Below, one piece after another: positions 1 through 64,000 of a stretch of DNA of 64,000 bases. The stretch spans positions 25,628-89,627 of the forward strand of contig JAHJOO010000056.1 in the NCBI GenBank assembly GCA_018820275.1, read 5' to 3'. Numbering within the stretch: the stretch's first letter is position 1; the number at the start of each line of letters is the position of its first letter. The position numbers were made by a program, and so were the translations under genes. The DNA is from Alphaproteobacteria bacterium (lineage in GTDB: Bacteria; Pseudomonadota; Alphaproteobacteria; Caulobacterales; Caulobacteraceae). A model generated the notes under the pieces. The model was not told the origin of the DNA. It searched no databases and saw nothing but the letters and a program-made list of their open reading frames with translations.

Positions 1-1824
1 CTGGCCCATGCCGCGCGGGCGCTGGCCGAGCGGGCGGAGCTGGAGGTCACCTACGGCTCCGACGGGCCCCGGCTGACCGCCGGCGGCCTGGTTCTGCCCC
101 ATCCGCCGCGCGATCCGTCGGGGCCGGAGGCGGCCAATGTGCGCGGCCAGGCCGACCGCATGGCCCTGCGGCTGGCCAATCACGACGAGGCCCTGCACGG
201 CCGGTCGCGGCCGTCCGATGCCCAGGCCGCCGAGGTCTATGACGCCCTGGCGCAGGCGCGGGTCGAGGGCGTGGGCGCGCGGGCGCTGGCCGGGGTGCGG
301 GCCAATCTGGACGCCGCCACCCTCACCCGGCTGGAGCGGACCGGGGTCCTGCGCGTCACCGACGCGGAGCGCGTCCCGGTCCACGAGGCCGTGGCCCTGA
401 TGGTGCGCGAGCGCCTGACCGGCACGCGCGCCCCGGACGGGGCGGGTGCCCTGCTGGACCTCGTGCGCGACGCGCTGGAGACGCGCGCGGGCAGGGAGCT
501 GGACGCCCTGGCGGACGCCGCCGACGATCAGGCCGTCTTCACCGACCGGATGAAGGCGGTGCTGCGCGCGCTGGACCTCGACCCCGGCGACGGGAAGGGC
601 GACGACGCCTCGGAAGACGCGGGCGACGACGAGCCGGACCCGCAGGACCCGGACGCGGCCGACGATCAGGACGAGGAAGACGAGGATCCCGGCGGCGGCG
701 ACGGCCAGTCGATGGAGGGCACGGCCGACGACGACCAGTCAGATCAGGAGCGCCAGTCCCGGCCGGACGGCAGCCCGGTCGAAAGCGACGGCGACGCCTC
801 GGACATGGGCGAGGAGATGCCCGACGCCCCGCCCCAGCGGTCGGGCAAGGGGGCCGACGGACCGGATCCCGCCGCCTATCGCGTCTTCACCACCGCCTTC
901 GACGAGACGATCGACGCGGCCGACCTGTGCGACGCGGTCGAGCTGGGGCGGCTGCGCGCGCTGCTGGACCAGCAGCTGGCGGCCCTGTCGTCGGTGGTCG
1001 CGCGTCTGGCCAACCGTCTGCAGCGCCGCCTGATGGCCCAGCAGAACCGCAGCTGGAGCTTCGATCTGGAAGAGGGCGTGCTGGATGCCGCGCGCCTGAG
1101 CCGGGTCATCGTCGACCCGACCAGCCCCCTGCTGTTCAAGGCCGAGAGCGACAGCCCCTTCCGCGACACGGTGGTGACCCTGCTGCTGGACAACTCCGGC
1201 TCGATGCGCGGGCGGCCGATCATGGTGGCGGCGGTCTGCGCCGACATCCTGGCGCGGACGCTGGAGCGCTGCGGCGTCAAGGTCGAGATCCTCGGCTTCA
1301 CCACCCGCGCCTGGAAGGGCGGCCAGTCGCGCGAGGCCTGGATCACGGCCGAAAAGCCCGCCAATCCCGGTCGTCTCAACGACCTCCGCCACATCATCTT
1401 CAAGGCCGCCGACGCGCCGTGGCGGCGGGCCAAGAAGAACCTGGGCCTGATGATGCGCGAAGGCCTGCTGAAGGAGAACATCGACGGCGAGGCGCTGCTG
1501 TGGGCGCACGACCGGCTGATGGCGCGCCCCGAGCAGCGGCGCATCCTGATGGTGATCTCGGACGGCTCGCCCGTCGATGACTCCACCCAGTCGGCCAACC
1601 AGCCGCTGTATCTGGACCGGCACCTGCGCGAGGTGATCGCCGAGATCGAGACCCGCTCGCCCGTCGAGCTGCTGGCCATCGGCATCGGGCACGATGTGAC
1701 CCGCTGGTACCGCCGTGCCGTGACCCTGGCCGACGTCGAGCAGCTGGGCGGGGCGATGGTTGAGAACCTGGCGGCGCTGTTCGAGGCGGAATCCCGGCCC
1801 GGCCGGAGGAAGCGCGCCGCCTAG
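1..1824 (+). CDS. cobT: Cobaltochelatase CobT-like protein with an acidic linker and a C-terminal vWA domain. The 5' end lies upstream of the window.
   Basis: Frame 1 is open from base 1. There is a long Asp/Glu-rich linker followed by a vWA/MIDAS-like motif ([11 protein letters not shown], later ISDGSPVDD), as in CobT. Confidence 0.8.
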
Positions 1825-2321
1825 CGCGTCACCGTGTCCAGATGCATCGGGGCCAGTTTCGCCAGGAAACGGTTCTGCACCCGGAAGGGGATGCCCTCGG
1901 CGCGCATGGCCGCCTGCAGGTGCTCCACCAGAACGGCGAAGTCCGTGGCCTGCAGGCCGATGTCGTCGTGGGCGTCGGCCATCGACCGGCCCGTGTAGAC
2001 GCAACCGCCGCCCAGGATGAAGCAGAACTGCTCCTTCAGCGTGCGGCGCAGGCGGACCATGTCGGTAGCGCGGAAGATGTCGGCCGTGCGCGGGTCGGCG
2101 GCGGAGCGGTCCAGCGTGCCGTCGACGATGCGACCCACGCCCTCGGCACCGCCGAAGGCGCGCCACATCTCGTCACCCTCGAAGGGCTCGGCACCGGCGT
2201 TGGCGGGGCCGACCTCATAGGGGTCGACCGCCTCCTCGCCCGCGCGGTGGTGCGGCACGTCCTGGGCCAGGGCCGGCAGGGCGAAGGCCGAGAGGGCCAG
2301 GGTGATCGCGAGAAGGCGCAT
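1821..2321 (-). CDS. Secreted group-1 truncated hemoglobin-like protein
   Basis: The N-terminus is a signal peptide ([19 protein letters not shown]). The globin-like core [22 protein letters not shown] matches the trHb pattern GG..Y.G..M...H. The ATG was chosen inside the longer GC-driven ORF. Confidence 0.6.
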
Positions 2322-2323
2322 GG

Positions 2324-3205
2324 TCAGAATCCCGCTTGCAGCGACACGTACAGGCCGCGCTGGTCTTCGAAGGTGGCGATGGAGCCGAGGTCGACCCAGG
2401 CGGCCGTAACCGAGATGTGCTTGTTGATCGCCCAGGCGGCGTAGACGTCCATCCAGTCGTCCTCGCCCGCAAAGGACAGGTTGTCCGGCTTGGTCCGGTA
2501 CTCGGCACCGATCACCAGATTGGGACTGAGCAGATAGCCGATCGACCCCTCGAACTGGGCCGTGGCCTCCGGCTCGGCGTCGCCGCCGAAGCCCAGCAAG
2601 CCGGTCTGGTTGGCGTCGGTCCAGCGGACCGTGCCGGAGACCAGCAGGCTCTCGGCAAGAAACAGTTTGGTGGCCGCGACGTAGAGTTCGGTGCCCTCGT
2701 CGTCCTGCCCGCCGATCAGTCCGATGACGGCCCCCTGGTCCGCGACCTTGTGCTGCACGCCCACGGCGATCTGGGGCAACCAGGTGTCCTGATCGTAAAC
2801 CGCGTCTCCGGTCAGCCGGACTTTGAGGCCGTAGACGTCCTGACCGAAGGTGAAGCCGGCGCCGAGGCCCAGCAGGGCACCGGTACCGCCGGTGTCGAAC
2901 TCCTGTCGCGCCACCGACAGTTCCACCCGGTCCCACAGCCCGATGGCCGCGCCCCAGGTGCGGAACTCATAGTCGGGCAGGTCGACCCAGGTCGCATGCA
3001 CGTTCGCGCCGATCCCGTCGCGGTTCCCGTAGCCGGTCGTCGTCGCCCAGGTGGCCAGTCCGCCGCCGCCCGAACCCTCGATGGTCGAGACGCCGCCCGT
3101 CAGGAGCAGTTTGCCGCCCGGGCGCGTTTCCGGGATCCAGGACTGGGCCTCTGCGGTGCCCGCCGACACAAACAAGGCCGCCGCCGCCGCGAGCGTCTTC
3201 AGCAT
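2324..3205 (-). CDS. DUF3034-like outer-membrane beta-barrel protein
   Basis: It has a signal peptide (MLKTLAAAAALFVSAGTAEA), alternating beta-strand pattern and a C-terminal aromatic residue (QAGF). Confidence 0.6.
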   Translation of the reverse strand: MLKTLAAAAALFVSAGTAEAQSWIPETRPGGKLLLTGGVSTIEGSGGGGLATWATTTGYGNRDGIGANVHATWVDLPDYEFRTWGAAIGLWDRVELSVARQEFDTGGTGALLGLGAGFTFGQDVYGLKVRLTGDAVYDQDTWLPQIAVGVQHKVADQGAVIGLIGGQDDEGTELYVAATKLFLAESLLVSGTVRWTDANQTGLLGFGGDAEPEATAQFEGSIGYLLSPNLVIGAEYRTKPDNLSFAGEDDWMDVYAAWAINKHISVTAAWVDLGSIATFEDQRGLYVSLQAGF

Positions 3206-3378
3206 GGATGTTCCCCCGATCAGGCGAACCGAACATCGATCGATCATGCTTAAGAATCGCTTACTCAAGTCTCGGTCACATCTACTTAGGTAGACAATCA
3301 ATACGTGACGAGAATGGACAACCAGAACGTGGCGCAGGGTTTACTTCCATTTCATCTGGATCCTTTAGAGCTGTCAGC

Positions 3379-3996
3379 ATGCGCGCCCTTCTCGTCCTGA
3401 TTGCCCTCCTGCTGTCGTCGGCTCCGGCCCTCGCCGGCAATCTGGTCGTGTCGGTGCGCGATGCGGCCGGACGTCCGGTGCAGGACGCGGTGGTCACCCT
3501 GCATCCGGCGGCCGGCGTGCCCCGGGGGCCGATCCGCTTTCCCTGGGCGCTGCGGGTGGCCCAGCAGGACATCCAATTCCAGCCCTACGTCCTCATCGTG
3601 CCGGTGGGGGGCACTGTGGCCTTTCCGAACATGGATCGCGTCCGCCACCAGGTCTATTCATTCTCGCGTGGACAGAGGTTCGAGATCGAGCTCTACGGCC
3701 GCGACGAAAGCCGCAGCCACACCTTCCGGACGGTCGGGGTGGCCGCGATCGGCTGCAACATCCACGACCAGATGGTCGGCTACATCAAGGTCGTCGACAC
3801 CCCTTGGGCGGCGAAGTCGGGAGCGACCGGGAATGTGACGCTGACGAACGTCCCCGCGGGCGCCGCCACCATGCGCGTCTGGCATCCGCGCCTGAACGTG
3901 CGCGGCAATGAGAGCGCGGTGGCCGTCACCGTGCCGGCCGCGGGCGGGAGCCGGACCTTCAGTGGCGACTTCTCGGCCCGGGCCGCCGTCCGGTGA
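3379..3996 (+). CDS. Secreted cupredoxin-like protein, of the kind often annotated as methylamine utilization protein
   Basis: It has a signal peptide and the motif GGTVAFPNMDRVRHQVYSF. Its stop overlaps the GTG start of the next gene (GTGA). Confidence 0.6.
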   Translation: MRALLVLIALLLSSAPALAGNLVVSVRDAAGRPVQDAVVTLHPAAGVPRGPIRFPWALRVAQQDIQFQPYVLIVPVGGTVAFPNMDRVRHQVYSFSRGQRFEIELYGRDESRSHTFRTVGVAAIGCNIHDQMVGYIKVVDTPWAAKSGATGNVTLTNVPAGAATMRVWHPRLNVRGNESAVAVTVPAAGGSRTFSGDFSARAAVR

Positions 3997-6306
3997 TCCG
4001 TTTCCGCAGCCTGAGAACCCGACTGACGGTGGTCTTCGTGACCCTGTTCGCCGTGGCCCTCGCGGTCGTCGGCGTGGCCGTGACGATGGCCGTGGGCAAC
4101 GGCGCGAGGACTCTGGTCCGCAATGAGCTGGCCGCGACGGGTCAGGTCTACGAAGCGATCTGGAAGAGCCGCACCGATCAACTCAGACAGGGCGCGGGTG
4201 TTCTGGCCCGCGACTTCGGATTCCGCGAGGCGGTGGCCACGGCCGATGAGGCCACGGTCCGCTCGGCCCTGGACAATCTGAGGGCACGACAGGGCGTCGA
4301 TGGGGCCCTGATGATGGCCACCGACGGCTATGTGACGTCGACCGGCATCACGCTGGACGACGCGGCCGCGGACGCCCTGTGGACCGGGTTGAACAGCGAG
4401 ACGGAGGCCGGGGTTCTGACGGCCGGCGGTCGCCCCTTCCAGGCTGTGGCCGCGCCCATTCTGGCGCCGACGCTGATCGGCTGGGTGGTGTTCGTGGACC
4501 GGCTGGACGAGGCCGAGATGACCGGTCTGCAAGAACTGTCCGCCATCCCGCTCACCGCCGCAGTCCTGAGCCGCGACGGCGAAGTCTGGCGCGACGGGAT
4601 CGGCGTGGCGGCCGCAAGGCCGACCGCTGCGGCGGTCTCCGAGTCGCTGGAAGACCGGGACTCGGAGCCTGTGATCCACGCCTCGCCCGACGGCGAGATG
4701 ATGACCCTGGCCCGGGCCCTGCCCAGCTTCGACGCCGGACGTCCGGCGGCCCTTATGCTGACCTATCCGCTCAAGCTGGCCCTGCAGCCCTATGGCGGTC
4801 TGTTTCTCGTGCTGGCCCTGATCGGCGTGGCCGCCGCCGCTCTCCTGGCGGGCGGGGCGTGGGCGCTGTCGCGGTCGGTGACCCGGCCGATTTCCGACCT
4901 GGACCGGGCCGTTCACGCTCTGGAGCGCGGCGAGCACGCCGAGGTGCCGGTGACCACGGACGACGAGATCGGCCGCCTGGCCGCCGGCTTCAACGCCATG
5001 GTCGAGGGCCTGAAGGACCGCGAGGCCCGTCTGACGCATCTGGCCCTGCACGATCAGGAGACGGGCCTGGCCAACCGGCGCATGCTGGAGCGCGAAACCG
5101 CCCGGACGTCGCGGCCGTTGGTCGTCGTCGTGGGCGTGGACCGGTACGAGGTCGTCCGCAACGCGATCGGCCATGACGCCATGGGTCAGCTGATCCAGGT
5201 CCTCGGGATGCGGCTGTCCGCCCTCGCCGGCGGCTCCAAGATCGCCCGCATCGGGGCGGACTCGCTGGGACTCGTCATGGACGGCGCCGACGTGGACGCC
5301 TTGGAGCCGACGGTGTTGCAACTGCTCGAGGCGGGAGCCGAGCCGGTGAGCGTGAACGGCGCGGCGGTGGACGTGGGCTTGACGATCGGCGTGGGCGACC
5401 GCGGGGGAACCGGCGCCCACATCGACTCCGCGATCGACCGCGCCGCCGTCGCGGTGGACCAGGCCCGGGCGGCGCGGAAGACCTGGCAGTGGTTCGACGA
5501 GGCCGCCTATGGCGACCCGGGCGACAACCTGTCGCTGATCAGCGAGCTGATGACCGCGCTGGCGCAGGGTCAGGTAACCCTCGCCTATCAGCCGAAGCAC
5601 GACTATCGCGCGCAGAAGATCACGGGCGTCGAGGCGCTGATGCGCTGGACCCATCCGCGTCGCGGCTTTGTGCCGCCGGATTTGTTCATCGGCATGGCCG
5701 AAGAGACTGGCCATATCCGTGCCCTGACGGAATGGGCCGTCTGCCGCGCGCTGGACGACCAGCGTAAACTGGCCGAGGCGGGTCACGATGTCGGTCAACC
5801 TGTCGGGCCGGCTGCTGTCGGACGAGAGCTTTGTCGACGTCGTGATGGCGGCCACGCGCGGGGCGTCGGGGCGCCTCTGTCTCGAGATCACCGAAACCGC
5901 CGTGATGCACGACTCCGAGGCGGCCCTGCGCATGATCTCGCGCTTCGCCGAAGCCGGGGTGTCGGTGTCGCTGGACGACTATGGTTCGGGCCTGTCGTCG
6001 CTGGCCTATCTGAAGCGGATCCAGGCCGACGAACTGAAGATCGACAAGGCCTTCGTCATGGGGCTGGACGAGTCTTCCCGCGACGCGCTGCTGGTCAAGT
6101 CGACCATCGATCTGGCCCATGGTCTGGGCATGAAGGTGACGGCCGAGGGCGTCGAGACCGGGTCGGCCCTGGCCCTGCTCCGCGGCATGGGTTGCGACAT
6201 GGCCCAGGGCTATTTCATCGGCCGCCCGGTCCCGCTGGCCGACCTGATCGCCAAGCTGGACGCAGATGCTGAGCCCGGCGACGGTGCGGCCAGCGCGGTC
6301 GCCTAG
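3993..6306 (+). pseudogene. Membrane sensor with HAMP, degenerate GGDEF and EAL domains. The reading frame is broken inside the EAL domain.
   Basis: Frame 0 encodes the TM/sensor region, HAMP, a GGDEF-like domain (GADSL instead of GGDEF) and the start of EAL (GVEALMRW) up to ...AEAGHD. The rest of EAL (SVNLSGRLL...EITETAV...DDYGSG...KIDKAF...AEGVET) continues in frame 1 from about 5788 to 6306. Confidence 0.7.
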
Positions 6307-7541
6307 GCGACCGCAACCGCCTTCATCGGCACGGCCGGGTCCGCCAGTTTCGCCACGTCCACGGCCTGACCCTTCTGGATCAGCATCCGGCCGCCCATGA
6401 ACTCGGCGGGGGCGTTGACCGCCTCCACGCAGACGAGGCGGTCGCCCCTCAGATGGAAGACGGCGAAGCCGCCGCCGGTCGTCTCCGGATCCACCTCGCC
6501 GCGGACCACGCGCGCGTCGGCGCCGGTCGGCAGTCCGGCGATCTGGATCTTCAGATCGTACTGGTCAGACCAGAACCACGGCACTTCCGCGAGCGGCGCA
6601 GGACGGCCCGTGATGGCGGCGGCGGCCTGCCGCGCCTGCTCCAGGGCGCTGGGCACGCTTTCCAGCCGCACCGCGTCCAATCCGAGGATCGGCACGGGGC
6701 GGCGGGTCATGTCGCCGATGGCGAAGACCGCGGGATCGCTGGTGCGGGCGTCGCCGTCGACGAGGATGCCGTCCTTGCAGACCAGCCCCGCCGCCTCGGC
6801 CAGCGCCGTCACCGGCCGCGCGCCGACCCCCACCAGACAGACGTCGAAGGGGAACGGCGCCGCGCCGTCGACGGTGACGACGGCCTCTCCGGTCGCCGGA
6901 TGCACCTGCACGCCCCGCACCGCGGCGCGCGGCAGGACCTCGACGCCCCGCCGGTGATGATAGGCCGCGAGGAAGATTCCGACGACGTCCGAGGCGACCC
7001 GCGACAGGGCGCGGCCCTCGCGCTCCAGGACCACGGCCTGCGCCCCCAACGCCCGGGCCGAGGCGGCCGCCTCCAGGCCGACGTAGCCGGCACCGATCAC
7101 GACCAGCCGGCGGTCCGGCCGCAGCGCCGCCTTCAGCGCCTCGGCATCGGCCATGTCGCGCAGGACCAGCACGCGCGGATCGTCCCAGCCGGGCCCCTCC
7201 AGCCGAAGCGCCTCGGCGCCCAGCGCCAGGATCAGATGGTCGTAGGTCTCCACTGCGCCGTCGGCGAAGGCGACGGTCTTCGCCGCGCGGTCGATCGCCG
7301 TGGCGGTCGCGCCGAGGCGCAGATCGATGGCCTGTTCGGCGTAGAAGCTCTCGGGGCGGAGCAGCAGCTCCGCCTCGCCCGCCTCGCCCTTCAGCCAAGC
7401 CTTCGAGAGCGGCGGCCGCTGGTACGGGGCGACCGGCTCCGTGCCCGCCAGCACGATCTCGCCCGCGAAGCCGTACTGCCTGAGGAAGGCGGCGGCCGAG
7501 CCGCCCGCATGTCCGGCACCGACGATCAGAACCCTGGTCAT
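6303..7541 (-). CDS. FAD/NAD(P)-dependent oxidoreductase of the ferredoxin (putidaredoxin/rubredoxin) reductase family
   Basis: It has an N-terminal Rossmann motif (VLIVGAGHAGG), a second dinucleotide motif (VVIGAGYVGLE) and the FAIGD motif. Confidence 0.8.
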   Translation of the reverse strand: MTRVLIVGAGHAGGSAAAFLRQYGFAGEIVLAGTEPVAPYQRPPLSKAWLKGEAGEAELLLRPESFYAEQAIDLRLGATATAIDRAAKTVAFADGAVETYDHLILALGAEALRLEGPGWDDPRVLVLRDMADAEALKAALRPDRRLVVIGAGYVGLEAAASARALGAQAVVLEREGRALSRVASDVVGIFLAAYHHRRGVEVLPRAAVRGVQVHPATGEAVVTVDGAAPFPFDVCLVGVGARPVTALAEAAGLVCKDGILVDGDARTSDPAVFAIGDMTRRPVPILGLDAVRLESVPSALEQARQAAAAITGRPAPLAEVPWFWSDQYDLKIQIAGLPTGADARVVRGEVDPETTGGGFAVFHLRGDRLVCVEAVNAPAEFMGGRMLIQKGQAVDVAKLADPAVPMKAVAVA

Positions 7542-7722
7542 GGTCCGCAGATAGGACGCCACGGCGCCGCTCGCCAAGCGGTTTGGGGCAACGGATGCGA
7601 CCACGCCACGTTGGTTTGAAGCGGGGTCGCCGTCACTTGCTGTTTCACCAACCGGCGAAAGCTTGGCGGGACGGCGGTCGGCGGCCTAACAGCGGATGGT
7701 TCATCGAAGGAAAGGAGCGTGC

Positions 7723-9174
7723 ATGGCGGCCCTGGTGCTGTTCGGCGGCGGCGGCGATCTGGCCATGCGGATGCTGCTGCCCTCGCTCTACTTCCTAGAG
7801 CACGACGGGCTGCTGCCCGACGGGCTGAAGATCATCGGTGCCGCCCGCTCCGAAGAGACGCCCGGCGAGTACGTCGCCAAGGTGAGGTCGTCGGTCGAGA
7901 GCAAGGCCGACGGCGCCTGGTCGGACGAGGTCTGGGCCCGGTTCGCCGCCCGGCTGGACTATCTGGCCGTGGACGCCACCTCGGCCGAGAGCCTGAAGCC
8001 GCTGAAGGACAAGGTCGGCCCGGGCGAGTGCACCAGCTTCCTCGCCGTCTCGCCCTCGCTGTACGCCCGCATCGTCACCGCCATGCGCGCCGCCGGCCTG
8101 GCCGAGGCCGACGACCGGGTGGTGCTGGAAAAGCCGGTCGGACGCGACCTGGAGACCTTCCGCGAGATCGACGACGCGGTGTCGGACGCCTTCTCGGAAC
8201 AGCAGGTGTTCCGCATCGACCACTATCTGGGCAAGGAGACGGTCCAGAACCTGGTCGCCCTGCGCTTCGGCAACACGGTGTTCGAGCCGCTGTGGAACAG
8301 CCAGAACATCGACCACGTCCAGATCACCGTGGGCGAGACCGTCGGCGTCGGCGACCGCTGGCCGTATTACGACGAATACGGCGCGCTGCGCGACATGCTG
8401 CAGAACCACATGCTGCAGCTGCTGTGTCTGGTCGCCATGGAGCCGCCCAGCGACCTGCAGCCGGACTCGGTGCGCAACGAGAAGGTGAAGGTGCTGCGCT
8501 CGCTGCGTCGCATCACACCGGAAGAGGCCGAGCGGGTCACCGTGCGCGGCCAGTACGTGGCGGGGACGAGCGAGGGCAAGCAGGTGCCCGGCTATGACGA
8601 CGAGCGGGGGCTGGATTCGGATACCGAGACCTTCGTCGCCGTGCGCGCCGACATCGACAACTGGCGCTGGGCGGGCGTGCCCTTCTTCATGCGCACCGGC
8701 AAGCGCCTGCCGGAGAAACGCACCGAGATCGTGATCCAGTTCAAGGAGGTGCCGCACAGCATCTTCGAGGGCGGTCGCGGCGTGATCCAGGCCAACAAGC
8801 TGGTGATCGAGCTGCAGCCCGAGGAGGACATCAGCCTGTCGGTGATGAACAAGCGTCCGGGGCTGGACCAGAAGATGCAGCTGCAGCCCATCCGCATGTC
8901 CCTGTCGTGGGGGCAGGAGGACAAGGACGCCCGGCCGCCGCGCCGGCGCATCGCCTATGAGCGGCTGCTGCTGGACGCGCTGAACGGCGACTCCACCCTG
9001 TTCGTGCGCCGCGACGAGGCCGAGCAGGCGTGGAAATGGGTCGACGAGGTGTCGGAGGCCTGGGCCGAGGGTCAGGTGAAGCCGATCGAATACGCCGCGG
9101 GAACGTGGGGCCCGCGCGAGGCGTCCTATCTGCTGGGCCGCACGGGCCGCAGCTGGAACGTCGGAAATGAGTGA
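7723..9174 (+). CDS. zwf: Glucose-6-phosphate 1-dehydrogenase
   Basis: Motifs LFGGGGDLAMR, RIDHYLGKE and EKVKVLR are present. An AAGGAG RBS lies 6 nt upstream of the ATG. Confidence 0.93.
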   Translation: MAALVLFGGGGDLAMRMLLPSLYFLEHDGLLPDGLKIIGAARSEETPGEYVAKVRSSVESKADGAWSDEVWARFAARLDYLAVDATSAESLKPLKDKVGPGECTSFLAVSPSLYARIVTAMRAAGLAEADDRVVLEKPVGRDLETFREIDDAVSDAFSEQQVFRIDHYLGKETVQNLVALRFGNTVFEPLWNSQNIDHVQITVGETVGVGDRWPYYDEYGALRDMLQNHMLQLLCLVAMEPPSDLQPDSVRNEKVKVLRSLRRITPEEAERVTVRGQYVAGTSEGKQVPGYDDERGLDSDTETFVAVRADIDNWRWAGVPFFMRTGKRLPEKRTEIVIQFKEVPHSIFEGGRGVIQANKLVIELQPEEDISLSVMNKRPGLDQKMQLQPIRMSLSWGQEDKDARPPRRRIAYERLLLDALNGDSTLFVRRDEAEQAWKWVDEVSEAWAEGQVKPIEYAAGTWGPREASYLLGRTGRSWNVGNE

Positions 9175-9877
9175 GATCGAGACCCTGCCCACCGCCGGGT
9201 CGTGGGCCGGTGCCTGCGCGGACCGGCTGACGGGCACCCTGGCCGAGGCGTTGGCCAACGGGGGCACGGCGACCTTCGCCGGGTCGGGTGGATCCACGCC
9301 CGCGCCGATCTATGCCCGCATGGCCAGGACGGATCTGGACTGGTCGCGCGTGACGACGACGCTGATCGACGAGCGCTATGTGCCGGAGGATCATCCGGAG
9401 TCGAACGCGGCCCTGCTGGGGACGACCCTGCTGATCGAGCGGGCGGCGGCGGCCGGCTTCGTGCCGCTGTTCCACGCCTCGGTGACCGTGGACCGCGCGG
9501 CGGCCGTGGCGACGCGGGAGCTGGCGGCCCGGACCGATCGTCTCGACGCCGTCCTTCTCGGCATGGGGGAGGATGGCCATATCTGTTCCATGTTTCCGCA
9601 CAGTCCCACGCTGAAAACCCTGCTGGCCCCCACGCTGAGGCCCGCGATCGTCGGCGTCCCGCCGGGCCGCGACGGCCTTGCCCCCAGCCGGGAACGGCTG
9701 TCGATGAACCTGCCGTGGCTGATGACCGCGCGCCGGGTGGTGCTGGCCATCACCGGCAAACAGAAGCGCGCCGTCTTCGAGCGCGACGCCGCGGCCGACC
9801 CGAAGATCACCCCGATCGCCGCGCTTCTGGCCGCGAACGTGCCGCTTGAGGTCCTGTGGACGGAGAGCGCGACATGA
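9167..9877 (+). CDS. pgl: 6-phosphogluconolactonase
   Basis: Motifs GSGGSTP and LLGMGEDGH are present. It overlaps the zwf stop and the edd start. Confidence 0.88.
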
Positions 9878-11766
9878 AGCCCCTGAACCCCGTCCTCGCC
9901 GAGGTCACCGACCGCATCCGCGCGCGCAGCGCCGCCACGCGCGCCGACTATCTGCGCCGCATGGACGCCGCGTCGGGGCACGAGCCCGGCCGGGCCAAGC
10001 TGTCCTGCGCCAACTGGGCCCACGCCTTCGCGGGCCAGACGATCGCCGACAAGCTGACCATGATGGGCGGCAAGGCCCCCAATCTGGGCGTGGTCACCGC
10101 CTACAACGACATGCTGTCGGCGCATCAGCCGTTCGAACGCTTCCCGGCCGTCATCCGCGAGGCGGCCCGCCAGATGGGCGCGACCGCCCAGGTCGCCGGC
10201 GGCACGCCCGCCATGTGCGACGGCGTCACCCAGGGCCGCCCGGGCATGGAGCTGTCCCTGTTCAGCCGCGACGTCATCGCCATGTCGACCGGCGTGGCCC
10301 TGACCCACGACGCCTTCGACGCCGCCCTGATGCTGGGCGTGTGCGACAAGATCGTGCCGGGCCTGTTCATGGGCGCGCTGGCGTTCGGCCACCTGCCCGT
10401 CGTCTTCGCCCCGGCCGGCCCCATGCCGTCGGGCATTCCCAATGCGGAGAAGGCCCGCGTCCGCGCCGAATACGCGCAGGGCAAGGTCGACCGTCGGACC
10501 CTGCTGGAGAGCGAGGTCGGCAGCTATCATTCGCCCGGCACCTGCACCTTCTACGGCACGGCCAACTCCAACCAGATGATGATGGAGATGGCGGGGCTGC
10601 ACATGCCCTCGACCGCCTTCGTCCACCCGGAGACCGGTCTGCGCGATGCCCTGACCGCGGCCGCCGCGAAGCAGGCGATCACCCTGGCCGCCGAAAAGCG
10701 CGGCCGCATGGCCGACGTGGTCGACGAGCGCACGATCGTGAACATGATCGTGGCCCTTCTGGCCACCGGCGGCTCGACCAACCACGCCATCCATCTGGTG
10801 GCCATGGCGCGGTCGGCCGGCGTGCTGATCGACTGGACCGACATGGACCGGCTGAGTTCGGTCACGCCGCTGCTGGCGCGGGTCTATCCCAACGGCTCGG
10901 CCGACGTGAACGCCTTCCAGGCGGCCGGCGGCGTCGCCTTCGTCATGCGCGAGCTGGCGGAGAACGGCCACATGCACGCCGACGTGACGACCATCATGGG
11001 CGACGGCGTCGAGGCCTATTTCAGGGAACCGACGCTGCAGGACGGCGAACTGGTCTGGGTCGACGGCGTCCGGGAAAGTCTGGACCGGGACATCCTGCGC
11101 CCCGTCTCCGATCCCTTCCAGGCCGACGGCGGCCTGCGGCTGGTCCAGGGCGACTTGGGCCGGGCGGTGATCAAGGTCTCGGCCGTGAAGCCGGAGCACC
11201 GCATCATCGAGGCGCCCGCCGCCGTGTTCGAGAGCCAGGAGGAGGCGCTGCAGGCCTTCAAGGACGGCAAGCTGGACCGCGACGTAGTTGTCGTGCTGCG
11301 TTTCCAGGGGCCGCGCGCCAACGGCATGCCCGAACTGCACAGCCTGTCGCCCGCTCTTTCGGTGCTTCAGGACAGGGGCTTCAAGGTCGCCTTCGTCACC
11401 GACGGCCGCATGTCCGGCGCGTCGGGCAAGACGCCCGCGGCCATCCACGTCTCGCCCGAGGCCCTGGCCGGCGGGCCGCTGGCCCACGTGCGCGACGGCG
11501 ACGTGATCCGGCTGGACGCCGTGGCGGGGACCCTCTCGACCGTGGGCGCCGGCGATCTGCTGACCCGGCCCGCGGCGCTGCGCTCGGAAGAGCACGCCGC
11601 CGGTTCGGCCTGGGGTTATGGCCGCGAGCTGTTCGGGGCCTTCCGCCACGTCGTCTCGACCGCCGAGGAGGGGGCCTCGGTCTGTTTCGCCGCCCCCACC
11701 CGGTCGCCCCGGCACGAGGACGTGCCCCCCGACCCCAACGTCGTCGACCGCACCGTGGACGCCTAG
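9874..11766 (+). CDS. edd: Phosphogluconate dehydratase (Entner-Doudoroff pathway)
   Basis: It is an IlvD/Edd family protein ([24 protein letters not shown]). The start is an ATGA overlap with pgl. Confidence 0.93.
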
Positions 11767-11774
11767 GAGAGAGC

Positions 11775-12749
11775 ATGAGCATCAACTGGGACAAGACCCT
11801 GCTGGTCGGGGACGTCGGCGGCACGAACGCCCGCTTTGCCATCGCCCACATGATCCAGGGCCGCCCCGTGCTGGAGCACCACGAGAGCTTCAAGGGCGCG
11901 GATCACCCGACCTTCCTCGACGGGGTGAGAGCCTTCATCGACGGCTGCGAGGTCAAGCCGACCGGCGGCGTCATCGCCGTGGCGGGTCCGGTCACGGACG
12001 GGACGATCGACCTGACCAACTCGCCGTGGCGGGTGTCCGAGACCGAGCTGGCGACGCTGGGCCTGAACCCGGTCAAGCTGATCAACGATTTCGAGGCCCT
12101 GGCCTGGGGCGCGCCCGTGGTGCCCGAGGCCGACCTCGCCTGGCTGGGCGCGCCGGTGGACGGCGACCCGGACTCGACCGTCGCCGTGCTGGGCCCCGGC
12201 ACGGGATTCGGCATGTCGGCGCTGGTCCGCGACGGCCGCGGGGGGGAGATGGCCATGCCCTCGGAGGGCGGCCACGCCTGTTTCGCGCCGGGCGACGCCG
12301 TCGAGGACGAGATCCTGCGCATCCTGCGGCGCCGCTATGATCGCGTCTCGATCGAGCGGCTGATCTGCGGCCCGGGTCTGCTGAACATGCACCGCGCCCT
12401 AGCCGAGATCGACGGGCGCGAGACCCACATCGACGATCCGTCCGAAATCACGCGGGACGCCCTGGCCGACCCCAACAGCCCGTGCGGTCACACCCTGGCG
12501 CGGTTCTGCGCCATTCTGGGCGCGGTCGCCGGCGACATCGCCCTGACCTGCGGTGCCCGGGGCGGCGTCTACGTCGGCGGCGGCATCGCCAAGCGCATCC
12601 TGCCCTTCCTGCAGGCCAGCCCCTTCCGCGAACGGTTCGAGCGCAAGGGCCGGTTCACCGACTACATGAAGGCCATCCCGACCCGGGTCATCACCCACGA
12701 GCACGCGGCCCTGCTGGGCGCCGCGCGCGTGGCCTTCGCCGGGACGTGA
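11775..12749 (+). CDS. glk: Glucokinase
   Basis: The N-terminal ATP-binding motif LVGDVGGTNARFA and a Glk-type C-terminus are present. The gene was read from the sequence inside a longer GC-driven ORF. Confidence 0.9.
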   Translation: MSINWDKTLLVGDVGGTNARFAIAHMIQGRPVLEHHESFKGADHPTFLDGVRAFIDGCEVKPTGGVIAVAGPVTDGTIDLTNSPWRVSETELATLGLNPVKLINDFEALAWGAPVVPEADLAWLGAPVDGDPDSTVAVLGPGTGFGMSALVRDGRGGEMAMPSEGGHACFAPGDAVEDEILRILRRRYDRVSIERLICGPGLLNMHRALAEIDGRETHIDDPSEITRDALADPNSPCGHTLARFCAILGAVAGDIALTCGARGGVYVGGGIAKRILPFLQASPFRERFERKGRFTDYMKAIPTRVITHEHAALLGAARVAFAGT

Positions 12750-12837
12750 GAGGCGCTCACCCTTTTCTCACGGACGCGTGAACTGAATCCGGGCGGGCGC
12801 ATTGAACAGGCTCCACAGTGGAAGGGAGCACCTCCAA

Positions 12838-13098
12838 ATGCGTAAACTGATGATCGCCACCGTCGCCTCGTTCGCCCTGGCCGGCCTGGCCGCCTGCGAG
12901 AGCCCGGAAGACGCCGCCGCCGAAAACCAGGCCGACGCCCTGGAAGAACAGGCTGCGGTCGCGCCGACGGAAGCCCAAGAGCAGGCCCTGAACGAGAAGG
13001 CCGACATGATCGAGCAGCAGGCCGGCAACGCCGACGGCGGCATGACCACCGAGAACACGCCGAACACCTCGCCGACCACGGCCGACAAGGCCATGTGA
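12838..13098 (+). CDS. Small acidic lipoprotein
   Basis: It has a lipobox (LAGLAAC) after a hydrophobic signal. An RBS-like GGAAGGGAG lies upstream and a terminator hairpin lies downstream. Confidence 0.5.
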   Translation: MRKLMIATVASFALAGLAACESPEDAAAENQADALEEQAAVAPTEAQEQALNEKADMIEQQAGNADGGMTTENTPNTSPTTADKAM

Positions 13099-13146
13099 TC
13101 CCGAATCCGGAGGCTCATGACCTCCGGGACCGGATCGGAGGATCGA

Positions 13147-13176
13147 ACCCCCGTCGCGCCTGCGGCGGGGGTTTTC
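13147..13176 (+). terminator. Rho-independent terminator candidate
   Basis: A GC-rich hairpin (CCCCCGTCGC...GCGGCGGGGG) is followed by TTTT. Confidence 0.5.
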
Positions 13177-13184
13177 CTTTGGGC

Positions 13185-13979
13185 TCAGGCGGACTTCGGC
13201 GGAAACGGGATGAAGGCCGACGTGCGCCGCACATAGTCGGCATAGCCGGGGCGGCTGTCGCTCATGCCCTTCTCCGTCAGGCCGATGCCGGACCATTTCG
13301 TCAGGGTGAAGGTCAGGAAGATCGGACCGGCGACCGACCACAGGCCCGGCGTGGTCTCGGCGGCGAGGGCATAGAGGCCCCACCAGACGCACGCCTCGCC
13401 GAAGTAGTTGGGATGGCGCGACCAGTTCCACAGGCCGCGGTCCATGACCTGGCCCTTGTTCGCGGGGTCCTTGCGGAAGGCCGACAACTGGGCGTCGGCG
13501 ATCGCCTCGTAGACGATGCCGAAGGCCGCGAGCGCCACGCCCGCCCAGCCGATCCAGCCCACCGACGGCGTCGCGTCGACCTGACCCAGCTGCACCGGCA
13601 GGCTGTTCAGCCAGGCGAAGACGCCCTGGGGCAGAAAGACGAACAGCAGGCTGGCGACGGCGAAGCCTCGGCCCTTTTCCGCCTGGCTGTCCAGCAGGGC
13701 CTTGTAGCGCCGATCCTCGCCGTGTCCCCGCCAGCGAATGAACAGGTGCCCGCCCAGCCGCACGGCCCAGGCCGCGCACAGGCCCACCAGCAGCAGTTTC
13801 CGCGTCTCGTCGCCGTCGGTCCGCGGCCAGGTCGCCAGCGCCAGCAGCAGCATGGCCATGGGCCAGACGGCGTCGATGAAGCTGACGTCCTTCAGCCTCA
13901 GCGCCACCAGCCACAGGGCGGTCATGGCGGCCAGCACCAGGGCCAGGTTCAGGGCGAGCAGGGTCAGCGCTTCGGTCAT
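13185..13979 (-). CDS. DUF1295 / steroid 5-alpha-reductase-like membrane protein
   Basis: It is a multi-TM protein with the C-terminal motif GLWNWSRHPNYFGE, typical of the DUF1295/ICMT-like family. Confidence 0.7.
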   Translation of the reverse strand: MTEALTLLALNLALVLAAMTALWLVALRLKDVSFIDAVWPMAMLLLALATWPRTDGDETRKLLLVGLCAAWAVRLGGHLFIRWRGHGEDRRYKALLDSQAEKGRGFAVASLLFVFLPQGVFAWLNSLPVQLGQVDATPSVGWIGWAGVALAAFGIVYEAIADAQLSAFRKDPANKGQVMDRGLWNWSRHPNYFGEACVWWGLYALAAETTPGLWSVAGPIFLTFTLTKWSGIGLTEKGMSDSRPGYADYVRRTSAFIPFPPKSA

Positions 13980-14029
13980 GGGGCAAGTAACGCCACGGCG
14001 ACGCTTCCGGATGCGTGCGCCGCGTCGCG

Positions 14030-14380
14030 TCAGTCGACGCAGATCGCCGCTGTGGCCCGTCCGTCCTCGACGCGGGTGTAGCAGCCGAAGCGGTCGCTGG
14101 TGGCGGCGCACTGGCCGGCGACGGGGCGCCCGTCCTCGACGATGACCCCGCCGGGGACGCGGCAGTCGCCCAGGCAGTCGTCGCCGTCGCGGCAGGTCTT
14201 GCCCGCGTCGGGATAGGCGATCACGCACTGCAGCGTCTGGGCCCGCCCAACGCGCTGCATCTGGCCGCCCTGGGCGGCGCAGTCGCGCTCTGCCAGCTGT
14301 TGCGGGGTCAGCGAGGGGGTGCAGGCCCCGCCGGCCAGCAGGGCCAGGGTCGCCGTCAGACTCATCAGAACTCGCGTCAT
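14030..14380 (-). CDS. Cys-rich lipoprotein, paralogue 2
   Basis: It has a lipobox (LLAGGAC). It shares the motif DAGK.CRDGDDC.GDCR...G.C.AT..FGCYTR.EDGRA...CVD with the upstream gene. Confidence 0.55.
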   Translation of the reverse strand: MTRVLMSLTATLALLAGGACTPSLTPQQLAERDCAAQGGQMQRVGRAQTLQCVIAYPDAGKTCRDGDDCLGDCRVPGGVIVEDGRPVAGQCAATSDRFGCYTRVEDGRATAAICVD

Positions 14381-14405
14381 GGCCGTCTCCGTGAAGATCA
14401 CCGCG

Positions 14406-14777
14406 TCAGTCGACGCACAGCATGCCCTCGGCCCTGCCGTCCTCGATCCGGGTGTAACACCCGAACGGGCTGGTGGTGGCCTGACATTTCCCGGTCATCG
14501 GATCGCCCGGCGCCGCGCCGCCCTTTTCGGGGTCGCCGCGGCAGTCGCCGACGCAGTCGTCGCCGTCGCGGCAGGCCTTGCCCGCGTCGGGCATGGGCAT
14601 GACGCACTGGGCGCGGCCCAGCAGGCCCTGCGGGCCCCAGGACCCTCCGGCCGCGCGGCAGGCCTCGGCCGTGGCGGGAACCTCGGGGCGGGTCTGGCCC
14701 GGCGCCGGCTCCACCGCCGGCACGGGCTGGCAGGCGGCCAGAACCAGACCCAGGGCGACCAGCGCGGCGATCCTCAT
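14406..14777 (-). CDS. Cys-rich lipoprotein, paralogue 1
   Basis: It has a lipobox (LVLAAC). Its ATG overlaps the hmgA stop (ATGA). The Cys pattern is the same as in 14030-14380. Confidence 0.6.
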   Translation of the reverse strand: MRIAALVALGLVLAACQPVPAVEPAPGQTRPEVPATAEACRAAGGSWGPQGLLGRAQCVMPMPDAGKACRDGDDCVGDCRGDPEKGGAAPGDPMTGKCQATTSPFGCYTRIEDGRAEGMLCVD

Positions 14778-16072
14778 CAGAGGCTTCCCTTGTCGAACCC
14801 GGTCCAGACGTCGTCGTAGTCCAGCTGCATGGTCGGGCTGGACTGCGCCCAGGTGGTGGTGCGGATCGGCATGCGCGTCTCGAACATGAAGGCCAGGGTG
14901 TTCTCGATCTTCACGGGTTTCAGATCGGCCTTCACAGCCTTGTCGTAGCTGGCCTGGTCGGGGCCATGGCCGCTCATGCAGTTGTGCAGGCTGGCACCGC
15001 CGGGGGCGAAGCCGCCCTCCTTGGCGTCGTACTCGCCGAACACCAGGCCCATGAACTCGCTCATCACGTTGCGGTGGAACCACGGCGGGCGGAAGGTGTC
15101 CTCGGCCACCATCCAGCGCGGCGGGAAGATGACGAAGTCGCAGTTGGCGGTGCCCGGTGTGTCGCTGGGCGACGTCAGCACCGTGAAGATCGACGGATCC
15201 GGATGGTCGAAGCTGACCGTGCCGATCGTGTTGAAGTTCGCCGTGTCGTATTTGCAGGGGGCGTAGTTGCCGTGCCAGCCGACCACGTCCAGCGGACTGT
15301 GGGCGAAGGTCGTGCTCCACAGCCGGCCGCCGAACTTCTGCACGCACTCGGTCGGGCGGTCGACGTCCTCGAACCAGGCCTCGGGGGTCTGGAAGTCGCG
15401 CGGATTGGCCAGGCCGTTCGACCCGATCGGCCCCAGATCCGGCAGGCGGAAGGCCGCGCCGTAGTTCTCGCAGACGTAGCCGCGGATCGGTCCGCCGCAC
15501 TCCACCCGGAAGCGGACGCCGCGCGGGATCAGGACGATCTCGCCCGGCCGCGCGTCGATGCGGCCCATCTCGGTGACGAAGACCTGGTCGCCCTGCTGCG
15601 GCACGATCAGCAGCTCGCCGTCGGCGCAGTAGAAGACCCGGTCGGTCATCGACCGGTTTGCCGCGTACAGGTGAATCCCCGTGCCGGTCCCCGCCTCCGG
15701 ATCGCCGTTGCCGCCATAGGTCACCAGACCCTCGACCCAGTCGGTGGGCGCGGTCGGCATGGGCAGCGGGTCCCAGCGCATCCGGTTGGGGCTGGGCGGG
15801 GCCTCGGTGAACGGACCCGAGCGGACGTGGCCCTGGTCGAAGGGACGATAGGCCGGATGCTGGGCGGACGGCCGCAGGCGATACAGCCAGCTGCGGCGGT
15901 TCTCCGCGCGCGGGGCGGTGAAGGCCGTGCCGGACAGCTGCTCGGCGTACAGGCCCAGCGCGTGCCGCTGCGGCGAGTTGCGCCCGTCGGGCAGGGCCCC
16001 CGGCGCCGCTTCGGTGGCGAAATGATTGCCGAAGCCGGTCATCCAGCCGGGCGCGTTGGCTCGCGTCGTCAT
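14777..16072 (-). CDS. hmgA: Homogentisate 1,2-dioxygenase
   Basis: The N-terminus [10 protein letters not shown]...LPDGRNSPQ and full-length HgmA-type sequence are present. The ATG at 16072 is preferred over the upstream TTG at 16096. Confidence 0.92.
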
Positions 16073-16136
16073 GCGTCGTTGTCTCCCGTGCGCCAAGTTT
16101 AGCGCGCCGGGCGGCGTCGCGGGAAGGGCGAGACGC

Positions 16137-16988
16137 TCAGACCCCCTCGGGCATCGTCCCCGCGGTGATGGCGATGCGGCCCAGCAGGCCCTTCACGATC
16201 AGGTCCAGCGGACGCCCCTCACGATAGTCGGCGGCGGCGACGAAATTCACCCGGTCCTCCGAGATCAGCGAATAGATCTTCTGCTGATCGCGGTCGGAGT
16301 TGCGCGGGTCGTAGACGGCGATCGAGAAGCCGCCCTTGGTGTGCATCATCTTCATGGTCGGCACGTCGGTGTCGCCGTCGCCGAGGAAGATCATCCGCTC
16401 GAACGGCACCGGCCGCGTCTCGTCGGGCATGAAGCGGTTGATCGCCTCGTGCTCGTAGTGGTTCAGCACGCCCTTGTTGATGCGGAACAGGTACTGGGTC
16501 TTGGTGGTGTAGTTGACACCCACCGCCGGCCAGGTGGCCACGCCCTTGTCGTCATAGACGAAGTGGCTGGCGAAGACGTGGCGGAAGGCGTCTCGGATCG
16601 GGCAGCCCTCGATCATCTCCTCCAGGCCGGCGGAGACGATGTAGTGCTCGATCTCCAGACCGTAGCGGGCACCGAAGGCGTTGATGCGGTCGAACCAGCC
16701 CGGCCCGGTCAGGTCGGTCTTCAGCCCGTCGAACAGTTTCACGTCGTGGCCGTGCTCGCGCAGCATGGCCCGGGTGATCGGCGCGTCGTTCTCGCGCGCC
16801 CGCTGCAGCATCAGCTGCATGTACATCAGGATGTTGTCGCCGTCGGCCTCGCGCGTCAGCCGGTCGGCCTCGCCCCAGAAGTCGCCGATGCCCATGCCGA
16901 CGGAGGGGATGAAGGTCACCTCCTGCATGTTGCCGCGGGCCAGGGTCCCGTCGAAATCGTAGATCAGGGCGGTCTTGAGCAGGGCCAT
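16137..16988 (-). CDS. HAD-superfamily hydrolase
   Basis: HAD motif I (IYDFDGTL) and motif IV-like (FLGDGDTD) are present. Confidence 0.7.
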
Positions 16989-17034
16989 GCGCGAGCCGTT
17001 AGGCCCGCGCATGGCGGCTGTCAAAACGGGCGCG

Positions 17035-18087
17035 TCAGGCCGCCGCGTCCAGCGTGCTCATGTCGATGACGAAGCGATAGCGGACGTCGGACTTCTCCAG
17101 CCGGTCGAAGGCGTGGTTGATCTCGTCCATGCGGATCATCTCGACGTCGGGCAGGATTCCCTTCTCGGCGCAGAAATCGAGCATCTCCTGCGTCTCCTTG
17201 ATGCCGCCGATGGGCGAGCCCGAGACGCGGCGGCGCGCCAGCAGCAGCGGCAGACTGGACATGTTCGGGATGGGGCCCAGCTGGCCCACGAGCACGAGGG
17301 TGCCGTCCACGTCCAGCAGCGGCAGATAGGGGTTGAGGTCGTGCTCGACCGGCACGGTGTCGATGATCAGGTCCAGGCTGTTGGACGCCGCCTTCATCGC
17401 CGCGCGGTCCGACGAGACCAGCAGGGCGTGGGCGCCCAGGGCCTTGGCGTCGGCCTCCTTGTCGGCCGACCGGCTCAGCACCGTCACGTGGGCGCCGAGG
17501 CCGACGGCCAGTTTGACCGCCATGTGACCGAGGCCGCCCAGGCCGACGACGCCGACGCGGGTGCCTTCCTTGACGCCCCAGGTCTTCAGCGGCGACCAGG
17601 TGGTGATGCCGGCGCACAGCAGGGGCGCGGCGGCGGCGGGGTCCAGCCCCTCGGGCATGCGCAGCACGAACTCCTCGCGGACCACCAGGTCCCGGGAATA
17701 GCCGCCGTAGGTCGGCTCGCCCGTGATCCGGTCCTGGCCGTTGTAGGTCTGGGTGTTGCCGTTGCGGCAGAGCTGTTCCTCGCCCTTGTCGCACTGGTCG
17801 CAGGACTGGCAGCTGTCGACCAGACAGCCGACGGCGACGCGGTCGCCCTCCCTGAACTTCGTCACCCCGGCACCGACCGCGGTGACCACGCCGACGATCT
17901 CGTGGCCCGGCACCACCGGATAGGACGACCAGCCCCAGTCATTGCGCGCCTGGTGCAGATCCGAATGGCAGACGCCGCAGTACTGGATCGACATCTGCAC
18001 GTCGTTGTCGCGCAGGTCGCGCCGTTCGAACGTCCACGGTTCCAGCGGGGACGTGGTGGAGTGGGCGGCGTAGCCGATGGTCTTCAT
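17035..18087 (-). CDS. Zn-dependent NAD(P) alcohol dehydrogenase of the cinnamyl-ADH / YahK type
   Basis: Motifs GVCHSDLH, GHEIVG, structural-zinc C..C..C and GLGGLGHMAVK are present. Confidence 0.88.
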   Translation of the reverse strand: MKTIGYAAHSTTSPLEPWTFERRDLRDNDVQMSIQYCGVCHSDLHQARNDWGWSSYPVVPGHEIVGVVTAVGAGVTKFREGDRVAVGCLVDSCQSCDQCDKGEEQLCRNGNTQTYNGQDRITGEPTYGGYSRDLVVREEFVLRMPEGLDPAAAAPLLCAGITTWSPLKTWGVKEGTRVGVVGLGGLGHMAVKLAVGLGAHVTVLSRSADKEADAKALGAHALLVSSDRAAMKAASNSLDLIIDTVPVEHDLNPYLPLLDVDGTLVLVGQLGPIPNMSSLPLLLARRRVSGSPIGGIKETQEMLDFCAEKGILPDVEMIRMDEINHAFDRLEKSDVRYRFVIDMSTLDAAA

Positions 18088-18145
18088 GGGGCGCTCCTGC
18101 GGACGGTCCCGCCCAGATAGGCGCCCCGGCGCCGGTGCGCGAGGT

Positions 18146-20446
18146 CTAGGCGCGCAGTTCCAGCTCGGGGGCGGAGACCTTGCCGGCCGCGCGGCGCGGC
18201 AGGTGCAGGATGAAGGTCGCGCCCTTGCCCGGCTCGCTCTCGACCTCGGCCCAGCCGCCGTGCAGCTCGACCAGCGCCTTGACCAGCGCCAGTCCGACGC
18301 CCGGCCCGCCGCGCTCGCGCCGCACGAAGCGGTCGAAGACGTGGGCCTGCAGGTGATAGGCGATGCCGCGACCCGTGTCGGACACGCGCAGACGCACCTC
18401 GTCCGGACCGGCGCGGGCTTCCAGCGTGACGCGCCCGCCCTCGGCGACGGCCCGCGCGGCATTGTCCAGAAGGTGGTCCAGCGCCTGGGCCACGCGGCGG
18501 CCGTCGGCCTGGATCGCGCCGACGCCGGGATCGACCTCGACCAGCAGCGCCGCGCCGCGCCCCTCGACCCGCGCCCGCACGCGCTCGGCGGCGTCCTCGA
18601 TCAGCGCGGGAACCGAGGTGTCGGCGTGGGCCAGTTCCATCTCGCCGGCGTCGATCTGGGCCATGTCCAGCACGTCGTCGATCGACCGGGCCAGCTGCTG
18701 CGCCGCCGTGCGAATGGCGCCCGCGTGCTGGCGCGCCCGGTCGGGCAGGTCGCCGGCGATCTCCAGCAGTTCGGAATAGCCGACGATGGTCGTCAGCGGC
18801 GTGCGGAGTTCATAGGAGACGCTGCCGACGAACTCGCGCTTCAGCGCCTGGCTGGCCTCCAGCGCCGCCTCGCGGTCCTGCAGCGCCCGCTCGAGGCCGC
18901 GCCGCGCGGTGACGTCCGAGAAGGCGACCAGCGTCGCGCCGTCCGGCAGCGGCCGGGTCTGCCAGGCGGCCAGCCGTCCGTCGGCGGTCGCCCCTTCCCC
19001 CGACACGGCCACGCGGCTCTCCGGGTCGGGGTCGGCGATGCGCGCCTTGAGACCCAGCCACAGGCCGGGGTCGGGCATGACGCGCCGGCACAGTTCGGCC
19101 ACCGCGTCGAAGTCGGACGCGGCGCGCAGCTCGTCGCCGCCCAGCTTCCAGAAGCCCTCGAACGCCTCGTTGTGCAGCCGCAGACGCCCGTCCGAGCCGA
19201 ACACGGCGACCGCGTCGTTCAGCTTGTCGAGGGTCGCGGTCTGGACCTGAAGTTGGGCGTTGAACCGGCTGCGCAGCTTCAGCTCGTCGGTGATGTCGGT
19301 GAACAGCAGCAGCAGCCCGCCTAGCGGGTGGGGCTGGCGCACGACGCGGAGGGTGCGGCCGTCGGGCAGCGACCAGCCGTCGTCCGGGCCCGCCTCGGCG
19401 GCGCCGTAGAACTCCAGCTCGGCCGCCTTCCAGCCGGCGTAGTCGACCACCTCGGGCAGCAGGCGACGCTGGCGCAGCCGGTCCAGCAGTTCCGCGTGCG
19501 TCGGCCGCTCGTCCAGCCAGGCGGCGTCCAGGCCGAACAGCTGCTGGAAGGCGACGTTGTGGAAGGCCAGCCGCCGCGAGGGACCGAAGATAGCGACCGC
19601 GTCGGCCAGGTGGTTCAGCGTCTCGTCGTGCGCCTCGACGTGGCGACGCAGGGTGTCGCGCGTCTCCTCGGCCTCGGTGACCTCAAGGGCATAGACCGTG
19701 GCGGCGCCCCCCGGCGTGGGCTCGGCGACGATTCGCCAGGCGCGGCGACGGCCGTCGGCGGCGGTCCAGCGGAAGCCCTCCTGCCGCTGGCCGAGCCGCG
19801 CCGCCTCCATGGCCAGGGCGTCGGCCCCGCGGTCGAAGCTGATCTCCCGGCGGGCCGCCTCCTCGACGCTGACCGCCTTGACGGTCTCCAGCCAGGCCCG
19901 ATTGGCCCAGACCAGCCGGCCGCCGCCGTCCAGCGCCCAGGTCGGCACGGGGGAGGCTTCCGCCACGAAGCCGGCGGCACCCTCGGTCGCCCGCGCGGCC
20001 GGGGCTTCGGCGATCGCCAGCCAGGCCTGTCCCGCCTCGACGTGGCCGGTGACGCGCCAGGTCCTGTCGCCCGCGCCGAGCCGGGACTCGAACGGACGTC
20101 CGTCGGCTTCCAGCGCGTCGATCGCCGCGCCCAGATCGACCCGCAACCGCGCAAGCACGGAGTCGCCCGTCGGCTCCTCGTCGCCGGTCAGATCGCGGGC
20201 GACGAGGTCGGATCCCAGGAGGCGGGGGCCGTCGAAGCCGCCTAGCGGGCCGACCCTGAGGTCGCCTCCGGCGGCCCATGCCGCGCGCCACAGGTCGCCC
20301 TTGCGCTTCTCCTCGTCGACGGCGTGGGTCAGGACGTCCAGCCGCGCGCGGGCCCGGGCGGTGAAGCGCCACGACCAGGCGCCGACGGCCAGCGCCAGTC
20401 CGGCGGCCCCCGCGGTCGCCCAATAGGCCATGTCGGCGTCGGCCAT
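18146..20446 (-). CDS. divL: DivL-like PAS-domain sensor kinase homologue with Tyr replacing the phospho-accepting His
   Basis: The H-box reads FVGSVSYELRTPL, with a TAT codon at 18812-18814 on the minus strand. An N-terminal TM segment, multiple PAS-like regions and a C-terminal HATPase domain are present. The 766-aa length is close to Caulobacter DivL. Confidence 0.75.
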   Translation of the reverse strand: MADADMAYWATAGAAGLALAVGAWSWRFTARARARLDVLTHAVDEEKRKGDLWRAAWAAGGDLRVGPLGGFDGPRLLGSDLVARDLTGDEEPTGDSVLARLRVDLGAAIDALEADGRPFESRLGAGDRTWRVTGHVEAGQAWLAIAEAPAARATEGAAGFVAEASPVPTWALDGGGRLVWANRAWLETVKAVSVEEAARREISFDRGADALAMEAARLGQRQEGFRWTAADGRRRAWRIVAEPTPGGAATVYALEVTEAEETRDTLRRHVEAHDETLNHLADAVAIFGPSRRLAFHNVAFQQLFGLDAAWLDERPTHAELLDRLRQRRLLPEVVDYAGWKAAELEFYGAAEAGPDDGWSLPDGRTLRVVRQPHPLGGLLLLFTDITDELKLRSRFNAQLQVQTATLDKLNDAVAVFGSDGRLRLHNEAFEGFWKLGGDELRAASDFDAVAELCRRVMPDPGLWLGLKARIADPDPESRVAVSGEGATADGRLAAWQTRPLPDGATLVAFSDVTARRGLERALQDREAALEASQALKREFVGSVSYELRTPLTTIVGYSELLEIAGDLPDRARQHAGAIRTAAQQLARSIDDVLDMAQIDAGEMELAHADTSVPALIEDAAERVRARVEGRGAALLVEVDPGVGAIQADGRRVAQALDHLLDNAARAVAEGGRVTLEARAGPDEVRLRVSDTGRGIAYHLQAHVFDRFVRRERGGPGVGLALVKALVELHGGWAEVESEPGKGATFILHLPRRAAGKVSAPELELRA

Positions 20447-20493
20447 GCCCCTCGATCAGCTCCCGGCGTCCTGATTCGGTAACCATACCCGAT

Positions 20494-20565
20494 CAGGGAT
20501 GCGGGACTAGGGATTAGGGTTCGGGTTCGGAGCTCTTTCATCCCTCATCCCTCGTCCCTATTCCC
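20494..20565. repeat. Inverted array of GGGAnnn / nnnTCCC heptamers
   Basis: The left arm is CAGGGAT GCGGGAC TAGGGAT TAGGGTT CGGGTTCGG. After a 7-nt spacer the right arm is TCATCCC TCATCCC TCGTCCC TATTCCC. The array ends 5 nt before the ATG at 20571. Confidence 0.8.
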
Positions 20566-20570
20566 TTGGC

Positions 20571-20975
20571 ATGACCACCGACTGGACAGACCGCGCCGCC
20601 CCCTCGCTCGACGACTTCGCCGCCCTGGCGCGCGCGGCGTTCGACGCCCTGCCCGAACCGTTCAGGGGCCTCGCCGGCGACGTGGTGATCCGCGTCGACG
20701 ACTTCGCCGACGAAGAGACGCTGAAGATGATGGAGATGGAGGACCCGTTCGAGCTGACCGGCCTGTATCACGGCGTCGACGTGGGAGCCCGGGACTCGCT
20801 GGGTCCGGCGCCCGAGCCGTCGCGCATCTTCCTGTACCGCCGGCCGATCCTCGACGAGTGGGCCGAGCACGGCGAGGTGACGCTCGGCGAGATGGTCGCC
20901 CACGTCCTGATCCACGAGATCGGCCACCACTTCGGCCTGACCGACGACGATATCGACCACATCGAGGCCGGCTGA
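20571..20975 (+). CDS. Zinicin-like metallopeptidase family protein (DUF1025)
   Basis: The C-terminal zinc motif HEIGHHFG is present in a small acidic protein. Confidence 0.75.
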   Translation: MTTDWTDRAAPSLDDFAALARAAFDALPEPFRGLAGDVVIRVDDFADEETLKMMEMEDPFELTGLYHGVDVGARDSLGPAPEPSRIFLYRRPILDEWAEHGEVTLGEMVAHVLIHEIGHHFGLTDDDIDHIEAG

Positions 20976-21127
20976 CGCGGTCGTTCGCGCTTCGCGAACG
21001 GTCGGGCGTGGTCGTCGGCGAAATCCGGGCGGCCGGCGGCGCATGTCCGGTGGCGGTGCCGCGGGACCGTCGGCACGGTCGCTCCATCGACGGACGCCAC
21101 CCCGGCGCCGCCTCTGGAGGACCCGCC

Positions 21128-21547
21128 ATGAAGACCCTGATCGCCGCTGCCGCCCTGCTGCTCACCGCCCCGACCGCCGCCTTCTCCCAGGACGCCGGCA
21201 AGATCACCTTCGAGTTCACCACCGGCAGCTCGACCGGGACCATCCATGCGGCGCTGTTCGACTCGGCCGCGGCCTATGGCGGCGGATCGCCGGTCGCCTC
21301 GGCCGTCGCCCGGGTCGAGCGGGGCGTGACGGTGATCACCTTCGAGGACCTGCCGCCCGGCGACTATGCCATGCGGTCCTTCCACGACTGGGACGACGAC
21401 GGCGAGATGGACTTCAATCCGTTCGGCATGCCGACCGAGCCCTACGCCTTTTCCAACAACGCCGTCGGCAATATGGGCCCGGCCAGCTGGAGCCGCGCCA
21501 GCTTCCGCGTCGAGGGCGCGGTCACCCAGGCGATCGAGCTGAAGTGA
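21128..21547 (+). CDS. DUF2141-like secreted protein
   Basis: It has a signal peptide (MKTLIAAAALLLTAPTAAFS) and the motifs HAALFDS and FNPFGMPTEPYAFSNN. Confidence 0.6.
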   Translation: MKTLIAAAALLLTAPTAAFSQDAGKITFEFTTGSSTGTIHAALFDSAAAYGGGSPVASAVARVERGVTVITFEDLPPGDYAMRSFHDWDDDGEMDFNPFGMPTEPYAFSNNAVGNMGPASWSRASFRVEGAVTQAIELK

Positions 21548-23010
21548 TGACCAGCCGCCGTTCCTTCCTCACCGGCTGCGCCGCCCTGTCGGCCGCGGTC
21601 GCCACGCCGGAGCTGGTCCGCGCCGCCGTGCTGGACCGGGTCGCCCACGACTGGAGCCTGGCCACCCGCGACGTGGAGGCCGACGTCGCCCGCCACGCCA
21701 TGACGCGGCTCCACGGCCGCGCGCCGGCCGCTCTGGAGGGCGCGCTGTTCCGCAACGGCCCGGCGAAATTCCGCCGTCCGGGCGGCAGCGTCACCCACTG
21801 GTTCGACGGCGACGGCCTGATGCGCGCCTTCCGCGTCTCCGACGGCCGGGCGACGATGCAGGCCCGCTTCGCCGACACGCCCAAGCGGCGCTGGGAGAGC
21901 GAGCTGGACGCCATGGTCACGCCGGGCTTCGGCACGGTCGGCGATGCCCGGGCCAGGGTCGGCTCCAACGACGACGCCAACGCCGCCAACACCTCGGTCA
22001 TGGCCGTGGGCGACAAGGTCTGGGCCCTGTGGGAGGGCGGCTCGCCGCTGGCCATGGACGCCGACACCCTGGCCACCGAGGGCTTCGTCACCCTGCGCGA
22101 CGACCTGAAGGGCATGCCGTTCCAGGCCCACCCCCGCGTCGACCGCGACGGCACGGTGTGGAACGTGGGCACGAACGGCGACATGGCCGTGGTCTGGTCG
22201 CTGCGCCCCGACGGCGCCCTGATCGACGGGCGGATGCTGAAGCTGCCCCGCGCCAGCTACATGCACGACTTCACCGCCACCGACCGGCACCTGATCTTCG
22301 TGCTGCAGCCGTGGGTGTTCGCGCGGAACGGCATGCCGTTCTCGGCCCGGCTGGACTGGCGCCCGGAGATGGGGACGCTGGTCGCCGTCGTGGACAAGGA
22401 CGACCTGTCGACGATGCGGACGTACGAGCTGCCGACCTTCAGCCACTTCCATCTGGGCGACGCCTGGGAGGAGGCGGACGGCACGATCCGCTTCGACGTG
22501 CCGGCCGGGGAGGACGTCCAGTTCGGCGTCGACGGCGCCCGCGTGCTGGTCGAGGGCAAGGGCCGCGTTCCCGGCGCGCCCAGCGTCCTGTCCATGGTCA
22601 CCCTGCGTCCCGACGGCCGCGCGGACCTCGCGCGCACGGACGTCACCGCCGAGTTCGTCAGCGCCGACCCGCGCCGCCGCGGCCTGCGCCGGTCGCTGAC
22701 GGTCCACGTCACCGGCGAGCGCGGCGACCGTCCGTTGGCCACCGGTCTGGCGGTGCGCGACTGGGATTCGGGCCGGTCGGACGTGTTCGACTTCGGCGAC
22801 GCCCACGTGGTGGAGGAGGCGCTGTTCGTGCCCAGGCCCGGCCGCACGGCCGAGCGCGACGCCTGGATCGTGGTGCCCTCGATCAACCTGGCCGCCGCGC
22901 GGACCGAGCTGCACGTGCTGGACGCCGCCCGCGTGTCGGACGGCCCGATCGTCAGCTGGCGCGCCGACGTCGCCCTGCCGGCGGGGTTCCACGGGACGTG
23001 GAGGGGGTAG
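21547..23010 (+). CDS. Carotenoid / lignostilbene-type oxygenase family protein with a Tat signal
   Basis: A twin-arginine signal (SRRSFLTG) is present, along with the conserved His-containing blocks HWFDGDG, HDF, HFH and FHGTW typical of the CCO family. The start overlaps the previous stop (TGATG). Confidence 0.85.
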   Translation: MTSRRSFLTGCAALSAAVATPELVRAAVLDRVAHDWSLATRDVEADVARHAMTRLHGRAPAALEGALFRNGPAKFRRPGGSVTHWFDGDGLMRAFRVSDGRATMQARFADTPKRRWESELDAMVTPGFGTVGDARARVGSNDDANAANTSVMAVGDKVWALWEGGSPLAMDADTLATEGFVTLRDDLKGMPFQAHPRVDRDGTVWNVGTNGDMAVVWSLRPDGALIDGRMLKLPRASYMHDFTATDRHLIFVLQPWVFARNGMPFSARLDWRPEMGTLVAVVDKDDLSTMRTYELPTFSHFHLGDAWEEADGTIRFDVPAGEDVQFGVDGARVLVEGKGRVPGAPSVLSMVTLRPDGRADLARTDVTAEFVSADPRRRGLRRSLTVHVTGERGDRPLATGLAVRDWDSGRSDVFDFGDAHVVEEALFVPRPGRTAERDAWIVVPSINLAAARTELHVLDAARVSDGPIVSWRADVALPAGFHGTWRG

Positions 23011-23208
23011 GGGGAGGGCAGGGGTAGGGGTAGGGGTAGGGGTAGGGGTAGGGGGCTTAGGGCTTAGGGCTTAGGTCTTGGGTCTTGGGTTTTGGGTCTT
23101 GGGGATGCCGACGGGACAAGCACCGGGACCTGCTGCCCGAATTCCCAAGCCCTAAGCCCTAAGCCCTAAGCCCCAAGCCCCAAGCCCCAAGTCCCAAGCC
23201 CCAAGCCC
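23001..23208. repeat. Compound G-rich hexamer/heptamer tandem arrays forming a long imperfect inverted repeat
   Basis: (GGGGTA)x5 occupies 23021-23050. Seven CTTAGGG/TCTTGGG heptamers occupy 23056-23104. A loop of about 39 nt follows, then nine complementary CCCTAAG/CCCCAAG-type heptamers at 23144-23206. Confidence 0.9.
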
Positions 23209-23219
23209 TGAGGTCAACC

Positions 23220-23984
23220 TCACCACCACCCCGCCGCGCGCAGCGCCTTGGCGTGCCGGCGGCTGACGGGGGCGACCAGGGGGCCCTCCAGCGTCAGGCT
23301 GGCGCGGCCGTCGCCGCGGTCGACGTCGCGCACGGCGTCGCGCGCGACCCACCAGCTGCGGTGGGTCTGGGCGCCCTCCAGCCCTTCCAGTTCGGCGATC
23401 GCGTCGGACAACCGCATCAGGATCAGGTCCGAGCCCCGGTCGGTGTGCAGGCGCAGATAGTGATCCTCGGCCTGCACCGCGATCAGCCGCGCGCCGCGCA
23501 GCTTCGGCGGCAGGCGGTCGAGGAAGCGCGCCGTGCCTTCGCCGGCGGGCTGGGCGTGCGTCTGTACCGGCTTGCCGCGCCCCAGGAAGACGTTCACCGC
23601 GCTGAAGGTCGCGGTCACGGTCAGAACCGGCACGAGCATGTGCGGCAGCGCCCCGACCGGCATCATCCCGCCGTGCAGCACCGGCCCGGTCACCGCCCAG
23701 ACCCAGGCCGTCATCGGCAGGGTGATCACCGCGGTCAAGGCCGCCACCATCAGCCAGGGCCGCTCGTACATGTCGATGCGGCGCTCGACCGGTCGCGAGA
23801 CCGCATGGGCCCACAGCCCGCCGGTGACCATGACGAAGATCCAGTAGGCCAGTCTCAGCCACAACGGCGCCTGGTGGGTCTGAAAGGCGCCGGTCAGGGC
23901 CAGGACCACCCCGCCCAGCACGCCCACGGCCACGCCGCGCAGCATGTCGGGGGTGAAGAAGGGCTCTCTCGCCGCGCGCGTCAT
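23220..23984 (-). CDS. Membrane-anchored LytTR-family DNA-binding protein
   Basis: Several N-terminal TM helices are followed by a C-terminal LytTR-like region (IAVQAEDHYLRLHTDRGSDLILMRLSDAIAEL...HRSWWV). Confidence 0.75.
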   Translation of the reverse strand: MTRAAREPFFTPDMLRGVAVGVLGGVVLALTGAFQTHQAPLWLRLAYWIFVMVTGGLWAHAVSRPVERRIDMYERPWLMVAALTAVITLPMTAWVWAVTGPVLHGGMMPVGALPHMLVPVLTVTATFSAVNVFLGRGKPVQTHAQPAGEGTARFLDRLPPKLRGARLIAVQAEDHYLRLHTDRGSDLILMRLSDAIAELEGLEGAQTHRSWWVARDAVRDVDRGDGRASLTLEGPLVAPVSRRHAKALRAAGWW

Positions 23985-24295
23985 GTTCGGACTGAAACCA
24001 CGATCCGCGCCTCTTGCGAAGCGGTCAGACGCGGATGTCGAGCAGGGCACCCGGGCGGGCGGGCCGGGATTCCGCCGCGTCCCCGGCCGGCGCGGTCCGG
24101 GCCTGCGGCGTCGGCGCGGCGATCGGGGCGATCGGCTGGATCGTCTGGGCCGCCGACATGGCCGCGCGGAAGAAGGCCGCCTGTGCCGCGCGCGCCCCGG
24201 GGGCGGCGCCGCTCTGGGCGGGGGCGGGCGAGGGAGTAAAGCCGGGGCCGATGGCGGTCATGGCCGCAGGGTTAACGAAATCCGTCGCGGAACGG

Positions 24296-24847
24296 TTAAC
24301 GCCGCGCCTGCGGGGCGGGCGCCTGCATGGCCGCGACCAGCCGGGCCACGTCGGCGTCGTCCAGCAGGGCACCCGAATGCTTGGCCGTGACCGTGCCCAT
24401 GGCGTTGACGGCAAAGGTCTCGGGCGCGCCGGTGATGCCGAGATCCAGCCCGGCCCGTCCCTCGGCGTCCACCAGCACGAAGGCGAAGGGGTCGCCCAGC
24501 TCGGTCAGGAAGGCGCGCGTATCCTCCGGCCGGTCCTTGTAGGCGACGCCGATCACGGTGACGCCCTGGGCTTTCAGCGCCAGCAGCTTCGGGTGTTCGA
24601 CCCGGCAGGGCGCGCACCAGCTGGCGAAGACGTTGATCAGCATCGGCCGCCCGCGTCCGGCGGTCTTCAGGTCCAGCACCGCGCCGGTCCCGTCCCCCGC
24701 CAGCATGGGCAGCACCGTCTCCGGCACCGGCCGGCCGACCAGGGCGGCGGGCTTGATGTCCGGATCGCGCTTCAGCGACCAGCCGATGAACAGCGCCGCC
24801 AGCGCGGCCAGCACGACCAGGGGCGCGAACGCCAGCCAGCGGGTCAT
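24296..24847 (-). CDS. ccmG: Thiol:disulfide interchange protein DsbE/CcmG
   Basis: It has an N-terminal TM anchor, the thioredoxin motif WCAPC and the GAPETF motif. Confidence 0.85.
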   Translation of the reverse strand: MTRWLAFAPLVVLAALAALFIGWSLKRDPDIKPAALVGRPVPETVLPMLAGDGTGAVLDLKTAGRGRPMLINVFASWCAPCRVEHPKLLALKAQGVTVIGVAYKDRPEDTRAFLTELGDPFAFVLVDAEGRAGLDLGITGAPETFAVNAMGTVTAKHSGALLDDADVARLVAAMQAPAPQARR

Positions 24848-24990
24848 TCCGCGTCCTCCAGTTCCTTCAGCCGGGCCCGGACCTGCCGAGCGGCCAGCGC
24901 GGCGCGCCCGGCCACCACCGCCAGCACGACCGCGCTGATCCCCCAGGCGGCGGCGACGTGTTCGACGTAGCTGCGGGCGACTTCGGGCAT
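24844..24990 (-). CDS. ccmD: Heme exporter protein CcmD
   Basis: This is a 48-aa single-TM protein located between ccmC and ccmG, with overlapping start and stop codons on both sides. Confidence 0.7.
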   Translation of the reverse strand: MPEVARSYVEHVAAAWGISAVVLAVVAGRAALAARQVRARLKELEDAE

Positions 24991-25712
24991 CAGACCTCCA
25001 TCGCGCGGCGGGCGCGCAGGGTGCGCAGGCGACGGCTCAGCACCTCGGTGCGGATGCCGGTGATCCAGACCGCGGCGAACAGCACGCCATAGGCCGCCAT
25101 CATGGTCAGCAGCGGCGTCAGATAGGCGGCCGTCATCGCGGGCCCGTCGGCGCGCAGCAGGCTGGCCGGCTGATGCAGGGTGTTCCACCAGTCGACGGAG
25201 AATTTCACGATCGGCAGGTTGATCAGCCCGACCAGTCCCAGCACGGCGGCGGCGCGCGCGGCCCTGGCCTCGTCCTCGATGGCCGACCTCAACGCCAGCC
25301 AGGCCAGATAGAACAGGAACAGCACCAGCACCGAGACCAGCCGCGCGTCGCCCCAGGTCCACCACACGCCCCACATCGGCTTGCCCCAGATCGCGCCGGT
25401 GATCAGGGCCAGTCCGGTGAAGGCCGCGCCCGGCACGGCGGCGGCGCGCGCCGCGGCGTCGGCCAGCGGGTGACGCCAGACCAGCGAGAACAGGCAGCTG
25501 ACCCCCAGCGCCGCATAGGCCGTCAGCCCCAGCGAGGCCGCCGGCACGTGCACGAACATGATCCGCACGCTGTCGCCCTGCTGGTAGTCGGGCGGCGCGG
25601 TCAGCGACAGCCAGCCGCCCACGGCCAGCAGCAAGCCGGCCGCGAGCCACAGCGGCCCGACCAGAGGCGCCGAAAAGCGCATGAAGCGCTCGGGATTGGC
25701 CAGACCGAACAT
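24990..25712 (-). CDS. ccmC: Heme ABC exporter permease CcmC
   Basis: The WGxxWxWD tryptophan-rich motif (WGKPMWGVWWTWGDARL) is present in a multi-TM protein. Confidence 0.88.
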   Translation of the reverse strand: MFGLANPERFMRFSAPLVGPLWLAAGLLLAVGGWLSLTAPPDYQQGDSVRIMFVHVPAASLGLTAYAALGVSCLFSLVWRHPLADAAARAAAVPGAAFTGLALITGAIWGKPMWGVWWTWGDARLVSVLVLFLFYLAWLALRSAIEDEARAARAAAVLGLVGLINLPIVKFSVDWWNTLHQPASLLRADGPAMTAAYLTPLLTMMAAYGVLFAAVWITGIRTEVLSRRLRTLRARRAMEV

Positions 25713-25775
25713 GGCGCGCGCTCTACCCCCCGCCGCCGCGCGGAACAAGCGACGCGACGTCGCTCGTCGCCCGGC

Positions 25776-26441
25776 TCATCCCTGGGCGTTCCGGATCGCG
25801 GCCCCGCCCGCGAACGGCGTCAGGGCGCAGGCGCACAGGGCATAGGCGGCCAGCAGCGCCAGCGCCGGGCCCGGCGCTGACCCCTGCTGCGCCGCCGTCA
25901 CCGCCCCGGCGCCGAAGATCACCGGCGGCGCATACAGCGGCAAGGCGATGACGGCGACCAGCAGGCCGCCCCGCTTCGACCCCAGCGACAGGGCCGCCGC
26001 CAGCGCGCCCACCGCCGCGAAGCCGAGGCCCGCCAGCGCCGCGGCACCCGCGGTCAGCGGCGCGAGCCCCGGATCCAGGCCCAACGACAGGGCCGCCACC
26101 GGTGCCGCCAGCGCCAGCGGCAGGCCGACGGCGGTCCACTGCGCCGCCGTCTTGACCGCGAACGCCGCCTCCAGCGTCAGGGGGCCCAGCGCCAGGAGGT
26201 CCAGCGCCCCGTCCTCGTGGTCGCGCTCGAACAGGCGTTCGAGGGACAGCAGCGACGCCAGCGCCAGCACGATCCACGTCGCCCCCGCGGCGATGGGGAC
26301 CAGCCGGACGGGCTCCGAGCCGATGGCCAGTGGCAGGGCGGCGGTCACGGCCAGGGCGAAGCCGCAGGCCAGCAGAGGCCCGCCGCCGCCGGCCCACAGC
26401 AGGGCCAGTTCGCGGCGGTACAGAAGCAGGAGCGCGCTCAT
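25776..26441 (-). CDS. ccmB: Heme exporter permease CcmB
   Basis: This is a hydrophobic protein with the CcmB-like block [16 protein letters not shown]. Its start overlaps the ccmA stop. Confidence 0.85.
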
Positions 26442-27058
26442 GCCGCCGCCCCCACGACGATCTCGCGCGCCGCCACCGGCAGCGGATCGTGCACGGCCGC
26501 CAGAATCAGGCCGCCGGCGTTCAGATGTTCGGCCATGATCCCGGCCGCCTGGGCGCGTCGCCGCGCATCCAGCGGCGCCAGCGGCTCGTCGAGCAGCCAC
26601 AGCGGCCGGTTCGCCGCTACCAGCGACGCCAGCGCCAGGCGGCGGCGCTGCCCGGCCGACAGCACCCGGACCTCCAGATCCAGCAGCGGGGTCAGGTCCA
26701 GTCGCCGGGCCGCGGCCGTCACCGCCTCGGCCCGGGCCCCGAACCAGCGCGCCTGGAAGTCCAGCTCCGCACGCGCCGTGCGGCCGGGCCGGAATCCCTC
26801 CTGATGCGCCAGCATCTGCACGCCGGTCGACCGCGCCGTGCCCGCGTCCAGCGGGCCGTCCGCCCCTTCAAACAGCACCTCGCCGGCGTCGGGCCGCAGC
26901 AGTCCGGCGACCGCGCGCAGCAGCGAGGTCTTGCCCGCGCCGTTGGCGCCCGTCAGTTGCGCCGCCTCGCCGGCGGCGAGGGCGAACGACAGCCCCGCGA
27001 ACAGCCGTCGTTCGCCGCGCGCGATGGACAGGTCGGAGACGTGCAGGGCCGCGATCAT
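26438..27058 (-). CDS. ccmA: Heme ABC exporter ATP-binding protein CcmA
   Basis: Walker A (GANGAGKTS), ABC signature ([11 protein letters not shown]) and Walker B (LWLLDEP) are present. Confidence 0.85.
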
Positions 27059-27243
27059 CTGCGACCCGTTCTCAATGTCCACGACGCCGTCGTGGACTCA
27101 TGGACGGGCGCGCCCGCGCGGATTATGACCGCCGCAGCCGCAGCAGGCCCTGAGCGCGCGCGGCGGGGACCTGTGCGCCCCGTCGATATGCGCGGGAGGG
27201 TGCGACCGGATGTTCGGGCGGCGATGACCAGAGGAAGCCTCCC

Positions 27244-29940
<2,697 letters not shown>

Positions 29941-29956
29941 GGCACCGACCAGAATG

Positions 29957-29986
29957 GAAAAGGCCGGGGGAAGCCCCGGCCTTTTT
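29957..29986 (+). terminator. Rho-independent terminator of acnA
   Basis: AAAAGGCCGGGG-GAAG-CCCCGGCCTTTTT forms a perfect hairpin with a T-tract, starting 17 nt after the stop. Confidence 0.7.
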
Positions 29987-30085
29987 CGTTTCCGGCCCGG
30001 CCCCCTTGCGGCCCGCGACCCGTCGGGTTATGGACCGCGCCTTCCCGTTCCGGGGCCGCGTTTGCGGAGTCGGAACCGTCACGGC

Positions 30086-30160
<75 letters not shown>

Positions 30161-30448
30161 TTCTTTTCAATAAGTTAGATGGCTTGAGTGGCGAGTTGAT
30201 AGCCAGGAACTCGCCAAGAACTCGCTGATCGCTTGTGCGCATGGGAAGAGAGAAGGCTGCATCAGGCCAACTTCGCTTTCGTCGCCCTGAAGGGTCGCCA
30301 TACATCGGGAATGGCAATCAACCGACGCCGTTTGCTGTCAGTGGCTTGTCGGTCAGAGTGTGTATGGTCCCACTTACTGGCGAAGCTGACCGAGTGCGCA
30401 GAAGCGAGTTGCCCCAAGCTCACTGCAAATCGAAAATCAGGGGATCGT

Positions 30449-31663
30449 ATGTCCACGCTGACCAGGGAAGCTCTCTACGATCGGGTCTGGACTGAACCCG
30501 TCCGATCTGTCGCAGTCAGCTTCGGGGTCTCGGACGTCTGGATCAAGAAGTGCTGCGTTCGGGCGCAGGTGCCGGTGCCTGAGCGAGGTTACTGGGCGAG
30601 GTTAAAGGCCGGAAAGCCAGTGGTGAAGGCCGCGCTTCCGCTTCGCGGACCGGGCATGCCGCATGTGGTGCAGATCGGGAGCACTGCGGGGCGGGCTTGG
30701 CGGTACGATCCCGCCGCGGAGCTCGCCGAAGCGGATCCGCCTGCTCCAGTCTTCGTCGAGCCCTTGGATGACGTCCGTGCGCGAATGGCGAAGCAGCTGG
30801 GCAGGGTAGCGAGGTGCAAGGATCTGTCAGCTCCCGTGTCGCCCATCCGGAAGCTGCTTCAGACGGACGATAAGCTTAGGGCGAAGCAGCGCGAAGTCTC
30901 TTGGATGGCGTCCTGGTATGAGCCCCGCTTCGTATCAGGCTTCGAGCAGCGGCGGCTGCGCCTCCTCAATGCGATCGGCGGCGGGCTCGCGAAAGTCGGC
31001 GGCCGTTTAGAAATCCGCGACAAAGCGGGGCGGGATCTGTGCGCCGTGATTGGTGAGCAGAACTTGACGTTCGCCCTGGATCATCCTGGCGCAAGGCCGA
31101 ACCGGCACGGGGAGCATGAAACGCGTAAGGATGCGTCGGGCCCACTGCGGCTGGAGCTGAAACCGCGATGGCCCGCCGAAGGTGCAAACGGCGTCTGGAA
31201 CGATGGCGACACGGGAAAGCTCGAAGATCAGCTCACGGAAATCGTGCTGACGATGGTCGTGGCGGGCGAGGCCGAGTTCCGCTCAAGCTGCGTCTCATGG
31301 CATGATTATCTGCTCAAGCGCCGCCGGGAGAATGAAGTCGAGGTCGCCCGGCGTCGAGCGGAGGCTGAGCAGCGAGAGCAGGAGCGGCGGGCACGGGAGG
31401 TGAAAGAACGCCGCGAGCATCTGCTTGCTCAAGGCGCTGCTTGGCGAAGCGCGCAGGATATCAGAGGGATGGTAGCTGCGCTTTTAGAGGCAGGTCACGG
31501 GCCCGAGCTGAAGGACTGGAAGGAGTGGGCGCTCGCAGAAGCGGATGCCTTGGATCCTGTCTGCAACGGGGAGCTGCTGGTGCCGGAGTCATGGGGTAGC
31601 GGTTTGGGCGCACGATCCGAGTCGTTGCAGCACAAGTCAAACCAGACCGCCGTCGCTGAATAA
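30449..31663 (+). CDS. Hypothetical protein with a conserved-looking N-terminal module and a C-terminal Arg/Glu coiled coil
   Basis: The N-terminus (LYDRVWTEPVRSVAVSFGVSDVWIKKCCVRAQVPVPERGYWARLKAGK) resembles a recurrent uncharacterised bacterial family. The ATG at 30449 was chosen within the longer ORF. Confidence 0.5.
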   Translation: MSTLTREALYDRVWTEPVRSVAVSFGVSDVWIKKCCVRAQVPVPERGYWARLKAGKPVVKAALPLRGPGMPHVVQIGSTAGRAWRYDPAAELAEADPPAPVFVEPLDDVRARMAKQLGRVARCKDLSAPVSPIRKLLQTDDKLRAKQREVSWMASWYEPRFVSGFEQRRLRLLNAIGGGLAKVGGRLEIRDKAGRDLCAVIGEQNLTFALDHPGARPNRHGEHETRKDASGPLRLELKPRWPAEGANGVWNDGDTGKLEDQLTEIVLTMVVAGEAEFRSSCVSWHDYLLKRRRENEVEVARRRAEAEQREQERRAREVKERREHLLAQGAAWRSAQDIRGMVAALLEAGHGPELKDWKEWALAEADALDPVCNGELLVPESWGSGLGARSESLQHKSNQTAVAE

Positions 31664-31770
31664 AAGATCCGTCCATCCGGCCAGGCCGGCGTGCTGAGGC
31701 CGCCCCACATTGTGCATGCATGGCGTCACCTTGGAGGTTAGGCCTGCGCTAGAGCCGCAGAGCGCTGAAA

Positions 31771-32241
31771 CTAAGGAATGCTGATCGCGCCGGGCGGACG
31801 CTTCAGGAGAATTCCAAAGGTCGGGAACTCGAAACGGCGTTCCGGTTCGGACTGAACCTTATTCGAGCGCAAGGCACCGTAAAACAACAGCGCGCCCGAC
31901 CCGGGATCGGGTTGGTCGAACAGGGCCAGACTGGCCACGTCTTGCGGCGGCACTTCGAACAGCACGGGGTGGTTGATCGCCAGGTGAGTGGCGGACCGCC
32001 CGACAATCCTCACAGGATGCCGCGGCCAGCCGCCCTCGACCTCCACAAAGTTGTAGCCGTCCGCGTCCGGAGCTTGGGAGAGAAGGGCGGCGTACATCAG
32101 CGGCGGGACGGGCGCTCCCTCCCGGAGCGGCATCGCGCACGACATTTCGCAGGTGAAGGGTCCGCGAAAATGGGGCAGCGCGCCCGACGGGGTCTTCTGC
32201 TTGGGTGGGGCGCGCCAGGATTGAGGGTGTGGAACGGTCAT
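31771..32241 (-). CDS. Hypothetical protein (156 aa)
   Basis: This is an ORF in the lower-GC island, in tandem with 32272-32742. No family was recognised. Confidence 0.4.
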   Translation of the reverse strand: MTVPHPQSWRAPPKQKTPSGALPHFRGPFTCEMSCAMPLREGAPVPPLMYAALLSQAPDADGYNFVEVEGGWPRHPVRIVGRSATHLAINHPVLFEVPPQDVASLALFDQPDPGSGALLFYGALRSNKVQSEPERRFEFPTFGILLKRPPGAISIP

Positions 32242-32271
32242 GACGGGATCTGGGGCCTTTGGGGTGAAGGA

Positions 32272-32742
32272 TCAGTGGGTGGTGAAGTTCTCCGCCGAGA
32301 TCCAATCCGCGACGCGCAGCAGGGCCGCCGCGGTGACCTCGACGTCAGCCTCGTTGGCCGTGGACATGGCGAGCTCGCGCAGAGCCAGCTGGCGGGCCTG
32401 AATGTCCGGCGACTTCATGAGCGCCAACAGGGCGGCCGCACGGATGTCTTCCCCGTAGACCGCGTCGTAGTCGACGTGGGTCACGGTGCCGTCCGGCTGA
32501 GCCACTAGGTCGAACTCGTCGTCGAGATGGTCGAGGTAAGCGCCGCTGATCAGGCACGAACTGACCACGTCGATCGCCACATCCTCGGCGTCGGCCGAAG
32601 GGTCTCCGACGTCTAGGTTGATCAAGATCGTCATCCCGGCCCAGAGGCGGAAATCGAGATCGGGATGTTCGGCGATCGCCTTGATCAGGCGGACCATCTT
32701 CGGGCTGCAGTCGTAAGACGGCGAGGGCGTCTGGTTGGACAT
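32272..32742 (-). CDS. Hypothetical acidic protein (156 aa)
   Basis: This ORF has non-GC-artefact composition (Asp/Glu/Ile-rich). No family was recognised. Confidence 0.45.
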   Translation of the reverse strand: MSNQTPSPSYDCSPKMVRLIKAIAEHPDLDFRLWAGMTILINLDVGDPSADAEDVAIDVVSSCLISGAYLDHLDDEFDLVAQPDGTVTHVDYDAVYGEDIRAAALLALMKSPDIQARQLALRELAMSTANEADVEVTAAALLRVADWISAENFTTH

Positions 32743-33146
32743 TATCGCATCGCTCCAAGTGGGATGAGAGGTGGGCCGGTCTTGCGATCCGGGCTGCGGG
32801 TCGGGGCTTTTGGGGTGAGATGCCGGGCCTGTCGGTTGCGCTACCGAGCGACGGACTCGACTGAGCTGGCGGGAGCCGGCATGAGCCGGTGTGAGACAGG
32901 TAGCTTTTCGAGGCGCCTTTAACTCATTGTTTTTGCTTCACTTGTGCGGACAGGAAATGAACCCGGAATTAGAGTCCAGCGCGCACCAGCGGGCGGCCTA
33001 AGCGCCGGAGCCGCCTGAGGATTTTGCAAGGCGGGAGCCGGAACGCCGGACTCGGTGCCGGACTCAGGGAAGGAGCCGCTGTCCGGCGGCTTCCTGCGGC
33101 GTCAGACGGGCGCGCGACGGCTCAAGCGCTAAAGGCGGCGCCGGGA

Positions 33147-33398
33147 TCAGCTGCGGATGCGCAGGCCGGGTCCGTAGCCGTCGGCGTCCAGGAAAATGAC
33201 GCCCAGGTCGCCGAAGGTCTGCACCAGCCGCGCGGCGTTGACGGCCGTCAAGACCGACGCCCCCGACGCCTCGGCGCGCCGGATAGTGTTGACCCCCAGG
33301 CCGGAGCGCGCCGCGAGGGCCGCGACCGACAAGCCGGTGGCGGCGCGCGCCGCCGCTAGCTGAGTGGCAGTGGGCGCATTTTGCCCATCTGAGCGCAT
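33147..33398 (-). CDS. XRE-family helix-turn-helix regulator
   Basis: An HTH is present (TQLAAARAATGLSVAALAARSGLGVNTIRRAE). The gene is divergent from the integrase module. An alternative ATG lies at 33455. Confidence 0.6.
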   Translation of the reverse strand: MRSDGQNAPTATQLAAARAATGLSVAALAARSGLGVNTIRRAEASGASVLTAVNAARLVQTFGDLGVIFLDADGYGPGLRIRS

Positions 33399-33437
33399 AT
33401 TGACTCTTCCGGGAAAGCGGTGTAGCTCGCAGTCCTG

Positions 33438-33454
33438 TGGGCGCAAATCGCCCA
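33438..33454. promoter_or_regulatory. Palindromic operator candidate TGGGCG-CAAAT-CGCCCA. A near-copy lies at 33371-33387.
   Basis: It has perfect 6-bp arms and sits in the divergent XRE | GIY-YIG-like region. The 17-mer at 33371-33387 (TGGGCGCATTTTGCCCA) matches it at 14 of 17 positions. Confidence 0.4.
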
Positions 33455-33480
33455 TATGGGCAAAAGGAGCTCACATCGCC

Positions 33481-34035
33481 ATGCTTTCTTCTTATCTGAT
33501 TCAACCCTCCGGGGCGATCCGTCAGTTCATCCACCAGATCCCCGAGGAGGGCGGCGTTTACGCCATGCTCCTGGATCACCCCGAAGCGCTGCAGCCGGCC
33601 CTCGACCGCGCCCGCCTGCGTCTGGACCCTCTGCGCCTCGGCAAGCGCGCGATCCTCTACCTGGGCGCCACCGACGACAGCCTGCGCCGCCGTCTGAAGT
33701 GCCACCTGTCGAATGACACGGCGCGCTCCACCTTCCGCCAGAGCCTGGGCGCGGTCCTGGCCGAAGAACTGAAGCTTGAGGCCAGGCCGAGCGGCCGGCG
33801 CGGCTTTTCGTTCGAGCCCCGCAGCGAGCTGATCCTGTCGGACTGGATTAACGACCACATCTCCATCGCGGTGCGCAGCGCCCCCCATGCGCTGGTCGAG
33901 GAAAAGACGCTGATCGCGCTGCAGGACCCGCTCCTGAACATCGCCGGGCGCCGCGCGAAGGCCTCGGCCGAAACGGTGCTGATCCTGCGCCGCCGCCTGC
34001 GCGGCCTGCCCTTCGAGCAGAAGGCGCTGAACTGA
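33481..34035 (+). CDS. GIY-YIG-like domain protein
   Basis: GVYAML...ILYLGATDDSLRRRLKCHL resembles the GIY...YIG nuclease motif pair. An AAAGGAG RBS lies upstream. Confidence 0.45.
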   Translation: MLSSYLIQPSGAIRQFIHQIPEEGGVYAMLLDHPEALQPALDRARLRLDPLRLGKRAILYLGATDDSLRRRLKCHLSNDTARSTFRQSLGAVLAEELKLEARPSGRRGFSFEPRSELILSDWINDHISIAVRSAPHALVEEKTLIALQDPLLNIAGRRAKASAETVLILRRRLRGLPFEQKALN

Positions 34036-34343
34036 TGCGCGCAGCCTCTAGCATCCATCAGGGCCCCGCCGCCACGTCCGACGGCGCGTCCCAAGCTGCC
34101 GCCGCCGTCGAGCGGATGACCACCGGTGAAGTTTTGGCGCTGGCCCGCATCTCCCGGGCCACCCTTTGGCGCCGCATCAGCTGCGGGCGCCTGCCGCGTC
34201 CGGTCGACCAAGCGCGCCAGGCGCTGTTCCTGAAGGCTGACGTCCTCCAGGCCCTCGCCGCCGTCCGCCAGTCCGACTCAATCAGTGTTGCAATCGAGCA
34301 ACGGCTGGAGGCGCTGCGCCAGCGCCGTCAAAAACAAGCTTGA
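34035..34343 (+). CDS. AlpA / excisionase-like small DNA-binding protein
   Basis: MTTGEVLALARISRATLWRRISCGRLPRP is an AlpA-type HTH. The gene has an ATGA overlap with the previous gene and lies immediately upstream of an integrase. Confidence 0.55.
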   Translation: MRAASSIHQGPAATSDGASQAAAAVERMTTGEVLALARISRATLWRRISCGRLPRPVDQARQALFLKADVLQALAAVRQSDSISVAIEQRLEALRQRRQKQA

Positions 34344-34346
34344 TTA

Positions 34347-34398
34347 TGGGCAACACACAGAATAAACCGCCATCATCATTCTGGGCAACACACAGAAT
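34347..34398. repeat. Two copies of the 17-bp direct repeat TGGGCAACACACAGAAT, upstream of integrase 1
   Basis: The exact copies lie at 34347-34363 and 34382-34398, a 35-bp period. Confidence 0.85.
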
Positions 34399-34432
34399 GA
34401 AAGGAGATGATCACGAACAAGGAGGACTGAAG

Positions 34433-35701
34433 ATGAAGAACTACGGACCCTGCGTGACTGTACGCCCGCGCAAAGGCGGCATCGTGAAGTTTCGCTTCGA
34501 GGTGCGGCGCAACCGCCCGGAGGACTGGCCCGCCACCCGCACGATCCTCGTCAACGGGCGCGACGGGGTGAAGCTGGCGGACATGACCCCGCAGATGGAG
34601 GCGGAAGTCGAACGTCAGGCCGAGGCCCTGTTTCGCCAGCTCGGGCAGCTGCGCGCGCTCGAAAACGCCGAATTGCCGCGGCCGCCGAAGATCGAACGTT
34701 CATGGGAGGAGCTGATCGCGCTGCGCCGCGAACACTCTAACTGGCAGCGCCTGAAGCCGGCGTCGCGCGCCACCTATGCGTCCGTCCAGAAGCGGATCGT
34801 CGAACTTCTGGGCTGGGACCCCGCGCTGGCACCGTCCACCATCCTGGAATCGCAGATCGACCGCATCTTCCTGAAGCGGATGGTCAGCCCCTATCGCCGC
34901 AAGGCGCTTTATCTGGAAACGCGCCGCCTGCTGGAGAAGGCGGTCCGCGAGAACTGGCGCGATCCGGCGCTCACGATCACCTACAGCGGCACCCTGCCGG
35001 AATCGGAGCTGCGGGTGTGGACGGCGGACGATCTGCGCTGTGCCGTCACCCAGGCAATCACCGACGGAGAGCGCGGGCTGGCGCGCCTGCTCCTGACCCA
35101 GTGGGAGATCGGCCAGCGTCTGCAGAGCGTGCGCTTCTTCCGCTACGGCTATCAGTACGAGAACGGCTGCTTCTTCTACAAATGCCGCAAGACGGGCCGT
35201 GAAATCCGCATCGAGGTGAAGAACCCGCGGGCCCGCGCGGTGCTGGACGCGACCTATGAGCATGGCGCCTACATGTTTCCCAGCGCGGAGGACGGAAAGC
35301 CTTTCACGGGCGTCCAGCTGACCAAGGCCTTCACGCGCCTGCGCCGCCAGCTCAAGGGCTTCGACCCCAAGCTGCAGTTGCGCCAGCTGCGTCACACCGT
35401 GGTGCTCGAGCTGGCCCTAGCCGGCTGCAACATCCCGGAGATCGCCTCCATCACCTCGCACAATCTGGCGACGGTGCACCACACGCTGAAGCACTATCTG
35501 GCCAAGGACTCCGAACTGGCCGACCGGGCGATGGAGAAGCGCGAACGCCGCCGCCTGGAGCAGGTGTCGGGCCTGAGCGGCGAAGTCATCGTCGATGGTG
35601 CCCGCCGCATCTACATTGGCGATCTGCCCAAGGCGGAGACGCCGCAAGGTCCGCCGGCTACGAAGGGCCGTCCGGGAAAAGCGTCCGATGAAGAGCGCTG
35701 A
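34433..35701 (+). CDS. Tyrosine recombinase / integrase 1
   Basis: The C-terminal catalytic region LRQLRHTVVLELALAGCNIPEIASITSHNLATVHHTLKHYL carries the R...H..R/H...Y pattern. A strong RBS (AAGGAGG) lies 7 nt before the ATG. Confidence 0.8.
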   Translation: MKNYGPCVTVRPRKGGIVKFRFEVRRNRPEDWPATRTILVNGRDGVKLADMTPQMEAEVERQAEALFRQLGQLRALENAELPRPPKIERSWEELIALRREHSNWQRLKPASRATYASVQKRIVELLGWDPALAPSTILESQIDRIFLKRMVSPYRRKALYLETRRLLEKAVRENWRDPALTITYSGTLPESELRVWTADDLRCAVTQAITDGERGLARLLLTQWEIGQRLQSVRFFRYGYQYENGCFFYKCRKTGREIRIEVKNPRARAVLDATYEHGAYMFPSAEDGKPFTGVQLTKAFTRLRRQLKGFDPKLQLRQLRHTVVLELALAGCNIPEIASITSHNLATVHHTLKHYLAKDSELADRAMEKRERRRLEQVSGLSGEVIVDGARRIYIGDLPKAETPQGPPATKGRPGKASDEER

Positions 35702-36296
35702 ACACACGCGTGTGCAGCCTGATCGTCGTCTGCACGGGAGCGACTTCCTCGAAGCCCCGCTCGGCCTGATCCCTCAGGACAAAGGTCCTGGACGCCACCT
35801 TGGTCCCTCGCCCGGTTCCCCGGGCGAGGGTGAGGGTGGAGATCCCGTCTGGCCGCTCGAGGGTAGCCAGAGCAGCGTAGCCGGAACCGTCCCCTCCGAC
35901 GACGACAAAGCCGCTGGGCCGGTCACTCTCCCGGACATTAGCGGCCGGATCCATCAGGCCGCCCAGCTCGATCATGCACGCCAAAGCCTCACCCAGGGTG
36001 ACCGCGCGCTTGAAACCCGCCAGCTCCGGAGCGGTCAAGGCGCCGGTCTCAAGCACGAAGACCGCGTCTGCGAGCTCTTGAGCGGCCTGGGCTGCTTGGG
36101 CGGGCTGAAATGCGCCGTAGAACCCCAGGGTCAGAGCCGCTGCATCCCGAGCCGTCATCTCGGAAGCTCCGCGGCCCCGCTTGGTCGTCTGGATCAGGCC
36201 AGCCTCACGGACCGCCCTTGCGACGTGATCAACCGCGCCTCGCGGACGGTCGTCGATCGCCGCCACGGCGTCGACCAGAGCAGGCAGCCGGGCCAT
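35658..36296 (-). CDS. Hypothetical protein (212 aa)
   Basis: This ORF is divergent from the second integrase module. The N-terminus (VARAVREAGLIQTTKRGRGASEMTARDAAALTL) resembles proteins seen next to alphaproteobacterial prophage integrases, from recollection only. Confidence 0.4.
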   Translation of the reverse strand: MARLPALVDAVAAIDDRPRGAVDHVARAVREAGLIQTTKRGRGASEMTARDAAALTLGFYGAFQPAQAAQAAQELADAVFVLETGALTAPELAGFKRAVTLGEALACMIELGGLMDPAANVRESDRPSGFVVVGGDGSGYAALATLERPDGISTLTLARGTGRGTKVASRTFVLRDQAERGFEEVAPVQTTIRLHTRVFSALHRTLFPDGPS

Positions 36297-36349
36297 CCGA
36301 TTTTCACTCCAGCGCCCGCAGGCGCGTCATCAGGGAGACTGTTCAATCT

Positions 36350-36772
36350 GTGTCATACCCAGAAAAGGTCCCTGGCGTCCAGCGCGCTGATCCTTCGCCG
36401 CGCATTCAACGCCGGCCCTCCCCCGCCGACTGGGGCGACGAGGAACCGCTCACGCTCCGTGAAGCGCTCGATCTTTTTTACCCCGACGGGCCGCTCACGC
36501 TCACGTCGTTCCGGACAGCCATACGCCAAGGCCACCTGCGCGCGGTCAAACGGCTGGGCCAATGGTGGGTCACGCCGGCGGCTGTGCGCGGCTTGTTCGA
36601 GCTTCAGGAATGGGTAGGCCGCGAAAAGGCGCGCGCCTTTACCTCCGGGCAGGGCGCGTCGACCGGCGCACCGGACGTCCGCTCGCCCCCATCTACTTCA
36701 TCCGGGACGGCGATAAGAACATCAGCACGGGCTGCGGCCCGGAACGCCTTGAAGAAGCTGAAATCGCCCTAG
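36350..36772 (+). CDS. Putative small HTH DNA-binding protein with a GTG start and uncertain extent
   Basis: LTLREALDLFYPDGPLTLTSFRTAIRQGHLRAVKRLGQWWVTPAAV is an excisionase/MerR-like HTH. The frame runs about 160 nt into the integrase-2 ORF. Confidence 0.3.
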   Translation: MSYPEKVPGVQRADPSPRIQRRPSPADWGDEEPLTLREALDLFYPDGPLTLTSFRTAIRQGHLRAVKRLGQWWVTPAAVRGLFELQEWVGREKARAFTSGQGASTGAPDVRSPPSTSSGTAIRTSARAAARNALKKLKSP

Positions 36773-37842
36773 CGGAGTATGTCACGGCGCGGCAGGCGGC
36801 CCTGCGTCCCAAGGGACGGGCCCAGGATCCTGAAGATGTCCTGATCGACGAGGTGGTCGCCCTCTACGCTCTGGAGAAGGCGCCCAAGGCCGCCGATCCC
36901 AAGGCGGTGGCCGCTCGGCTCGGCGCGATCCTCGACTGGTGGTCGGGGCGGACATTGGGCCACGTGCGCCGCAGCACCTGTCTGGCCTATGTCGCTCATC
37001 GCGTTCAACAGCCGGTCAAGTCGTTTAAAGACCCGTCGCGCGCGCGGCTGGTGTCGGCGGCGGGGGCGCGCCGTGAGCTCGAAGACTTGTCGGCGGCGAC
37101 GAGCTGGTGGGCCGCCGAGCATCCCCTGACCCGCAAGGTGACGTTCACCTATCCGGAAACGGGGGGCGAAAGCTCCCGCGACGCGCTTAGCCGCGCCCAA
37201 GTCGCGGCCCTGTTGCGTGCGGCGCGTGGCGCGCGGTTCCGCGATGGACGCTGGGAGCCGACCGCCGCCTCGACGCGGTCGAACCGCGCGCACCTGACGC
37301 GCTTTGTGCTGCTGGGCGTCTACACCGGCAGCCGCCCCGGCGTGCTTCCCAAGCTGCGGTGGTCGCCGTCAGACGACAGCGCCTGGGTCGATCTGGACCG
37401 GGGCTGGATCTTCCGCCGAGGTCGGCGCGAACCAGACAAGCCGAACAAGCGCCGTCCGATGCACCGCATTCCCAAACGGCTTCTCGCCCACCTGCGCCGG
37501 TGGCGCCGCCAGGACGACGCGCTGAACGCCGAGCGCGCCGAGCATGGGTTGGCCCCCGTCGAAACCGTCCTGCACCACGGCGGGCGGTCTCTGAGGGGCA
37601 GGGTCCGCACCGGTTACGAAGGGATCGTCGCCGATGCAGGGCTTCCCGAGGACGTTACGCCGCACTGGCAGCGCCACACCTGCGCGACCTGGCTCATGGA
37701 GGCCAACGTGCCGCTGTCGCGGGCGGCGCAGTACCTGGGCATGACCGTCCGCACGCTCGAAAAGCACTACGGCCACCACAGGCCGGATCACCAGTCCGAC
37801 GTCGGCCGCGCGCTGGCGCGCGGCGGCCGCGAACAACCCTGA
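36610..37842 (+). CDS. Tyrosine recombinase / integrase 2
   Basis: The N-terminus (MGRPRKGARLYLRAGRVDRRTGR...YFIRDGDKNISTGCG) is typical of an alphaproteobacterial integrase family. The C-terminus (HWQRHTCATWLMEANVPLSRAAQYLGMTVRTLEKHYGHH) is the catalytic region. Confidence 0.8.
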   Translation: MGRPRKGARLYLRAGRVDRRTGRPLAPIYFIRDGDKNISTGCGPERLEEAEIALAEYVTARQAALRPKGRAQDPEDVLIDEVVALYALEKAPKAADPKAVAARLGAILDWWSGRTLGHVRRSTCLAYVAHRVQQPVKSFKDPSRARLVSAAGARRELEDLSAATSWWAAEHPLTRKVTFTYPETGGESSRDALSRAQVAALLRAARGARFRDGRWEPTAASTRSNRAHLTRFVLLGVYTGSRPGVLPKLRWSPSDDSAWVDLDRGWIFRRGRREPDKPNKRRPMHRIPKRLLAHLRRWRRQDDALNAERAEHGLAPVETVLHHGGRSLRGRVRTGYEGIVADAGLPEDVTPHWQRHTCATWLMEANVPLSRAAQYLGMTVRTLEKHYGHHRPDHQSDVGRALARGGREQP

Positions 37843-37861
37843 ACAGCAACGGAGGACCTGC

Positions 37862-38343
37862 ATGAAACCAACGACATCACCTCTCCCAACCCACAACGGA
37901 ACCCCCGGATCGCAGGGCTCCGGTCGAAAAACTTTGACGTTCATGATCCCGGGGGAGGCGCGGGCGAAGGCGCGGCCTCAGGTTCGGTCGTTCGCCGGGC
38001 GGCCGCAGATGTATAAGGACCGGGTCACAGCCACGTTCGAGAACTGGGTGCGGCTGCACGCTGAAGAAGCGCTTGGCGATGCGCCGCGCTTCGAGGGCCT
38101 GTCGCGATGAGCATCGAAGTCATCACCGAGCCCGCCAAGTCGCACAGCGCGCGGAAAAGGAAGGAAATGATCGAGGGACGCATCAAGCCGACGCGGTATC
38201 CGGACCTGGATAATGTCGTGAAATCCGTCATCGACGGATGCAGCCGCTCAACGATCAGGGACGACGTCCTGGTGGTGGCGATCACCGCCTCGAAGTCCTA
38301 CGGCGAGCGGGCGGCCACGTTCGTGTCCATCGCCGAGGTCTGA
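37862..38343 (+). pseudogene. rusA: RusA-family Holliday-junction resolvase, split into two ORFs by an apparent 1-nt frameshift
   Basis: ORF 37862-38110 has a RusA-like N-terminal half (IPGEARAKARPQV). ORF 38107-38343 has the C-terminal half (KPTRYPDLDNVVKSVIDGC...DDVLVV). The junction GGCCTGTCGCGATGAGC would read through (GPVAMS) with one extra C. Confidence 0.6.
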
Positions 38344-38462
38344 CCCTTGAACGGCTTTGGGGCGCCACTGCAGCCTTGCGGAAAGCCGGACGCGCTGCAG
38401 GGCGGGTCCTCTGATCCGCACCGCCGCATGGGGCCTGTCTAGCCGCGGCGGCCGCCCCGCCC

Positions 38463-39209
38463 CTAGTGGGGGGCCTGACGGGCGATCACCGCCTCTTTAT
38501 GGAACCCGGCGTTGTCCAGCCGGCGGGCGAAATCCGTCAACGCCTCAGGGGGACCGTGCCGCCGGAGCGCTTCGATCGCGATGGCCAGAAGCGTCTGATT
38601 GTCCTCGGTGAGCTCCCCGCCGGGGCCTCGCTTCAAGTCGCGGATGAAGGGATCCATCCAGGCGGCGTCGCCGCCAGACGGCGCTGCAATTTCCCCGTTC
38701 GGCCGCCCGGCCGCTGCCTCCGCTCCAACAGCGCCAGCCTGGTAAGATCGCCGGGGATGCTCGATCGCACGTCTCGCGTCGGAGGCCGTGAACTCGGCGC
38801 GCACGGTTTCCCCGTTGGGGCCGGAATACTCGAAGCGCACATCGCTGTCTGACTGGGCGGCGAGCTGGAAGATCTCCACGGCCGACCGGTTGCCAGCGGC
38901 GCGGCTGGCCTGATCGACCCCGTGGTCACGGGTCAGGGCCACATGCTTGCCGACGATCTCCGCGAAATCGTGCAGGGTGACGGCCACGGCGGCGATGGTG
39001 AAGCCGGTCTTCAGAACCTTGAAAATGATCTTTAGTGAGCCGCTGTCTGCCCGGGCGATGATGAGTTCGCCGCCTCTGGTCTGACGTTTGTACTCCGACG
39101 CCAGAGCCCTCAGAACTTCGCTCAGCTGCGCGGCGCTGACCGGCTCGCGGTTGTCCAGGTAGAGGGTCAGGGATCCAGGAGCAAAGGCATCATCCTCAAT
39201 CGGCGTCAT
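38463..39209 (-). CDS. Hypothetical protein (248 aa) immediately downstream of the short pAgo
   Basis: Its start lies 14 nt after the pAgo stop on the same strand. No family was recognised. The ATG was chosen within a longer GC-driven ORF. Confidence 0.55.
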   Translation of the reverse strand: MTPIEDDAFAPGSLTLYLDNREPVSAAQLSEVLRALASEYKRQTRGGELIIARADSGSLKIIFKVLKTGFTIAAVAVTLHDFAEIVGKHVALTRDHGVDQASRAAGNRSAVEIFQLAAQSDSDVRFEYSGPNGETVRAEFTASDARRAIEHPRRSYQAGAVGAEAAAGRPNGEIAAPSGGDAAWMDPFIRDLKRGPGGELTEDNQTLLAIAIEALRRHGPPEALTDFARRLDNAGFHKEAVIARQAPH

Positions 39210-39223
39210 CGTCCAAGCGGCCC

Positions 39224-40780
39224 TCAGATATAGAATTTGAATGGTTGTTTCTCGGCGCCTGCAGCGCTGCCCATGACCAGGATGTCCCCGACCTTGTCGG
39301 CAAACCGGATTGTCACAGGCATGGCGTCGCTGAAGTTGCAGGCGTTGTAGTTGATCTTGGTCAAACCCAGAATGTCGGTAAGCACCGCGCCGATCTGGGG
39401 CAGTCCGTTTGAGGCTCTCAACACCGTCACGTAGAGAGGGTTGGGCGTCTCGGGGCCGAGATAGGTGTCGATCCGCGGCGCGTAACCCGATGCCCACAGA
39501 TAGGCGTCGCGCTCGCCCAGGATCAGCGCTGTGCCCCGCAGGCAAGGATAGTCGCCGTCGCGGAAAAGCTTGGTTTCGCCATAGGTCGATTTGATACGGA
39601 CGCCGACGACATTGGTTTCCTGCGGCGCGGCTTCCACGAAGGCCTCCCACTCCTCATCGTTGAAGCTCGTGCGGCCATGGATGAAGAGCTCCGCGGGGTA
39701 GGCACCGAACTTCAACTTGTAGGTCTCCACCACCATGGAGAGGAGGTTTTTTGCGACAGCGCCGGAGAGATGAAACTCCTTCTCCCGCGTCTGCCAGGGT
39801 CCGTTCGCTCCGCGGAACACCACGCCGTCGCCCTCGCTCAGGAACATCTGGGCGGCGCAGCACACATAGTTCTGGGGGTGGTTGGGCAGCAGCTTGAAGA
39901 CGAGACCCACATAGCAGACCCCCGGTCTCATATCCGCAATGCGCCAAGGCGGGCTGCCTTGGGTCTTGTAAAAGAGGCCGGTCGCCAAGTTCCAAGCCAC
40001 CGTCGCCTCGTCCTGGGTGCCGCGGCGCGGATAGCCGGCGGCGTTCAAGAACTCCTGCGGCGCCAGCGTCGTCTCCCTCACGAGCTGGGAGGGCGCAGCC
40101 AGTTTGAGCAGCCGCGCCTTGATCTGCCGGTGGAAGTCGGGAACGTCGTCGAACACCTGCTCCAGCGACTGGTCGATGACGCCCGCCAGAAGGGGCAGAT
40201 CAGACCGGCTGGCCTGCTTCTTCCCATGCTCGCCGGGCGTGAGATCGCCTTTGCGCCGCTTGCCCATGTTCGGGCGGCAGGTCTCGAAAACGATCTCTGG
40301 GACCACGAACACCCAGACATCGATGGCGACCTCCTCGTGCGCCGCGTGCCGTTCGACCGGCGCGAGAAAGAGGTCAGCGGTCGCCGCAACCGCCTCATGG
40401 TGGTTGACCACATTCACCGTCTCGGCGATCCGGCCGCCGTCTATGGCGTAGGTCACGAGCTTTGCAGGGTCCAGGCGCAGGCCGAACGCCTCTTCTAGGC
40501 CAGGAAAATCGGACAGATGCAGCCGGTGCAGCTTGTCCCGCCGTCCTCGCGCCGGGATTTTCACTTCACCGCGCAAGACTTCAGCCCATTTCCGGAACAG
40601 GCTGAGGCCGTGCTGCGTGCCCACGACGCCAACGCGTATGTCGGGCCTGTCCGGGCCGTTTACCGGGCCGTAGAGATAGAGCCCGTCCTTGGGGTGATCC
40701 GACACCTGTCCATGCCTGAAACCCAGGCGAGGCTCTTCGATGTAGGTGGCTGGCAGCGAGGTTTCGGCGAAAACTGTCAT
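39224..40780 (-). CDS. Short prokaryotic Argonaute (MID-PIWI only)
   Basis: This 518-aa protein has PIWI-like blocks ([33 protein letters not shown]) and no N/PAZ region. It has an ATGA overlap with the upstream TIR-APAZ gene. Confidence 0.85.
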
Positions 40781-42156
40781 GCGTCCGCTTCCTCTTCCTG
40801 GAAGCCTGTCAGGGTCGACCGGTCCGTCTCTTCGGCATCTTCACCCAGCTGGTGGGTCTGGCGGGCAGTGACCGGTGCGGTGAACTGAACCGGCATGGCG
40901 TCCAGCGTGATGCGGTCTCCGGAACCCACCGCGAGATCCACATAGGGGCTTTCTCCCGCCAGCAGCTCCATGAACGCCATCAGCCGCCCGTGCCAGGCCT
41001 TGTTACGCCAGCCCGAACAGATGGACCGGCGCAAGCGGAACTGCGCGCGCTTGTCCGAGATGACGACGGTCTTGTCCGGCCCCGTCAGGTCCGAGAACAG
41101 GACGCGGCCCTTCAGCTTTAAATGGGGGTAGGGGAAAAGGCTCGGGGTCGCGCTGACCCCGTATTCCCACACCCGGTTTTTGGCCTTGTTGCGCAACATG
41201 GAGTTGCGCCGCTCGCCCTGGCGGCCCCAGCTCACGCGCTTGCCCAGGCCGAGTTTCGTGGCGTCGACGTGAAAAGCGGTGGCTCCGGAGAACTCTCGGG
41301 CGAAGAAGCCTTCGCGGACGCAATGTTTCTCCCACGACTGACGCAGAAGATTGTTCAAGAGACCGTGGGCCTCACGGCTCTTGATACCCAAGGCCCCGGT
41401 GCCGTCTGACATGAAGTCTTCGAGGCCGATGCGGGCTTCGATCCGGAACCGTCCCACGGGGAGGAAATGCTCCTCCATCTCGAGTGGGGAGACGAAGCCG
41501 AGAAACCCTTGGCCGAAGCGGGCAAGAGGAAGGCTGAAGCTGCGGCCGAGACGGCCGAGCAGGGCGTCGTCAGCCGGGCTTGTGGGCGTCAGATAAGAGA
41601 TCTCATCGGGCATACTCATGATGCGCAGCCAGTTCGACGTCAGCGTCTCGGGCGAACGCTCCACGGCGATCGCCAACCGCCGCTGATAGGCTGACCAGGC
41701 CGGCTGGATTACGCCGCCGCCCGCTTTGACGACCCCTTGGCGGTCCAGCGATTTCAGCAGGGAGGTCAGTCCCGGCGCCCAGCCAGGACAGAAGTCCACA
41801 TACTGCAGACCGCCGATGCCGAAGACCTTTTTGAAAGGCTTGAGCCGCAGAGGAATAATGAAGTTCGGATCCTGAAGCTGTTTGACGAGATCCTCCGCGA
41901 TGCTGATCTCCTCACGGACCCCGCGCCGCTGGAGCGTCTCATCGCTGCAGCACAGCAGCATACGCGCCGCCCGCTCCTGGAGTGACGATGTCAACTTCCC
42001 CCGCCACTCGTCCCCTGCGTCAAGGCCCAGGATGTCGGCGAAGACCCGGTAGCCAGCGGCTTCCAGCCGCGGGGCCAGCCACAAGACGAACGCGTCGTCG
42101 CCAGGCGTCGCCTTAGAGATGAATATCGAATCGCGAAGGGCGGAATCGTTCTCCAT
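40777..42156 (-). CDS. TIR-APAZ protein, the SPARTA effector partner
   Basis: The N-terminal TIR-like domain ([31 protein letters not shown]...[21 protein letters not shown]) is followed by about 300 aa of APAZ-like region. The gene is translationally coupled to the short pAgo. Confidence 0.85.
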
Positions 42157-42513
42157 ATGTACTGGATAGGGCTTCCGCTTTTGGTTGTCCCGGCAAAACC
42201 TTCTCTGACCGACGAACGTTTGAGGGCGTCGCTTGTTCGCTCAGTCTGCGTGGGCTGTGATAGCTCGATATTGACCAGCAACAGATGAGATCCATAGGGA
42301 CCGCTACGCACGAGTCAGCAGCCCCAGCAGGAGGAATGCCTCAGCACGGGCGCGCATGGGGACTTCGGCCATATGCTGTGGAGTTCGGCACACCTAGCCG
42401 AGCAGGCCGACACGAACTTAGGCTCAAGAGCGCGAAATTAGTTCGATCTGTCAAAAACGATGCGATCTATAGTAGTCGACAAATAGGTTGAACTGACGAA
42501 GGGGCGCAGTTGG

Positions 42514-44118
42514 ATGGGGGGTGAAGTGTCAAAATCGGCGCTGCTCGCCCATGCCCGATCCGCGGCCAAACACCTTTACGACCCGAAACATGCCCTGGAG
42601 GCACGTGCCGGCGTGTGCCTCGATCTGCTTTCAAAAGACGGTGCCGACGAGCGCCTTGATGGATTCCGGCGGGCTCTGCATGCATTGCCGATAGACGAAC
42701 GCCACTACTGGGTTGGAACGCTCTACACCCTGATGTTGCCAAGCAAGGTGCGGCGGTCGCAAGCCACATACTTTACGCCGCCTCCTGTGGCCGACGCCGT
42801 TGTCGAAATGGCGATTGCGGCTGGTTTCGATCTCGCCAAGGACGACGTGCTGGACCCCGCTGCCGGCGGGGCCGCCTTCCTCTCCACGCTCGCTGGTCGG
42901 ATGTCGATCGCTGAGCTGCCGCCACGCGAGGTATCGCACCGTCTGAACGGCATCGAGATCGACGAGGGCCTTGCGGTGCTTTCGCGTCGGCTGATTGCCG
43001 AACGCCTCGGCGCGCCGCTATCCCGCGAGGTTATCGTCTCAGGCGATGCGCTGCGTTACCCGATCCCAGCCTCATACGGCCTGGTCATCGCGAATCCCCC
43101 ATATGGCCGAGTATCGCTCGACGATGTCTCGGGCAACGCTTGGAAACACGTCGCGCACAGGGGTCACGTCAACAAGTACGCGTTGTTCACCGAGCTGTGT
43201 TTCCGACACGCTAAGCCGGGCGGGGTCGTCGCGCTCGTCATCCCTTCGAGCTTCCGGGCGGGTCCACTTTACGACCGCATGCGCACGTTCATCCGCTCGC
43301 AGGGCGAGGTGCTGAGCATTGGATCAATTGCTGGTCGCGACGGCGTCTTCGTCGACGTGGCGCAGGACATCAGTGTCTTGCTTGCGCGGAAGGGCAAGCC
43401 ACACCCTCGCGGCGCGATGGTATCGTTTCCGGTCATCGGGCGCGCGACCGCGACCGAGGCAGTCGTCGAGCAGGCATTGCCGCAGGAAGCTGGCGATGCA
43501 TGGCCGCTGCCAGCAGCGGATCCGCGCGACTACGGCGGCGCAACACTCGCCGATTACGGCGTCACGGCTCGCGCCGGATATTTCGTTTGGAACAGGGAGC
43601 GGGACAGGCTGGTCCAGAAGTTGGAGCGTCATCAGCGCGGCTACCCCCTCATATGGGCTAAAAATGTGCGCCTGCACGAATATTGCCGGCCCGCAGGCAA
43701 GAACAATGCGAGGGCAGATTTCGTCACGTTCGACGACGACAGCGCAGCGATCATCAAAACCGTAGCCGCCGTCATGCAGAGGACGACCAACGACAAGCAG
43801 CCGCGCCGCTTGATCGCCGCCATGGTCGATCCCGCAGTCATCGAAAAGTGGGGCGGGTTCGTGACTGAGAACCACACGATCGTGCTCACTGCGGACGATC
43901 CCGAGAAGCTGCGAACCGCCGTTGCCTTGCTCAACACCTCCGCGGTGGATCAGCGCTACCGGCGCGTGTCTGGCACCGCGGCTGTCTCCGTCACTCTCCT
44001 GCGGCAGCTGGATTTGCCAGAGCCGTCCGCCTTCGCATCCGCGCTCGTCAATGCAGGTGGCGACACCGAAATCGCTGCGATGACCGCCTATCGGCGGCTC
44101 GCGCTGGCAGACGCCTGA
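42514..44118 (+). CDS. N6-adenine DNA methyltransferase, Eco57I/gamma-class-like, in the DrmMI-like position
   Basis: The SAM motif VLDPAAGGAAFL and the catalytic motif IANPPYG (43093-43107) are present. Its stop overlaps the next start (TGATG). Confidence 0.85.
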   Translation: MGGEVSKSALLAHARSAAKHLYDPKHALEARAGVCLDLLSKDGADERLDGFRRALHALPIDERHYWVGTLYTLMLPSKVRRSQATYFTPPPVADAVVEMAIAAGFDLAKDDVLDPAAGGAAFLSTLAGRMSIAELPPREVSHRLNGIEIDEGLAVLSRRLIAERLGAPLSREVIVSGDALRYPIPASYGLVIANPPYGRVSLDDVSGNAWKHVAHRGHVNKYALFTELCFRHAKPGGVVALVIPSSFRAGPLYDRMRTFIRSQGEVLSIGSIAGRDGVFVDVAQDISVLLARKGKPHPRGAMVSFPVIGRATATEAVVEQALPQEAGDAWPLPAADPRDYGGATLADYGVTARAGYFVWNRERDRLVQKLERHQRGYPLIWAKNVRLHEYCRPAGKNNARADFVTFDDDSAAIIKTVAAVMQRTTNDKQPRRLIAAMVDPAVIEKWGGFVTENHTIVLTADDPEKLRTAVALLNTSAVDQRYRRVSGTAAVSVTLLRQLDLPEPSAFASALVNAGGDTEIAAMTAYRRLALADA

Positions 44119-46865
44119 TGGCACGTAAACGGCCCTATAATCGCCCACCGGGCACGCAGGGACGGGACAATGTGCGGCAGGTGGAGCTTGCCCGGCGCCA
44201 GGCGCTCGTCGCCAAGCTCACAGAGACAGCGACGAAGCGGGCCGCCAATCCAGTCCCACCATTGCAGCCGAAGCCGGAGCAGCCGTCGCGCGACGTGGAC
44301 GGTTACATGGCCGCGATCGCGGCCCATCCGCTTTATCGGCTCGGTGAAAAACACGCCGCAGAGCTCACCCTGACGTACGCGACCCTAGTCCGGTCAGCCG
44401 TTGAGATTGCCGGACAGGGTGACGCCAAGGTCGTGATGCCGTGGCCGCCATCCAAGGTGTCCCCATCGGCAATCGTCTCGCTGCTGACGATCGGCGCGAT
44501 CGGCAGCGCACCCCGCGAACATGTCGAGTTCCAAGGCACGCAGATTCCAAGCCGAGGGCGCGCCGACGAAGTGCGCGCGGTCGTGTTTCCGTACGCCCGC
44601 AGCACACACGCCCAAGCGAGGCAGGTGCAGGTCGATAGGCACGAGTTGGGCCGGATAAACTTCGAACACGTCGCGCGCTATCTCGGCAGCGACAGTGACG
44701 CGGCAAAAGATCTGCATCAGGTTCTCGCACGGGTCCGCCAGCTGAACGGACGCGCGTCTGACGGACGCGAATACGCCGAGTTCGAGCACCCCATCCTTGA
44801 CGAGGTCATTCCCCACGGCCCCGCCGGTGGGGACCGCCCATCCAACAGCTCTGTCCTTTGGCGTACGCGCGCCAAGACCGACATTGGCCGTCAGGCGCGC
44901 TCGGGCGAGGCGGATGATCCCGCCAAAGCCGCATACTTCATGTTCACGGTCCGCCGTGACGACCGGCTGGGCAACGAGCTGCGTGCCATCAAGCGGCCGC
45001 TTGATCTCCTCATCCTCGACCTGTCACGCAACGCTCGGGACCGCATCGGTTGGGACTGGGTGCGACGGGCTGGCGAGATGGTCGCGTCTATGCGGGAGAT
45101 CCACCCCTCGGCAGGCATCCTGGCCGTCGTTGATGATCCATGGTCATATCGCGCAGCCCGTTTTGACGTGCTCGCGAGGAGGCGGACCGGCAAGAATGGC
45201 AAAGCCTTCCCTGCGCATGGAAGCGTCGTCTATTGCCCGACCCCCGGGATACTTCAGGACGTCGGGCAGTGCGCTCCCTCATTCGAAGGTGCGCTGTCCA
45301 TCACTGTTGATGGGTTCTACGGCGACGTCGACCGCAACATCGAGCACCTGCGCGAACTCGCCAACCGCCTATCTGACATGGGGGATTCCGCCGGCGCCGC
45401 GACCGCCCGCAACCTGATGGGGACGGTCCGCCGGTCGGCGAGCTTACCCGGCTCGATCGCCGAGCTAAGCCGCTTTATCGAGCGCGAGACGTCGGCCGCT
45501 ATCGCCGACGACCGTCTCGCGACCTACCGCGCGACCGCCGACATCAGCACTTTGACCGACCCCACCAGCCTCGCGAGTCAGGTCGACGCCGAGAAGGGAG
45601 TGGCGGCTGAAGCCAGGTCTGTGATGCGAACGCTCGACCAGGCAACGCCGATGGCCTCGCTGATCGAGGATGTGATGCAGCCCGCGCTGCGATCGAGCTC
45701 CCGTTCCGTCTTCGTGTTCAGGTCCGACATGATCGCCGAGTTCGCCGCGGATAGGCTGGGCAAGTCGCATCCCAAGCTCGCCGAGCGGATCGGAAGCGGC
45801 GTCATACGCTTTGGCGGCGCACGCGCGCTCAACACCGTCGCCGACGCGCCGGCTTCCGCTCGCAACCAGTTCAAGCGCGCCATCGTCGTCGCCCCCACGA
45901 CGTCGACGATACTGGCCACGCTGGCGGAACCGTGGCTACCCGAGCAGATGGTGTTCCTGGCCGATGCGGATACGCTTGCGTTCGCCGCCCGCGATGCCGC
46001 GCGCCTCGCTAATGAGATCGGCGTTGACGCGCTTGCGGCGCGGCTGCGGACGTTCGCCGAGAAGGCAAACAGCCGCGTAGTGGAGATCGGCCGCCACACG
46101 GTGCAGCTGGATGCGGAGGCACCGTCGGAGGACGTCGAGTTCCCGACCGGTTCGGTAGTCGACCTCACTGGCGGCGGTCGGGGCGAACGCCGGCTGGTCG
46201 AAATCAAGCTCGGCAACGGGCAACGCATCATCGCCCGCCCGTCAACTGGCATGGTCTTGCGGGATGACGGCGCGGCGACGACCACGTTCGTCGAGCGACC
46301 CGCGTCACAGTTAAGACGTGGAGATGAAGTCTGCGTGATCGGAGCTGGGTTCATCGAGCGCGCCCGGTCGCTCGTGAACATCCGCGCGACCGCGGCCGAG
46401 GAAATCCGCGAATACCACAATCAGGTGGCGAAGCGGTTTGCCGCCATACCCGAGGACTCCACGAATGGCCGGCTCCGCGTCCTGGTGGCGCGGATGGGCC
46501 AGCCGGCTGTGCCGATCGAGCGCGCCAGATACTGGATCGACCTGCGTGATGAGATCGACAAGCCGCTCCACGAGGTCGTGCCGCATGCCCCGCAGGACCG
46601 GGACACCTTCATGCGGTTCACAGGGGCGCTCGGGATCGGACAGAAGCTGGCCGAGAGCTTCTGGCTGTGGGCCGTAGTCGCCCAACGTTACCACCGGATG
46701 CGCGCGGGGAACATCTTCCATGACGCCTTCCGCGGCATCCTAACTGATCCCCATGCCGCGCTCGCGAGCAACCGCAACCGGAGCGCCGACATCAGGGCGC
46801 TCCGCGCAATGGCTGAGGAGCACGTCGGGACCGTCGCCAACACGCGGATTATCGAGGCAGTATGA
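44118..46865 (+). CDS. Large uncharacterised protein (915 aa) with no helicase or NTPase motif visible
   Basis: The gene is translationally coupled on both sides (TGATG and ATGA). No Walker A or DEAH motif was found on reading the translation. Confidence 0.7.
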   Translation: MARKRPYNRPPGTQGRDNVRQVELARRQALVAKLTETATKRAANPVPPLQPKPEQPSRDVDGYMAAIAAHPLYRLGEKHAAELTLTYATLVRSAVEIAGQGDAKVVMPWPPSKVSPSAIVSLLTIGAIGSAPREHVEFQGTQIPSRGRADEVRAVVFPYARSTHAQARQVQVDRHELGRINFEHVARYLGSDSDAAKDLHQVLARVRQLNGRASDGREYAEFEHPILDEVIPHGPAGGDRPSNSSVLWRTRAKTDIGRQARSGEADDPAKAAYFMFTVRRDDRLGNELRAIKRPLDLLILDLSRNARDRIGWDWVRRAGEMVASMREIHPSAGILAVVDDPWSYRAARFDVLARRRTGKNGKAFPAHGSVVYCPTPGILQDVGQCAPSFEGALSITVDGFYGDVDRNIEHLRELANRLSDMGDSAGAATARNLMGTVRRSASLPGSIAELSRFIERETSAAIADDRLATYRATADISTLTDPTSLASQVDAEKGVAAEARSVMRTLDQATPMASLIEDVMQPALRSSSRSVFVFRSDMIAEFAADRLGKSHPKLAERIGSGVIRFGGARALNTVADAPASARNQFKRAIVVAPTTSTILATLAEPWLPEQMVFLADADTLAFAARDAARLANEIGVDALAARLRTFAEKANSRVVEIGRHTVQLDAEAPSEDVEFPTGSVVDLTGGGRGERRLVEIKLGNGQRIIARPSTGMVLRDDGAATTTFVERPASQLRRGDEVCVIGAGFIERARSLVNIRATAAEEIREYHNQVAKRFAAIPEDSTNGRLRVLVARMGQPAVPIERARYWIDLRDEIDKPLHEVVPHAPQDRDTFMRFTGALGIGQKLAESFWLWAVVAQRYHRMRAGNIFHDAFRGILTDPHAALASNRNRSADIRALRAMAEEHVGTVANTRIIEAV

Positions 46866-49800
46866 AGGGTCTGTCGAACACGAAGCTGTCTGGGATCGAT
46901 GTCGAGCTCAAGGAAGCGGTCTGCGACGCGCTGGTGAATGCGCTCGTCGAACGCGTGAGCGGCACCGACGAGCGAGGGCAGACGATCTACGGCGGATCGC
47001 CGCGACGTGGAATATTCGCTGGCCAGCTGCTCCCGCGCTTCGACGTCAGCGGCGCCCTCGACGAGACCACCGACATCCGCATCGCCGCGATCGGGATTGA
47101 CTTTGTGGTGGGTGCGAACGGCTCCGCCGCTATCTCAGCGACGCCCCGATTCTCCGTATACGTGCGAGTCATCCCACAGTGGCGCGACCTCTCTGGCGGT
47201 GGCGGCCAGCTCGATTTCGACTTCAAGCTGCAGAAAGCGATCCAGCAGCAGATCGACGCTGCGATCCGCGTCGACCGGACGACCGCCCTGAAGGCCGCCA
47301 ACCTCGAACGGCCCGACTGGAAGGCGATGGACGAGAATCGCCGGTCGAAGGTGCGCGCCGAGCGGGCCCAAATCCTCGCCGATGTGCGCGTCAAGGCCTA
47401 CGCTGCATTCGGGATCAAGCTGGTGTCGGGCGTGCCCGAAGAACCTGCCCCGACCCAAGAGCCCCCGGCAGGAAACGGGGACGCCACCGGGGAATCCACC
47501 GAACAGCCGGCGCCGATCTCGCGTCTCATCCGCGAGGGCCGAGAGCTACCGCTGACGCTCGTCGACCCCGCGCCGATACCGGGCAAGTGGCGGCGGCTCG
47601 ACCTCTCCCTCCCAACCTTTGATTTCGATAGCGAAATGGGGTCGCCGGCCCTCGCCGCCGCGCTCGTCACCTACAATGCCAGCCTCGCGGCGGCGGTGGC
47701 GGCCCAACTCGAAGCGTGGGCTACCGGGGAGGGTGCCGCCGAGGCATGGCGCGACGTCAACGTCTCACCCGGCGACACCTTGGACGAGGCCCGGTGGAAT
47801 GCGGCCGTCGCGGCGCTTGCCACCAGGCCCATCGATCGTACGCGCGTCATCCCTGATCTTTCCCGCATCGCCCTGAAGGTCGAGCGCCAGGTCGACTTCC
47901 TGGATTCCACTCGGCTGTCGCTGCGGATCATGCTGGATAACCAGTCACCCGAGCCCACGCCGCAGGACGCGCGCGGTCGCTGCAACACCGTCTTCGGCGC
48001 CGGACTGACACTCGCCCTTCCCGCCGCCGCGCACCGGCCGCTCCGGCTCGATAGGGTTGAGCCCTCCTACCGCTTCCGCGACCACCTCGACTATCCGGCG
48101 ATCGGGCTCAACTGCGGGGTCGAGGCGGTCGAAGCCGGGGACCTACTCACTCTGGGCACCACCGCCGCCCCTCGCTTCTCGCAACCGCGGATCGTTGCCC
48201 GAAATATTGACCTGCCCTTTCAGTTTGCGATTCTCAAGGATCGGTCCTTCGACGCGAAACGGCTGCTCGAGCTGCCGCGTGCATACAGCGAATGGATAGA
48301 CGGCCAAGAGAAGCGGCTGCGCGACACCGTAACGAAGGGCCTGACACGGGACGATGCGGCGGTCGAAAAGGCTCGTCTGGCGAAGGACATCGCTGCCCAG
48401 CGCGCCGAGGCTCGCTACATCGAGCGCGGCGTCGAGATCCTGATCGCGTCGAAGGAGGCCAGCGACCAATTGGCCGGCAAACCGCCGGGCGATGGGGGCG
48501 ACCTCGCGCGACGCGCCGCGCCCTGGATGGCATGGACGCTCACCAACGAGGCCTTCGCGTTGCGCGATGCGCACGACACGAGCCGAGGCTGGCGCCTGTT
48601 CCAGATGGCGTTCGTGCTCTCCCACATCCCGGTGTTTGCATCCCGCATGGCCGAGTGGCGCGAATTCCACGACTCGATGCTCGACGAGGACGGAGCCAGC
48701 CTGCTCTACTTCCCGACCGGCGGCGGCAAGTCGGAGGCGTTCTACGGCACACTGCTGTTTGCCATGTTCCTCGACCGCCTGCGCGGCAAGGACCGCGGGG
48801 TCACCGCCTTAATCCGCTATCCCCTGCGGCTCCTGACACTCCAACAGGCGCAGCGATTGCTCAAGCTGGTCGTGCGCGCCGAAATGGTGCGCCGTCGCCA
48901 GAAGGTCGGCGGGTGGCCATTCGAGATGGGCTTCTGGGTGGGAAGCCAGAACACGCCTAACCACTATGGTGCGTTTCGCGCCGATATCCCGTTCGCCAAC
49001 GATGCTGACTTCGCTGACGACAGCACGCTCGACGGTGAGACGGGCGACGAAGACCAACGCGCCCGCGGCCGCCGATACGCCGAGGCCCGCGAAGCTTTCG
49101 ACAAGATCCCCGAGTGCCCGGTTTGCGGAGAACCCACTGGTTTGCGGCGGGACGAGAACGAGGGTCCGACCGGGCGGCGCGTGGCCATCGTGTGCTTCAA
49201 CGACAGGTGTGCGTGGAACCGCGAGCACGGCCGGCGACACCCTCTCCCGTTTCTACTGACCGACGATGCCATCTACGCCCGCGCGCCGGCGATTGTGCTC
49301 GGCACCGTCGACAAGCTGGCCATGCTGGGCCAGCATACCGGCACGATCTCCAAGGTGCTCGGCATGTTCGGGCTCGCCCGCCGTGTCGATCAATGGGGGA
49401 ACCTGTATACGCCGCGGCGCGAGGAGGACCTGCGCCGCGATCCGGCCGACGACAACAGCTCGAACGTGCATCCCGCATACGCGGACGGGAAGCGGGTCTT
49501 CCACGATCCGTTCCCGTCGCTGATCATCCAGGACGAGGCGCACCTTCTGGAGGAGAGCCTCGGGACGTTCAGCGGCCTGTTCGACACGCTGCTCGACGCG
49601 GCGTTCGAGGAGATCGCCGAGATGGGCGGCGATGGACTGGACGTTGCCCGGCGATGGACCGGCGACGGCTGGGGCGCTCCTCGGATGCCGAAGGTCATCG
49701 CGGCGACGGCCACAATCTCGGCGCCCGAACGCCAGCTCGAGACACTCTACCAGCGGCACCCGTTGCGCTTCCCCTATCCCGGTCCGGATCTCTACCATTC

Positions 49801-51190
49801 CTTTTTCGCCGAGCCGGCACCGCCGCCGGCCGTGAACCCTGAGCGAGTCGAGCTGGCGAAGCGGCTACCGTTCGCGCAGGCACCCGAGCAGACCGCACCA
49901 TGGATGCGCCTTTACGTGTCGCTGATGACGAACGATGCGACGCACACGGTCACCACGGTCGGGGTGCTAGCCGCGTTCCACGGCATCGTCACGGCGCTGT
50001 GGGACGGCATGATCGCGGACGACCGCCGCGCTACGACCATCGCGTCGATCCGGGCGGCGGTGTCGTCGGGCCGTGCGGGGGACTGGCACCGGGCGGCGGT
50101 CGACCGTGCCCTCGCGGAGGGCCGCCAGGACGAGATCATGGCGCTGGTGGACCTGCACCGGATTGCGCTCGCATACGTTACTAACAAAAAAGGCGGCGAC
50201 CAGATCATTGACGCCCTGAGCGCCGCAGTCGAGCACCAGCATCGCCGCCTCGGCCGCGAGAACTCGCCGTTCGCCAGCCGCCTGATCTCGGGCGGCATCG
50301 ACATGAAGGATATCCAGCGCGTGATGGAGGAGGCCGAGACCTCCTTCGATGGCAAAGACTATCCCGACATCGGCGCGACGGTTCGGAACATCGTCGCAAC
50401 CTCGGCGATCAGCCACGGCGTCGACGTCGACCGCTTCAACAGCATGTTCTTTGCGGGGCTGCCGTCCGACATTGCCGAATACATCCAGGCCTCCAGCCGC
50501 GTCGGCCGCACTCACGTTGGATTCGTGATGCTGCTGCCGACGCCGCAGAACCGGCGTGACCGATACGTTGTGGAGACGCACGACATTTTCCACCGCTTCC
50601 TCGAGCGGATGATCGCGCCGCCCGCTGTCGAGCGCTGGGCGGAGAACGCGATCAAGCGCGCGATGGCGTCGTATGTGCAGGCGTGGGCGATGCTGCGCGA
50701 GGCCCGCGAGTTCATCAGGCAGGACGACGCCAAGAAGCCCGACGTCCTCCAGATGGACCAGGTCAGCCGCCTCGCGTCGCTCGCGCGCCTAAACCACGTC
50801 GCCCTCTGCGAGGAGATCGGCGACTTCATGCTCAGGGCCAGCGGCTACACCGGAAAGGGCCCATCAAAGCTGGGCGCGCCGCACTACGAGGAGTTCTACC
50901 GCGCCCTCGTCGACAAGCAGGTCGACGTGTTCGTCCGCAGCATCGCGAGCCGCGGCACGACCTCGAGCCTGCGGGAATACTGGGATGACCTTCCGGCATT
51001 CCAGAAACCGATGACGTCGCTGCGCGACGTGGACGAGGCCGGCTACATCGTCGCGGCGGGTCGCGACCCGCTCGCGCGCAGCCGATCGACCGACATCGAC
51101 CGTGGACAGCTGGCCGAGGTCATGCGCGCCATCAGGACCCAGCGGGGCACCGCCTCGGACATGGATGCCGACGGAGGAAGCGATGGCTGA
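46862..51190 (+). CDS. DrmA-like superfamily-2 helicase (1442 aa)
   Basis: Motif I FPTGGGKSEAF lies at about 48713-48733 and motif II IIQDEAHLL has its DEAH at 49532-49543. C-terminal helicase motifs are present (ATSAISHGVDVDRF, QASSRVGR), and there is a long N-terminal extension. Confidence 0.85.
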   Translation: MKGLSNTKLSGIDVELKEAVCDALVNALVERVSGTDERGQTIYGGSPRRGIFAGQLLPRFDVSGALDETTDIRIAAIGIDFVVGANGSAAISATPRFSVYVRVIPQWRDLSGGGGQLDFDFKLQKAIQQQIDAAIRVDRTTALKAANLERPDWKAMDENRRSKVRAERAQILADVRVKAYAAFGIKLVSGVPEEPAPTQEPPAGNGDATGESTEQPAPISRLIREGRELPLTLVDPAPIPGKWRRLDLSLPTFDFDSEMGSPALAAALVTYNASLAAAVAAQLEAWATGEGAAEAWRDVNVSPGDTLDEARWNAAVAALATRPIDRTRVIPDLSRIALKVERQVDFLDSTRLSLRIMLDNQSPEPTPQDARGRCNTVFGAGLTLALPAAAHRPLRLDRVEPSYRFRDHLDYPAIGLNCGVEAVEAGDLLTLGTTAAPRFSQPRIVARNIDLPFQFAILKDRSFDAKRLLELPRAYSEWIDGQEKRLRDTVTKGLTRDDAAVEKARLAKDIAAQRAEARYIERGVEILIASKEASDQLAGKPPGDGGDLARRAAPWMAWTLTNEAFALRDAHDTSRGWRLFQMAFVLSHIPVFASRMAEWREFHDSMLDEDGASLLYFPTGGGKSEAFYGTLLFAMFLDRLRGKDRGVTALIRYPLRLLTLQQAQRLLKLVVRAEMVRRRQKVGGWPFEMGFWVGSQNTPNHYGAFRADIPFANDADFADDSTLDGETGDEDQRARGRRYAEAREAFDKIPECPVCGEPTGLRRDENEGPTGRRVAIVCFNDRCAWNREHGRRHPLPFLLTDDAIYARAPAIVLGTVDKLAMLGQHTGTISKVLGMFGLARRVDQWGNLYTPRREEDLRRDPADDNSSNVHPAYADGKRVFHDPFPSLIIQDEAHLLEESLGTFSGLFDTLLDAAFEEIAEMGGDGLDVARRWTGDGWGAPRMPKVIAATATISAPERQLETLYQRHPLRFPYPGPDLYHSFFAEPAPPPAVNPERVELAKRLPFAQAPEQTAPWMRLYVSLMTNDATHTVTTVGVLAAFHGIVTALWDGMIADDRRATTIASIRAAVSSGRAGDWHRAAVDRALAEGRQDEIMALVDLHRIALAYVTNKKGGDQIIDALSAAVEHQHRRLGRENSPFASRLISGGIDMKDIQRVMEEAETSFDGKDYPDIGATVRNIVATSAISHGVDVDRFNSMFFAGLPSDIAEYIQASSRVGRTHVGFVMLLPTPQNRRDRYVVETHDIFHRFLERMIAPPAVERWAENAIKRAMASYVQAWAMLREAREFIRQDDAKKPDVLQMDQVSRLASLARLNHVALCEEIGDFMLRASGYTGKGPSKLGAPHYEEFYRALVDKQVDVFVRSIASRGTTSSLREYWDDLPAFQKPMTSLRDVDEAGYIVAAGRDPLARSRSTDIDRGQLAEVMRAIRTQRGTASDMDADGGSDG

Positions 51191-53417
51191 GGCGAACGGC
51201 GGCACCAAGGACTGGCGCAGCGGCGGCGTTGGACGCAGGCCGTCCGCGTTCGGCGGCGGGCGGAGCGAACCAGATCGCCTCGAACCGCCGACGATGTCGC
51301 GTTCGCGCGTGCAGTTGGCCAGCTCGTATGCGCCGGGCGTGCTCATGACGTGGGAGGGCGGAAAGGGAATCTGCCGAACGGTCCCGCTCGCGAACGACAT
51401 CACCAAGGAGCTTAGGCCGACCACGATCGAGCTGATCTACGAGAATCTGCGCGACTTCGTGACCAACTGGCGCGAACGCGCGATGAAGGCGGTCCCCGAC
51501 GCCCTCCCCGAACTCGTACTCGACGCCCCGTTCCTCAACTCCCGCACGGGCGAGGCGAACCTCGAACGGTCGGACTTCCAGATGACGGGACCGGACCGCG
51601 TCGGATACGTCCCCTATCCGCTGCTGTACCGGTGCGGCGTCTGCGGATCGACCCGCGAATACGAGAGCGTCGCCGACCAATGCCGGCAGCCGCTTCCGAA
51701 GAAGTGCCATGACCACGATGCGCGCTGGACCCAGGTCGATGTCGTCTACGCGCACTGGTCGGGCGACATCCAGCCGCTCAGCCCATTCAACTTCAACTAT
51801 GACGCGCAAAGCGGCGAGGTGCGTCAGATCAGGATGTGCACCTGCGGGTCGAACAGCTTCAAGCTCCTAAACTCGGCACCGGTGTTCTCGGAATGGAAGT
51901 ATGTCTGCGAGGACTGCGGCAACTCGCGCACGCTGAAGAAGGCCAATCCTGATGTGCTCGCGCGCCTGCAGGCGGATCAGCTCGCCGGGGGCCGCACCTT
52001 CCAGTTCGTCGAGGTCGACATGCTGCCGGTATCATACCGGGCCAACTCCACCTTCTACCCCCAGCGCACCAGCTTCATCGAGTTTCAGGATAGTTCGGTC
52101 GTCGACCTGATGACGTCGCAGCGGACCGGCGCTCTGACAGCGAAGCTCGCGCAGATCCACAACATCCCGTTCGATGAACCGACCGACAACGAGATCAGGG
52201 AGAAGGTCGAGGCCTCCCCGGCGCATACGGGAGAATGGGACGATTACTTCGGGTTCATGGCCATGGCCCAGCGCGCGGACGAGAGCGGGCGACCCGATCG
52301 CGCCCGAAATTACCGGGACCAGGCGACCGAACTGCGCGAGGGCTGGTTCGCGGCCGGCATCGTCGACCGAGGTCACCTCGGCAGCCCGGGCGTCCTGCGC
52401 GCGATCGCACTTCGCGAGGAATGGACCCGTCGCTACGACCCGATCCGGCTGACCGTCCAGCACGACGCATTCACCCGCGAGCATATCGACGAGGCTATGT
52501 CGCGGCATGCCGCCGTCGACGTGATGGAGCCTGACATCACGCTGACCGACGTCGTGAACGATCCCGAGAGAAGGGCGCGCTACCAAGCGTCAACCGGCAA
52601 CCTGCTCGCTCACTTGGGCGTGAAGCGCCTTGTACTCGTGAGGGGCCTGCCGATCTGCGAGTTCAGCTTCGGCTATTCCCGCGTCTCCTCGACTCCGGTC
52701 TACAAGCGAGAATACCAGGGACAGAGCATCGATATGCCGGTGCGTCTCAAGGCTTTCGACCAACTTCCTATCCAAGGGACAAAGCGGCCGATCTACGTCA
52801 CGCAGCAGCGGAATGAGGCGCTCTACTTCAAGCTTGACGAGGCGCGCGTCATCCGCTGGCTGAAGGCCAACGCGGTCAGCGACGTGCCCGACGAGGCGCT
52901 GGGTCGCGCGTTTCTCGAGCGCTACGAGGACTTTGGTCCCTTTCTTGAGATGTTCAAGGACCGCGAGGGGACGGGCGGCTACCCGAGGACCGTTCCGGCC
53001 TACGTCTATCTCCTCCTCCACACGCTGTCGCACCAAATGATGCACTCGCTCGCGGACACGTCGGGCATCGATCGCGACGGAACTGGTGAGCACATCTTCC
53101 CCGCCGACCTCGCCTTCGTGATCTACCGAAAGGGGATGACGCCGGACCTTGGCAACATATCCGCGATGTGGCGCAACCATTCCGACGAGTTCCTCCGCCG
53201 GGGGATCGACCCGCGGACGCTGCGGTGCGGCTCGGGCAGCCTGTGCGACGCGCGGGGTGGAGCTTGCCCAGCCTGCATCATGGTGTCGGAGGTGAGTTGC
53301 ATCGCGTCAAACCTTCTGCTGTCGCGCGCCGTGCTCAAGGGCGGGCGAGGACCAGAATGGGAACCTAGGTCGGCTCCCGACCTCGTCGGCTTCCTCGATC
53401 CCGCGGTCGCCGGGTGA
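51183..53417 (+). CDS. DrmB-like DUF1998 protein
   Basis: The C-terminal four-Cys cluster (CGSGSLCDARGGACPACIMVSEVSC) is typical of DUF1998, and there are extra Cys pairs (CGVCGS, CEDCGNS). The ATG at 51183 overlaps the DrmA-like stop. An alternative ATG lies at 51294 (MSRSRVQLASSYAPGV). Confidence 0.8.
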   Translation: MAEANGGTKDWRSGGVGRRPSAFGGGRSEPDRLEPPTMSRSRVQLASSYAPGVLMTWEGGKGICRTVPLANDITKELRPTTIELIYENLRDFVTNWRERAMKAVPDALPELVLDAPFLNSRTGEANLERSDFQMTGPDRVGYVPYPLLYRCGVCGSTREYESVADQCRQPLPKKCHDHDARWTQVDVVYAHWSGDIQPLSPFNFNYDAQSGEVRQIRMCTCGSNSFKLLNSAPVFSEWKYVCEDCGNSRTLKKANPDVLARLQADQLAGGRTFQFVEVDMLPVSYRANSTFYPQRTSFIEFQDSSVVDLMTSQRTGALTAKLAQIHNIPFDEPTDNEIREKVEASPAHTGEWDDYFGFMAMAQRADESGRPDRARNYRDQATELREGWFAAGIVDRGHLGSPGVLRAIALREEWTRRYDPIRLTVQHDAFTREHIDEAMSRHAAVDVMEPDITLTDVVNDPERRARYQASTGNLLAHLGVKRLVLVRGLPICEFSFGYSRVSSTPVYKREYQGQSIDMPVRLKAFDQLPIQGTKRPIYVTQQRNEALYFKLDEARVIRWLKANAVSDVPDEALGRAFLERYEDFGPFLEMFKDREGTGGYPRTVPAYVYLLLHTLSHQMMHSLADTSGIDRDGTGEHIFPADLAFVIYRKGMTPDLGNISAMWRNHSDEFLRRGIDPRTLRCGSGSLCDARGGACPACIMVSEVSCIASNLLLSRAVLKGGRGPEWEPRSAPDLVGFLDPAVAG

Positions 53418-53971
53418 CACGCGAGGTCCTGATATCGCCGAAGGCGACGGCCAGGCTGGTCGTTACAATGCCTCCCGAGCCAAGCAGACTTGGGACCGCA
53501 TTGGCCGAAGACATCGCGAGCGACTACGTCACCCTCACGCCCACAACCGACGCGTTCCGCCACATCGCCTTGCTGGCCCGCGAGCAGCTCACGATCATGG
53601 TCCCATACATCGACTCGGTCGGCGCGGACTGGGCGGCGGAGATGTTCGAAGGCACGACCGCGGCCGAGCGCACGCTCGTGATCAGGGAAGCGGCGCAGCT
53701 CGGCAGGTGCGGCAGCCCGGGACGGCGCCTCGAGCGCGCCGCGACGCGGATCATCGACTATGGCGGGGCGGACCTCAGCCAGGAGACCTTCCACGCCAAG
53801 GTCGTGCTGGCGGACGGTGTCGCCGCATACGTCGGGTCAGCAAACCTGCTAAGGCGCTCGAAGATGGCGAACCTCGAGTGCGGGATGCTTGTCGAGGGTC
53901 CAGCGGTGCAGGCCGTCAAGGTTCTCCTGGATGCCGTGATCTCAGCCGCCAGCCTCTCAAATACACGTTGA
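53414..53971 (+). CDS. DrmC-like PLD-family (HKD) nuclease
   Basis: A single HKD motif FHAKVVLADGVAAYVGSANLLRRS is present, with the His codon at 53792-53794. The GTG start overlaps the previous stop (GTGA). Confidence 0.85.
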   Translation: MTREVLISPKATARLVVTMPPEPSRLGTALAEDIASDYVTLTPTTDAFRHIALLAREQLTIMVPYIDSVGADWAAEMFEGTTAAERTLVIREAAQLGRCGSPGRRLERAATRIIDYGGADLSQETFHAKVVLADGVAAYVGSANLLRRSKMANLECGMLVEGPAVQAVKVLLDAVISAASLSNTR

Positions 53972-54118
53972 CTGTCCCCGCATGCGCGGCTGATTGGTTG
54001 GGCACTCAGTAATCAACAAATCGAAACTTGGGCGAGATCGCGCCACAAGCAGACGTCAGGCTACGGCCGCCCAAGCAGCGGGCTGAAATCTGCCGCCGAT
54101 CACCGCCCGATATTTCCG

Positions 54119-55429
54119 CTATCGCTTGTGCAGAAAGTGCTCTGGTCGGAGCTCGGCGAAAACGCCTTGTCGACGCCAATGTTCAGCTTCGGCCTTCATC
54201 TCCGGCGTCCGCTTCTCGGCGTCGAGAATCTCCAGAACCAATAGATTGTCCTCGGCGGATACGTGCGGCCAAGCGACGCCGATGAACGTCGTCTCCTTCG
54301 CAAAGGTGTCGGCCGCAACGACGAGATGTTGTCGCAGATGGCGGAGCACCAAGTCCTCTTGCGCCTGTTCGGACATCCAGTCGGGGCGCTTGGGATAGGC
54401 CAGCCACAGATAACGGACGGTGGGGTCCGTAGGTGAGGGAACCGTCGCCGCCCAGAAGGTGGTCTGGTCCGGTTCGTCCAGAATGCTCTTGAGGGCTGCA
54501 GCAATCATTCTCCTCTGGAAACGCCCCTCCCTCGCAAGCATTCGCATGGCTCGCTCGTGGTTCGACGGATCCTGGGCGCGAACGCCAGCTAGGTGCGCTC
54601 GGTGGAACTCTTCCACCAAACGATCGATCACATAGCTTCCGGCGTTCTCCCGGAGCGTGTGCGCCGCGCGGCCAGAGGTCTCATAATCCTTCCAGGCACC
54701 CTGTCGCGCGCGCCCACTCGAAAGTCCTTCCGGCGACACTTCGAACCGCCCGCTGCGAGTCCAGGCCTCCGTCGCGGCTGCGAGCAAATCGGCTTCCCGA
54801 AAGGCGCAACCCGGGTTCGACCTCAAGGTCGCCTCCCGGCTCGAAAGATACTCCACTAGGTCGGGCAAGGTGTCGAGATGGCCCAAGATCAGATCCACGT
54901 CCCGGCCTTCGAAGACGTGTACGAACCGGTCCTGTACGTAGAGCGGCCCGATCGTGAACGGATCCGACGGCGAGTGATCCGACCAAGTCAGCCCCGGCCA
55001 ACCGTCGGGCGTTACGCCCGGTTCACCATGCGGACGGGCCACATTTATCAGATGGTAGGCGCGTTCTCCGACTGGCGCGAGCTCATACCATAAGCGCGAC
55101 CGCGCTCCACGGTCGGTGAAGACAGCCGCCCCCGGTCGTTCTAGCCGTCGCACGGCGCCCCCTAGCTGTCTGACGCCTTCCAGGACGGCGGCTCGATGCC
55201 AGCGCTCCCATGCGACCGGTAAGGGCACGGTGAGATCGAACCGGCACGCCTTGTCCGAGAAGACGAGAACGTCGCGCCCAAAGGGAACGATCAGATCCGA
55301 GAGTTCCTTGCCCGGCTTTCCGAACGGGTTCGCGATGGTCCATGGCTTCAAAAATGCTTGGTGTCCCAATGACGCCAGATAAGCCTCGGACAAGCTTCCG
55401 CCCATCTGCCGAAGGTCCTCGTTCGTCAC
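54119..55429 (-). CDS. Hypothetical protein (436 aa), possibly with an N-terminal nuclease-like module
   Basis: It has a 4-nt overlap with the upstream DUF4238 gene. The N-terminal block GKELSDLIVPFGRDVLVFSDKAC resembles endonuclease-fold core motifs, but this is a weak assignment made by eye. Confidence 0.6.
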   Translation of the reverse strand: MTNEDLRQMGGSLSEAYLASLGHQAFLKPWTIANPFGKPGKELSDLIVPFGRDVLVFSDKACRFDLTVPLPVAWERWHRAAVLEGVRQLGGAVRRLERPGAAVFTDRGARSRLWYELAPVGERAYHLINVARPHGEPGVTPDGWPGLTWSDHSPSDPFTIGPLYVQDRFVHVFEGRDVDLILGHLDTLPDLVEYLSSREATLRSNPGCAFREADLLAAATEAWTRSGRFEVSPEGLSSGRARQGAWKDYETSGRAAHTLRENAGSYVIDRLVEEFHRAHLAGVRAQDPSNHERAMRMLAREGRFQRRMIAAALKSILDEPDQTTFWAATVPSPTDPTVRYLWLAYPKRPDWMSEQAQEDLVLRHLRQHLVVAADTFAKETTFIGVAWPHVSAEDNLLVLEILDAEKRTPEMKAEAEHWRRQGVFAELRPEHFLHKR

Positions 55430-56313
55430 CGACTCGGTTCTCCTTCCGCAGGCTGAACCGCATTTTTCGGAAAATGCTCTTCGATGAGGGTCTCGTGCGA
55501 CCTATCGAAGGCGATGACGACCGACCGCGCCTGCTCTACGACCTTGCGATTAAGCGTCTCCACGAAGGTCTGTTCGGGGATCATCATCATCAGAGGCATT
55601 CGTTGAGGGGACCGATGCGCGATGAAGATGGAACGAGGACCCAACGGCATGACGATCACTCCATTGGGGGTGCTGAAACTCCCGAAGGTCACGGGTTGAT
55701 CTGAGAGGAGTAGGGTGAGCCCCGGGTCGGTCAGGTCTCGCACCCCCCATTCCATGTTGACGATCAACTCCCCCATGCGCGGCGCATCACACAGACGCTT
55801 CACCACCATTCGTCCGAGATCCTCGTCGAACCGGCGGTCACGGGTAGACGAAAGATAATCCGCCACCGTCGCGGGCCAGTCATCTCCTCGCGTGGCCTGA
55901 TAGCGAGCCTCCAGTGAATCCCCCTCGCCTCGATACTCCCGCGCCTCCGCGATGGCGCTGATCTCTCGCACCCGCGCAGGACTGCGGCTGATGAGGGACA
56001 TGACGAAGCGGGCCCAGTCGGAAGCCATGATCGGCGATGCCGGCCGGCCGCCGACGGCGACGACTTCCTTCAGGGCGAGAGCCGCTCGCGAGTCGAGCTG
56101 TTGCATGAAGCGGGATTCGATCGACTGTCGATCTTCGGGGTCGCCTCCCTGGAGAGCGTACAGATCGACCTCGAACCCGATAGCCGACGGCGGCTTCCGT
56201 TTTCGATCGATCGCCTCATGGGGCCTACGATAACACCACACATCGTCTTCGTCGGCGGCCCAGCGCCGAATGAAGAACTCCGGGACGTAGTGGTGCTTCC
56301 TAGGATCGGCCAT
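55426..56313 (-). CDS. DUF4238 domain protein
   Basis: The N-terminal KHHYVPEFFIRRW matches the DUF4238 hallmark HYVPxFYLxxF. Confidence 0.7.
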   Translation of the reverse strand: MADPRKHHYVPEFFIRRWAADEDDVWCYRRPHEAIDRKRKPPSAIGFEVDLYALQGGDPEDRQSIESRFMQQLDSRAALALKEVVAVGGRPASPIMASDWARFVMSLISRSPARVREISAIAEAREYRGEGDSLEARYQATRGDDWPATVADYLSSTRDRRFDEDLGRMVVKRLCDAPRMGELIVNMEWGVRDLTDPGLTLLLSDQPVTFGSFSTPNGVIVMPLGPRSIFIAHRSPQRMPLMMMIPEQTFVETLNRKVVEQARSVVIAFDRSHETLIEEHFPKNAVQPAEGEPSR

Positions 56314-56339
56314 TCACCACCTCTTCGCCCGATGCGCCC

Positions 56340-56711
56340 TCATTCTTCCCCCCAAACGGCCGCACTGCCACTATCGAAGAAGGAGTATGTCGTCGTGCTA
56401 CGGGCCGCGCGCTGAAAGTGCGCGAGCCGGCCGTCAAGTGCAGCCACCTTCGCGTCCGTCGGCTCGTAGACGCCAAAATACAGATGCGGCGTCTCGGAGG
56501 TGAAGATCGCCCTGTAGATGTGAGAGTCGTTTTCCGCAGCGCTATGGCCGTAGACGAACACCGGAGCACGGTTCTCAGACAAGGTCCGATGACAGTGGCG
56601 GAGATAGGAGACGGAGTTGATCTTCTTCATCTTCTCAATGGCCGAGGCCTCGGCCACATAGACGGGAAGGTGCCTCATCTCCCGAATTTCACGAGTAATC
56701 GTCGCGATCAC
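56340..56711 (-). pseudogene. C-terminal fragment of a DUF4917-like protein with no proper start, probably truncated
   Basis: VFVYGHSAAENDSHIYRAI resembles the DUF4917 C-terminal block, from recollection. The frame stays open upstream to 56861 with no start codon and runs into the transposase region. Confidence 0.4.
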
Positions 56712-56818
56712 GCCGGCGCCGGTGTCAAGGGCCTTGAATATCTGGTGGTGACGCAGTTTGAACTTAGGGGTTAGGTATCGTGATCCAAACGATGCCAGGG
56801 GATGGGGGTCTGGGTCGT

Positions 56819-58048
56819 CTAGGGGTAGTAGCCCCGCTTGAAATAGTCCCCCAGGCAGACATTACAAATCGAATGGTCATCGGGCTGTATGGCGACCGAT
56901 GCGGCGATCGCGTCTTCCAGCGAATAGTAGGGCATCCAGACCCCCGACGACTTGGCACCGGCCTTGCGGCCCTGGCCGTCGCGGCAAAAAGCGCATTCTG
57001 CTTTGTGAACCTTGGTAGATTGGTGCGTGGTGCTCGAATAAACCCAATGCGACGGGGCCAGCACGACATCGTCGTCCGAAACTTCGATCAGGATCGGCTC
57101 GGACGGCGGCTCTTCGCCCTGCTCGGACTCCACCAGTCGGCGTTCGGCCGTGAAGTCGTCCGCCATCGTGAGCATGTCGGCGACCGACCAGAGCCGCGTT
57201 GCAAGGCCGGCCGCGATCGCCGCCGGGTCCCTCTTGATCCATTGGCGGCTGCGCGTTCCATCGGGCTGAAGGCGAGGCCGCATCGGGCGCGGAATCCAAC
57301 AGTAGTTGTGATAGACGGCCCACATGGCGATGTGCCGCTCGTGGTTCAGCATCGTTTTGGAGAAGGCGTTGGTCTTCCGGTTGAAGCGCCGGTTTCCCAT
57401 TCGCAGATTCAGATTCTGGCGCTCGATGTATGACGTGTGGGTGTCTTCGACGCGCCAGTCGCCGGAGCCCTTTTTTCGATTGGCGCCGATGTAGCGTCCG
57501 CCCGGCGCCTTGTTCCCGTTCTTGTCCTGCTTGTCGTATTGCTTCTCCAGGATGCCGTAGTCAGCGTCCGCGCCAAACGCGTTCCTGAAAGCCTTCGTGT
57601 AGGCCTTCAGGCCATCGGTCGCGAGGTGCGGCCGAACGACGAACCCGCCGTCCGGGCTCCGTTCCAATTTCCCCGCCACGTTCTTTAGGAACTCGCTGGC
57701 GTTGAGAGCGTCCTGATCGCCGAGGTGGTATTCGAAGATCAGCTTAGAATCCGCGCACATGGCGAGGTAGGTCCAGACACGGCCAGCGCCCTCGGGTGGG
57801 TCGATCATGTCCGACAAGTTCTTTTCCTTCGCCCCAACGAACGAATGCAGTTCGTCGGCTTGGATGTTGGCGATGTGCAGATTCTTGAGCGTCTTCATGT
57901 GGGCGATGGCCCAATCACCGACTTCGGCGAACAGCTTGGCGACGGTGTTCTGACTGACGTCGAAGATGCGCTCGCAGGAACGCTGCGACATGCCCTCGCA
58001 CAGGCAATGAAGCATACGAACGCGCAGGTCCTGTGGCTTCCGGTTCAT
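56819..58048 (-). mobile_element. IS1-family-like single-ORF transposase gene. The ends of the IS element were not determined.
   Basis: An N-terminal HTH (CEGMSQRSCERIFDVSQNTVAKL) is followed by a DDE triad context (QADELHSF, ATDGLKAY, SYIERQNLNLRM). There is also an unusual Cys-rich C-terminal extension of about 110 aa. Confidence 0.7.
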
Positions 58049-58444
58049 GGCGTGGAGCCCGCCCGCGCGATCACGAACGTGTAGAACTCGTCAACTTGGA
58101 GGCCGGAGCCTGCGCCTTGATCGATCGAGGTTGCGACCGGTTCGCTCGACGGTGAACCGACGTCATCCGCTGTCGGCTGGCACAGCGTCTCTTCAGGCGT
58201 CCCTTCCATGCTCCATCCTCCTCACTCTCGCTCGGGAATGAGGCGACTTCATAAAGCAGCGACATGTCTAGGTCAACGATATATCGGCGTATCACCGTAT
58301 GTCAATATTCTTGACGTAGAACACCCTCGAATGTCAGGATTCACGACATAGAGCCGGTGTCACGGTTCGTGACAGATGAACACCTTGACGAACAACGGAT
58401 TTTCGGTAGAGTCCGAAGTTCAACGTATCGGAGGAGTCCGAATT

Positions 58445-58762
58445 ATGGATATGGCAGTCGTGATGATGGGCTTCTCGGCCCTTTCGACCGTGTCGCGGGT
58501 AGAGATTCTTCGGCTTCTCGCCAAAGAGGCGCCGCCGGAGGGCATGAAGTCCGGCGACATTGCGAAACGGCTGGGGGTCGCGCAGAACACCCTCTCTACC
58601 CAGTTGATGATGCTGTCCCATGCCCGATTGGTTCAGTATCAGCGGGACGGCCGGTCCATCCTCTATCGCGTGGACCAGGAGAACCTTCAGGCGTTGTCGG
58701 ACTTCCTTTTGAAGGAATGCGGTGGCCTGCCGCGCGCCCGACCGACGCGCAAAGCCGCCTAG
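58445..58762 (+). CDS. ArsR/SmtB-family transcriptional regulator
   Basis: A winged HTH is present (RVEILRLLAKE...SGDIAKRLGVAQNTLSTQLMMLSHARLVQYQRDGRSILYRV). Confidence 0.75.
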   Translation: MDMAVVMMGFSALSTVSRVEILRLLAKEAPPEGMKSGDIAKRLGVAQNTLSTQLMMLSHARLVQYQRDGRSILYRVDQENLQALSDFLLKECGGLPRARPTRKAA

Positions 58763-58767
58763 CCGGG

Positions 58768-59223
58768 TTAGAACTCCGACCTCGTGCCGCCGTGATCGGC
58801 GCCACAGCGGTCGTGATCATGTAGGACCTCGATCACCTTGCAGGCCGAGACGCGCCCACCGGCGCACTCGGCCGTCATCCGGGAGAGTTCGGCCTGAAGG
58901 GCCTTCAATCGAGCGATTTTTCCCGTGACCACCGCGAGGTGGCGGTCGGCGATTGCGTTGGCCTCGCCGCACGGCCGCTCCGGTTCATCGGCTAGGTCCA
59001 GCAGCGAGCGGATCGAGTCCAGGTCGAAGCCCAGGTCACGGGCGTGGCGGACAAACGACAGCCGGCGCAGTGCCGCGTCGTCGTACACGCGGCGATCGCT
59101 CGCGGTCCGCTCCGGGGCGGGCATGATCCCGATCTGCTCGTAGAAGCGGATGGTGGGGACCTTCACGCCCGTGAGCGCGGCTAATCTCCCGATGCTTCGC
59201 GTGGACAGGGAGGTGGAGGCCAT
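58768..59223 (-). CDS. MerR-family metal-responsive regulator
   Basis: The N-terminal HTH (IGRLAALTGVKVPTIRFYEQIGIMP) and a C-terminal Cys/His cluster (CAGGRVSACKVIEVLHDHDRC) are present. Confidence 0.8.
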   Translation of the reverse strand: MASTSLSTRSIGRLAALTGVKVPTIRFYEQIGIMPAPERTASDRRVYDDAALRRLSFVRHARDLGFDLDSIRSLLDLADEPERPCGEANAIADRHLAVVTGKIARLKALQAELSRMTAECAGGRVSACKVIEVLHDHDRCGADHGGTRSEF

Positions 59224-59243
59224 CTCGTGAAAATAGGCGCTTG

Positions 59244-59264
59244 ATCCTCTAGTGGCTAGAGGAT
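59244..59264. promoter_or_regulatory. MerR-type operator dyad ATCCTCTAG-TGG-CTAGAGGAT
   Basis: A perfect 9-bp inverted repeat overlaps a TTGATC -35-like hexamer (59241-59246). It lies between the divergent MerR and CDF genes. Confidence 0.55.
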
Positions 59265-59296
59265 GCAGAAGGGTCTCTCCCACTTGGAGGTCGCCC

Positions 59297-59941
59297 GTGA
59301 GCCAGCCGATCCTGAATGAGCCTTCCGCCGGCTGCGGATGCGGCGCCGCCGTCAAGTTTGACGGCGCCACGCCCGCCTATCGCCGCATCCTTTGGTCGGT
59401 GATCGCCATCAACGCCCTCGCGTTCGTGGCGTTGGCCGGGGGCGCCTGGCTGCAAGGTTCGGCGGCGCTGGGGGCGAACGCTCTGGATTTCTTGGCCGAC
59501 AGCGCGACCTACGCGATCAGCCTATGGGCTATCGGTCGCTCGACGCGGATCAGGGCGGGCGCGGCCCTGCTGAAGGGCGCGAGCCTCGGGCTGCTCGCCG
59601 CCTTCATCCTGGGCTTCGCGATCTGGCGCGCCGTGTCGGGGGTGCCGCCGGAGGGGGCCGTCATCTCAGGGCTGGGACTGCTCGGCTTCGTCGCCAACGG
59701 CATCGCCGCCCTGCTGCTGGTTCGCCACCGTGACGGCGACGCCAATGTCCGGTCCGTCTGGCTCTGCACCCGCAACGATCTCATCGAGAGCCTGGTCGTC
59801 GCGGCGGCAGGCGGTTTGGTGTGGATCACCGCTTCGCGCTGGCCCGACCTGATCGCGGGCGTTATCCTGGCCTTGGTCTTCCTTCAGTCGGCCTGGGCGA
59901 TCGTTCGCCAGTCGCGCGACGAGTTGAGGCAGGGTTCATGA
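59297..59941 (+). CDS. Cation diffusion facilitator (CzcD-like) transporter, short form
   Basis: Its TM helices carry LDFLADSATY and TRNDLIESL metal-site-like motifs. A GTG start at 59297 is preferred because the ORF-track start at 59252 lies inside the operator. Confidence 0.7.
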   Translation: MSQPILNEPSAGCGCGAAVKFDGATPAYRRILWSVIAINALAFVALAGGAWLQGSAALGANALDFLADSATYAISLWAIGRSTRIRAGAALLKGASLGLLAAFILGFAIWRAVSGVPPEGAVISGLGLLGFVANGIAALLLVRHRDGDANVRSVWLCTRNDLIESLVVAAAGGLVWITASRWPDLIAGVILALVFLQSAWAIVRQSRDELRQGS

Positions 59942-60039
59942 TGGGCCGGTCGGATGAAGCCGCCATGCGACGAAGCGCCCGCGCGCCGTCCGCGCATTCT
60001 TTTTCAGCAGGCCGCGTGCTATGGAGCAGCGTGGACGCG

Positions 60040-60378
60040 ATGCGGGTCAGACAGGGATTGATGGCGGCGCTGCTCGCAACGTTCATGTCGTTGTTCGTGC
60101 TGACTTCTGCCGTCGATGCTGCGACTTGCGCCGTGGAACCAGCGAATCATTCCGCCGCTGGGGTGTCGGCCAACCCGACCGATACCGACCCCGGAGACGC
60201 TGGCGAAGATCACGCGATCTGCTCGCACGGCCACTGCCACCACGGAGGCGCACCCCTGCCTTCAGCGCCGCAGCCGGCAGCGGCGGCCGCCCTCTCGACA
60301 ATGAAGCCGCTCCTGCCGAGTTCAAAGCCTTTCACGTCCCGAACCCCCAGCGGTCTTAAGCGCCCTCCCAGAGCCTGA
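60040..60378 (+). CDS. Small secreted His/Cys-rich protein upstream of the RND pump
   Basis: A signal-like segment (LMAALLATFMSLFVLTSAVDA) is followed by CSHGHCHHGG. The position is analogous to small metal-binding accessory genes of czc/cus clusters. Confidence 0.45.
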   Translation: MRVRQGLMAALLATFMSLFVLTSAVDAATCAVEPANHSAAGVSANPTDTDPGDAGEDHAICSHGHCHHGGAPLPSAPQPAAAAALSTMKPLLPSSKPFTSRTPSGLKRPPRA

Positions 60379-60435
60379 CGATGCCCCGCGCCTGATGGCG
60401 CGCGTCAATCGTCTGGAACCTCTGGGATATGGAAA

Positions 60436-61689
60436 ATGCCACCCCTCAAATTTTGCCGCTCGCGTCTCGCGATCGGTTGCGCCGTGGTCGCGATGGCGAC
60501 CGTCGCGATCGGCCCTGCCTGGGCCGACCCCGTGCCGTCATATGAAGAACTGCTCGCACGCATCGGCCTGACGCCCGGCGCGCTCGAAGCCGACGCCCTG
60601 GTCGATGCGGCCGAAGCCCGCGTTCGTCAGGCGGGCGTCCGGCCTAACCCGGAACTGAGCCTTGAAGCCGAGAACGCGTTCGGGAGCGGCCCCTTCTCCG
60701 GCTACGGCAACGCCGAGACCACCCTGTCGGTCAGCCAAGACCTGGAACTCTGGGGCCGGCGAAGCGCCAGGGTAGGCGTCGCCCAGGCGGAGGGTAGAAC
60801 GTCGCTGCTGCGGCGCGACCTCGCCACGCTGGACGCGGCAGGCAGACTGGCGCTCGCCTATGCCGAAGCCGAGGCGGCCGAGCGGCGACTTCAGTTGGCG
60901 CAGGAAGCGCTCGACCTGACGATCGCCGACGCGCGGGCGCTGATGATCCTGGTCGAGGAGGGCCGCGAGCCGCTGTTTCGTGGCATCCAGGCCCAGAGCC
61001 AAGCGGCGGCGGCGAGAGCCGCGCTCGACGAGGCCCAGGCCGAACGCGACGCCGCCTTCGCGAGGTTGACCGCCGTGGCGATGCTGCCGAACCCGGTGAC
61101 CTCCATCGGAGCCAGTCTGCTGGACCGAGAGCCGCCCGCCGCAATTCCGACTTCTTCGACGTCGCCCGAAGTGCGGGTGGCCGAGGCCGAACGCGCCGCC
61201 GCCGAGAGCCGGATCGAAGTTGAGCGGGTGCGCGCAAGGCCGAACGTTCGCGTCTCGGTCGGCGTGCGTCGTTACGAGGCCGAAGACGCGACCGCCCTGA
61301 CGTTCGGGGTCAGTATGCCGCTGCCGCTGTTCGACCGGAACCGAGGCAACTATGACGCCGCCCAGGCCGAGTTTCGGGCCGCCGACGCCCGCGTTATGGC
61401 TGCGACACAGACCGCGCAGGCCGATCTCGCCGGGGCTGAGGCTCGATTGCGATCCGCCAACAGCCGTGTCTGGGCGACCGACGGCGGCGTGACGGCAGCA
61501 GAGGAGGCGTATCGCCTCTCCCGGATTGGCTTTGAGGCCGGACGCATCTCGCAACTCGAACTCAGTTCATCCCGAGCCGCGCTGATCGCGGCCCGCAACG
61601 CCGCCGTTGACGCCCGCCTCGCGCGGGTCCGGGCGGAAGTCGATCTCGCGCGCCTGCAAGGCCGTTTCCCGTTTGGATCATCGAAATGA
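60436..61689 (+). CDS. czcC: TolC-family outer-membrane efflux protein (CzcC-like)
   Basis: This is a 417-aa protein with a signal peptide and two coiled-coil/OEP repeats. It has an ATGA overlap with the adaptor gene. Confidence 0.8.
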   Translation: MPPLKFCRSRLAIGCAVVAMATVAIGPAWADPVPSYEELLARIGLTPGALEADALVDAAEARVRQAGVRPNPELSLEAENAFGSGPFSGYGNAETTLSVSQDLELWGRRSARVGVAQAEGRTSLLRRDLATLDAAGRLALAYAEAEAAERRLQLAQEALDLTIADARALMILVEEGREPLFRGIQAQSQAAAARAALDEAQAERDAAFARLTAVAMLPNPVTSIGASLLDREPPAAIPTSSTSPEVRVAEAERAAAESRIEVERVRARPNVRVSVGVRRYEAEDATALTFGVSMPLPLFDRNRGNYDAAQAEFRAADARVMAATQTAQADLAGAEARLRSANSRVWATDGGVTAAEEAYRLSRIGFEAGRISQLELSSSRAALIAARNAAVDARLARVRAEVDLARLQGRFPFGSSK

Positions 61690-62873
61690 AACGCACCCCC
61701 AACATCAACAAGACCTGGCTCATGGCCGGGGTCGCCGCCGTCGTCGTGATTGGCGGTGCGGGCCTCTACGCCATGTCACGTTCGCCGGCCGAAGCACCGG
61801 CCGCGTCAGCCGAAGGAGAACATGCCGAAGGTGAAGAAGGTCATGCCGAGGAAGGCGCGGCCGAGGAAGGCGTCGTCCTCCTGACCGAGGCGCAGATCGC
61901 CGCCGCGAACATCTCGGTCGTCGCGGTCACGGGCGGCGGCGGAAGCGAGACCCGTCTTTCCGGGCGCGTCGAGCCGATGGTGGACGCGCGCGCGGCCGTC
62001 GCCGCAAGCGTAGGCGGGCGCGTCGAAAGAGTTCTGGTAGCACCTGGGCAGTCGGTTCGCGCGGGTCAGCCCTTGGCGGTGCTGGTCAGCGGCGATGCCG
62101 CTGCCCTGCGCGCCGAGGCGGACGCCGCGAACGCGTCGGCGGATGCTGCTCGCCGCGCTTATGAGCGTGACCGTAACTTGGAAGAAGCCGGCGTCGTTGC
62201 GCGTCAGGAAGTCGAGACATCGCGGGCTCAGTCGCTGAGTTCGGACGCCGCCGCACGCGCGGCGCGAGCGCGGGTCTCGGCCGCCGGCTCTCCCAATGCC
62301 TCGGGTCGACTCAGCGTCGTCAGCCCCATCAGCGGGGTTGTAACCAGCGTTCAAGTCGGGCCGGGCGGCTTCGCCGCCCAGGGCGGGGTGATCGCCGAGG
62401 TCACCAACCCGGCGCGGGTCGAGATCATCTTCGCGGCGCCTCCCGCGCTCGCGGCCCAGGTTCGCGCGGGTTCGACCGTGCGCGTGCAGGCACCGGCGGG
62501 CGAGTTCGACGCCGTCGTCACTGGCGTCGCCGCCGATGCAAGCGAAGAAAGCGGTGCAACGATCATACGCGCCCGGCCGACCGGAGGGGGATTGCCGCCC
62601 GCAGGATCGGCCGTCTCCGGCGTTGTGGTCACGGACCAGTCCGCCGGCGGCCTCACGGTCCCGTCCGACGCCGTCCAAACCGTAGAGGGTTCGAACGTGG
62701 TGTTTGTGCGCACCGCGACGGGTTTTCGCGCCGCCCCCGTCCTGGTCGGCCGGCAAGCCGGCGATCGAACCGAAATCCTGAGCGGCCTGACCGGGACCGA
62801 GCGCATCGCCGGAACCAACGCCTTCCTCCTGAAAGCCGAACTCGCCAAGGGCGAGGCCGAGCACGGCCACTAG
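61686..62873 (+). CDS. czcB: RND efflux periplasmic adaptor (CzcB-like)
   Basis: The HlyD/MFP pattern is present (RVLVAPGQSVRAGQPLAVL...SPISGVVTSVQVGPG), with an N-terminal His/Glu-rich stretch. Confidence 0.8.
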   Translation: MKRTPNINKTWLMAGVAAVVVIGGAGLYAMSRSPAEAPAASAEGEHAEGEEGHAEEGAAEEGVVLLTEAQIAAANISVVAVTGGGGSETRLSGRVEPMVDARAAVAASVGGRVERVLVAPGQSVRAGQPLAVLVSGDAAALRAEADAANASADAARRAYERDRNLEEAGVVARQEVETSRAQSLSSDAAARAARARVSAAGSPNASGRLSVVSPISGVVTSVQVGPGGFAAQGGVIAEVTNPARVEIIFAAPPALAAQVRAGSTVRVQAPAGEFDAVVTGVAADASEESGATIIRARPTGGGLPPAGSAVSGVVVTDQSAGGLTVPSDAVQTVEGSNVVFVRTATGFRAAPVLVGRQAGDRTEILSGLTGTERIAGTNAFLLKAELAKGEAEHGH

Positions 62874-62884
62874 GGAGCGACAGC

Positions 62885-64000
62885 ATGTTCAGCGCAATCA
62901 TCGCGGCATCCGTCCGCTTCCGTTGGTTCGTCATCCTAGCCGTCAGCCTCGTGGCGGCCCTGGGTCTGTTCGAACTGACCAAGCTGCCCATCGACGCCGT
63001 TCCCGACATCACCAACAGACAGGTTCAGATCACCACGGTCGCCCCCGCCCTGGCGCCCGAGCAGATCGAGCGGCAGGTCACCTATCCGCTGGAAACTGCC
63101 CTCGCGGGCATCCCCGGCCTGACCAGCACGCGGTCACTGTCACGCAACGGCTTCAGTCAGATCACCGCGATCTTCACGGACCAGACCGACATCTATTTCG
63201 CGCGTCAGCAGGTCGCCGAACGGCTCGCCGCCGCGTCGGAGGGCCTTCCTGAAGGCGTGGAGCCGGGGCTGTCGCCGATCACCACCGGCCTCGGCGAAGT
63301 GCTGATGTGGACGGTCGATTACGTCCCCTTCAACACCGAGAACCTTTCCAGACCCGGCCAGCCCGGCTGGCAGGCCGGCGGCGTCTACCTGACACCGGAG
63401 GGTGAGCGACTGACGACGCCAGAGCAGCGCGCGACCTATCTGCGGACGGTCCAGGACTGGATCATCGCGCCGCAGATGCGCACGACCGCTGGCCTAGCTG
63501 GCGTCGATACCGTTGGTGGCTACGTCAAGGAGTATGCCGTCAGGCCCGACGCCGCGCGGTTGTCCGCTTATGGTCTGGGCCTCGGCGACCTGGTCCAGGC
63601 GGTCGAACGCGCCAATACGCAGGCCGGCGCCGGCTACATCCAGCGCGCGGGCGAGGCCCTGGTCGTCCGCACCGACGCTCTGGCGCTGACCATCGACGAT
63701 CTGGCCCAGGCCCCCGTGGTCAATCGCGGCGGCCTGGTCGTCCGGGTCGCCGACGTCGCCACAGTCGAGATCGGTCAGGCCCCACGCCTGGGCGGCGCCA
63801 GCCGTGACGGGCATGAGGCGGTGCTCGGCACAGCCCTGATGATCGCCGGCGGCAACAGCCGCACGGTGGCCCAGGCGGCGGCCGAGCGGCTGGCGGTGGT
63901 GGACGACAGCCTGCCTCCTGGCATCGTCGCCCTGCCGGTTCTGAACCGCAGCGAGCTGGTCAACTCGACCATCTCGACCGTCGCTCGGAACCTGACCGAG
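62885..64000 (+). CDS. czcA: Heavy-metal RND permease of the CzcA/CusA family. The 3' end lies beyond the window.
   Basis: This was translated by hand from the ATG at 62885: MFSAIIAASVRFRWFVILAVSLVAALGLFELTKLPIDAVPDITNRQVQITTVAPALAPEQIERQVTYPLE... It is not in the ORF track because no stop occurs within the window. Confidence 0.88.
   Translation, partial: MFSAIIAASVRFRWFVILAVSLVAALGLFELTKLPIDAVPDITNRQVQITTVAPALAPEQIERQVTYPLETALAGIPGLTSTRSLSRNGFSQITAIFTDQTDIYFARQQVAERLAAASEGLPEGVEPGLSPITTGLGEVLMWTVDYVPFNTENLSRPGQPGWQAGGVYLTPEGERLTTPEQRATYLRTVQDWIIAPQMRTTAGLAGVDTVGGYVKEYAVRPDAARLSAYGLGLGDLVQAVERANTQAGAGYIQRAGEALVVRTDALALTIDDLAQAPVVNRGGLVVRVADVATVEIGQAPRLGGASRDGHEAVLGTALMIAGGNSRTVAQAAAERLAVVDDSLPPGIVALPVLNRSELVNSTISTVARNLTE

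Follow-up and report, generated by a model that had tools for sequence, protein, structure and literature searches.

The window, by which we mean the whole stretch of 64,000 nucleotides that was analyzed, contains on its minus strand a compact group of genes, starting with those for a TIR-APAZ protein (40777..42156, 459 aa) and a short pAgo made up of MID and PIWI domains (39224..40780, 518 aa). The stop of the former and the start of the latter overlap by 4 nt on the same strand (ATGA, read directly as '...GCGGACGCATGACAGTT'). After a spacer of 14 nt (39210..39223) comes a third gene on that strand, ORF3 (38463..39209). Starting with the ATG at 39209, it codes for a protein of 248 aa, which belongs to a rare, unannotated family whose members measure about 250 aa. 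The coordinates and lengths that the initial annotation had given for the three genes, together with the ATGA overlap and the 14-nt gap, agree exactly with the ORF list and the sequence.

Judged by their sequences, the TIR-APAZ and pAgo genes form a canonical two-gene SPARTA system of clade S2A, in agreement with the original proposal of a SPARTA-type pair. This identity follows from the domain and PADLOC matches, the full-length alignment to solved chains, the conserved catalytic glutamate, and the ATGA overlap. The TIR-APAZ protein contains a Pfam TIR_2 domain (residues 11-127, E = 6.5e-19), matches the PADLOC Aga_TIR-PNTD1-PNTD2 (APAZ) model along residues 4-456 (E = 7e-155), and aligns over its full length with the solved SPARTA chains 8qlo_A (3e-45; residues 7-455) and 8fex_A (1e-41). 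The alignment to 8fex_A is ungapped, with residue 7 of the window protein corresponding to chain residue 1, which puts E83 on E77, the catalytic TIR glutamate of Crt/MapTIR-APAZ, and the E77A substitution is known to abolish NADase activity (PMC9097488). The pAgo matches PADLOC pAgo_I (2e-201), and its residues 12-518 cover the solved 507-aa chains of the short pAgos 8qlo_B (1e-112) and 8fex_B (2e-111) from one end to the other. From its membership in the short pAgo clade, the PIWI domain is expected to lack the catalytic DEDX tetrad (PMC9097488).

As both proteins are full-length homologs of characterized SPARTA proteins, we can predict that they share their mechanism. The short pAgo, which is the guide/target sensor subunit, would use small guide RNAs to recognize complementary invader ssDNA, upon which pAgo/TIR-APAZ heterodimers would oligomerize and the TIR domain of the NADase effector subunit, with residue 83 as its catalytic glutamate, would hydrolyze NAD(P)+ and so stop the infected or plasmid-bearing cell. 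In the characterized systems (such as MapSPARTA, CrtSPARTA, and BabSPARTA; PDB 8fex and 8qlo), TIR-APAZ likewise precedes pAgo, with overlapping stop and start and a conserved catalytic TIR glutamate. The window proteins show modest sequence identity to those of the solved systems, and mechanistically the pair would bring nothing new. A further difference is the gene found 14 nt after the pAgo, which the characterized SPARTA systems do not have.

ORF3 is a genuine protein-coding gene. It is nested in a 395-aa stop-to-stop ORF whose upstream part has a noncoding composition (GC3 0.46), while ORF3 itself has GC values of 0.70/0.50/0.79 at codon positions 1/2/3, like the neighboring genes. When compared with its 92%-identical relative in locus L001, dN/dS is 0.18, and 25 of the 39 differences fall on codon position 3 (binomial p = 8e-5). 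Spurious long ORFs are common in this DNA, with a GC content of 66%, and an antisense ORF of 128 aa (38466-38852, plus strand; GC3 0.73) that overlaps ORF3 is the one favored by a crude GC3-based caller, so that a chance open frame had to be considered. Against it stand the substitution pattern just described, 99 homologs that match it in length and can be aligned over their whole extent (E as low as 1e-38 at 39% identity), a confident AlphaFold2 (AF2) model, and the prediction of the same gene in other contigs by independent pipelines. Homology and substitution pattern together refute the idea of a spurious ORF, to which we give practically no credence.

The intergenic details are consistent with a shared transcript. 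The pAgo stop codon TGA (39226-39224) overlaps an SD-like GAGGG (39225-39221) located 11 nt 5' of the ORF3 ATG (39209-39207). The 14 nt between both genes leave no room for a terminator or a promoter, and no terminator-like or promoter-like (sigma-70-like) site was found on the minus strand of this spacer; the tight linkage that had been noted for the third gene was borne out. From this spacing and the terminator-free spacer, we predict that ORF3 is probably on the same mRNA as the pAgo and the rest of SPARTA. The spacing is tighter than in most other loci of the ORF3 family, where the gaps are of 20-270 nt or the neighbor is divergent, and it is preserved in L001. With this tight, conserved spacing, ORF3 may be functionally coupled to SPARTA in this lineage.

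On the other side of ORF3, and convergent to it, are a tyrosine integrase gene (36562-37842, plus strand; Pfam Phage_integrase, 2.9e-9) and a RusA resolvase gene split over two ORFs (37862-38110 and 38107-38343, plus strand; Pfam RusA, 4.5e-13), which together span 36562..38343. No clear terminator is predicted between ORF3 and RusA, as the folding of this intergenic region is no more stable than that of shuffled versions (z = -0.87). Upstream of the TIR-APAZ gene, the operon leader and putative promoter region (42157..42292, minus strand) is conserved with L001 to about 42290. The same gene order is found in L001, L116, and L117, and blastn revealed that the window and L001 have in common a 6.1-kb block (window 36166-42292, L001 1061-7172), which in L001 abuts the 3' end of a gene for an AMP-binding enzyme. 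Beyond about 42290, the contexts of the window and L001 differ. Neither att-type repeats of the tRNA-Val 3' end nor repeats on the flanks of the integrase-SPARTA block could be convincingly identified.

The ORF3 family proved to be visible only through an exhaustive phmmer/HMMER search, which retrieved 99 cluster representatives of 240-280 aa, that is, about 100 clusters at 50% identity. A word-index protein search returned only a 95% relative when ORF3 was the query and only two proteins when an alignment of 40 sequences was used. ORF3 matches no Pfam, PADLOC, or NCBIfam model, and none of its PHROGs matches is significant, which fits the earlier description of a protein with no recognizable domain, and the family as a whole has no Pfam, NCBIfam, or PADLOC model either. 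Weak WYL signals appeared in a few members, with E = 0.036 for two of them in Pfam and 0.0015 for one in PADLOC; we rejected this assignment, since what is shared is probably only a beta-hairpin.

In the AF2 model (overall pLDDT of 86, with 90 in the N-domain), an alpha/beta domain at the N terminus is connected through a disordered linker to a four-helix domain at the C terminus. Foldseek searches of the PDB with the complete model and with the N-domain alone gave no significant match (best E, 0.014 and 0.008, respectively); query-normalized TM values were at most 0.37, and the top rows corresponded to release factors and small ferredoxin-like/ACT-like proteins. A profile search of the family against PDB sequences recovered only designed helical repeats. 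The positions conserved across the family are D39, Y40, L49, G57, S58, F82, [S/T]109, A117, L231, G235, and A240, with no conserved set of His, Cys, or Lys in the alignment, and no transmembrane segment was found consistently among its members. Given this set of conserved positions, our best guess is that ORF3 is a soluble, nonenzymatic binding or sensor protein, in which the alpha/beta domain would display the conserved D-Y...G-S...[S/T] patch and the flexible linker would tether it to a small helical domain for output or oligomerization.

Outside the family, relatives could be detected in phage collections. Twelve of 40 family members matched phrog_9226 (best E = 6e-7), a phage protein family of unknown function, while ORF3 itself had no match to it at E <= 0.01. 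In BFVD, an uncharacterized 270-aa Myoviridae sp. protein (A0A8S5T657), similar in length to ORF3, was retrieved with the ORF3 model (Foldseek E = 5e-8, TM 0.47). A weaker structural likeness links the model to a phage protein that contains DUF6575 (Foldseek E = 8.5e-4, TM 0.41, 10% identity), where the aligned part may not be the DUF6575 domain. The DUF6575 protein was recovered as a single-gene antiphage hit in a selection of the E. coli pangenome (PMC9519451), and both it and the ORF3 family are lone genes in mobile or defense contexts. DUF6575 is absent from the 25 Pfam families listed, out of 41 matched at E <= 1, when 40 family members were scanned, and the PADLOC PD-system models did not match the family. 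We therefore take the modeled likeness to DUF6575 as a lead only.

The initial annotation had considered that the third gene might serve this SPARTA variant as an accessory, a regulator, or an immunity component, in which case the two would be expected to travel together. The neighborhoods do not bear this out. Among the 80 genomic SPARTA loci whose pAgos are closest to that of the window (57-74% identity), 73 of them with at least 1 kb of downstream sequence, none contains a member of the ORF3 family (E <= 10, filters off), and 78 keep a TIR-APAZ homolog directly upstream of the pAgo. L118, the closest distinct SPARTA relative (metagenomic, 75% pAgo identity), also lacks one. Conversely, no pAgo was found in the 33 other loci of the ORF3 family, in 17 of which the available sequence extends 1.8 kb or more upstream from the family gene, many being short metagenome contigs. 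Homologs of the third gene thus do not recur downstream of SPARTA or other short pAgo operons beyond near-identical relatives, and the arrangement of SPARTA followed by ORF3 is present in one independent lineage only (the window, L116, and L117, together with L001). The genes located tightly downstream of the pAgo elsewhere in SPARTA loci are of other kinds (DUF4917, DUF3800, TIR_2, ArdC, N6/N4 methylase, DUF2971, and rve). This lack of co-occurrence shows that the coupling of SPARTA and ORF3 is not general, yet it is not proof that ORF3 is without function for SPARTA in this lineage.

In the SiAgo system, Aga2 is a membrane effector that belongs to the system. SiAgo-Aga1-Aga2 of Sulfolobus islandicus, described as a three-component short pAgo system with a third associated protein (PMC11788926), is the natural precedent for the idea of a third component. 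The ORF3 family differs from it in having no consistent transmembrane segment, in being unrelated to anything in PADLOC, and in not co-occurring with pAgos. A published analysis found that APAZ alone is specifically associated with short pAgos.

The surroundings of the family were also compared by all-versus-all blastp of the flanking genes, in which no recurrent neighbor emerged. To the homologs found by protein search we added a scan with a hand-built degenerate DNA pattern for the motif L-A-x-D-Y-[RK]...G-S, which as a check matched five family loci and no SPARTA locus; it detected 24 metagenome loci, 23 of them confirmed as belonging to the ORF3 family, and no locus in IMG/VR. With tblastn, ORF3 had no match in plasmids and phages, and two other family members matched only four Sinorhizobium plasmids and no phage. 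The neighbors include integrases, type I and type III restriction-modification (R-M) systems, CHAT plus AAA, caspase, PIN, Fic, Mrr_N, patatin, and HNH proteins, and sometimes housekeeping genes such as TctC/acetyl-CoA synthetase, fumarase, and PhzF. In at least 12 of the 33 other loci, the upstream neighbor is divergent, which implies that there the family gene has its own promoter.

Such neighborhoods could also reflect a promiscuous modular accessory that settles at the 3' ends of abortive-infection or restriction systems and that SPARTA has recruited here, perhaps to regulate the NADase by restraining or licensing it, or to provide an additional sensor. The terminator-free spacer conserved in L001 is consistent with this, as are the loci in which the family gene is on the same strand and 3' of defense-like genes: L089 (a type III-like R-M cluster), L090 (a 2,048-aa protein), L093 (patatin), and L095. 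The domain plan, in which the globular domain bearing the conserved polar patch is flexibly linked to the small helical one, would suit an adaptor, and modules repeatedly acquired by unrelated immune systems have been described (PMC12799240). However, the divergent loci, those that adjoin housekeeping genes (TctC at a gap of 20 nt, fumarase, PhzF), the lack of any recurring neighbor family, and the absence of ORF3 from all 81 other SPARTA loci compared speak against an accessory role, and SPARTA is a functional complex of two proteins both in vitro and in E. coli (PMC9097488). We consider a recruited accessory of this kind unlikely. We regard as distinctly unlikely a broader proposal, that the family is a new conflict-system protein, acting either as a stand-alone antiphage or antiplasmid gene or as a portable 3' add-on of unrelated defense operons, that in this lineage modulates the NADase response of SPARTA.

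The island itself suggests another possibility, that ORF3 is backbone and not cargo of a small integrative element (integrase-RusA-ORF3), serving its maintenance, regulation, or protection. ORF3 does lie between SPARTA and the RusA and integrase genes, inside the integrase-to-leader block shared with L001; in L082, L086, and L089, a family gene has an integrase at a distance of no more than about 6 kb, and the relatives in PHROG 9226 and BFVD belong to phage collections. Nevertheless, no integrase or RusA family recurs beside the genes of the ORF3 family, many family loci have no mobile-element gene in the available sequence, and no hit came from the IMG/VR pattern scan or from a tblastn comparison of three members with GenBank phages. 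ORF3 is, moreover, on the SPARTA strand, 14 nt from the pAgo, and convergent to RusA. A role as element backbone thus seems very unlikely.

The absence of the gene from the 80 loci and from L118, the absence of pAgo from the 33 family loci, the lack of a recurrent neighbor, and the divergent loci, at least 12 in number, all indicate that ORF3 is not specific to SPARTA. The locus is then probably best read as a known SPARTA system accompanied by an autonomous, single-gene defense-island passenger, a neighbor of SPARTA and not a part of it. ORF3 would simply happen to occupy the 3' end of the SPARTA operon inside a small integrase-bearing island, as the family appears to stand alone and to have no fixed partner, being found beside unrelated genes for defense or mobile elements and, on occasion, beside housekeeping genes. 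As such a passenger, it would act independently of SPARTA, most likely in conflicts with phages or mobile elements.

This reading removes a tempting false lead, as tight spacing after a defense operon is not evidence of membership in it, and the slot downstream of SPARTA is filled by different lineages with different defense or mobile-element genes. What remains of value is a defined and previously unannotated protein family with a confident predicted structure and no solved relative, whose presence in defense islands and integrative elements makes it a candidate for single-gene defense or regulatory functions.

The three genes named in the initial annotation appear in the ORF list with identical coordinates and lengths, all on the minus strand: TIR-APAZ (40777-42156, 459 aa), the short pAgo (39224-40780, 518 aa), and a third gene, here ORF3 (38463-39209, 248 aa from the ATG at 39209). 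Read off the sequence, the stop of TIR-APAZ and the start of pAgo overlap in an ATGA, and a spacer of 14 nt separates pAgo from ORF3, with a GAGGG 11 nt 5' of the ORF3 ATG. ORF3 is probably cotranscribed with SPARTA. A 395-aa version of ORF3 overlapping pAgo was rejected, as GC3 is 0.46 in the extra part versus 0.79 in the 248-aa part, and the alignment, in which homologs share the same start methionine, also speaks against it.

By homology, the first two genes are an ordinary, canonical SPARTA, and the identity first proposed for them stands, as domain, PADLOC, and full-length structure-chain matches agree. TIR-APAZ matches Pfam TIR_2 (6.5e-19) and PADLOC TIR-PNTD1-PNTD2 (7e-155), pAgo matches PADLOC pAgo_I (2e-201), and both align over their full length to the solved SPARTA chains 8qlo_A/B and 8fex_A/B (E values of 3e-45 and 1e-112). 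E83 of TIR-APAZ corresponds in an ungapped alignment to E77 of 8fex_A, a residue whose replacement by alanine abolishes NADase activity (PMC9097488). Of the 80 genomic loci selected for having the closest pAgos, 78 carry a TIR-APAZ homolog on the same strand, directly upstream of pAgo. As in characterized SPARTA, pAgo would recognize single-stranded DNA directed by a guide RNA, which would lead to oligomerization and, in turn, to NAD(P)+ hydrolysis.

ORF3 is a real gene. Its GC content at codon positions 1/2/3 (0.70/0.50/0.79) is like that of neighboring genes, and a contig from Logan (L001), with 92% identity to window positions 36166-42292, provides dN/dS values of 0.18 for ORF3, 0.09 for TIR-APAZ, and 0.06 for pAgo; 25 of the 39 differences in ORF3 fall in third codon positions (p = 8e-5). 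A word-index protein search found no relative beyond the close one in L001, while an exhaustive phmmer search of 1.84 billion representatives returned 99 homologs at an E value of ≤1e-3 and 11 at ≤1e-10, nearly all of 240 to 280 aa and many aligning end to end. An antisense ORF of 128 aa within ORF3 (38466-38852, plus strand, GC3 of 0.73) is preferred by a naive GC3-based gene caller; it was rejected, as homology evidence favors the minus-strand ORF3, and GC3 alone is a misleading guide to genes in this genome.

The family alignments contain three conserved blocks, N-terminal (L-A-x-D-Y-[RK]...G-[RK]-x-L-V-V...G-S-L), central (G-x-[RK]-[ST]...S-x-S-x-V-x-x-x-Y...G-E), and C-terminal (I-A-x-x-L-x-x-R-G-x-x-x-x-A-x-x-V-R). 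The top conserved positions are D39 (92%; E in ORF3 itself), Y40 (98%), G57 (100%), and S58 (97%), together with L49, F82, [S/T]109, A117, L231, G235, and A240. No conserved set of His, Cys, or Lys was found in these alignments, and the family therefore has no obvious catalytic site. The lack of a recognizable domain in the third gene was borne out, with no Pfam, NCBIfam, or PADLOC family matching the members consistently; 12 of 40 members match phrog_9226, of unknown function.

A role as accessory, regulator, or immunity component of a SPARTA variant had been suggested for ORF3, and gene neighborhoods do not bear this out from either side. A pAgo-alignment scan of 185,579 species genomes gave 593 relatives, of which the 80 closest (57 to 74% identity) were kept with 6 kb of flank each, at least 1 kb of sequence being present downstream of pAgo in 73. 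None of these 80 loci carries a member by the ORF3-family HMM, and switching filters off and accepting E values of ≤10 added only noise. The closest distinct relative, the metagenomic P0003 (75% identity), has no ORF3 relative downstream either, its pAgo being followed by an HNH-like gene and then a HEPN_RES_NTD1-RES gene. In 51 of the 80 loci, the pAgo stop is followed at a distance of no more than 250 nt by the start of a same-strand ORF, and the genes tested there are DUF4917, DUF3800, a TIR_2 protein, ArdC, an N6/N4 methylase, DUF2971, an rve integrase, and a HEPN/RES-NTD1-like protein, so the post-SPARTA slot is commonly filled, by different genes.

The P0003 locus (L118, 800-12426) is a dense defense island, with an AAA ATPase and Peptidase_S8 pair upstream of SPARTA and, downstream on the same strand, a 287-aa HNH-like protein, HEPN_RES_NTD1+RES, and three proteins without a Pfam match. 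A Hyphomonadaceae SPARTA lineage (loci L030, L031, L033, and L035, 7534-9051; L079, 2666-4165) has a gene of ~505 aa starting 11 to 12 nt past the pAgo stop, with a weak HEPN/RES-NTD1 match and divided into two ORFs in L033. Between L030 and L079 this gene is 51% identical, versus 90% for the pAgos; as a fast-evolving gene kept in position, it is a better candidate than ORF3 for a lineage-specific third SPARTA gene.

From the side of ORF3, we collected 33 further family loci from four sources, among them exact-protein look-ups, tblastn matches on Sinorhizobium plasmids, and a scan of JGI metagenomes with a degenerate DNA pattern built on the N-terminal motif (24 matches, 23 confirmed). No pAgo was found in any of the 33, and in 17 of them the sequence reaches 1.8 kb or more upstream of the family gene. 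This agrees with the published view of APAZ as the sole protein with a specific association to short pAgos (PMC9097488). The upstream gene is divergent in at least 12 loci, and the family gene is therefore its own transcription unit there. Genes of conflict systems or mobile elements are frequent neighbors: integrases (L082, L086, and L089), type III restriction-modification (L086 and L089), CHAT+AAA (L095), a C5 methylase, a GHKL ATPase, and a caspase (L099), PIN_12 and Fic (L104), PIN_8 (L086), Mrr_N (L113), patatin (L093), a large truncated gene (989 aa), probably HsdR, beside YgjP (L085), and, on an S. medicae plasmid (L090), a 2048-aa protein amid kinase, protease, DUF2726, and HNH genes. 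Other neighbors are housekeeping genes (TctC with acetyl-CoA synthetase, fumarase, and PhzF). L099 is the sole locus in which the family gene (4220-5110, minus strand) leads a defense-like cluster, being first in a same-strand run with a 151-aa protein, the C5 DNA methylase, and the GHKL (HATPase_c_3) ATPase; the caspase-domain gene lies nearby on the opposite strand. The main surviving alternative, that ORF3 is a promiscuous add-on recruited to the 3' ends of several defense systems, SPARTA here, seems to us unlikely; an all-versus-all comparison of three genes per side found no recurrent neighbor of the family genes.

The local context is an acquired island of roughly 29 kb (30086-59000), marked by a drop in GC3 to 0.62-0.87 between tRNA-Val (30086-30160) and ~59 kb; the core genome before it, up to 30 kb, has a GC3 of roughly 0.9. 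Besides the SPARTA-ORF3 block, it holds a GIY-YIG protein (33364-34035), two tyrosine integrases (34340-35701 and 36562-37842), a DUF4238 protein (55426-56313), an IS1-like transposase (56819-58048), and a DISARM-like cluster (42514-51190, plus strand) divergent from SPARTA. The tRNA-Val gene marks the start of the island, and no direct repeat of its 3' end was found that would fix the far boundary. At 34343-34412, where the first integrase ORF has its annotated 5' end, there are two 35-nt copies in tandem, 80% identical (ATTATGGGCAACACACAGAATAAACC...); the ORF may actually start farther downstream, or the copies may be protein-binding sites. The DISARM-like cluster codes for an N6 methylase (matching PADLOC MTase_II at 2e-98 and mad2 at 2.5e-21), a protein of 915 aa for which Pfam, PADLOC, NCBIfam, and PHROGs all gave no match, and a DrmA-like helicase of 1442 aa (9e-94). 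None of the three matches the DrmB, DrmC, DrmD, or DrmE models, so that, on these PADLOC-scanned proteins, the cluster differs from the standard DISARM gene set.

The block common to the window and L001 runs from 36166, before the integrase, to 42292, ~136 nt upstream of TIR-APAZ, and adjoins the DISARM-like cluster in the window whereas in L001 it meets a gene for an AMP-binding enzyme at that gene's 3' end. It follows that a compact unit of SPARTA, ORF3, RusA, and the integrase travels as one, with ORF3 as its cargo. RusA (37862-38343, plus strand) is split into ORFs of 82 and 78 aa overlapping in an ATGA; it is intact (160 aa) in L001, and the same split is called on L116 and L117, two contigs with the exact ORF3 protein, likely reflecting a frameshift or pseudogene in this lineage.

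What is established for ORF3 is its family, predicted fold, conserved patch, and contexts. The AlphaFold2 model built with the family alignment (mean pLDDT of 86) predicts an alpha/beta domain (residues 13-150; pLDDT of 90 and pTM of 0.84 when modeled alone), a disordered linker (residues 151-181), and a C-terminal four-helix domain. Neither the whole model nor the N-domain has a significant PDB neighbor (best E values of 0.014 and 0.008, with low TM-scores). The best BFVD match is an uncharacterized 270-aa Myoviridae protein (E = 5e-8, TM of 0.47), and a weaker one is a DUF6575-containing protein (E = 8.5e-4), DUF6575 being the mark of one single-gene antiphage find from an E. coli pangenome selection (PMC9519451). 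The pI of ORF3 is 5.8, and hydrophobicity is not consistently sufficient across the family for a membrane segment. ORF3 is not a SPARTA component; it belongs, as an autonomous gene, to a rare and unannotated family whose members lodge in defense islands and mobile elements. With low confidence, we suggest that it may be a soluble, noncatalytic protein with a binding or sensor role of its own in the conflict with phages or mobile elements.

Follow-up and report, generated by a model that had tools for sequence, protein, structure and literature searches.

A five-gene operon encoding an adenine methylase and a helicase-shaped accessory protein as a probable distinct lineage of DISARM

DISARM, a family of methylation-linked anti-phage systems, is split into two classes on the basis of accessory genes, a division followed by PADLOC 2.0, NCBIfam and Pfam. 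The core is defined by drmA, encoding a helicase (pfam00271), drmB, encoding a DUF1998 protein (pfam09369), and drmC, encoding a PLD nuclease (pfam13091) (bioRxiv 10.1101/2021.12.28.474362, restating Ofir et al. 2018). Class 1, as in Serratia sp. [quoted passage not shown] Class 2, as in Bacillus paralicheniformis (DrmE, DrmA, DrmB, DrmC and DrmMII), adds DrmE, a large protein without ATPase motifs, and one small C5 methylase, DrmMII (pfam00145). Among YprA helicases, the DISARM branch is marked out by having helicase and DUF1998 protein encoded in separate genes (Bell et al. 2025). In Dpd, ARMADA and Druantia, too, a helicase of the YprA family is paired with a zinc module of the DUF1998 type, and some include PLD nucleases or methylases, but in these systems the two modules are fused, with nucleases often being fused C-terminally (Bell et al. 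2025); in addition, ARMADA is characterized by its BrxHII-like helicase and its PglX-like methylase, and Dpd by its 7-deazaguanine genes.

Examination of a 64-kb stretch of alphaproteobacterial DNA (the window) revealed five genes that we read, with a probability of roughly 0.6, as the complete operon of a distinct and unnamed DISARM lineage. These are as follows:

42514..44118, + strand: methylase gene, encoding a gamma-class N6-adenine DNA methyltransferase of 534 aa
44118..46865, + strand: gene encoding the 915-aa signature protein, in the position of drmE
46862..51190, + strand: drmA, encoding a long DrmA-type SF2 helicase of 1442 aa
51183..53417, + strand: drmB, encoding a DrmB-type protein of 744 aa
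53414..53971, + strand: drmC, encoding a short DrmC-type PLD nuclease of 185 aa

The first-pass annotation, made from the letters of the window and a list of its ORFs, had described five overlapping genes on one strand. Indeed, the ORF list and the sequence reveal stop and start codons to overlap throughout the + strand cluster (42514-53971), with the junctions reading TGATG (methylase gene and 915-aa protein gene), ATGA (915-aa protein gene and drmA), ATGGCTGA (drmA and drmB) and GTGA (drmB and drmC). Each motif named in that annotation (NPPYG, GGGKS, DEAH, a Cys cluster and a single HKD) was likewise present. The start of drmB was assigned to the ATG at 51183, which is preceded on its 5' side by GGAGGA and which gives DrmB its length of 744 aa; the GTG at 51102, corresponding to the longest ORF (51102-53417), was rejected as a start, the ATGGCTGA junction of the first-pass annotation implying 51183. 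Because in-frame third-position G+C in the five genes is 0.74-0.83 and full-length homologues appear in the same order elsewhere, these are real genes rather than chance ORFs. A scan for promoters and terminators returned no signal exceeding shuffled expectation.

Judged by sequence, the last three genes encode DrmA-, DrmB- and DrmC-like proteins, as the first-pass annotation had also concluded. PADLOC results here and below come from a scan with the PADLOC 2.0 HMMs, as distinct from the PADLOC or DefenseFinder pipelines. The helicase expected of a DISARM core is provided by DrmA, which contains intact helicase motifs I, II and III (GGGKS, residues 620-624; DEAH, 891-894; TAT, 949-951) and which matched the PADLOC DrmA model (9.2e-94), the DrmA structure in PDB entry 7s9v (2.5e-46, residues 574-983) and Pfam Helicase_C (29.2 bits, above the cut-off). 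In a plasmid search, the N-terminal ~400-470 residues of DrmA aligned solely to same-lineage homologues, and only such homologues covered residues 1-1428. DrmB is encoded by a gene of its own that overlaps the drmA stop codon and presents a four-Cys DUF1998-type motif (C682, C688, C695 and C698) that is invariant across 35 homologues and resembles in spacing C559/C565/C581/C584 of Serratia DrmB (PMC9142583), together with additional N-terminal Cys pairs (C151/C154, C219/C221 and C242/C245). Matches of DrmB to PADLOC DrmB (8.2e-14, residues 556-748) and NCBIfam DrmB_fam (6.5e-11) were confined to the C-terminal ~190-240 residues; Pfam DUF1998/MZB gave no match and no sequence-related solved structure was found. 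With the start placed at 51183, DrmB proved as conserved as DrmA in the homologue survey. The PLD nuclease of the core is represented by DrmC, with its single HxKx4D motif (HAKVVLAD at 127-134, i.e., H127, K129 and D134) and its matches to Pfam PLDc_2 (30.8 bits; cut-off 27), PADLOC DrmC (3.5e-10) and more than 20 further DrmC models; its 185 aa fall short of the ~244-267 aa encoded by canonical DrmC genes among the loci compared. All three proteins fall far below the trusted (naming) cut-offs of NCBIfam (DrmA, 371 bits against 950 for DISARM_DrmAS; DrmB, 41.8 bits against 240 for DrmB_fam; DrmC, 39.8 bits against 133 for DrmC_I), such that these loci are annotated as encoding a 'helicase' and a 'hypothetical protein.'

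Membership in ARMADA, Druantia or Dpd is not indicated. Helicase and DUF1998 protein are the products of two genes here, and in the PADLOC scan strong matches of DrmA were to DrmA models only, with DruE appearing at 3.4e-05, BrxH marginally at 0.0071 and DpdJ not at all.

The DNA methyltransferase of the core is also present, given that the product of the first gene contains N6_Mtase (36.8 bits) and Eco57I (33.7 bits) domains, both above Pfam cut-offs. Its motifs, YFTPP (86-90), DPAAGGAAF (114-122) and NPPYG (194-198), are kept across 37 homologues, with motifs I and IV being conserved. The protein matched PADLOC MTase_II PDLC03338 (2e-98, residues 12-519), gave a match of only 1.9e-7 to PglX and a weak PDB match to M.TaqI, and had no DrmMI model among the best 25 of its 31 PADLOC matches. 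Its earlier description as a class-1-type methylase thus needs correction, as only N6-adenine chemistry is shared with DrmMI. These matches place the enzyme in the family of TaqI/Eco57I-kind methylases of type II/IIG restriction-modification systems. Unlike in those systems, no cognate restriction endonuclease is found here, and the methylase accompanies the pseudo-helicase/DrmA/DrmB set despite changes in position or orientation. By analogy, it is presumed to be the self-marking enzyme.

The 915-aa protein was recognized by no model in Pfam, PADLOC 2.0 or NCBIfam. Neither GxxxxGK[ST] nor a DExx sequence at the helicase position is present, in line with the first-pass annotation, which had seen no NTPase motifs, and neither Walker A nor DExx was found in any of 79 relatives. 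Instead, 'hhLxWP' and 'hhhhD[LA]T[R]' stand family-wide where Walker A and B would be. The AlphaFold model, which is confident (pLDDT 84.8, pTM 0.78), predicts a two-lobed SF2-helicase fold, together with a helical insertion (~403-525), a Hint-like beta-barrel (~680-740) and a helical C-terminal domain. When the model was compared by Foldseek, the best PDB matches were all SF2 helicases (FANCM, 2.3e-6; RIG-I, MDA5, XPB and Chd1), and the best matches among viral structures were SNF2 ATPases; TM-scores were low (0.14-0.24) because lobe orientation differs. The protein, previously taken for a non-helicase, is predicted to have the shape of an SF2 helicase, its ATPase motifs having been lost. Conservation is lower for it than for any other of the five proteins, and its family comprises 271 clusters when grouped at 50% identity. 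No sequence-related solved structure was found for this family, and no relatives were found on viral contigs.

Of 34 species genomes, 27 contain the complete five-gene set in an unchanged order, with three more lacking only DrmC, and homologues in close and mid-range loci share 50-96% identity. When loci interrupted by a contig end are set aside, 31 related genome loci are left, and drmC is missing from three of them. More remote members of the 915-aa family, at 16-25% identity, are encoded directly upstream of a DrmA of 1388-1458 aa, as is the Polaromonas pPNAP03 member, which scores 636 bits against the family profile; this adjacency held for every sampled locus of the family having downstream sequence. 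A long DrmB follows DrmA in nearly all sampled loci and, in the remote and Polaromonas loci, wherever the contig extends far enough (733-754 aa), an N6_Mtase/Eco57I methylase is encoded nearby in all remote loci other than the contig-truncated L040, and a PLD gene is found in most. In a small neighbor-joining tree that had neither an outgroup nor support values, DrmA proteins associated with the 915-aa family grouped in a single clade, separate from DrmA of class 1 and of the class-2 type. On these comparisons of gene content and order, the five-gene set is conserved as a unit and constitutes a recurrent subtype in many Proteobacteria, in agreement with the new subtype foreseen by the first-pass annotation. 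The subtype carries no name, and literature searches found no named third class of DISARM.

The proposal that the locus lies outside both described classes was similarly upheld, as DrmD, DrmMI, DrmMII and DrmE were detected neither by HMM nor by tblastn over the whole 64-kb window. The negative DrmD and DrmMI results are meaningful, since genuine class-1 proteins scored 2e-279 (DrmD) and E=0 (1103 bits; DrmMI) in the same PADLOC scan. The further suggestion of a hybrid of classes 1 and 2 is, however, less likely than a separate lineage, given that the layout parallels class 2 and that DrmA forms a clade of its own.

Of the described systems, class 2 is closest in layout, with its C5 methylase being replaced here by an unrelated adenine methylase. 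Both combine a core of split DrmA and DrmB and a PLD-type DrmC with one small methylase and a large protein lacking ATPase motifs directly upstream of drmA. DrmE was represented in these comparisons by a Lactobacillales DrmE-like family of nine sequences and not by the tested Bacillus paralicheniformis DrmE. This ~800-aa family matches NCBIfam DrmE_fam (1.7e-18) and Pfam DrmE_C. In the corresponding class-2-type loci, a gene for Vsr is followed by those for a C5 methylase, the ~800-aa protein, DrmA and DrmB; the order of methylase, DrmE-like protein, DrmA and DrmB is identical in the locus considered here, with DrmC coming next where it is present. A profile search and a metagenome scan for further members left the family at nine sequences, thereby limiting both hhalign and AlphaFold, and most of the plasmid matches inspected for a true DrmE belonged to class 1 or to further variants. 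In the rough DrmE-like model (pLDDT 61.6, indicative only), which retrieves SF2 helicases and a mini-intein, elements appear in the same order as in the 915-aa protein, such that both large proteins are predicted to be SF2-like with a Hint-like element. A remote relative of the 915-aa protein, distinct from the DrmE_C-matching one considered below, matches an intein-containing model, and in one source a homologue bears the name 'Hint domain-containing'.

It could be argued that the 915-aa protein is a true, if very divergent, DrmE and that the locus is strictly class 2, with the methylase alone having been swapped, making this a methylase-exchange variant rather than a separate lineage. We consider this unlikely, even as it survives best of the alternatives. 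Besides the shared DrmE position, gene order and predicted order of structural elements, and the SF2 and Hint-like matches of both proteins, it draws on a colinear hhalign match between the 915-aa and DrmE-like families (E 0.0026, probability only 11.6%) and on DrmE_C (PF24957) being matched by a single remote relative out of 55 (E 0.0045). Nonetheless, none of those 55 relatives matches DrmE_fam or the PADLOC models, the 915-aa protein itself does not match the DrmE model NF038316, restricting hhalign to sub-domains did not strengthen the match (probability <=12%), and direct HMM searches with the 915-aa family profile returned negative scores for DrmE-like and DrmD proteins. The two proteins run parallel in their position and in the order of genes and of predicted domains; sequence evidence for homology between DrmE and the 915-aa protein is weak. 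The remaining genes also speak against the strict class 2 assignment. Methylation is of the N6-adenine rather than the C5 (PF00145) type, and no Vsr gene is present. DrmMII is absent throughout the window, as tblastn with three C5 methylases detected no such gene in the 64 kb (the best match, E 0.006, being a 51-residue chance match inside drmA), and no C5 methylase was seen among Pfam-scanned neighbors. At ~1390-1460 aa, DrmA is ~250 residues longer than in class-2-type loci (~1150-1180 aa), DrmB, at ~740-750 aa as opposed to ~635 aa, is ~100 residues longer, and both cluster apart. Finally, the methylase type is constant throughout the lineage, which is not what a one-off swap would give.

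Far less probable is that the genes, instead of forming an immune system, serve DNA repair or maintenance as a module around a YprA/MrfA-type helicase, or that they are a remnant without activity. Repair enzymes do exist among YprA-family helicases, some related loci (L001, L004 and L030) are truncated or frameshifted, and we infer the immune role of the lineage by analogy. Yet, a DNA methylase, a PLD nuclease and a split helicase/DUF1998 pair are DISARM traits, and all five ORFs are intact, with their catalytic motifs conserved. Moreover, the cluster adjoins a SPARTA short-Argonaute system in a defence island at a tRNA-Val gene, the surrounding island being low in GC and containing integrases, while relatives are located in islands of chromosomes and on plasmids as well as next to Tn7-like genes. 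No tRNA-derived direct repeat marking the far end of the island was found.

Similarly improbable is a canonical class 1 locus whose DrmD and DrmMI diverged past easy recognition, since, although adenine methylation, the predicted SF2 fold of the 915-aa protein with its SNF2 and Chd1 matches, and two accessory genes ahead of drmA, drmB and drmC would fit, the DrmD and DrmMI HMMs that readily detect genuine class-1 proteins are silent, ATPase motifs are missing throughout the 79 relatives of the 915-aa protein, the 534-aa TaqI/Eco57I-like methylase is unlike the ~1300-aa PglX-like DrmMI, the accessory genes are in reverse order (methylase and then pseudo-helicase) and the DrmA proteins form a separate clade. 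In agreement, no window protein matched SNF2 or DrmD, including the 915-aa protein, for which a DrmD relationship had been named beforehand as the outcome that would make this class 1, and tblastn with DrmMI reached E 0.028 at best. What is shared with class 1 beyond the arrangement and adenine chemistry is the DrmA core, the four-Cys motif of DrmB and a DrmC that is dispensable or missing in some loci; what differs is the lack of an SNF2 ATPase, the helicase-shaped protein having neither Walker A nor Walker B.

Were the distinct DISARM lineage to function as work on Serratia class 1 and Bacillus class 2 suggests, the methylase would mark a short host DNA motif with m6A. DrmA and DrmB, to judge from the Serratia system, would form a heterodimeric, ATP-driven single-stranded DNA translocase; invading DNA whose 5' single-stranded ends are exposed would be its loading substrate, with methylated DNA damping DrmAB. 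The 915-aa protein, in the place of DrmE, may be a subunit with no catalytic activity that binds DNA or has a regulatory role, linking DrmAB to methylation status or DNA structure, and would be required for defence, as is DrmE in class 2, while the PLD nuclease would act as an accessory degrading enzyme, the loss of which is possible. The lineage would offer a natural experiment, in which the same core operates with another methylation chemistry and a pseudo-helicase, and could reveal how DrmAB discriminates self from non-self and what role DrmE-type proteins assume. Its recognition would improve censuses of defence systems in Proteobacteria.

More tentatively, and at somewhat less than even odds, the 915-aa family and DrmE may both be ATPase-dead descendants of an SF2 helicase, possibly DrmD/SNF2-like, that acquired a Hint-like barrel and now serve as non-catalytic sensors of DNA or methylation state that license DrmAB. 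Such common descent would bring the accessory proteins of every DISARM class under one scheme and give initial access to the structure and function of DrmE. The widespread lineage, with its adenine methylase, would in that case represent a third class, the self/non-self logic of which would be directly comparable with that of classes 1 and 2.

Reading of the junction sequences of the five ORFs encoding the methylase (534 aa), the 915-aa protein, DrmA (1442 aa), DrmB (744 aa) and DrmC (185 aa) confirmed all four stop/start overlaps claimed in the first-pass annotation, which had proposed a mixed or new DISARM subtype:

42514-53971, + strand: five ORFs of the DISARM-like operon (ORF list)
44118, + strand: methylase/915-aa gene junction, TGATG
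46862, + strand: 915-aa gene/drmA junction, ATGA
51183-51190, + strand: drmA/drmB junction, ATGGCTGA
53414, + strand: drmB/drmC junction, GTGA

In-frame third-position G+C of these ORFs is 0.74-0.83. The longest drmB ORF begins with GTG at 51102, a start rejected in favor of an ATG at 51183 that GGAGGA precedes by six bases. Every motif named earlier was present. The sequences show NPPYG (194-198), YFTPP and DPAAGGAAF in the methylase, GGGKS (at 620), DEAH (at 891) and TAT (at 949) in DrmA, a C-terminal cysteine cluster (C682, C688, C695, C698) together with N-terminal CxxC pairs in DrmB, and a single HAKVVLAD in DrmC. The 915-aa protein, said to be without visible NTPase motifs, indeed contains neither a P-loop nor DExx at the helicase positions.

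DISARM comprises a DrmA/DrmB/DrmC core, joined in class 1 by the SNF2 helicase DrmD and the ~1300-aa adenine methylase DrmMI, and in class 2 by DrmE and the C5 methylase DrmMII, as restated in bioRxiv 10.1101/2021.12.28.474362. The five proteins were assigned as follows.

Family assignments (PADLOC; Pfam; NCBIfam)
DrmA: 9.2e-94; Helicase_C; DrmAS, 371 bits (cut-off 950)
DrmB: 8.2e-14, C-terminal part only; no DUF1998 match; DrmB_fam, 41.8 bits (cut-off 240)
DrmC: 3.5e-10; PLDc_2 above cut-off; DrmC, 39.8 bits (cut-off 133)
Methylase: MTase_II PDLC03338, 2e-98, nearly full length; N6_Mtase, Eco57I; none near cut-off
915-aa protein: none; none; none

Because DrmA, DrmB and DrmC fall below the NCBIfam cut-offs, they would go unnamed by the NCBI pipeline, and homologues appear in public records as 'helicase-related protein', 'DEAD/DEAH box helicase' or 'hypothetical protein'. 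Among solved structures, only Serratia DrmA (7s9v, 2.5e-46) is related to the helicase. No DrmMI model was found among the best 25 of 31 PADLOC matches to the methylase, and PglX models reached only about 1e-7; as a positive control, the same library recognized DrmD (2e-279) and DrmMI (E=0) in a class 1 locus on a Sphingomonas plasmid. When DrmD, DrmMI, three C5 methylases and a DrmE-like protein served as tblastn queries, no credible match was obtained anywhere in the 64 kb. The cluster therefore holds the DISARM core and neither the class 1 accessory genes nor the class 2 methylase. All 35 DrmB homologues compared retain the four C-terminal cysteines, whose spacing resembles that of the Serratia DrmB zinc motif (PMC9142583). 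In DrmA, residues 751-786 (window 48.9-49.2 kb) weakly matched an Ogr/Delta-like zinc finger (E 0.0024, short of the cut-off) and may represent a zinc-ribbon insertion into the first RecA lobe.

An AlphaFold model of the 915-aa protein, built with a 105-sequence alignment, was confident (pLDDT 84.8, pTM 0.78) and comprised the following elements:

~72-400: alpha/beta lobe
403-525: helical insertion
529-616: second alpha/beta lobe
between second lobe and barrel: long helical pair
680-740: beta-barrel
after the barrel: helical C-terminal domain

In a Foldseek search of the PDB, the top matches were all SF2 helicases or translocases (FANCM, 2.3e-6; LGP2, RIG-I, MDA5, Dicer, XPB and Chd1), and among viral models they were SNF2 ATPases. 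TM-scores were low (0.14-0.24), as expected if the lobes differ in orientation. In a 79-member alignment, 'hhLxWP' and then variable residues occupy the strand-loop-helix where Walker A would lie, 'D[LA]T[R]' closes the Walker B strand and 'TDDP' takes the place of motif III; GK[ST] and DE are missing from these positions in every member. Judging from model and alignment, we conclude that the protein is SF2-derived and predicted to be unable to hydrolyze ATP by the conventional mechanism. One source labels a homologue 'Hint domain-containing protein' and one remote family member matches an intein-containing NCBIfam model, which points to a Hint-like beta-barrel.

For comparison with DrmE, a ~800-aa family from Lactobacillales stood in for the tested DrmE of Bacillus. 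One Lactiplantibacillus plasmid encodes a C5 methylase, an 801-aa protein, DrmA and DrmB, and relatives of the 801-aa protein lie in loci ordered Vsr, C5 methylase, ~800-aa protein, DrmA, DrmB(MZB). Three of nine family members matched NCBIfam DrmE_fam (1.7e-18), one matched Pfam DrmE_C (residues 576-720, 7e-4) and three of four gave weak Intein_splicing matches in the DrmE_C region. The AlphaFold model of the DrmE-like protein, although poor (pLDDT 61.6), shows elements in the same order as the 915-aa model and retrieves Chd1, Hef, DDM1 and Snf2, as well as mini-intein 5o9j (52 columns, rmsd 2.3 Å). Using hhalign, the two families gave a colinear match over the second lobe and barrel (E 0.0026 but probability 11.6%), and HMM scores between them were negative. 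Among 55 remote relatives of the 915-aa protein, one matched DrmE_C (0.0045) and none matched DrmE_fam or any PADLOC model. The 915-aa protein thus holds the DrmE position and probably has DrmE architecture, but the evidence falls short of placing it in the DrmE family.

Clustered at 90%, full-length relatives of the 915-aa protein number 108, each ~915 aa long and from Alphaproteobacteria. A scan of one genome per species revealed 34 loci in Sphingomonadales, Hyphomicrobiales, Rhodobacterales, Caulobacterales and Kordiimonas. Using tblastn with correctly framed queries, all five genes were found in the same order in 27; one more holds all five with broken matches, three lacked only DrmC and three were cut by contig ends. 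Nearest are the loci of a Brevundimonas MAG (90-95% identity) and of Sphingomonas changbaiensis. At mid-range, conservation is lowest for the 915-aa protein among the five, as in locus L010 (methylase 73%, 915-aa protein 66%, DrmA 76%, DrmB 80%, DrmC 79%). Upstream of a related system on metagenome contig L004 (3407-6924) lie five tandem RadC genes (169-170 aa each, ~750-bp even period).

An exhaustive profile search expanded the family to 271 clusters at 50% identity, mostly of 830-960 aa. In remote loci, namely, those of five members at 16-25% identity and of Polaromonas naphthalenivorans plasmid pPNAP03 (943-aa protein, 636 bits against the family profile), the gene immediately 3' of the family member always encodes a 1388-1458-aa DrmA and, where the contig is long enough, the next encodes a 733-754-aa DrmB; most also have a PLD gene. 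An N6_Mtase/Eco57I methylase lies upstream, downstream or inverted, except in contig-truncated L040. In a small neighbor-joining tree with neither outgroup nor support values, DrmA proteins tied to the 915-aa family form one clade, which the longest internal branch separates from class-1 and class-2-type DrmA.

The composition, coupling and conservation of the five-gene set are observed directly, and we put at a little over 60% the probability that the cluster works as a DISARM-type system and represents a separate lineage. Bell et al. 2025 report 'many uncharacterized DISARM-like classes' within the DISARM-like clade of YprA helicases and name the separation of helicase and DUF1998 genes as the hallmark of DISARM; further classes are therefore expected. 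No paper naming or describing the present lineage was found in the literature searched, and its signature 915-aa protein has no entry in PADLOC 2.0, NCBIfam or Pfam. The lineage is of value for annotation and for work on how DISARM controls self/non-self discrimination, and does not introduce a new principle. From Serratia DrmAB (PMC9142583) and class 1 and 2 genetics, we infer that the methylase would mark host DNA with m6A, while DrmA and DrmB would form an ATP-dependent ssDNA translocase switched on by DNA carrying 5' single-stranded ends and restrained by methylation; the pseudo-helicase would serve as a non-catalytic DNA-binding or regulatory partner, and the PLD nuclease would be accessory.

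Window G+C is ~0.70, dropping to 0.61-0.67 between ~30 and 60 kb. The lower-G+C stretch after a tRNA gene (about 30200-58100), which also contains several unknown genes, looks like an integrated defense island; a tRNA-derived direct repeat marking its far end was sought and not found.

30086-30160: tRNA-Val(GAC), directly after the aconitase gene
33364-34035: GIY-YIG gene
34340-35701: integrase-like gene 1
36562-37842: integrase-like gene 2
39224-40780, - strand: short pAgo, 518 aa (pAgo_I, 2.4e-201)
40777-42156, - strand: TIR-APAZ protein, 459 aa (PADLOC Aga_TIR-PNTD1-PNTD2, 7.4e-155)
54119-56313, - strand: DUF4238 gene (295 aa) overlapping a 436-aa gene without family match, just 3' of drmC
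56819-58048: IS-like transposase

The SPARTA-type pair (39224-42156), with overlapping stop/start codons, adjoins the DISARM-like operon and is divergently transcribed. The DUF4238 gene may be an associated or neighboring defense gene; another (388 aa) lies beside the methylase of a remote same-lineage locus (L041 1156-2322, L042 295-1461).

Mobile elements appear to carry the cassette as cargo. Tn7-like transposition genes (TniQ, TniB, rve transposase) adjoin remote relatives (L039 34-4379, L040 1-5043, L041 14772-18118), and others are plasmid-borne (Mesorhizobium pMspAR07c, Sinorhizobium americanum, Polaromonas pPNAP03, Afipia). On Sphingomonas parapaucimobilis plasmid NZ_CP155757.1 (L044, 1-19625), a class 1 DISARM (drmD, DrmMI-type methylase, drmA and a DUF1998 gene, without drmC) interrupts a type I-E CRISPR-Cas locus, with cas3 on one side and casA on the other. 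To the right of the island, 58376-62873 carries a metal-resistance-like cluster (ArsR-type and MerR-type regulators, cation-diffusion facilitator, outer-membrane efflux protein and HlyD-type fusion protein), indicating a Gram-negative host.

What the first reader, a model, noticed from the sequence alone, without database searches (positions are those of the whole stretch)
44118..46865. A 915-aa orphan protein embedded in the DISARM-like operon
The gene is translationally coupled to both the methyltransferase and the DrmA-like helicase, so it is almost certainly a functional subunit. No Walker A/B, DEAH, HKD, methylase or Zn-finger motif is visible in the translation. Its position matches where DISARM systems carry their class-specific component. 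Its function could be sensor, regulator of the methylase, or scaffold, and it cannot be read from the sequence.
Basis: inference. Interest (0 to 1): 0.65.

Follow-up and report, generated by a model that had tools for sequence, protein, structure and literature searches.

The report
Dead-helicase subunit of a DISARM variant
The 915-residue "orphan" is a real, conserved protein whose predicted fold is a helicase that has lost its ATP-burning motifs, and it is the signature extra subunit of an undescribed variant of the DISARM anti-phage system.

Summary
The ORF at 44118-46865 (+) is real and overlaps both neighbours: TGATG with the methylase gene, ATGA with drmA. It is not an orphan. It has 108 close homologues and 264 cluster representatives among 1.84 billion proteins, almost all 830-960 aa. 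In 42 species-level genomes, 36 show the full order N6-adenine methylase, X, DrmA-like helicase, DrmB-like, PLD DrmC. The rest lack drmC, are truncated or are cut by a contig end. Distant relatives (16-25% identity, including Polaromonas plasmid pPNAP03) keep X directly upstream of drmA with overlapping stop and start codons. The methylase can instead sit at the 3' end. No Pfam, NCBIfam or PADLOC model matches X, DrmD and DrmE models included. An AlphaFold model (pLDDT 80.7) matches only superfamily-2 helicases (FANCM, MDA5/RIG-I, Dicer-2, Chd1). It shows two RecA-like domains with a helical insert, then a partial Hint/intein-like beta module and a highly conserved helical C-terminal domain with no PDB match. 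Motif I is an invariant "WP" with no GK[ST], and motif II has lost its glutamate. My best reading is a non-catalytic, helicase-derived DNA-binding or adaptor subunit of DrmAB, filling the DrmD/DrmE slot. The fold and linkage are shown; the mechanism is inferred. This is a new variant of a known kind.

The parts
42514..44118 (+). N6-adenine DNA methyltransferase of the operon (534 aa), the predicted self-marking enzyme.
   Evidence: Pfam N6_Mtase 3.7e-9 and Eco57I 4.9e-8; PADLOC MTase_II PDLC03338 2e-98. NPPY at residue 194. Its stop overlaps X's start by 1 nt.
44118..46865 (+). X: the 915-aa protein of the finding, a predicted ATPase-dead SF2 helicase-like subunit.
   Evidence: ORF. 108 homologues and 264 family representatives. 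AlphaFold model pLDDT 80.7, pTM 0.72. Foldseek hits are only SF2 helicases in PDB and BFVD.
44295..45317 (+). X residues about 60-400: first RecA-like domain with degenerate motifs. The motif I position is 'VVMPWPP' (W109 and P110 invariant). The motif Ia-like stretch is 'FPYARSTHAQAR'. The motif II position is 'LILDLSR' with no Glu. The motif III position is 'VDDPW'.
   Evidence: Secondary structure of the model. Motif columns in 44 diverse members. hhalign places DLLILDLSRNAR against the DrmD motif II stretch DLVVIDESHNFRN, but not significantly.
45318..45692 (+). X residues about 401-525: all-helical insertion between the two RecA-like domains, as in FANCM and RIG-I-like helicases.
   Evidence: Model helices H403-525. 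The top Foldseek hits are the helicases that carry such an insert.
45693..46097 (+). X residues about 526-660: second RecA-like domain. It contains the non-conserved chance 'GKS' at residues 548-550.
   Evidence: Beta-alpha-beta pattern E529-533, E563-566, E585-591, E610-616. Marginal profile match to the MjDEAD domain 2 start (E 2.8). Regex check.
46149..46343 (+). X residues about 678-742: partial Hint/intein-like beta module without splicing residues.
   Evidence: Foldseek of the C-terminal model: RadA and other inteins, 49 columns, rmsd 1.2 A, 33% identity, probability 1.0, E 0.13. Profile against PDB sequences: Pab PolC intein, E 0.015. Pfam Intein_splicing E 0.0099 in 3 members. NCBI names P0066 'Hint domain-containing protein'.
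46344..46862 (+). X residues 743-915: helical C-terminal domain, the most conserved part of the family (Y766-H767, W806, PHAP 822-825, W849, R857). No structural match was found.
   Evidence: Domain conservation. Invariant columns in A2. No PDB fold match for the helical part.
46862..51190 (+). DrmA-like SF2 helicase (1442 aa). Walker A GGGKS (620) and DEAH (891) are intact. It has an N-terminal extension of about 400-570 aa that is specific to this subtype.
   Evidence: PADLOC DrmA 9.2e-94. NCBIfam DrmAS 1.1e-110, below the curated cut-off. Motifs. Its ATG overlaps X's stop. The N-terminal region is conserved in distant loci.
51183..53417 (+). DrmB-like protein. The likely start is the ATG at 51183, preceded by GGAGGA, giving an 8-nt overlap with drmA. 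The longest ORF starts at 51102.
   Evidence: PADLOC DrmB 8.2e-14. NCBIfam DrmB_fam 6.5e-11, below cut-off. Three CxxC motifs; start-site reading. Homologues are called at 733-744 aa in L004, L054, L057 and L058; only L004 shows the same 8-nt overlap.
53414..53971 (+). DrmC, a short phospholipase-D-family nuclease candidate (185 aa).
   Evidence: Pfam PLDc_2 at 30.8 bits, above the gathering score of 27. PADLOC DrmC 3.5e-10. HxKxxxxD at residue 127.

Best explanation
X is the class-specific accessory subunit of a distinct DISARM-type defence operon. The operon order is N6-adenine methylase, X, DrmA with a long N-terminus, DrmB, PLD DrmC.

X descends from a superfamily-2 helicase. It has two RecA-like domains with a helical insert, but it has lost the P-loop lysine and the Walker-B glutamate, so it should not hydrolyse ATP.

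I propose the following. X is made in step with DrmA through the conserved overlap of its stop codon with the drmA start codon. It binds the DrmA-DrmB motor through its highly conserved Hint-like plus helical C-terminal region. It uses its helicase-like cleft as a static DNA clamp or sensor that recruits or licenses DrmAB on invading, unmethylated DNA. In this reading it fills the role that DrmD (class 1) or DrmE (class 2) plays elsewhere.

Shown: the gene is real, the family exists, X is strictly linked to drmA, the fold is SF2-like, the ATPase motifs are lost, and the other four enzymes have intact motifs.

Inferred: complex formation with DrmAB, DNA binding, and a sensor or licensing role.
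For: - Gene and coupling.
- Family size: 108 homologues and 264 representatives, nearly all 830-960 aa.
- Context: 36 of 42 species-level loci have the collinear order methylase-X-A-B-C.
- Distant relatives at 16-25% identity keep X directly upstream of drmA: L048 (Polaromonas pPNAP03), L049, L050, L052, L053, L054, L057 and L058. The X stop and drmA start overlap by 1-20 nt in all ten loci with gene calls.
- The methylase position varies: it is 3' of drmC in L058.
- Fold: model pLDDT 80.7. All significant Foldseek hits in two libraries are SF2 helicases, with FANCM at 1.4e-7 and MDA5, RIG-I, LGP2, Dicer-2, Hel308, Chd1 and phage SNF2-like helicases following.
- Motif loss holds in all 44 diverse members, and there is no conserved Walker A or DExH.
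- The C-terminal region is the most conserved.
- X is the fastest-evolving of the five proteins. Its mean identity is 61% against 69-73% for the others, and it is the lowest in 29 of 33 loci. This fits a subunit exposed to phage-driven selection.
- The enzymatic partners are intact.
- Literature: drmE deletion abolishes class 2 defence (10.1101/2021.12.28.474362, citing Ofir 2018). The roles of DrmD and DrmE relative to DrmAB are an open question (PMC9142583).
Against: - No interaction, DNA-binding or defence data exist for this operon.
- No co-folding could be run.
- Global TM-scores to helicases are low (0.15-0.34). The fold call therefore rests on local 3Di alignment statistics and on the secondary-structure and motif register.
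- Sequence profiles give no significant helicase match.
- Faster evolution could simply reflect weaker constraint.
- One distant relative (P0252) sits without any DrmA nearby.
- Conserved residues at the former ATP site (D301, D339/D340, E229, H224 in the close clade) could mean a different ligand or an activity rather than a dead site.
Confidence: 0.55

Rival explanations
1. X is a very divergent DrmE. That would make it the same family as the class 2 DISARM accessory protein, and the locus an ordinary DISARM with an adenine methylase swapped in.
For: X has the same position, directly upstream of drmA. In the class-2-like locus of L. plantarum plasmid CP096865 the order is DrmMII, an 801-aa protein, DrmA, DrmB, which parallels methylase-X-A-B here. 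hhalign of the X family (A2) against that 801-aa family (A4) gives one collinear 278-column alignment. It spans X 443-741 and residues 322-643, E = 0.065, and covers the helical insert, the second RecA-like domain and the 'GD-x-I/V' beta module.
Against: No PADLOC DrmE model hits any of 32 close or 9 distant X members even at E <= 1-10. NCBIfam gives nothing. The hhalign probability is below 1%. The 801-aa Lactobacillales protein is itself not recognised as DrmE by PADLOC or NCBIfam, and it could not be linked to canonical DrmE. A bona fide Bacillus DrmE was not retrieved, so there was no positive control.
Confidence: 0.2
2. X is an enzyme with a re-purposed active site at the former ATP pocket, for example a metal-dependent nuclease or phosphoesterase that acts as the effector. 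This would explain why DrmC is small and dispensable in other DISARM systems.
For: Acidic and histidine residues are conserved in the close clade at the motif II, motif III and 'EFEHPILDE' positions: D301, D339, D340, H224, E229. W109, P110, P225 and E229 are conserved family-wide. drmC is dispensable in class 1 and class 2 DISARM (10.1101/2021.12.28.474362).
Against: Across the wider family D301 is replaced by N, Q, V or P in several members. The 'TDDP' motif varies (TQDT, THDI, TNDA, CNDP, GDDG). This is not expected for catalytic residues. No nuclease fold or family match was found. Weak Toprim_3 hits (E 0.06-0.2) map to the second RecA-like domain, to residues not conserved family-wide.
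Confidence: 0.1
3. X is chiefly a partner of the methyltransferase, as a specificity, loading or inhibitory subunit, analogous to the helicase-like Res subunit paired with Mod in Type III restriction-modification.
For: There is a one-base stop/start overlap with the methylase gene in the window. The overlap is 1-4 nt in L001, L002, L004 and L052. The methylase directly precedes X in most loci.
Against: The methylase is at the 3' end of the operon in L058. It is absent from the 4-10 kb upstream of X in L050/L051 and L053. It is separated from X by 22-23 nt in L054 and L057. The X-drmA overlap, by contrast, is universal. The methylase (534 aa) has about 240 residues after its catalytic domain, enough for its own target-recognition domain.
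Confidence: 0.12

Closest known systems
DrmE (class 2 DISARM accessory protein, function unknown)
   Same: A large protein of about 800-900 aa with no annotated domain. It is encoded immediately upstream of drmA in an operon with drmB, drmC and a methylase. DrmE is essential for class 2 defence (10.1101/2021.12.28.474362, citing Ofir 2018). A DrmE-position protein from Lactobacillales gives a weak collinear profile alignment to X.
   Different: There is no significant sequence or profile similarity. X accompanies an N6-adenine methylase rather than the C5-cytosine DrmMII, and a DrmA subtype with a long N-terminal extension. The DrmE fold could not be examined here.
DrmD (class 1 DISARM SNF2-like helicase)
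   Same: An accessory SF2-fold protein of a DISARM operon that carries an N6-adenine methylase. Foldseek hits for X include SNF2 remodelers (Chd1, ISW1, INO80, phage SNF2-like). A non-significant hhalign match places X 'DLLILDLSRNAR' on the DrmD motif II stretch 'DLVVIDESHNFRN'.
   Different: DrmD is an intact ATPase recognised by SNF2/DrmD models (positive control). X matches none of them. It lacks the Walker A lysine and the Walker B glutamate in all 44 members examined and carries different C-terminal domains.
FANCM/Hef and RIG-I-like (MDA5, LGP2, Dicer) SF2 translocases and sensors
   Same: These are the best structural matches. They have two RecA-like domains with a helical insertion that clamps duplex nucleic acid. 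Several act as nucleic-acid sensors in immunity (established knowledge).
   Different: The similarity is at fold level only, with 8-10% identity and low global TM-scores. Those proteins are ATPases. X has no ATPase motifs and has unrelated N- and C-terminal parts.
Pseudohelicases (helicase-fold proteins without ATPase motifs, e.g. yeast Utp25; PMC9539457)
   Same: The concept is the same: an SF2 helicase scaffold retained as a non-catalytic binding or assembly factor.
   Different: They are unrelated in sequence, organism and pathway. This is an analogy only.

Membership tests
DISARM system (operon level) | DrmA: SF2 (YprA-like) helicase | tested here: met
   PADLOC DrmA 9.2e-94. NCBIfam DrmAS 1.1e-110, though at 371 bits it is below the curated cut-off of 950. 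GGGKS and DEAH are present.
DISARM system (operon level) | DrmB: separate DUF1998-type zinc-binding protein after drmA | tested here: met
   PADLOC DrmB 8.2e-14 and NCBIfam DrmB_fam 6.5e-11 over the C-terminal 200-240 residues, below the curated cut-off. There is no Pfam DUF1998 hit. Three CxxC motifs are present. The match is weak but positionally consistent.
DISARM system (operon level) | DrmC: PLD-family protein | tested here: met
   Pfam PLDc_2 at 30.8 bits (gathering score 27). PADLOC DrmC 3.5e-10. HxKxxxxD at residue 127.
DISARM system (operon level) | A DNA methyltransferase in the operon | tested here: met
   N6_Mtase and Eco57I domains, and NPPY. It scores as a generic MTase_II in PADLOC, not as DrmMI.
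DISARM class 1 / class 2 (PADLOC definitions, PMC9252829) | Class-defining accessory gene: DrmD (class 1) or DrmE (class 2) | tested here: not met
   No DrmD or DrmE model hits X or any of 41 relatives. The DrmD control was positive. There was no DrmE positive control.
Superfamily-2 helicases | Two tandem RecA-like domains | tested here: met
   Foldseek against PDB: 13 hits at E <= 1e-3, all SF2 helicases. The same holds for BFVD. The secondary-structure register is consistent. This rests on a predicted model, not an experimental one.
Superfamily-2 helicases | Walker A (GK[ST]) and Walker B (DExx) ATPase motifs | tested here: not met
   The motif I position is 'h-L-x-W-P' and the motif II position is 'D-[LAV]-[ST]-R' in 44 diverse members. 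The only GKS (548-550) is not conserved and lies in a helix.
Superfamily-2 helicases | Significant match to helicase sequence profiles (DEAD, ResIII, SNF2, Helicase_C) | tested here: not met
   There is no Pfam hit at E <= 10 in 32 members. PDB profile searches give only E 2.8 to a DEAD-box protein. hhalign to DrmD and DrmA is not significant.
Hint/intein domains | Hint beta fold | tested here: inconclusive
   The match is partial. It covers 49 residues at rmsd 1.2 A to mini-inteins (probability 1.0, E 0.13). The profile gives E 0.015 to the Pab PolC intein, and Pfam Intein_splicing gives E about 0.01. It covers roughly a third of an intein.
Hint/intein domains | Splicing or autoprocessing residues (N-terminal Cys/Ser, TxxH, terminal HN) | tested here: not met
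   No conserved Cys or Ser lies at the module start, and there is no TxxH or HN. C739 is invariant only in the close clade.

The most novel reading that the evidence does not exclude
X defines a third class of DISARM. In this class an ATPase-dead, FANCM/RIG-I-like pseudo-helicase is the infection sensor or licensing factor. It clamps foreign (unmethylated or end-containing) duplex DNA and, through its conserved Hint-like and helical C-terminal region, releases or loads the DrmAB motor. On this reading DrmE, and perhaps DrmD, would be divergent versions of the same helicase-derived sensor slot.
Probability: 0.3. Interest if true: 0.72.

Novelty: new variant of a known kind. Interest (0 to 1): 0.55.

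Why it matters
How DISARM tells foreign from self DNA, and what its variable accessory proteins (DrmD, DrmE) do, is an acknowledged open question (PMC9142583). This family gives a third, unannotated accessory component with a readable architecture. It has a helicase scaffold without an engine, a Hint-like module and a strongly conserved C-terminal domain, and it is rigidly coupled to a particular DrmA subtype.

The family offers a clean test case. Does a non-catalytic helicase-like subunit act as sensor or adaptor for DrmAB? Current detection tools (PADLOC, NCBIfam) have no model for X. By PADLOC's published rules for complete class 1 and class 2 DISARM, which require DrmD or DrmE, these loci would not be called complete DISARM. 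A profile built from the alignments here would fix that.

Tried and rejected
- Sequence-profile searches of X and its relatives against Pfam, NCBIfam, PADLOC and PDB sequences gave nothing significant.
- hhalign of the X family against DrmD and against the window's own DrmA showed no homology. X is therefore not a recognisable degenerate DrmA paralogue.
- I tried to obtain a canonical DrmE for a positive control. Plasmid searches gave only a Lactobacillales class-2-like locus. Its DrmE-position protein is unrecognised by PADLOC and NCBIfam, and its family could not be extended.
- Toprim idea: the weak Toprim_3 hits (E 0.06-0.2) map to residues 585-640 and rest on 'LADADTL', which is not conserved family-wide. 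I rejected this.
- Active intein idea: I rejected this because no splicing residues are present.
- L002/L003 first looked like a three-gene minimal system (methylase-X-helicase). The helicase there is C-terminally truncated relative to the window's (aligned to residue 1233 of 1442) and lies next to an integrase fragment. It is a decayed copy, not a minimal core.
- The promoter and terminator scan of the operon found nothing above shuffled expectation.
- The supplement of the YprA-family survey (PMC12458937) does not list the Polaromonas proteins or a named class for this operon. No paper was found describing a third DISARM class.

Full report
**Observation.** The ORF at 44118-46865 (+) encodes 915 aa starting at an ATG. 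It is the second of five tightly packed genes.
- 42514-44118: an N6-adenine methyltransferase with Pfam N6_Mtase/Eco57I hits, PADLOC MTase_II at 2e-98 and an NPPY at residue 194.
- 44118-46865: X.
- 46862-51190: a DrmA-like helicase (PADLOC DrmA 9e-94, GGGKS and DEAH intact).
- 51183 (longest ORF from 51102) to 53417: a DrmB-like protein (PADLOC DrmB 8e-14, three CxxC motifs).
- 53414-53971: a PLD-family DrmC (PLDc_2 above the Pfam threshold, HxKxxxxD).

The junctions are cTGATGg (1-nt overlap), ATGA (4 nt), ATGGCTGA preceded by GGAGGA (8 nt) and a 4-nt overlap at 53414-53417 (coordinates). The single regex Walker-A hit (AADRLGKS, 543-550) lies in a predicted helix and is not conserved, so it is noise.

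**Not an orphan.** A search of 5.8 billion proteins found 108 homologues, almost all 905-923 aa, at 35-94% identity. Those with names are called 'hypothetical protein', with one 'Hint domain-containing protein'. Most come from Sphingomonadales, Hyphomicrobiales/Rhizobiales, Rhodobacterales and Caulobacterales. An exhaustive profile search of 1.84 billion cluster representatives found 264 family members at E <= 1e-3. The full-length ones are 830-960 aa and align end to end, so the architecture is fixed and the family is small. None of 32 close and 9 distant members matches any Pfam, NCBIfam or PADLOC model. The DrmD control from a Bacillus cereus plasmid was recovered by both the PADLOC and NCBIfam DrmD models.

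**Genomic linkage in close relatives.** A scan of one genome per GTDB species gave 42 loci. Thirty-six show the full collinear order methylase-X-DrmA-DrmB-DrmC. The rest lack drmC (two Paracoccaceae loci and one Agrobacterium locus), are cut by a contig end, or are fragments.

**Genomic linkage in distant relatives.** Relatives at 16-25% identity show the same operon.
- Polaromonas naphthalenivorans plasmid pPNAP03: N-6 methylase, 943-aa hypothetical protein, DEAD/DEAH helicase, hypothetical protein, PLD.
- L054 and L057: the same order.
- L058: the order is X-DrmA-DrmB-296 aa-methylase, so the methylase has moved to the 3' end.
- L053 and L050/L051: no methylase in the 4-10 kb upstream of X.

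In all ten loci with gene calls, the X stop overlaps the drmA start by 1-20 nt. The methylase-X junction ranges from a 4-nt overlap to a 23-nt gap. The invariant partner of X is therefore this DrmA subtype, whose N-terminal extension is also conserved, and not the methylase. One distant relative (P0252) lies without a DrmA, next to an AAA_21 ATPase. L002/L003 is a decayed copy with a truncated helicase.

**Fold of the helicase-like core.** An AlphaFold2 model built on a 32-sequence alignment has mean pLDDT 80.7 and pTM 0.72. Foldseek against the PDB gives 13 hits at E <= 1e-3, all superfamily-2 helicases. These are the FANCM translocase (1.4e-7), MDA5, LGP2, RIG-I, Dicer-2 and Hel308, with Chd1, RadD and RecQL5 next. 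The viral BFVD library also returns only SNF2-like, DEAD and other SF2 helicases. Global TM-scores are low (0.15-0.34), as expected for multi-domain proteins with different domain orientations. The assignment therefore rests on local alignment statistics plus the motif register.

**Motif register.**
- A beta strand ending 'VVMPWPP' is followed by a loop and a helix. This is the motif I position.
- 'VVFPYARSTHAQARQ' resembles motif Ia.
- 'DLLILDLSRNAR' sits at the motif II position.
- 'ILAVVDDPW' sits at the motif III position.
- A helical insert follows (residues 401-525).
- A second beta-alpha-beta domain follows (residues 526-660).

In 44 members spanning 16-67% identity, the motif I position is 'h-L-x-W-P' with W109 and P110 invariant and never GK[ST]. 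Motif II is 'D-[LAV]-[ST]-R' with no glutamate. The loss of the ATPase motifs is therefore ancient and family-wide. X is best described as a pseudo-helicase.

**C-terminal region.** A separate model of residues 662-915 (pLDDT 83.3) shows two parts.
- A beta module at about 678-742 superposes on mini-inteins: 49 columns, rmsd about 1.2 A, up to 33% identity, probability 1.0, E 0.13. The broad family profile also finds the Pab PolC intein among PDB sequences (E 0.015). Pfam Intein_splicing gives E about 0.01 in three members. No splicing residues are conserved, so this is a structural Hint-like fragment.
- The helical domain (743-901) plus the terminal strand has no PDB match. It nevertheless holds most of the family-wide invariant residues (Y766-H767, W806, A824-P825 of 'PHAP', W849, R857) and is the most conserved region.

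**Evolutionary rate.** Across 33 complete loci the mean identity to the window is 61% for X. The methylase, DrmA, DrmB and DrmC are at 69%, 72%, 73% and 72%. X is the least conserved protein in 29 of the 33 loci.

**Mechanism (inferred).** The other four proteins keep their catalytic motifs, and X is the only non-enzymatic component.
- The universal X-drmA translational coupling suggests that X is a stoichiometric partner of the DrmAB motor.
- The conserved C-terminal region is the likeliest docking surface.
- The helicase-derived core, whose closest structural relatives clamp duplex nucleic acid, is the likeliest DNA-binding part.

I therefore propose that X is a static DNA-binding adaptor or sensor that recruits or licenses DrmAB on foreign DNA. 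It would occupy the slot of DrmD or DrmE. DrmE is essential in class 2 (10.1101/2021.12.28.474362, citing Ofir 2018). The roles of both accessory proteins are explicitly unresolved (PMC9142583). Confidence in the fold and linkage is high. Confidence in the mechanism is moderate.

**Rivals.**
1. A divergent DrmE. The position matches, and there is one collinear but non-significant profile alignment (E 0.065, 278 columns) to the DrmE-position protein of a Lactobacillales class-2-like locus. No DrmE model hits X, and I could not retrieve a canonical DrmE.
2. A re-purposed active site. The acidic and histidine residues are conserved in the close clade but vary across the family.
3. A methylase partner. 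This is weakened by the variable position of the methylase gene.

**Comparison and novelty.** At operon level four of the five DISARM features are met. The class-defining accessory gene (DrmD or DrmE, PMC9252829) is not. The recent YprA-family survey notes 'many uncharacterized DISARM-like classes' but does not describe this one or this protein. No paper on a third class was found. I rate it a new variant of a known kind: a DISARM-type system with a new, helicase-derived but catalytically dead accessory subunit.

**Context.** The operon lies in a lower-GC island (about 30-60 kb; GC 0.61-0.67 against 0.70-0.75 in the flanks). The island sits next to tRNA-Val and contains three tandem tyrosine-recombinase genes. 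A complete SPARTA pair (TIR-APAZ plus short pAgo) lies divergently upstream of the methylase. DUF4238 and IS genes lie downstream.

Noticed in passing
window 39224-42156 (-): A complete SPARTA-type system lies divergently upstream of the operon. The TIR-APAZ gene is at 40777-42156 (PADLOC Aga_TIR-PNTD 7e-155; Pfam TIR_2). The short pAgo gene is at 39224-40780 (PADLOC pAgo_I 2e-201).
   Followed up: partly
window 30086-30160 and about 30000-60000: tRNA-Val (GAC) sits at the left edge of a lower-GC stretch (0.61-0.67 against 0.70-0.75 in the flanks). This is probably an integrated defence island.
   Followed up: partly
window 34340-37842 (+): Three tandem, overlapping ORFs lie here. Two have Phage_integrase hits (34340-35701 and 36562-37842). 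This looks like a tyrosine-recombinase trio, as in recombinase-in-trio mobile elements.
   Followed up: no
window 54119-56313 (-) and 56819-58048 (-): A DUF4238 protein (6.7e-34) is paired with an unannotated 436-aa protein just after drmC. An IS1-like transposase follows. The gene pair could be another defence module.
   Followed up: no
L058 1463-13342: A distant version of the operon has the order X-DrmA-DrmB-296 aa-N6 methylase. The methylase is at the 3' end, followed by an AAA_11/AAA_12 helicase gene.
   Followed up: partly
JGI sample 3300047160 (no DNA held), relative P0252: An 894-aa distant relative of X (E 1e-16) stands without any DrmA/B/C. It lies after an AAA_21/AAA_23 ATPase gene and two small genes, in an island with HIRAN, a cytosine methylase and an integrase. 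The X fold may be used in another system.
   Followed up: no
L004 4479-8216: In a 9.4-Mb genome, a 1245-aa protein with a weak reverse-transcriptase (RVT_1) hit lies directly upstream of the methylase-X-DrmA-DrmB block. drmC appears to be missing there.
   Followed up: no
L056 2239-11320 (L. plantarum plasmid CP096865): A class-2-like DISARM locus (DrmMII, 801 aa, DrmA, DrmB) has a DrmE-position protein that no PADLOC or NCBIfam model recognises. That protein has only 8 known relatives. The DISARM accessory slot seems more diverse than current models cover.
   Followed up: partly
window 46862-48600 (DrmA residues 1-570): The DrmA of this subtype has a long N-terminal extension that canonical DrmA profiles do not cover. 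The extension is conserved in every X-linked locus (38-54% identity in distant loci).
   Followed up: partly

Follow-up and report, generated by a model that had tools for sequence, protein, structure and literature searches.

A DUF4238 gene and the 436-aa gene coupled to it are part of a three-gene cassette of defence-type genes found in one narrow lineage

A single-gene DUF4238 system was cloned from a P2-like phage hotspot by Rousset et al. (2022), who demonstrated that the DUF4238 protein alone protects against T7 (PMC9122126). The initial annotation of the locus described here cited this entry, Rst_DUF4238, rightly as a single-gene anti-phage system but wrongly as one found in satellite hotspots, since the source was P2-like phages (PMC9122126). 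Proteins of the DUF4917 family are listed in PADLOC as the single-gene candidate PDC-S21, and the sirtuin-like DUF4917 protein SliP of C. jejuni was described as a secreted deacetylase, not as a defence protein (PMC10421069). Two further reference points are the DISARM system (DrmA/DrmB/DrmC with a methyltransferase) and the nucleases of the RecB/Cas4/lambda-exonuclease class.

The locus was found in a Caulobacteraceae contig, of which the whole stretch analysed (64,000 nucleotides) is called the window below. The initial annotation had seen in it a DUF4238 gene with an obligate-looking partner of 436 aa and had proposed an undescribed two-component arrangement. The features that we distinguished are as follows.

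51102 to 53971, plus strand: DrmB and DrmC, context outside the cassette (PADLOC models)
54119 to 55429, minus strand: 436-aa gene, third in the cassette (PHROG 18195 match, large family, invariant residues)
55426 to 55429, minus strand: GTGA start/stop overlap of the DUF4238 and 436-aa genes, with the Shine-Dalgarno-like site GGAAGGAG upstream (read from the sequence)
55426 to 56313, minus strand: DUF4238 gene, 295 aa, second in the cassette (Pfam PF14022; L005 copy 78% identical)
56340 to 56743, minus strand: 3' remnant of the DUF4917 gene, first in the cassette (Pfam DUF4917, PADLOC PDC-S21, tblastn)
56744 to 58048, minus strand: IS1-family element truncating the DUF4917 gene (transposase matches; absent from L097)

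The 295-aa protein matched Pfam PF14022 over profile positions 1–279 of 281 (E 6.7e-34; 118 bits, cut-off 27), and this full-length match confirms its assignment to DUF4238. The hallmark HHYVPEFFIRRW corresponds to residues 7–18. H7, H8 and P11, nearly invariant among 59 DUF4238 relatives, are all present in the window protein, as are the four residues invariant in the family, E66, D74, D205 and N255. The window and L005 copies are 78% identical, with a dN/dS of 0.115. The protein resembles Rst_DUF4238 in being a full-length PF14022 member of typical size encoded in a defence island, a likeness by Pfam family and not by direct comparison with the tested E. coli protein; it differs in that its gene stands in the middle of the three-gene cassette, with translational coupling to the gene downstream. 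No PADLOC v2.0.0 model matched it, and nothing was found for DUF4238 in the phage collection (tblastn) or in the scanned viral contigs. The AF2 model (pLDDT 85) had no PDB fold match reaching E 0.001, so no mechanism can be proposed for DUF4238.

The 4-nt overlap of the two open reading frames, reported initially, was found on the minus strand as GTGA: the 436-aa gene starts with a GTG that overlaps the TGA stop codon of the DUF4238 gene (ggaaggag-N10-GTGA). The same overlap together with the upstream GGAG is kept in the 78%-identical copy at L005, whose 436-aa protein has no internal Met usable as an alternative start, and the overlap is also kept in the 99.6%-identical copy at L097. The proposed translational coupling is conserved within the lineage (window, L005, L097). 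A start/stop overlap of 4 nt is the commonest overlap in bacterial operons, so it is evidence of co-translation and not of functional dependence.

Not two but three genes travel together. The conserved unit is a 3.2-kb cassette with the order DUF4917 (SIR2-like, PADLOC PDC-S21), DUF4238 and the 436-aa gene, which replaces the suggested two-component arrangement. By blastn, L097 and L005 share a single segment, 3,204 aligned columns long and 78.8% identical, which begins at the start codon of DUF4917 and ends at the stop codon of the 436-aa gene, with unrelated flanks on both sides; between the window and L005 similarity was confined to the interval between the IS junction and this stop codon. 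The spacing is tight, 26–30 nt between DUF4917 and DUF4238 and then −4 nt to the 436-aa gene. All three gene lengths are equal between the diverged copies, dS is 1.03, 1.13 and 1.06 and dN/dS is 0.055, 0.115 and 0.111 for DUF4917, DUF4238 and the 436-aa gene, respectively, and all three genes are under purifying selection. The cassette is restricted to one narrow lineage (≥78% identity), in which two independent copies are known, that of the window and L097 and that of L005. The surroundings agree with the defence-island context assumed at the outset: the first copy lies beside DISARM and the L005 copy, where DISARM is lacking, between TIR genes and an AAA_15/DUF2813 ATPase.

The initial annotation had overlooked both the remnant of DUF4917, 26 nt upstream of DUF4238, and the IS interrupting it. 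The remnant matched Pfam DUF4917 at profile positions 196–311 of 311 (E 2.9e-11) and PADLOC PDC-S21 (E 4e-27). With the intact L005 protein as the tblastn query, only residues 191–321 of 324 were matched in the window, so that the N-terminal 190 residues, and with them a complete domain, are absent here; L097, which lacks this IS element, and L005 both encode the complete 324-aa protein. The first gene of the cassette is like PDC-S21 and DUF4917 in matching both models, and is intact in L097 and L005, but unlike the listed single-gene candidate it heads an operon, and the window keeps only the last ~130 residues of its protein. Homology of the window to L097 breaks off at position 56743. The transposase ORF occupies 56819–58048, the element end at 58048 being the edge of this ORF, with the far end of the IS unmapped. 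Its product matched NCBIfam transpos_IS1 (E 5.8e-14, below the curated cut-off) and Pfam DDE_Tnp_IS1 (E 1.3e-5). A search for terminal inverted repeats found none, and plasmid matches likewise gave no defined ends. The insertion of this IS1-family element has destroyed DUF4917 and separated the DUF4238 and 436-aa genes from the original promoter. The surviving genes, if still expressed, are probably transcribed by read-through from the IS, as the transposase gene lies on the same strand.

On the other side of the cassette, the DrmC and 436-aa genes are convergent with 147 nt between their stop codons, a gap in which no terminator, Rfam family or unusually stable structure was detected. DrmB (51102–53417) and DrmC (53414–53971) matched PADLOC models with E 8e-14 and 3.5e-10, respectively, and are preceded by genes for a 1442-aa helicase, a 915-aa protein and an N6 methyltransferase. 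The DISARM-like cluster noticed initially does adjoin the pair. DISARM lies directly next to the cassette in the window and in L097, and at L001 a homologous cluster (40–53% aa identity) is found ~2 kb from a 50%-identical gene of the 436-aa family. Against membership in DISARM, the cassette is convergent to it and occurs without it in L005, and neither the DUF4238 nor the 436-aa protein matches a DISARM model of PADLOC. A role of the 436-aa gene as a general DISARM accessory was also considered and rejected, as the family members at L004, L005, L007, L009, L012 and L017 have no DISARM nearby.

Judged by its sequence, the 436-aa ORF is a real gene and not a high-GC artefact, because it has homologues, 2,470 profile-matching cluster representatives and a dN/dS of 0.11 against L005. 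The family comprises at least 2,470 clusters at 50% identity, as counted by the profile search of cluster representatives. The window protein found no match in Pfam, PADLOC or NCBIfam, and the same holds for the family core: among 42 members run through Pfam, only the SEC-C tail was recognised. The PADLOC matches E2, E1-E2 and PDC-S12 were discarded, as they cover no more than a SEC-C tail of 20–40 residues that is present in longer members and missing from the window protein; in the family the C-terminal alpha/beta domain often carries this zinc motif. The lactococcal SEC-C protein 'Rugutis' (359 aa), compared by description only, was set aside for its different architecture with an N-terminal SEC-C (PMC11381338). 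No housekeeping homologue, which would have spoken against the initial proposal, appeared in the Pfam and NCBIfam searches. The protein matched PHROG 18195 (E 1e-26) and six viral contigs match the family; tblastn against the phage collection found nothing. Members are found in ICEs, prophages, defence islands and 117 plasmid records, of which 90 are conjugative plasmids, and their immediate neighbours include DNA methyltransferases, GmrSD, TIR, Shedu, HerA, AAA_21 and integrases. A scan of genome representatives returned one relative only (Asticcacaulis), probably because the peptide patterns were narrow.

The N-terminus of this protein had been said to look like an endonuclease-fold core. 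In its favour are the conserved residues and the order of the predicted elements. Across 244 family sequences, gapped rows aside, E15, E42, D45, S58, K60 and Q88 do not vary (single exceptions at S58 and K60), giving the signature E..ExxD..SxK..Q; GKELSDLIVPFGRDVLVFSDK represents residues 40–60 with E42, D45, S58 and K60. D59 varies (V, I, N) in the same set, and its position between S58 and K60 would fit an S-x-K strand. The AF2 model (pLDDT 82, pTM 0.83) contains helix 13–22, strands 45–50 and 53–61, then helix 70–96, so the element order of a PD-(D/E)xK core is right at residues 13–132, with Foldseek support at E 1e-3 or worse. The top local Foldseek matches (PDB, BFVD) were mostly of this kind: CidB nuclease domains, viral PD-(D/E)XK proteins, lambda exonuclease, MGME1 and Cas4. 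A viral Cas4-like nuclease had the highest probability, 0.93, at E 0.094. For the full model the best E was 1e-3 in PDB and 6e-3 among viral models (BFVD), and whole-chain TM-scores were below 0.2. Two profiles searched against PDB sequences yielded no significant match, a comparison by hhalign with two single nuclease-family sequences taken from the fetched loci was negative as well, and no significant profile match to a described nuclease family was obtained in Pfam, NCBIfam or PADLOC.

The resemblance to RecB, Cas4 and lambda exonuclease thus consists of a helix with an invariant Glu, a strand from an invariant Asp, a strand ending in x-K and a helix with an invariant Gln, and this class provides the best, though weak, fold matches. 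The canonical (D/E)-x-K motif is absent from the family, which has the invariant E42-x2-D45 and S58-x-K60 instead, Ser replacing the acidic residue, and the ~300 further residues (a helical Arg-rich region and the C-terminal alpha/beta domain) have no counterpart in RecB/Cas4. A serine variant of the catalytic motif, SxK, exists in restriction enzymes of the Cfr10I/NgoMIV type, so the missing acidic residue is compatible with nuclease activity. The initial suggestion of a nuclease-like N-terminus has weak to moderate support, with the motif and the model indicating a RecB/Cas4-like class.

A low-GC subclade shows an R-M-like arrangement, in which the family gene and a gene for a DNA methyltransferase fusion form a divergent pair. 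Cues of LexA control were seen in two clades: a LexA-S24-methyltransferase fusion partner in one, where the intergenic region contains TTATCCACA, and a LexA box common with dinB in the other.

Outside the lineage the three families part. Adjacency of DUF4238 and the 436-aa gene was seen only in the window, L097 and L005/L006 (≥78% identity), and in none of about 76 other loci of the 436-aa family. The next-closest homologues (38–52% identity) have neither DUF4238 nor DUF4917 alongside. Instead, the gene adjoins DinB/RNase T and DISARM on an ICE (L001), a HicB-PIN pair (L004), a CHAT-TPR protein (L007), a Mrr-STAND protein (L009) or a relaxase (L012), or is placed between dnd and imuB-dnaE2 genes (L011). 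In 80 further metagenome loci a lineage-built HMM found one other DUF4238 match (L043), not adjoining the family gene; genes in the metagenome loci were called by a greedy longest-ORF heuristic, and at least one neighbour (upstream in L005) was mis-called. For 113 immediate neighbours, the list of matched Pfam families (25, those with a single neighbour left off) does not contain DUF4238. In the reverse direction, eight DUF4238 loci (relatives at 46–49% identity and five on plasmids) have no neighbour from the 436-aa family, and three DUF4917 loci have none from either other cassette family; the closest plasmid DUF4917 (59.6% identity) has neither partner adjoining. The 25 plasmid records listed for the 436-aa family and the full set of 45 for DUF4238 have no accession in common. 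Further neighbours linked tightly to DUF4238 or to the 436-aa family were compared as possible relatives of one another and proved unrelated. The DUF4238 relatives have no neighbours from the other two families, though in the present lineage every copy of DUF4238 is coupled to the 436-aa gene. The proposed obligate two-gene system is unsupported, because outside the lineage each gene occurs without the other: every relative examined there was solo, with no enrichment of the 436-aa family beside DUF4238 (~76 and 8 loci).

The same survey bears on a couple of the toxin-immunity kind, in which the nuclease-like 436-aa protein would be toxic and the upstream, coupled DUF4238 protein would restrain it. 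Antitoxin-toxin pairs typically show this upstream, overlapping gene order, and the overlap has been kept in the lineage. The 436-aa family is overwhelmingly found without DUF4238, next to unrelated neighbours or none, and so needs no DUF4238 partner, and the 295-aa DUF4238 protein belongs to a family with a stand-alone defence protein and has its own invariant polar residues. We regard such a couple as very improbable.

Our preferred reading, held with little more than even confidence, is a co-transcribed stack of separable defence-type genes moving as a block, with a PD-(D/E)xK-like nuclease at the N-terminus of the 436-aa protein. The three genes would form a small operon-like cassette in which each product can act alone, with no obligate complex: a SIR2-like DUF4917 protein (the PADLOC single-gene candidate PDC-S21), a DUF4238 protein, which shares its Pfam family with the validated single-gene system Rst_DUF4238, and the 436-aa protein. 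For the N-terminal domain of the last, a RecB/Cas4-like, Mg2+-dependent nuclease of the PD-(D/E)xK type with an SxK motif variant is the most likely identity; the conserved helical arginine-rich region and the C-terminal alpha/beta domain follow it. The cassette would move en bloc between defence islands, from or to the DISARM side (window, L097) and the TIR/AAA_15 setting (L005).

A true multi-component system is possible, but we consider it unlikely that the cassette is one integrated defence system of which the window holds a crippled copy missing the first component. In such a system the DUF4238 and/or 436-aa protein might sense infection or damaged/foreign DNA and control NAD+ depletion by DUF4917, or DUF4238 and the nuclease-like protein might form a complex. 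Block inheritance with sharp borders, equal dS and strong purifying selection would suit this, as would the conserved GTGA coupling and short spacers, although tight spacing and co-inheritance are equally expected of a three-component system and of a stack; with only two independent copies known, conservation does not distinguish between the two. Known defence systems often pair a SIR2 effector with separate partner proteins. DUF4917 is sirtuin-like, and threading of its C. jejuni member gave ThsA as the closest template (PMC10421069). Against integration, no two of the three families co-occur in the loci examined outside a single shallow lineage or share a plasmid accession among the rows listed, the cassette proteins match their solo relatives in length and domain make-up with no added interaction module, and a DUF4238 protein works alone in E. 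coli (PMC9122126).

The neighbours of the 436-aa family raised another interpretation, that it is not anti-phage at all but cargo of mobile elements with a different DNA-directed role, such as SOS- or damage-induced DNA processing, plasmid establishment or anti-restriction, its adjacency to DUF4238 being incidental. One member adjoins a relaxase (L012), another is carried by an ICE (L001), and others lie on IncN plasmids near ardK and mucB, with rep on one side and a resolvase on the other; links to translesion polymerases recur (dinB in L001 and L017, imuB-dnaE2 in L011), and some members adjoin housekeeping genes, e.g., groEL and sucC. In L001 and L017 an alphaproteobacterial-type LexA box (GAACAGAAGCAGAAC) precedes the family gene by 23–34 nt (2/76 upstream regions, 0/76 in-gene controls), and a LexA-domain fusion partner occurs in the low-GC subclade. 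The box in L001 and L017 may serve the divergent dinB alone, none was found upstream of the cassette in L097 or L005, SOS control is compatible with defence, and classic defence genes (GmrSD, TIR, Shedu, HerA, Mrr-STAND, DISARM) make up many of the other neighbours. We think such a cargo role improbable and infer a part of the 436-aa protein in defence. Improbable, too, in our view is a combined account, in which the family consists of stand-alone SxK nucleases engaged in defence or inter-element conflict, often under LexA/SOS control, which were recruited here into a new three-component system.

For the original finding on DUF4238 little changes, as the protein described here adds one member to an already known family of single-gene defence proteins. 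The cassette, under the preferred reading of separable genes, is a clean example of single-gene defence candidates joined into one transcription unit and relocated en bloc. The 436-aa protein points to a large, widespread and conserved family with enzyme-like invariant residues, which has no Pfam, PADLOC or NCBIfam model and yet is carried by clinically common IncN plasmids. Its clade with the LexA-peptidase-methyltransferase fusion would tie a restriction-like module to DNA damage in an unusual way.

The DUF4238 gene and its 436-aa neighbor belong to a short run of features on the minus strand of the window:

54119-55429, minus strand: 436-aa ORF, 3' of the DUF4238 gene; sole match PHROG 18195, function not described
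55426-56313, minus strand: DUF4238 protein gene, 295 aa; PF14022 over the full length, E 6.7e-34
26 nt upstream of the DUF4238 gene, minus strand: DUF4917 remnant, final ~130 codons; PADLOC PDC-S21, E 4e-27
56744-58048, minus strand: IS1-family element, far end unmapped; 409-aa transposase ORF at 56819-58048

The full-length PF14022 match confirmed the initial annotation of the 295-aa protein. The junction reads ggaaggag-N10-GTGA, hence the GTG start of the 436-aa gene overlaps the TGA stop of DUF4238 by 4 nt, as had been reported. No match to the 436-aa protein was found in Pfam, PADLOC, or NCBIfam. The location beside a DISARM-like cluster was also correct: its DrmB/DrmC end is convergent with the 436-aa gene, on its left, across a 147-nt gap. 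The cluster comprises an N6 methyltransferase, a 915-aa protein (44118-46865) with no Pfam match, a 1442-aa helicase, DrmB, and DrmC. A counterpart of the 915-aa protein, 41% identical, occupies the same position in the DISARM cluster of locus L001. As expected for an island, the G+C content at 30-59 kb is lowered (0.60-0.69 vs. 0.66-0.77 in the remaining window). The DUF4917 remnant, cut by the IS1-family transposase gene, had gone unmentioned.

A word-indexed homologue search found two close copies of the DUF4917-DUF4238-436-aa cassette, on contigs L097 and L005. Between DrmB and mid-DUF4917, L097 and the window are 99.6% identical; L097 lacks the IS and carries an intact DUF4917 gene of 324 aa. 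L005, ~78% identical at the DNA level, has all three genes in the same order, joined by a 30-nt spacer and then the GTGA overlap, in flanks wholly unlike those of the window (TIR-domain genes upstream, a 219-aa protein and an AAA_15/DUF2813 ATPase downstream). When L097 was compared with L005 by blastn, one segment only was aligned, from the DUF4917 start codon to the stop codon of the 436-aa gene. Each of the three genes has the same length in both contigs, and the dS values for DUF4917, DUF4238, and the 436-aa gene are 1.03, 1.13, and 1.06. The single segment and the equal dS and lengths indicate that this 3.2-kb block was inherited and moved as one piece. The respective dN/dS values are low (0.055, 0.115, and 0.111), so purifying selection acts on every gene of the trio.

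The first 190 codons of DUF4917 are gone from the window locus and were not found elsewhere in the 64 kb. The whole L097 sequence upstream of the junction, which contains these codons and a Ser/Thr kinase gene, is absent from the window, so the IS insertion was accompanied by a deletion or rearrangement. The DUF4238 and 436-aa genes are intact, with three aa differences each from L097. The IS event would also have taken away the original promoter region of the cassette, and the two surviving genes may be expressed by read-through from the IS.

The initial annotation had proposed a possible two-gene defence module in which DUF4238 has an obligate-looking partner. Surveys from the side of the 436-aa family, from the side of DUF4238, and of plasmids revealed no adjacency of the two outside this lineage, and thus no enrichment at the family level, the outcome named beforehand as refuting the proposal; an obligate pair is not supported. 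The nearest other relatives of the 436-aa protein (38-52% identity; L001, L007, L009, L012, L004, and L011) had neither DUF4238 nor DUF4917 nearby. L001 lies on an ICE, where its neighbors are dinB, an RNase T gene, and a DISARM cluster; L007 adjoins a CHAT-TPR protein, L009 a Mrr-STAND protein, and L012 a relaxase; L004 is near a HicB-PIN pair; and L011 (Asticcacaulis sp. AC466, 5191-16186) is flanked by dnd-like genes and an imuB-dnaE2 error-prone polymerase cassette. The dnd-like genes of L011, the sole relative found in the species-representative genome set, encode an SMC-like ATPase, a PAPS-reductase-like protein, and a cysteine desulfurase. An HMM built from the window DUF4238 lineage gave one other match in 80 further metagenome loci, non-adjacent and ~3 kb from the family gene (L043). 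DUF4238 was not among the 25 most-matched Pfam families of 113 immediate neighbors, a ranking that omits families seen in a single neighbor. Conversely, no 436-family neighbor accompanied the DUF4238 relatives with 46-49% identity (L014-L016) or the five plasmid copies (L101-L105); their tightly linked genes, where present, are unrelated to one another and to the cassette genes. None of the 45 plasmid records with DUF4238 relatives occurred among the 25 listed 436-family records (117 in total); the other 92 are mostly from enterobacteria, which do not appear in the DUF4238 plasmid list. Neither cassette partner adjoined the closest plasmid DUF4917 (59.6% identity). A DUF4238 protein was shown to protect E. 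coli against T7 by itself (Rousset et al., PMC9122126).

The unit in this lineage is the three-gene block, whose families occur apart elsewhere; the operonic trio is a lineage-specific variant, and the DUF4238 gene is a further member of a known family. Block inheritance and coupling fit a single integrated system of three components whose effector is the SIR2-like protein, but we consider this unlikely, as the families were not found together beyond a single shallow lineage and the cassette proteins show no added interaction domain. A toxin-immunity pair of DUF4238 and the 436-aa gene is highly improbable because the nuclease-like family normally occurs without DUF4238. We lean towards a co-transcribed stack of three separable defence-type genes, damaged here by the IS. 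The genes would share one transcription unit, and the cassette would travel as a block from one defence island to another.

The DUF4917 protein is sirtuin-like; its family member SliP of C. jejuni acts as a sirtuin, with Thoeris ThsA as the closest modelling template (PMC10421069). The AF2 model of the window DUF4238 protein was confident (pLDDT 85, pTM 0.80). Searches against the PDB gave no fold match reaching E 0.001 and no significant sequence match, and this validated defence family appears to have a fold without a solved relative. Its invariant polar residues (H7, H8, E66, D74, R110, D205, and N255) suggest an enzyme.

The 436-aa family is large, with 2,470 cluster representatives at E <=1e-3 and 925 at <=1e-30 in an exhaustive profile search. 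Most members are longer (median 493 aa). About one third end in a SEC-C zinc motif, the source of their name at NCBI, "SEC-C metal-binding domain-containing protein", and of some spurious PADLOC matches; the window protein and its close relatives lack this motif. The neighbors are heterogeneous, and the gene mostly stands alone on its strand or is set off by clear gaps. Defence and mobile-element functions are frequent immediate neighbors (DNA methyltransferases, GmrSD, TIR, Shedu, HerA, AAA_21, and integrases), and a few members adjoin housekeeping genes, e.g., groEL and sucC. On metagenome contig L092 (4316-7458), a member starts 4 nt within the end of a groEL-like chaperonin gene, a reminder that overlaps of the kind seen in the window say little on function by themselves. 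The L001 DISARM (1-5844) is homologous to window 42514-51190 (53%, 41%, and 51% aa identity for the methyltransferase, 915-aa protein, and helicase) and lies ~2 kb from a 50%-identical family gene, in an arrangement unlike that of the window. The family and this DISARM type are thus neighbors in two diverged lineages; no DISARM was seen near other close homologues. Six viral contigs carry a member, and 90 of the 117 plasmid records are conjugative plasmids, including IncN of Klebsiella. Conjugative plasmids of Klebsiella, Citrobacter, Escherichia, and Enterobacter, among them clinically common IncN plasmids, carry a 491-aa member annotated only by its SEC-C name. In IncN plasmid pJF-WMKPCN1 (NZ_KX881941.1, 5001-6476), it is located between a replication gene and a resolvase, with ardK and mucB in the vicinity.

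The 436-aa protein was also modelled confidently (pLDDT 82, pTM 0.83). Comparison of 244 distinct sequences showed invariant or nearly invariant residues at E15, W30, E42, D45, S58, K60, W74, R76, W77, Q88, H171, T187, D190, E212, D269, R303, and R306, whereas a few sequences have V, I, or N at position 59 instead of D. The model places E15 on the first long helix, D45 at the start of a strand, S58-x-K60 at the end of the next, and Q88 on the helix after that. RecB/Cas4/lambda-exonuclease-type PD-(D/E)xK nucleases share this layout, but have a second acidic residue where the 436-aa protein has Ser. An SxK variant of the motif, in which the Glu comes from another position, is known in restriction enzymes of the Cfr10I/NgoMIV type; by analogy, E42 or E15 could play this part, which we offer as a lead only. 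Foldseek searches of two libraries yielded no match at E 0.001 or better. The best local matches in both were mostly of the PD-(D/E)xK class: CidB nuclease domains, MGME1, a putative exonuclease (3l0a), Cas4 SSO0001, lambda exonuclease, and viral PD-(D/E)XK and Cas4-like proteins. The layout of residues and elements agrees with the endonuclease-fold N-terminus proposed initially, and we regard the modelled N-terminal domain as a putative and likely nuclease. No match was found for the other ~300 residues, which comprise a helical region, with the invariant ExRxxRR stretch, and an alpha/beta domain at the C-terminus.

A low-GC clade (members 53-83% identical) pairs the family gene divergently with a 476-633-aa fusion of a LexA DNA-binding domain, an S24 self-cleaving peptidase, and an N6/N4 DNA methyltransferase. 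Pfam scans identified the fusion domains in five loci; two others showed only a truncated LexA-like ORF:

L037, 540-3601: family gene and divergent fusion gene
L080, 4437-7440: family gene and divergent fusion gene
L089, 2279-5677 (L093 has the identical sequence): family gene and divergent fusion gene
L078, 3069-6044: family gene and divergent fusion gene
L052, 4049-7137: family gene and divergent fusion gene
L049, 1-2450: family gene and truncated LexA-like ORF
L030, 1-2048: family gene and truncated LexA-like ORF

In the loci checked, a DnaA-box-like TTATCCACA lies in the shared intergenic region (26-119 nt), immediately upstream of the family gene, with TTGTCCACA in its place in L037. The pair resembles a restriction-modification module coupled to a damage-sensitive repressor, and a nuclease-like gene beside a methyltransferase follows restriction-modification logic, which supports a DNA-directed activity. 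In L001 (~7944-8000) and L017 (~5955-6000), the alphaproteobacterial LexA-box pattern GAAC-N7-GAAC, as GAACAGAAGCAGAAC, precedes the 431/435-aa family gene by 23-34 nt, within the intergenic stretch that this gene shares with divergent dinB. It was present in 2 of 76 upstream regions vs. none of 76 in-gene controls. Other members are near imuB-dnaE2 or mucB. These LexA-type and translesion-gene links suggest that part of the family may be damage-inducible, which is compatible with defence and also with another mobile-element function. We consider it quite improbable that the family, rather than being anti-phage, is cargo of mobile elements and serves an SOS-linked or establishment function. 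Going beyond the original finding, we infer that greater interest lies in the 436-aa family itself, together with its LexA-methyltransferase-linked clade.
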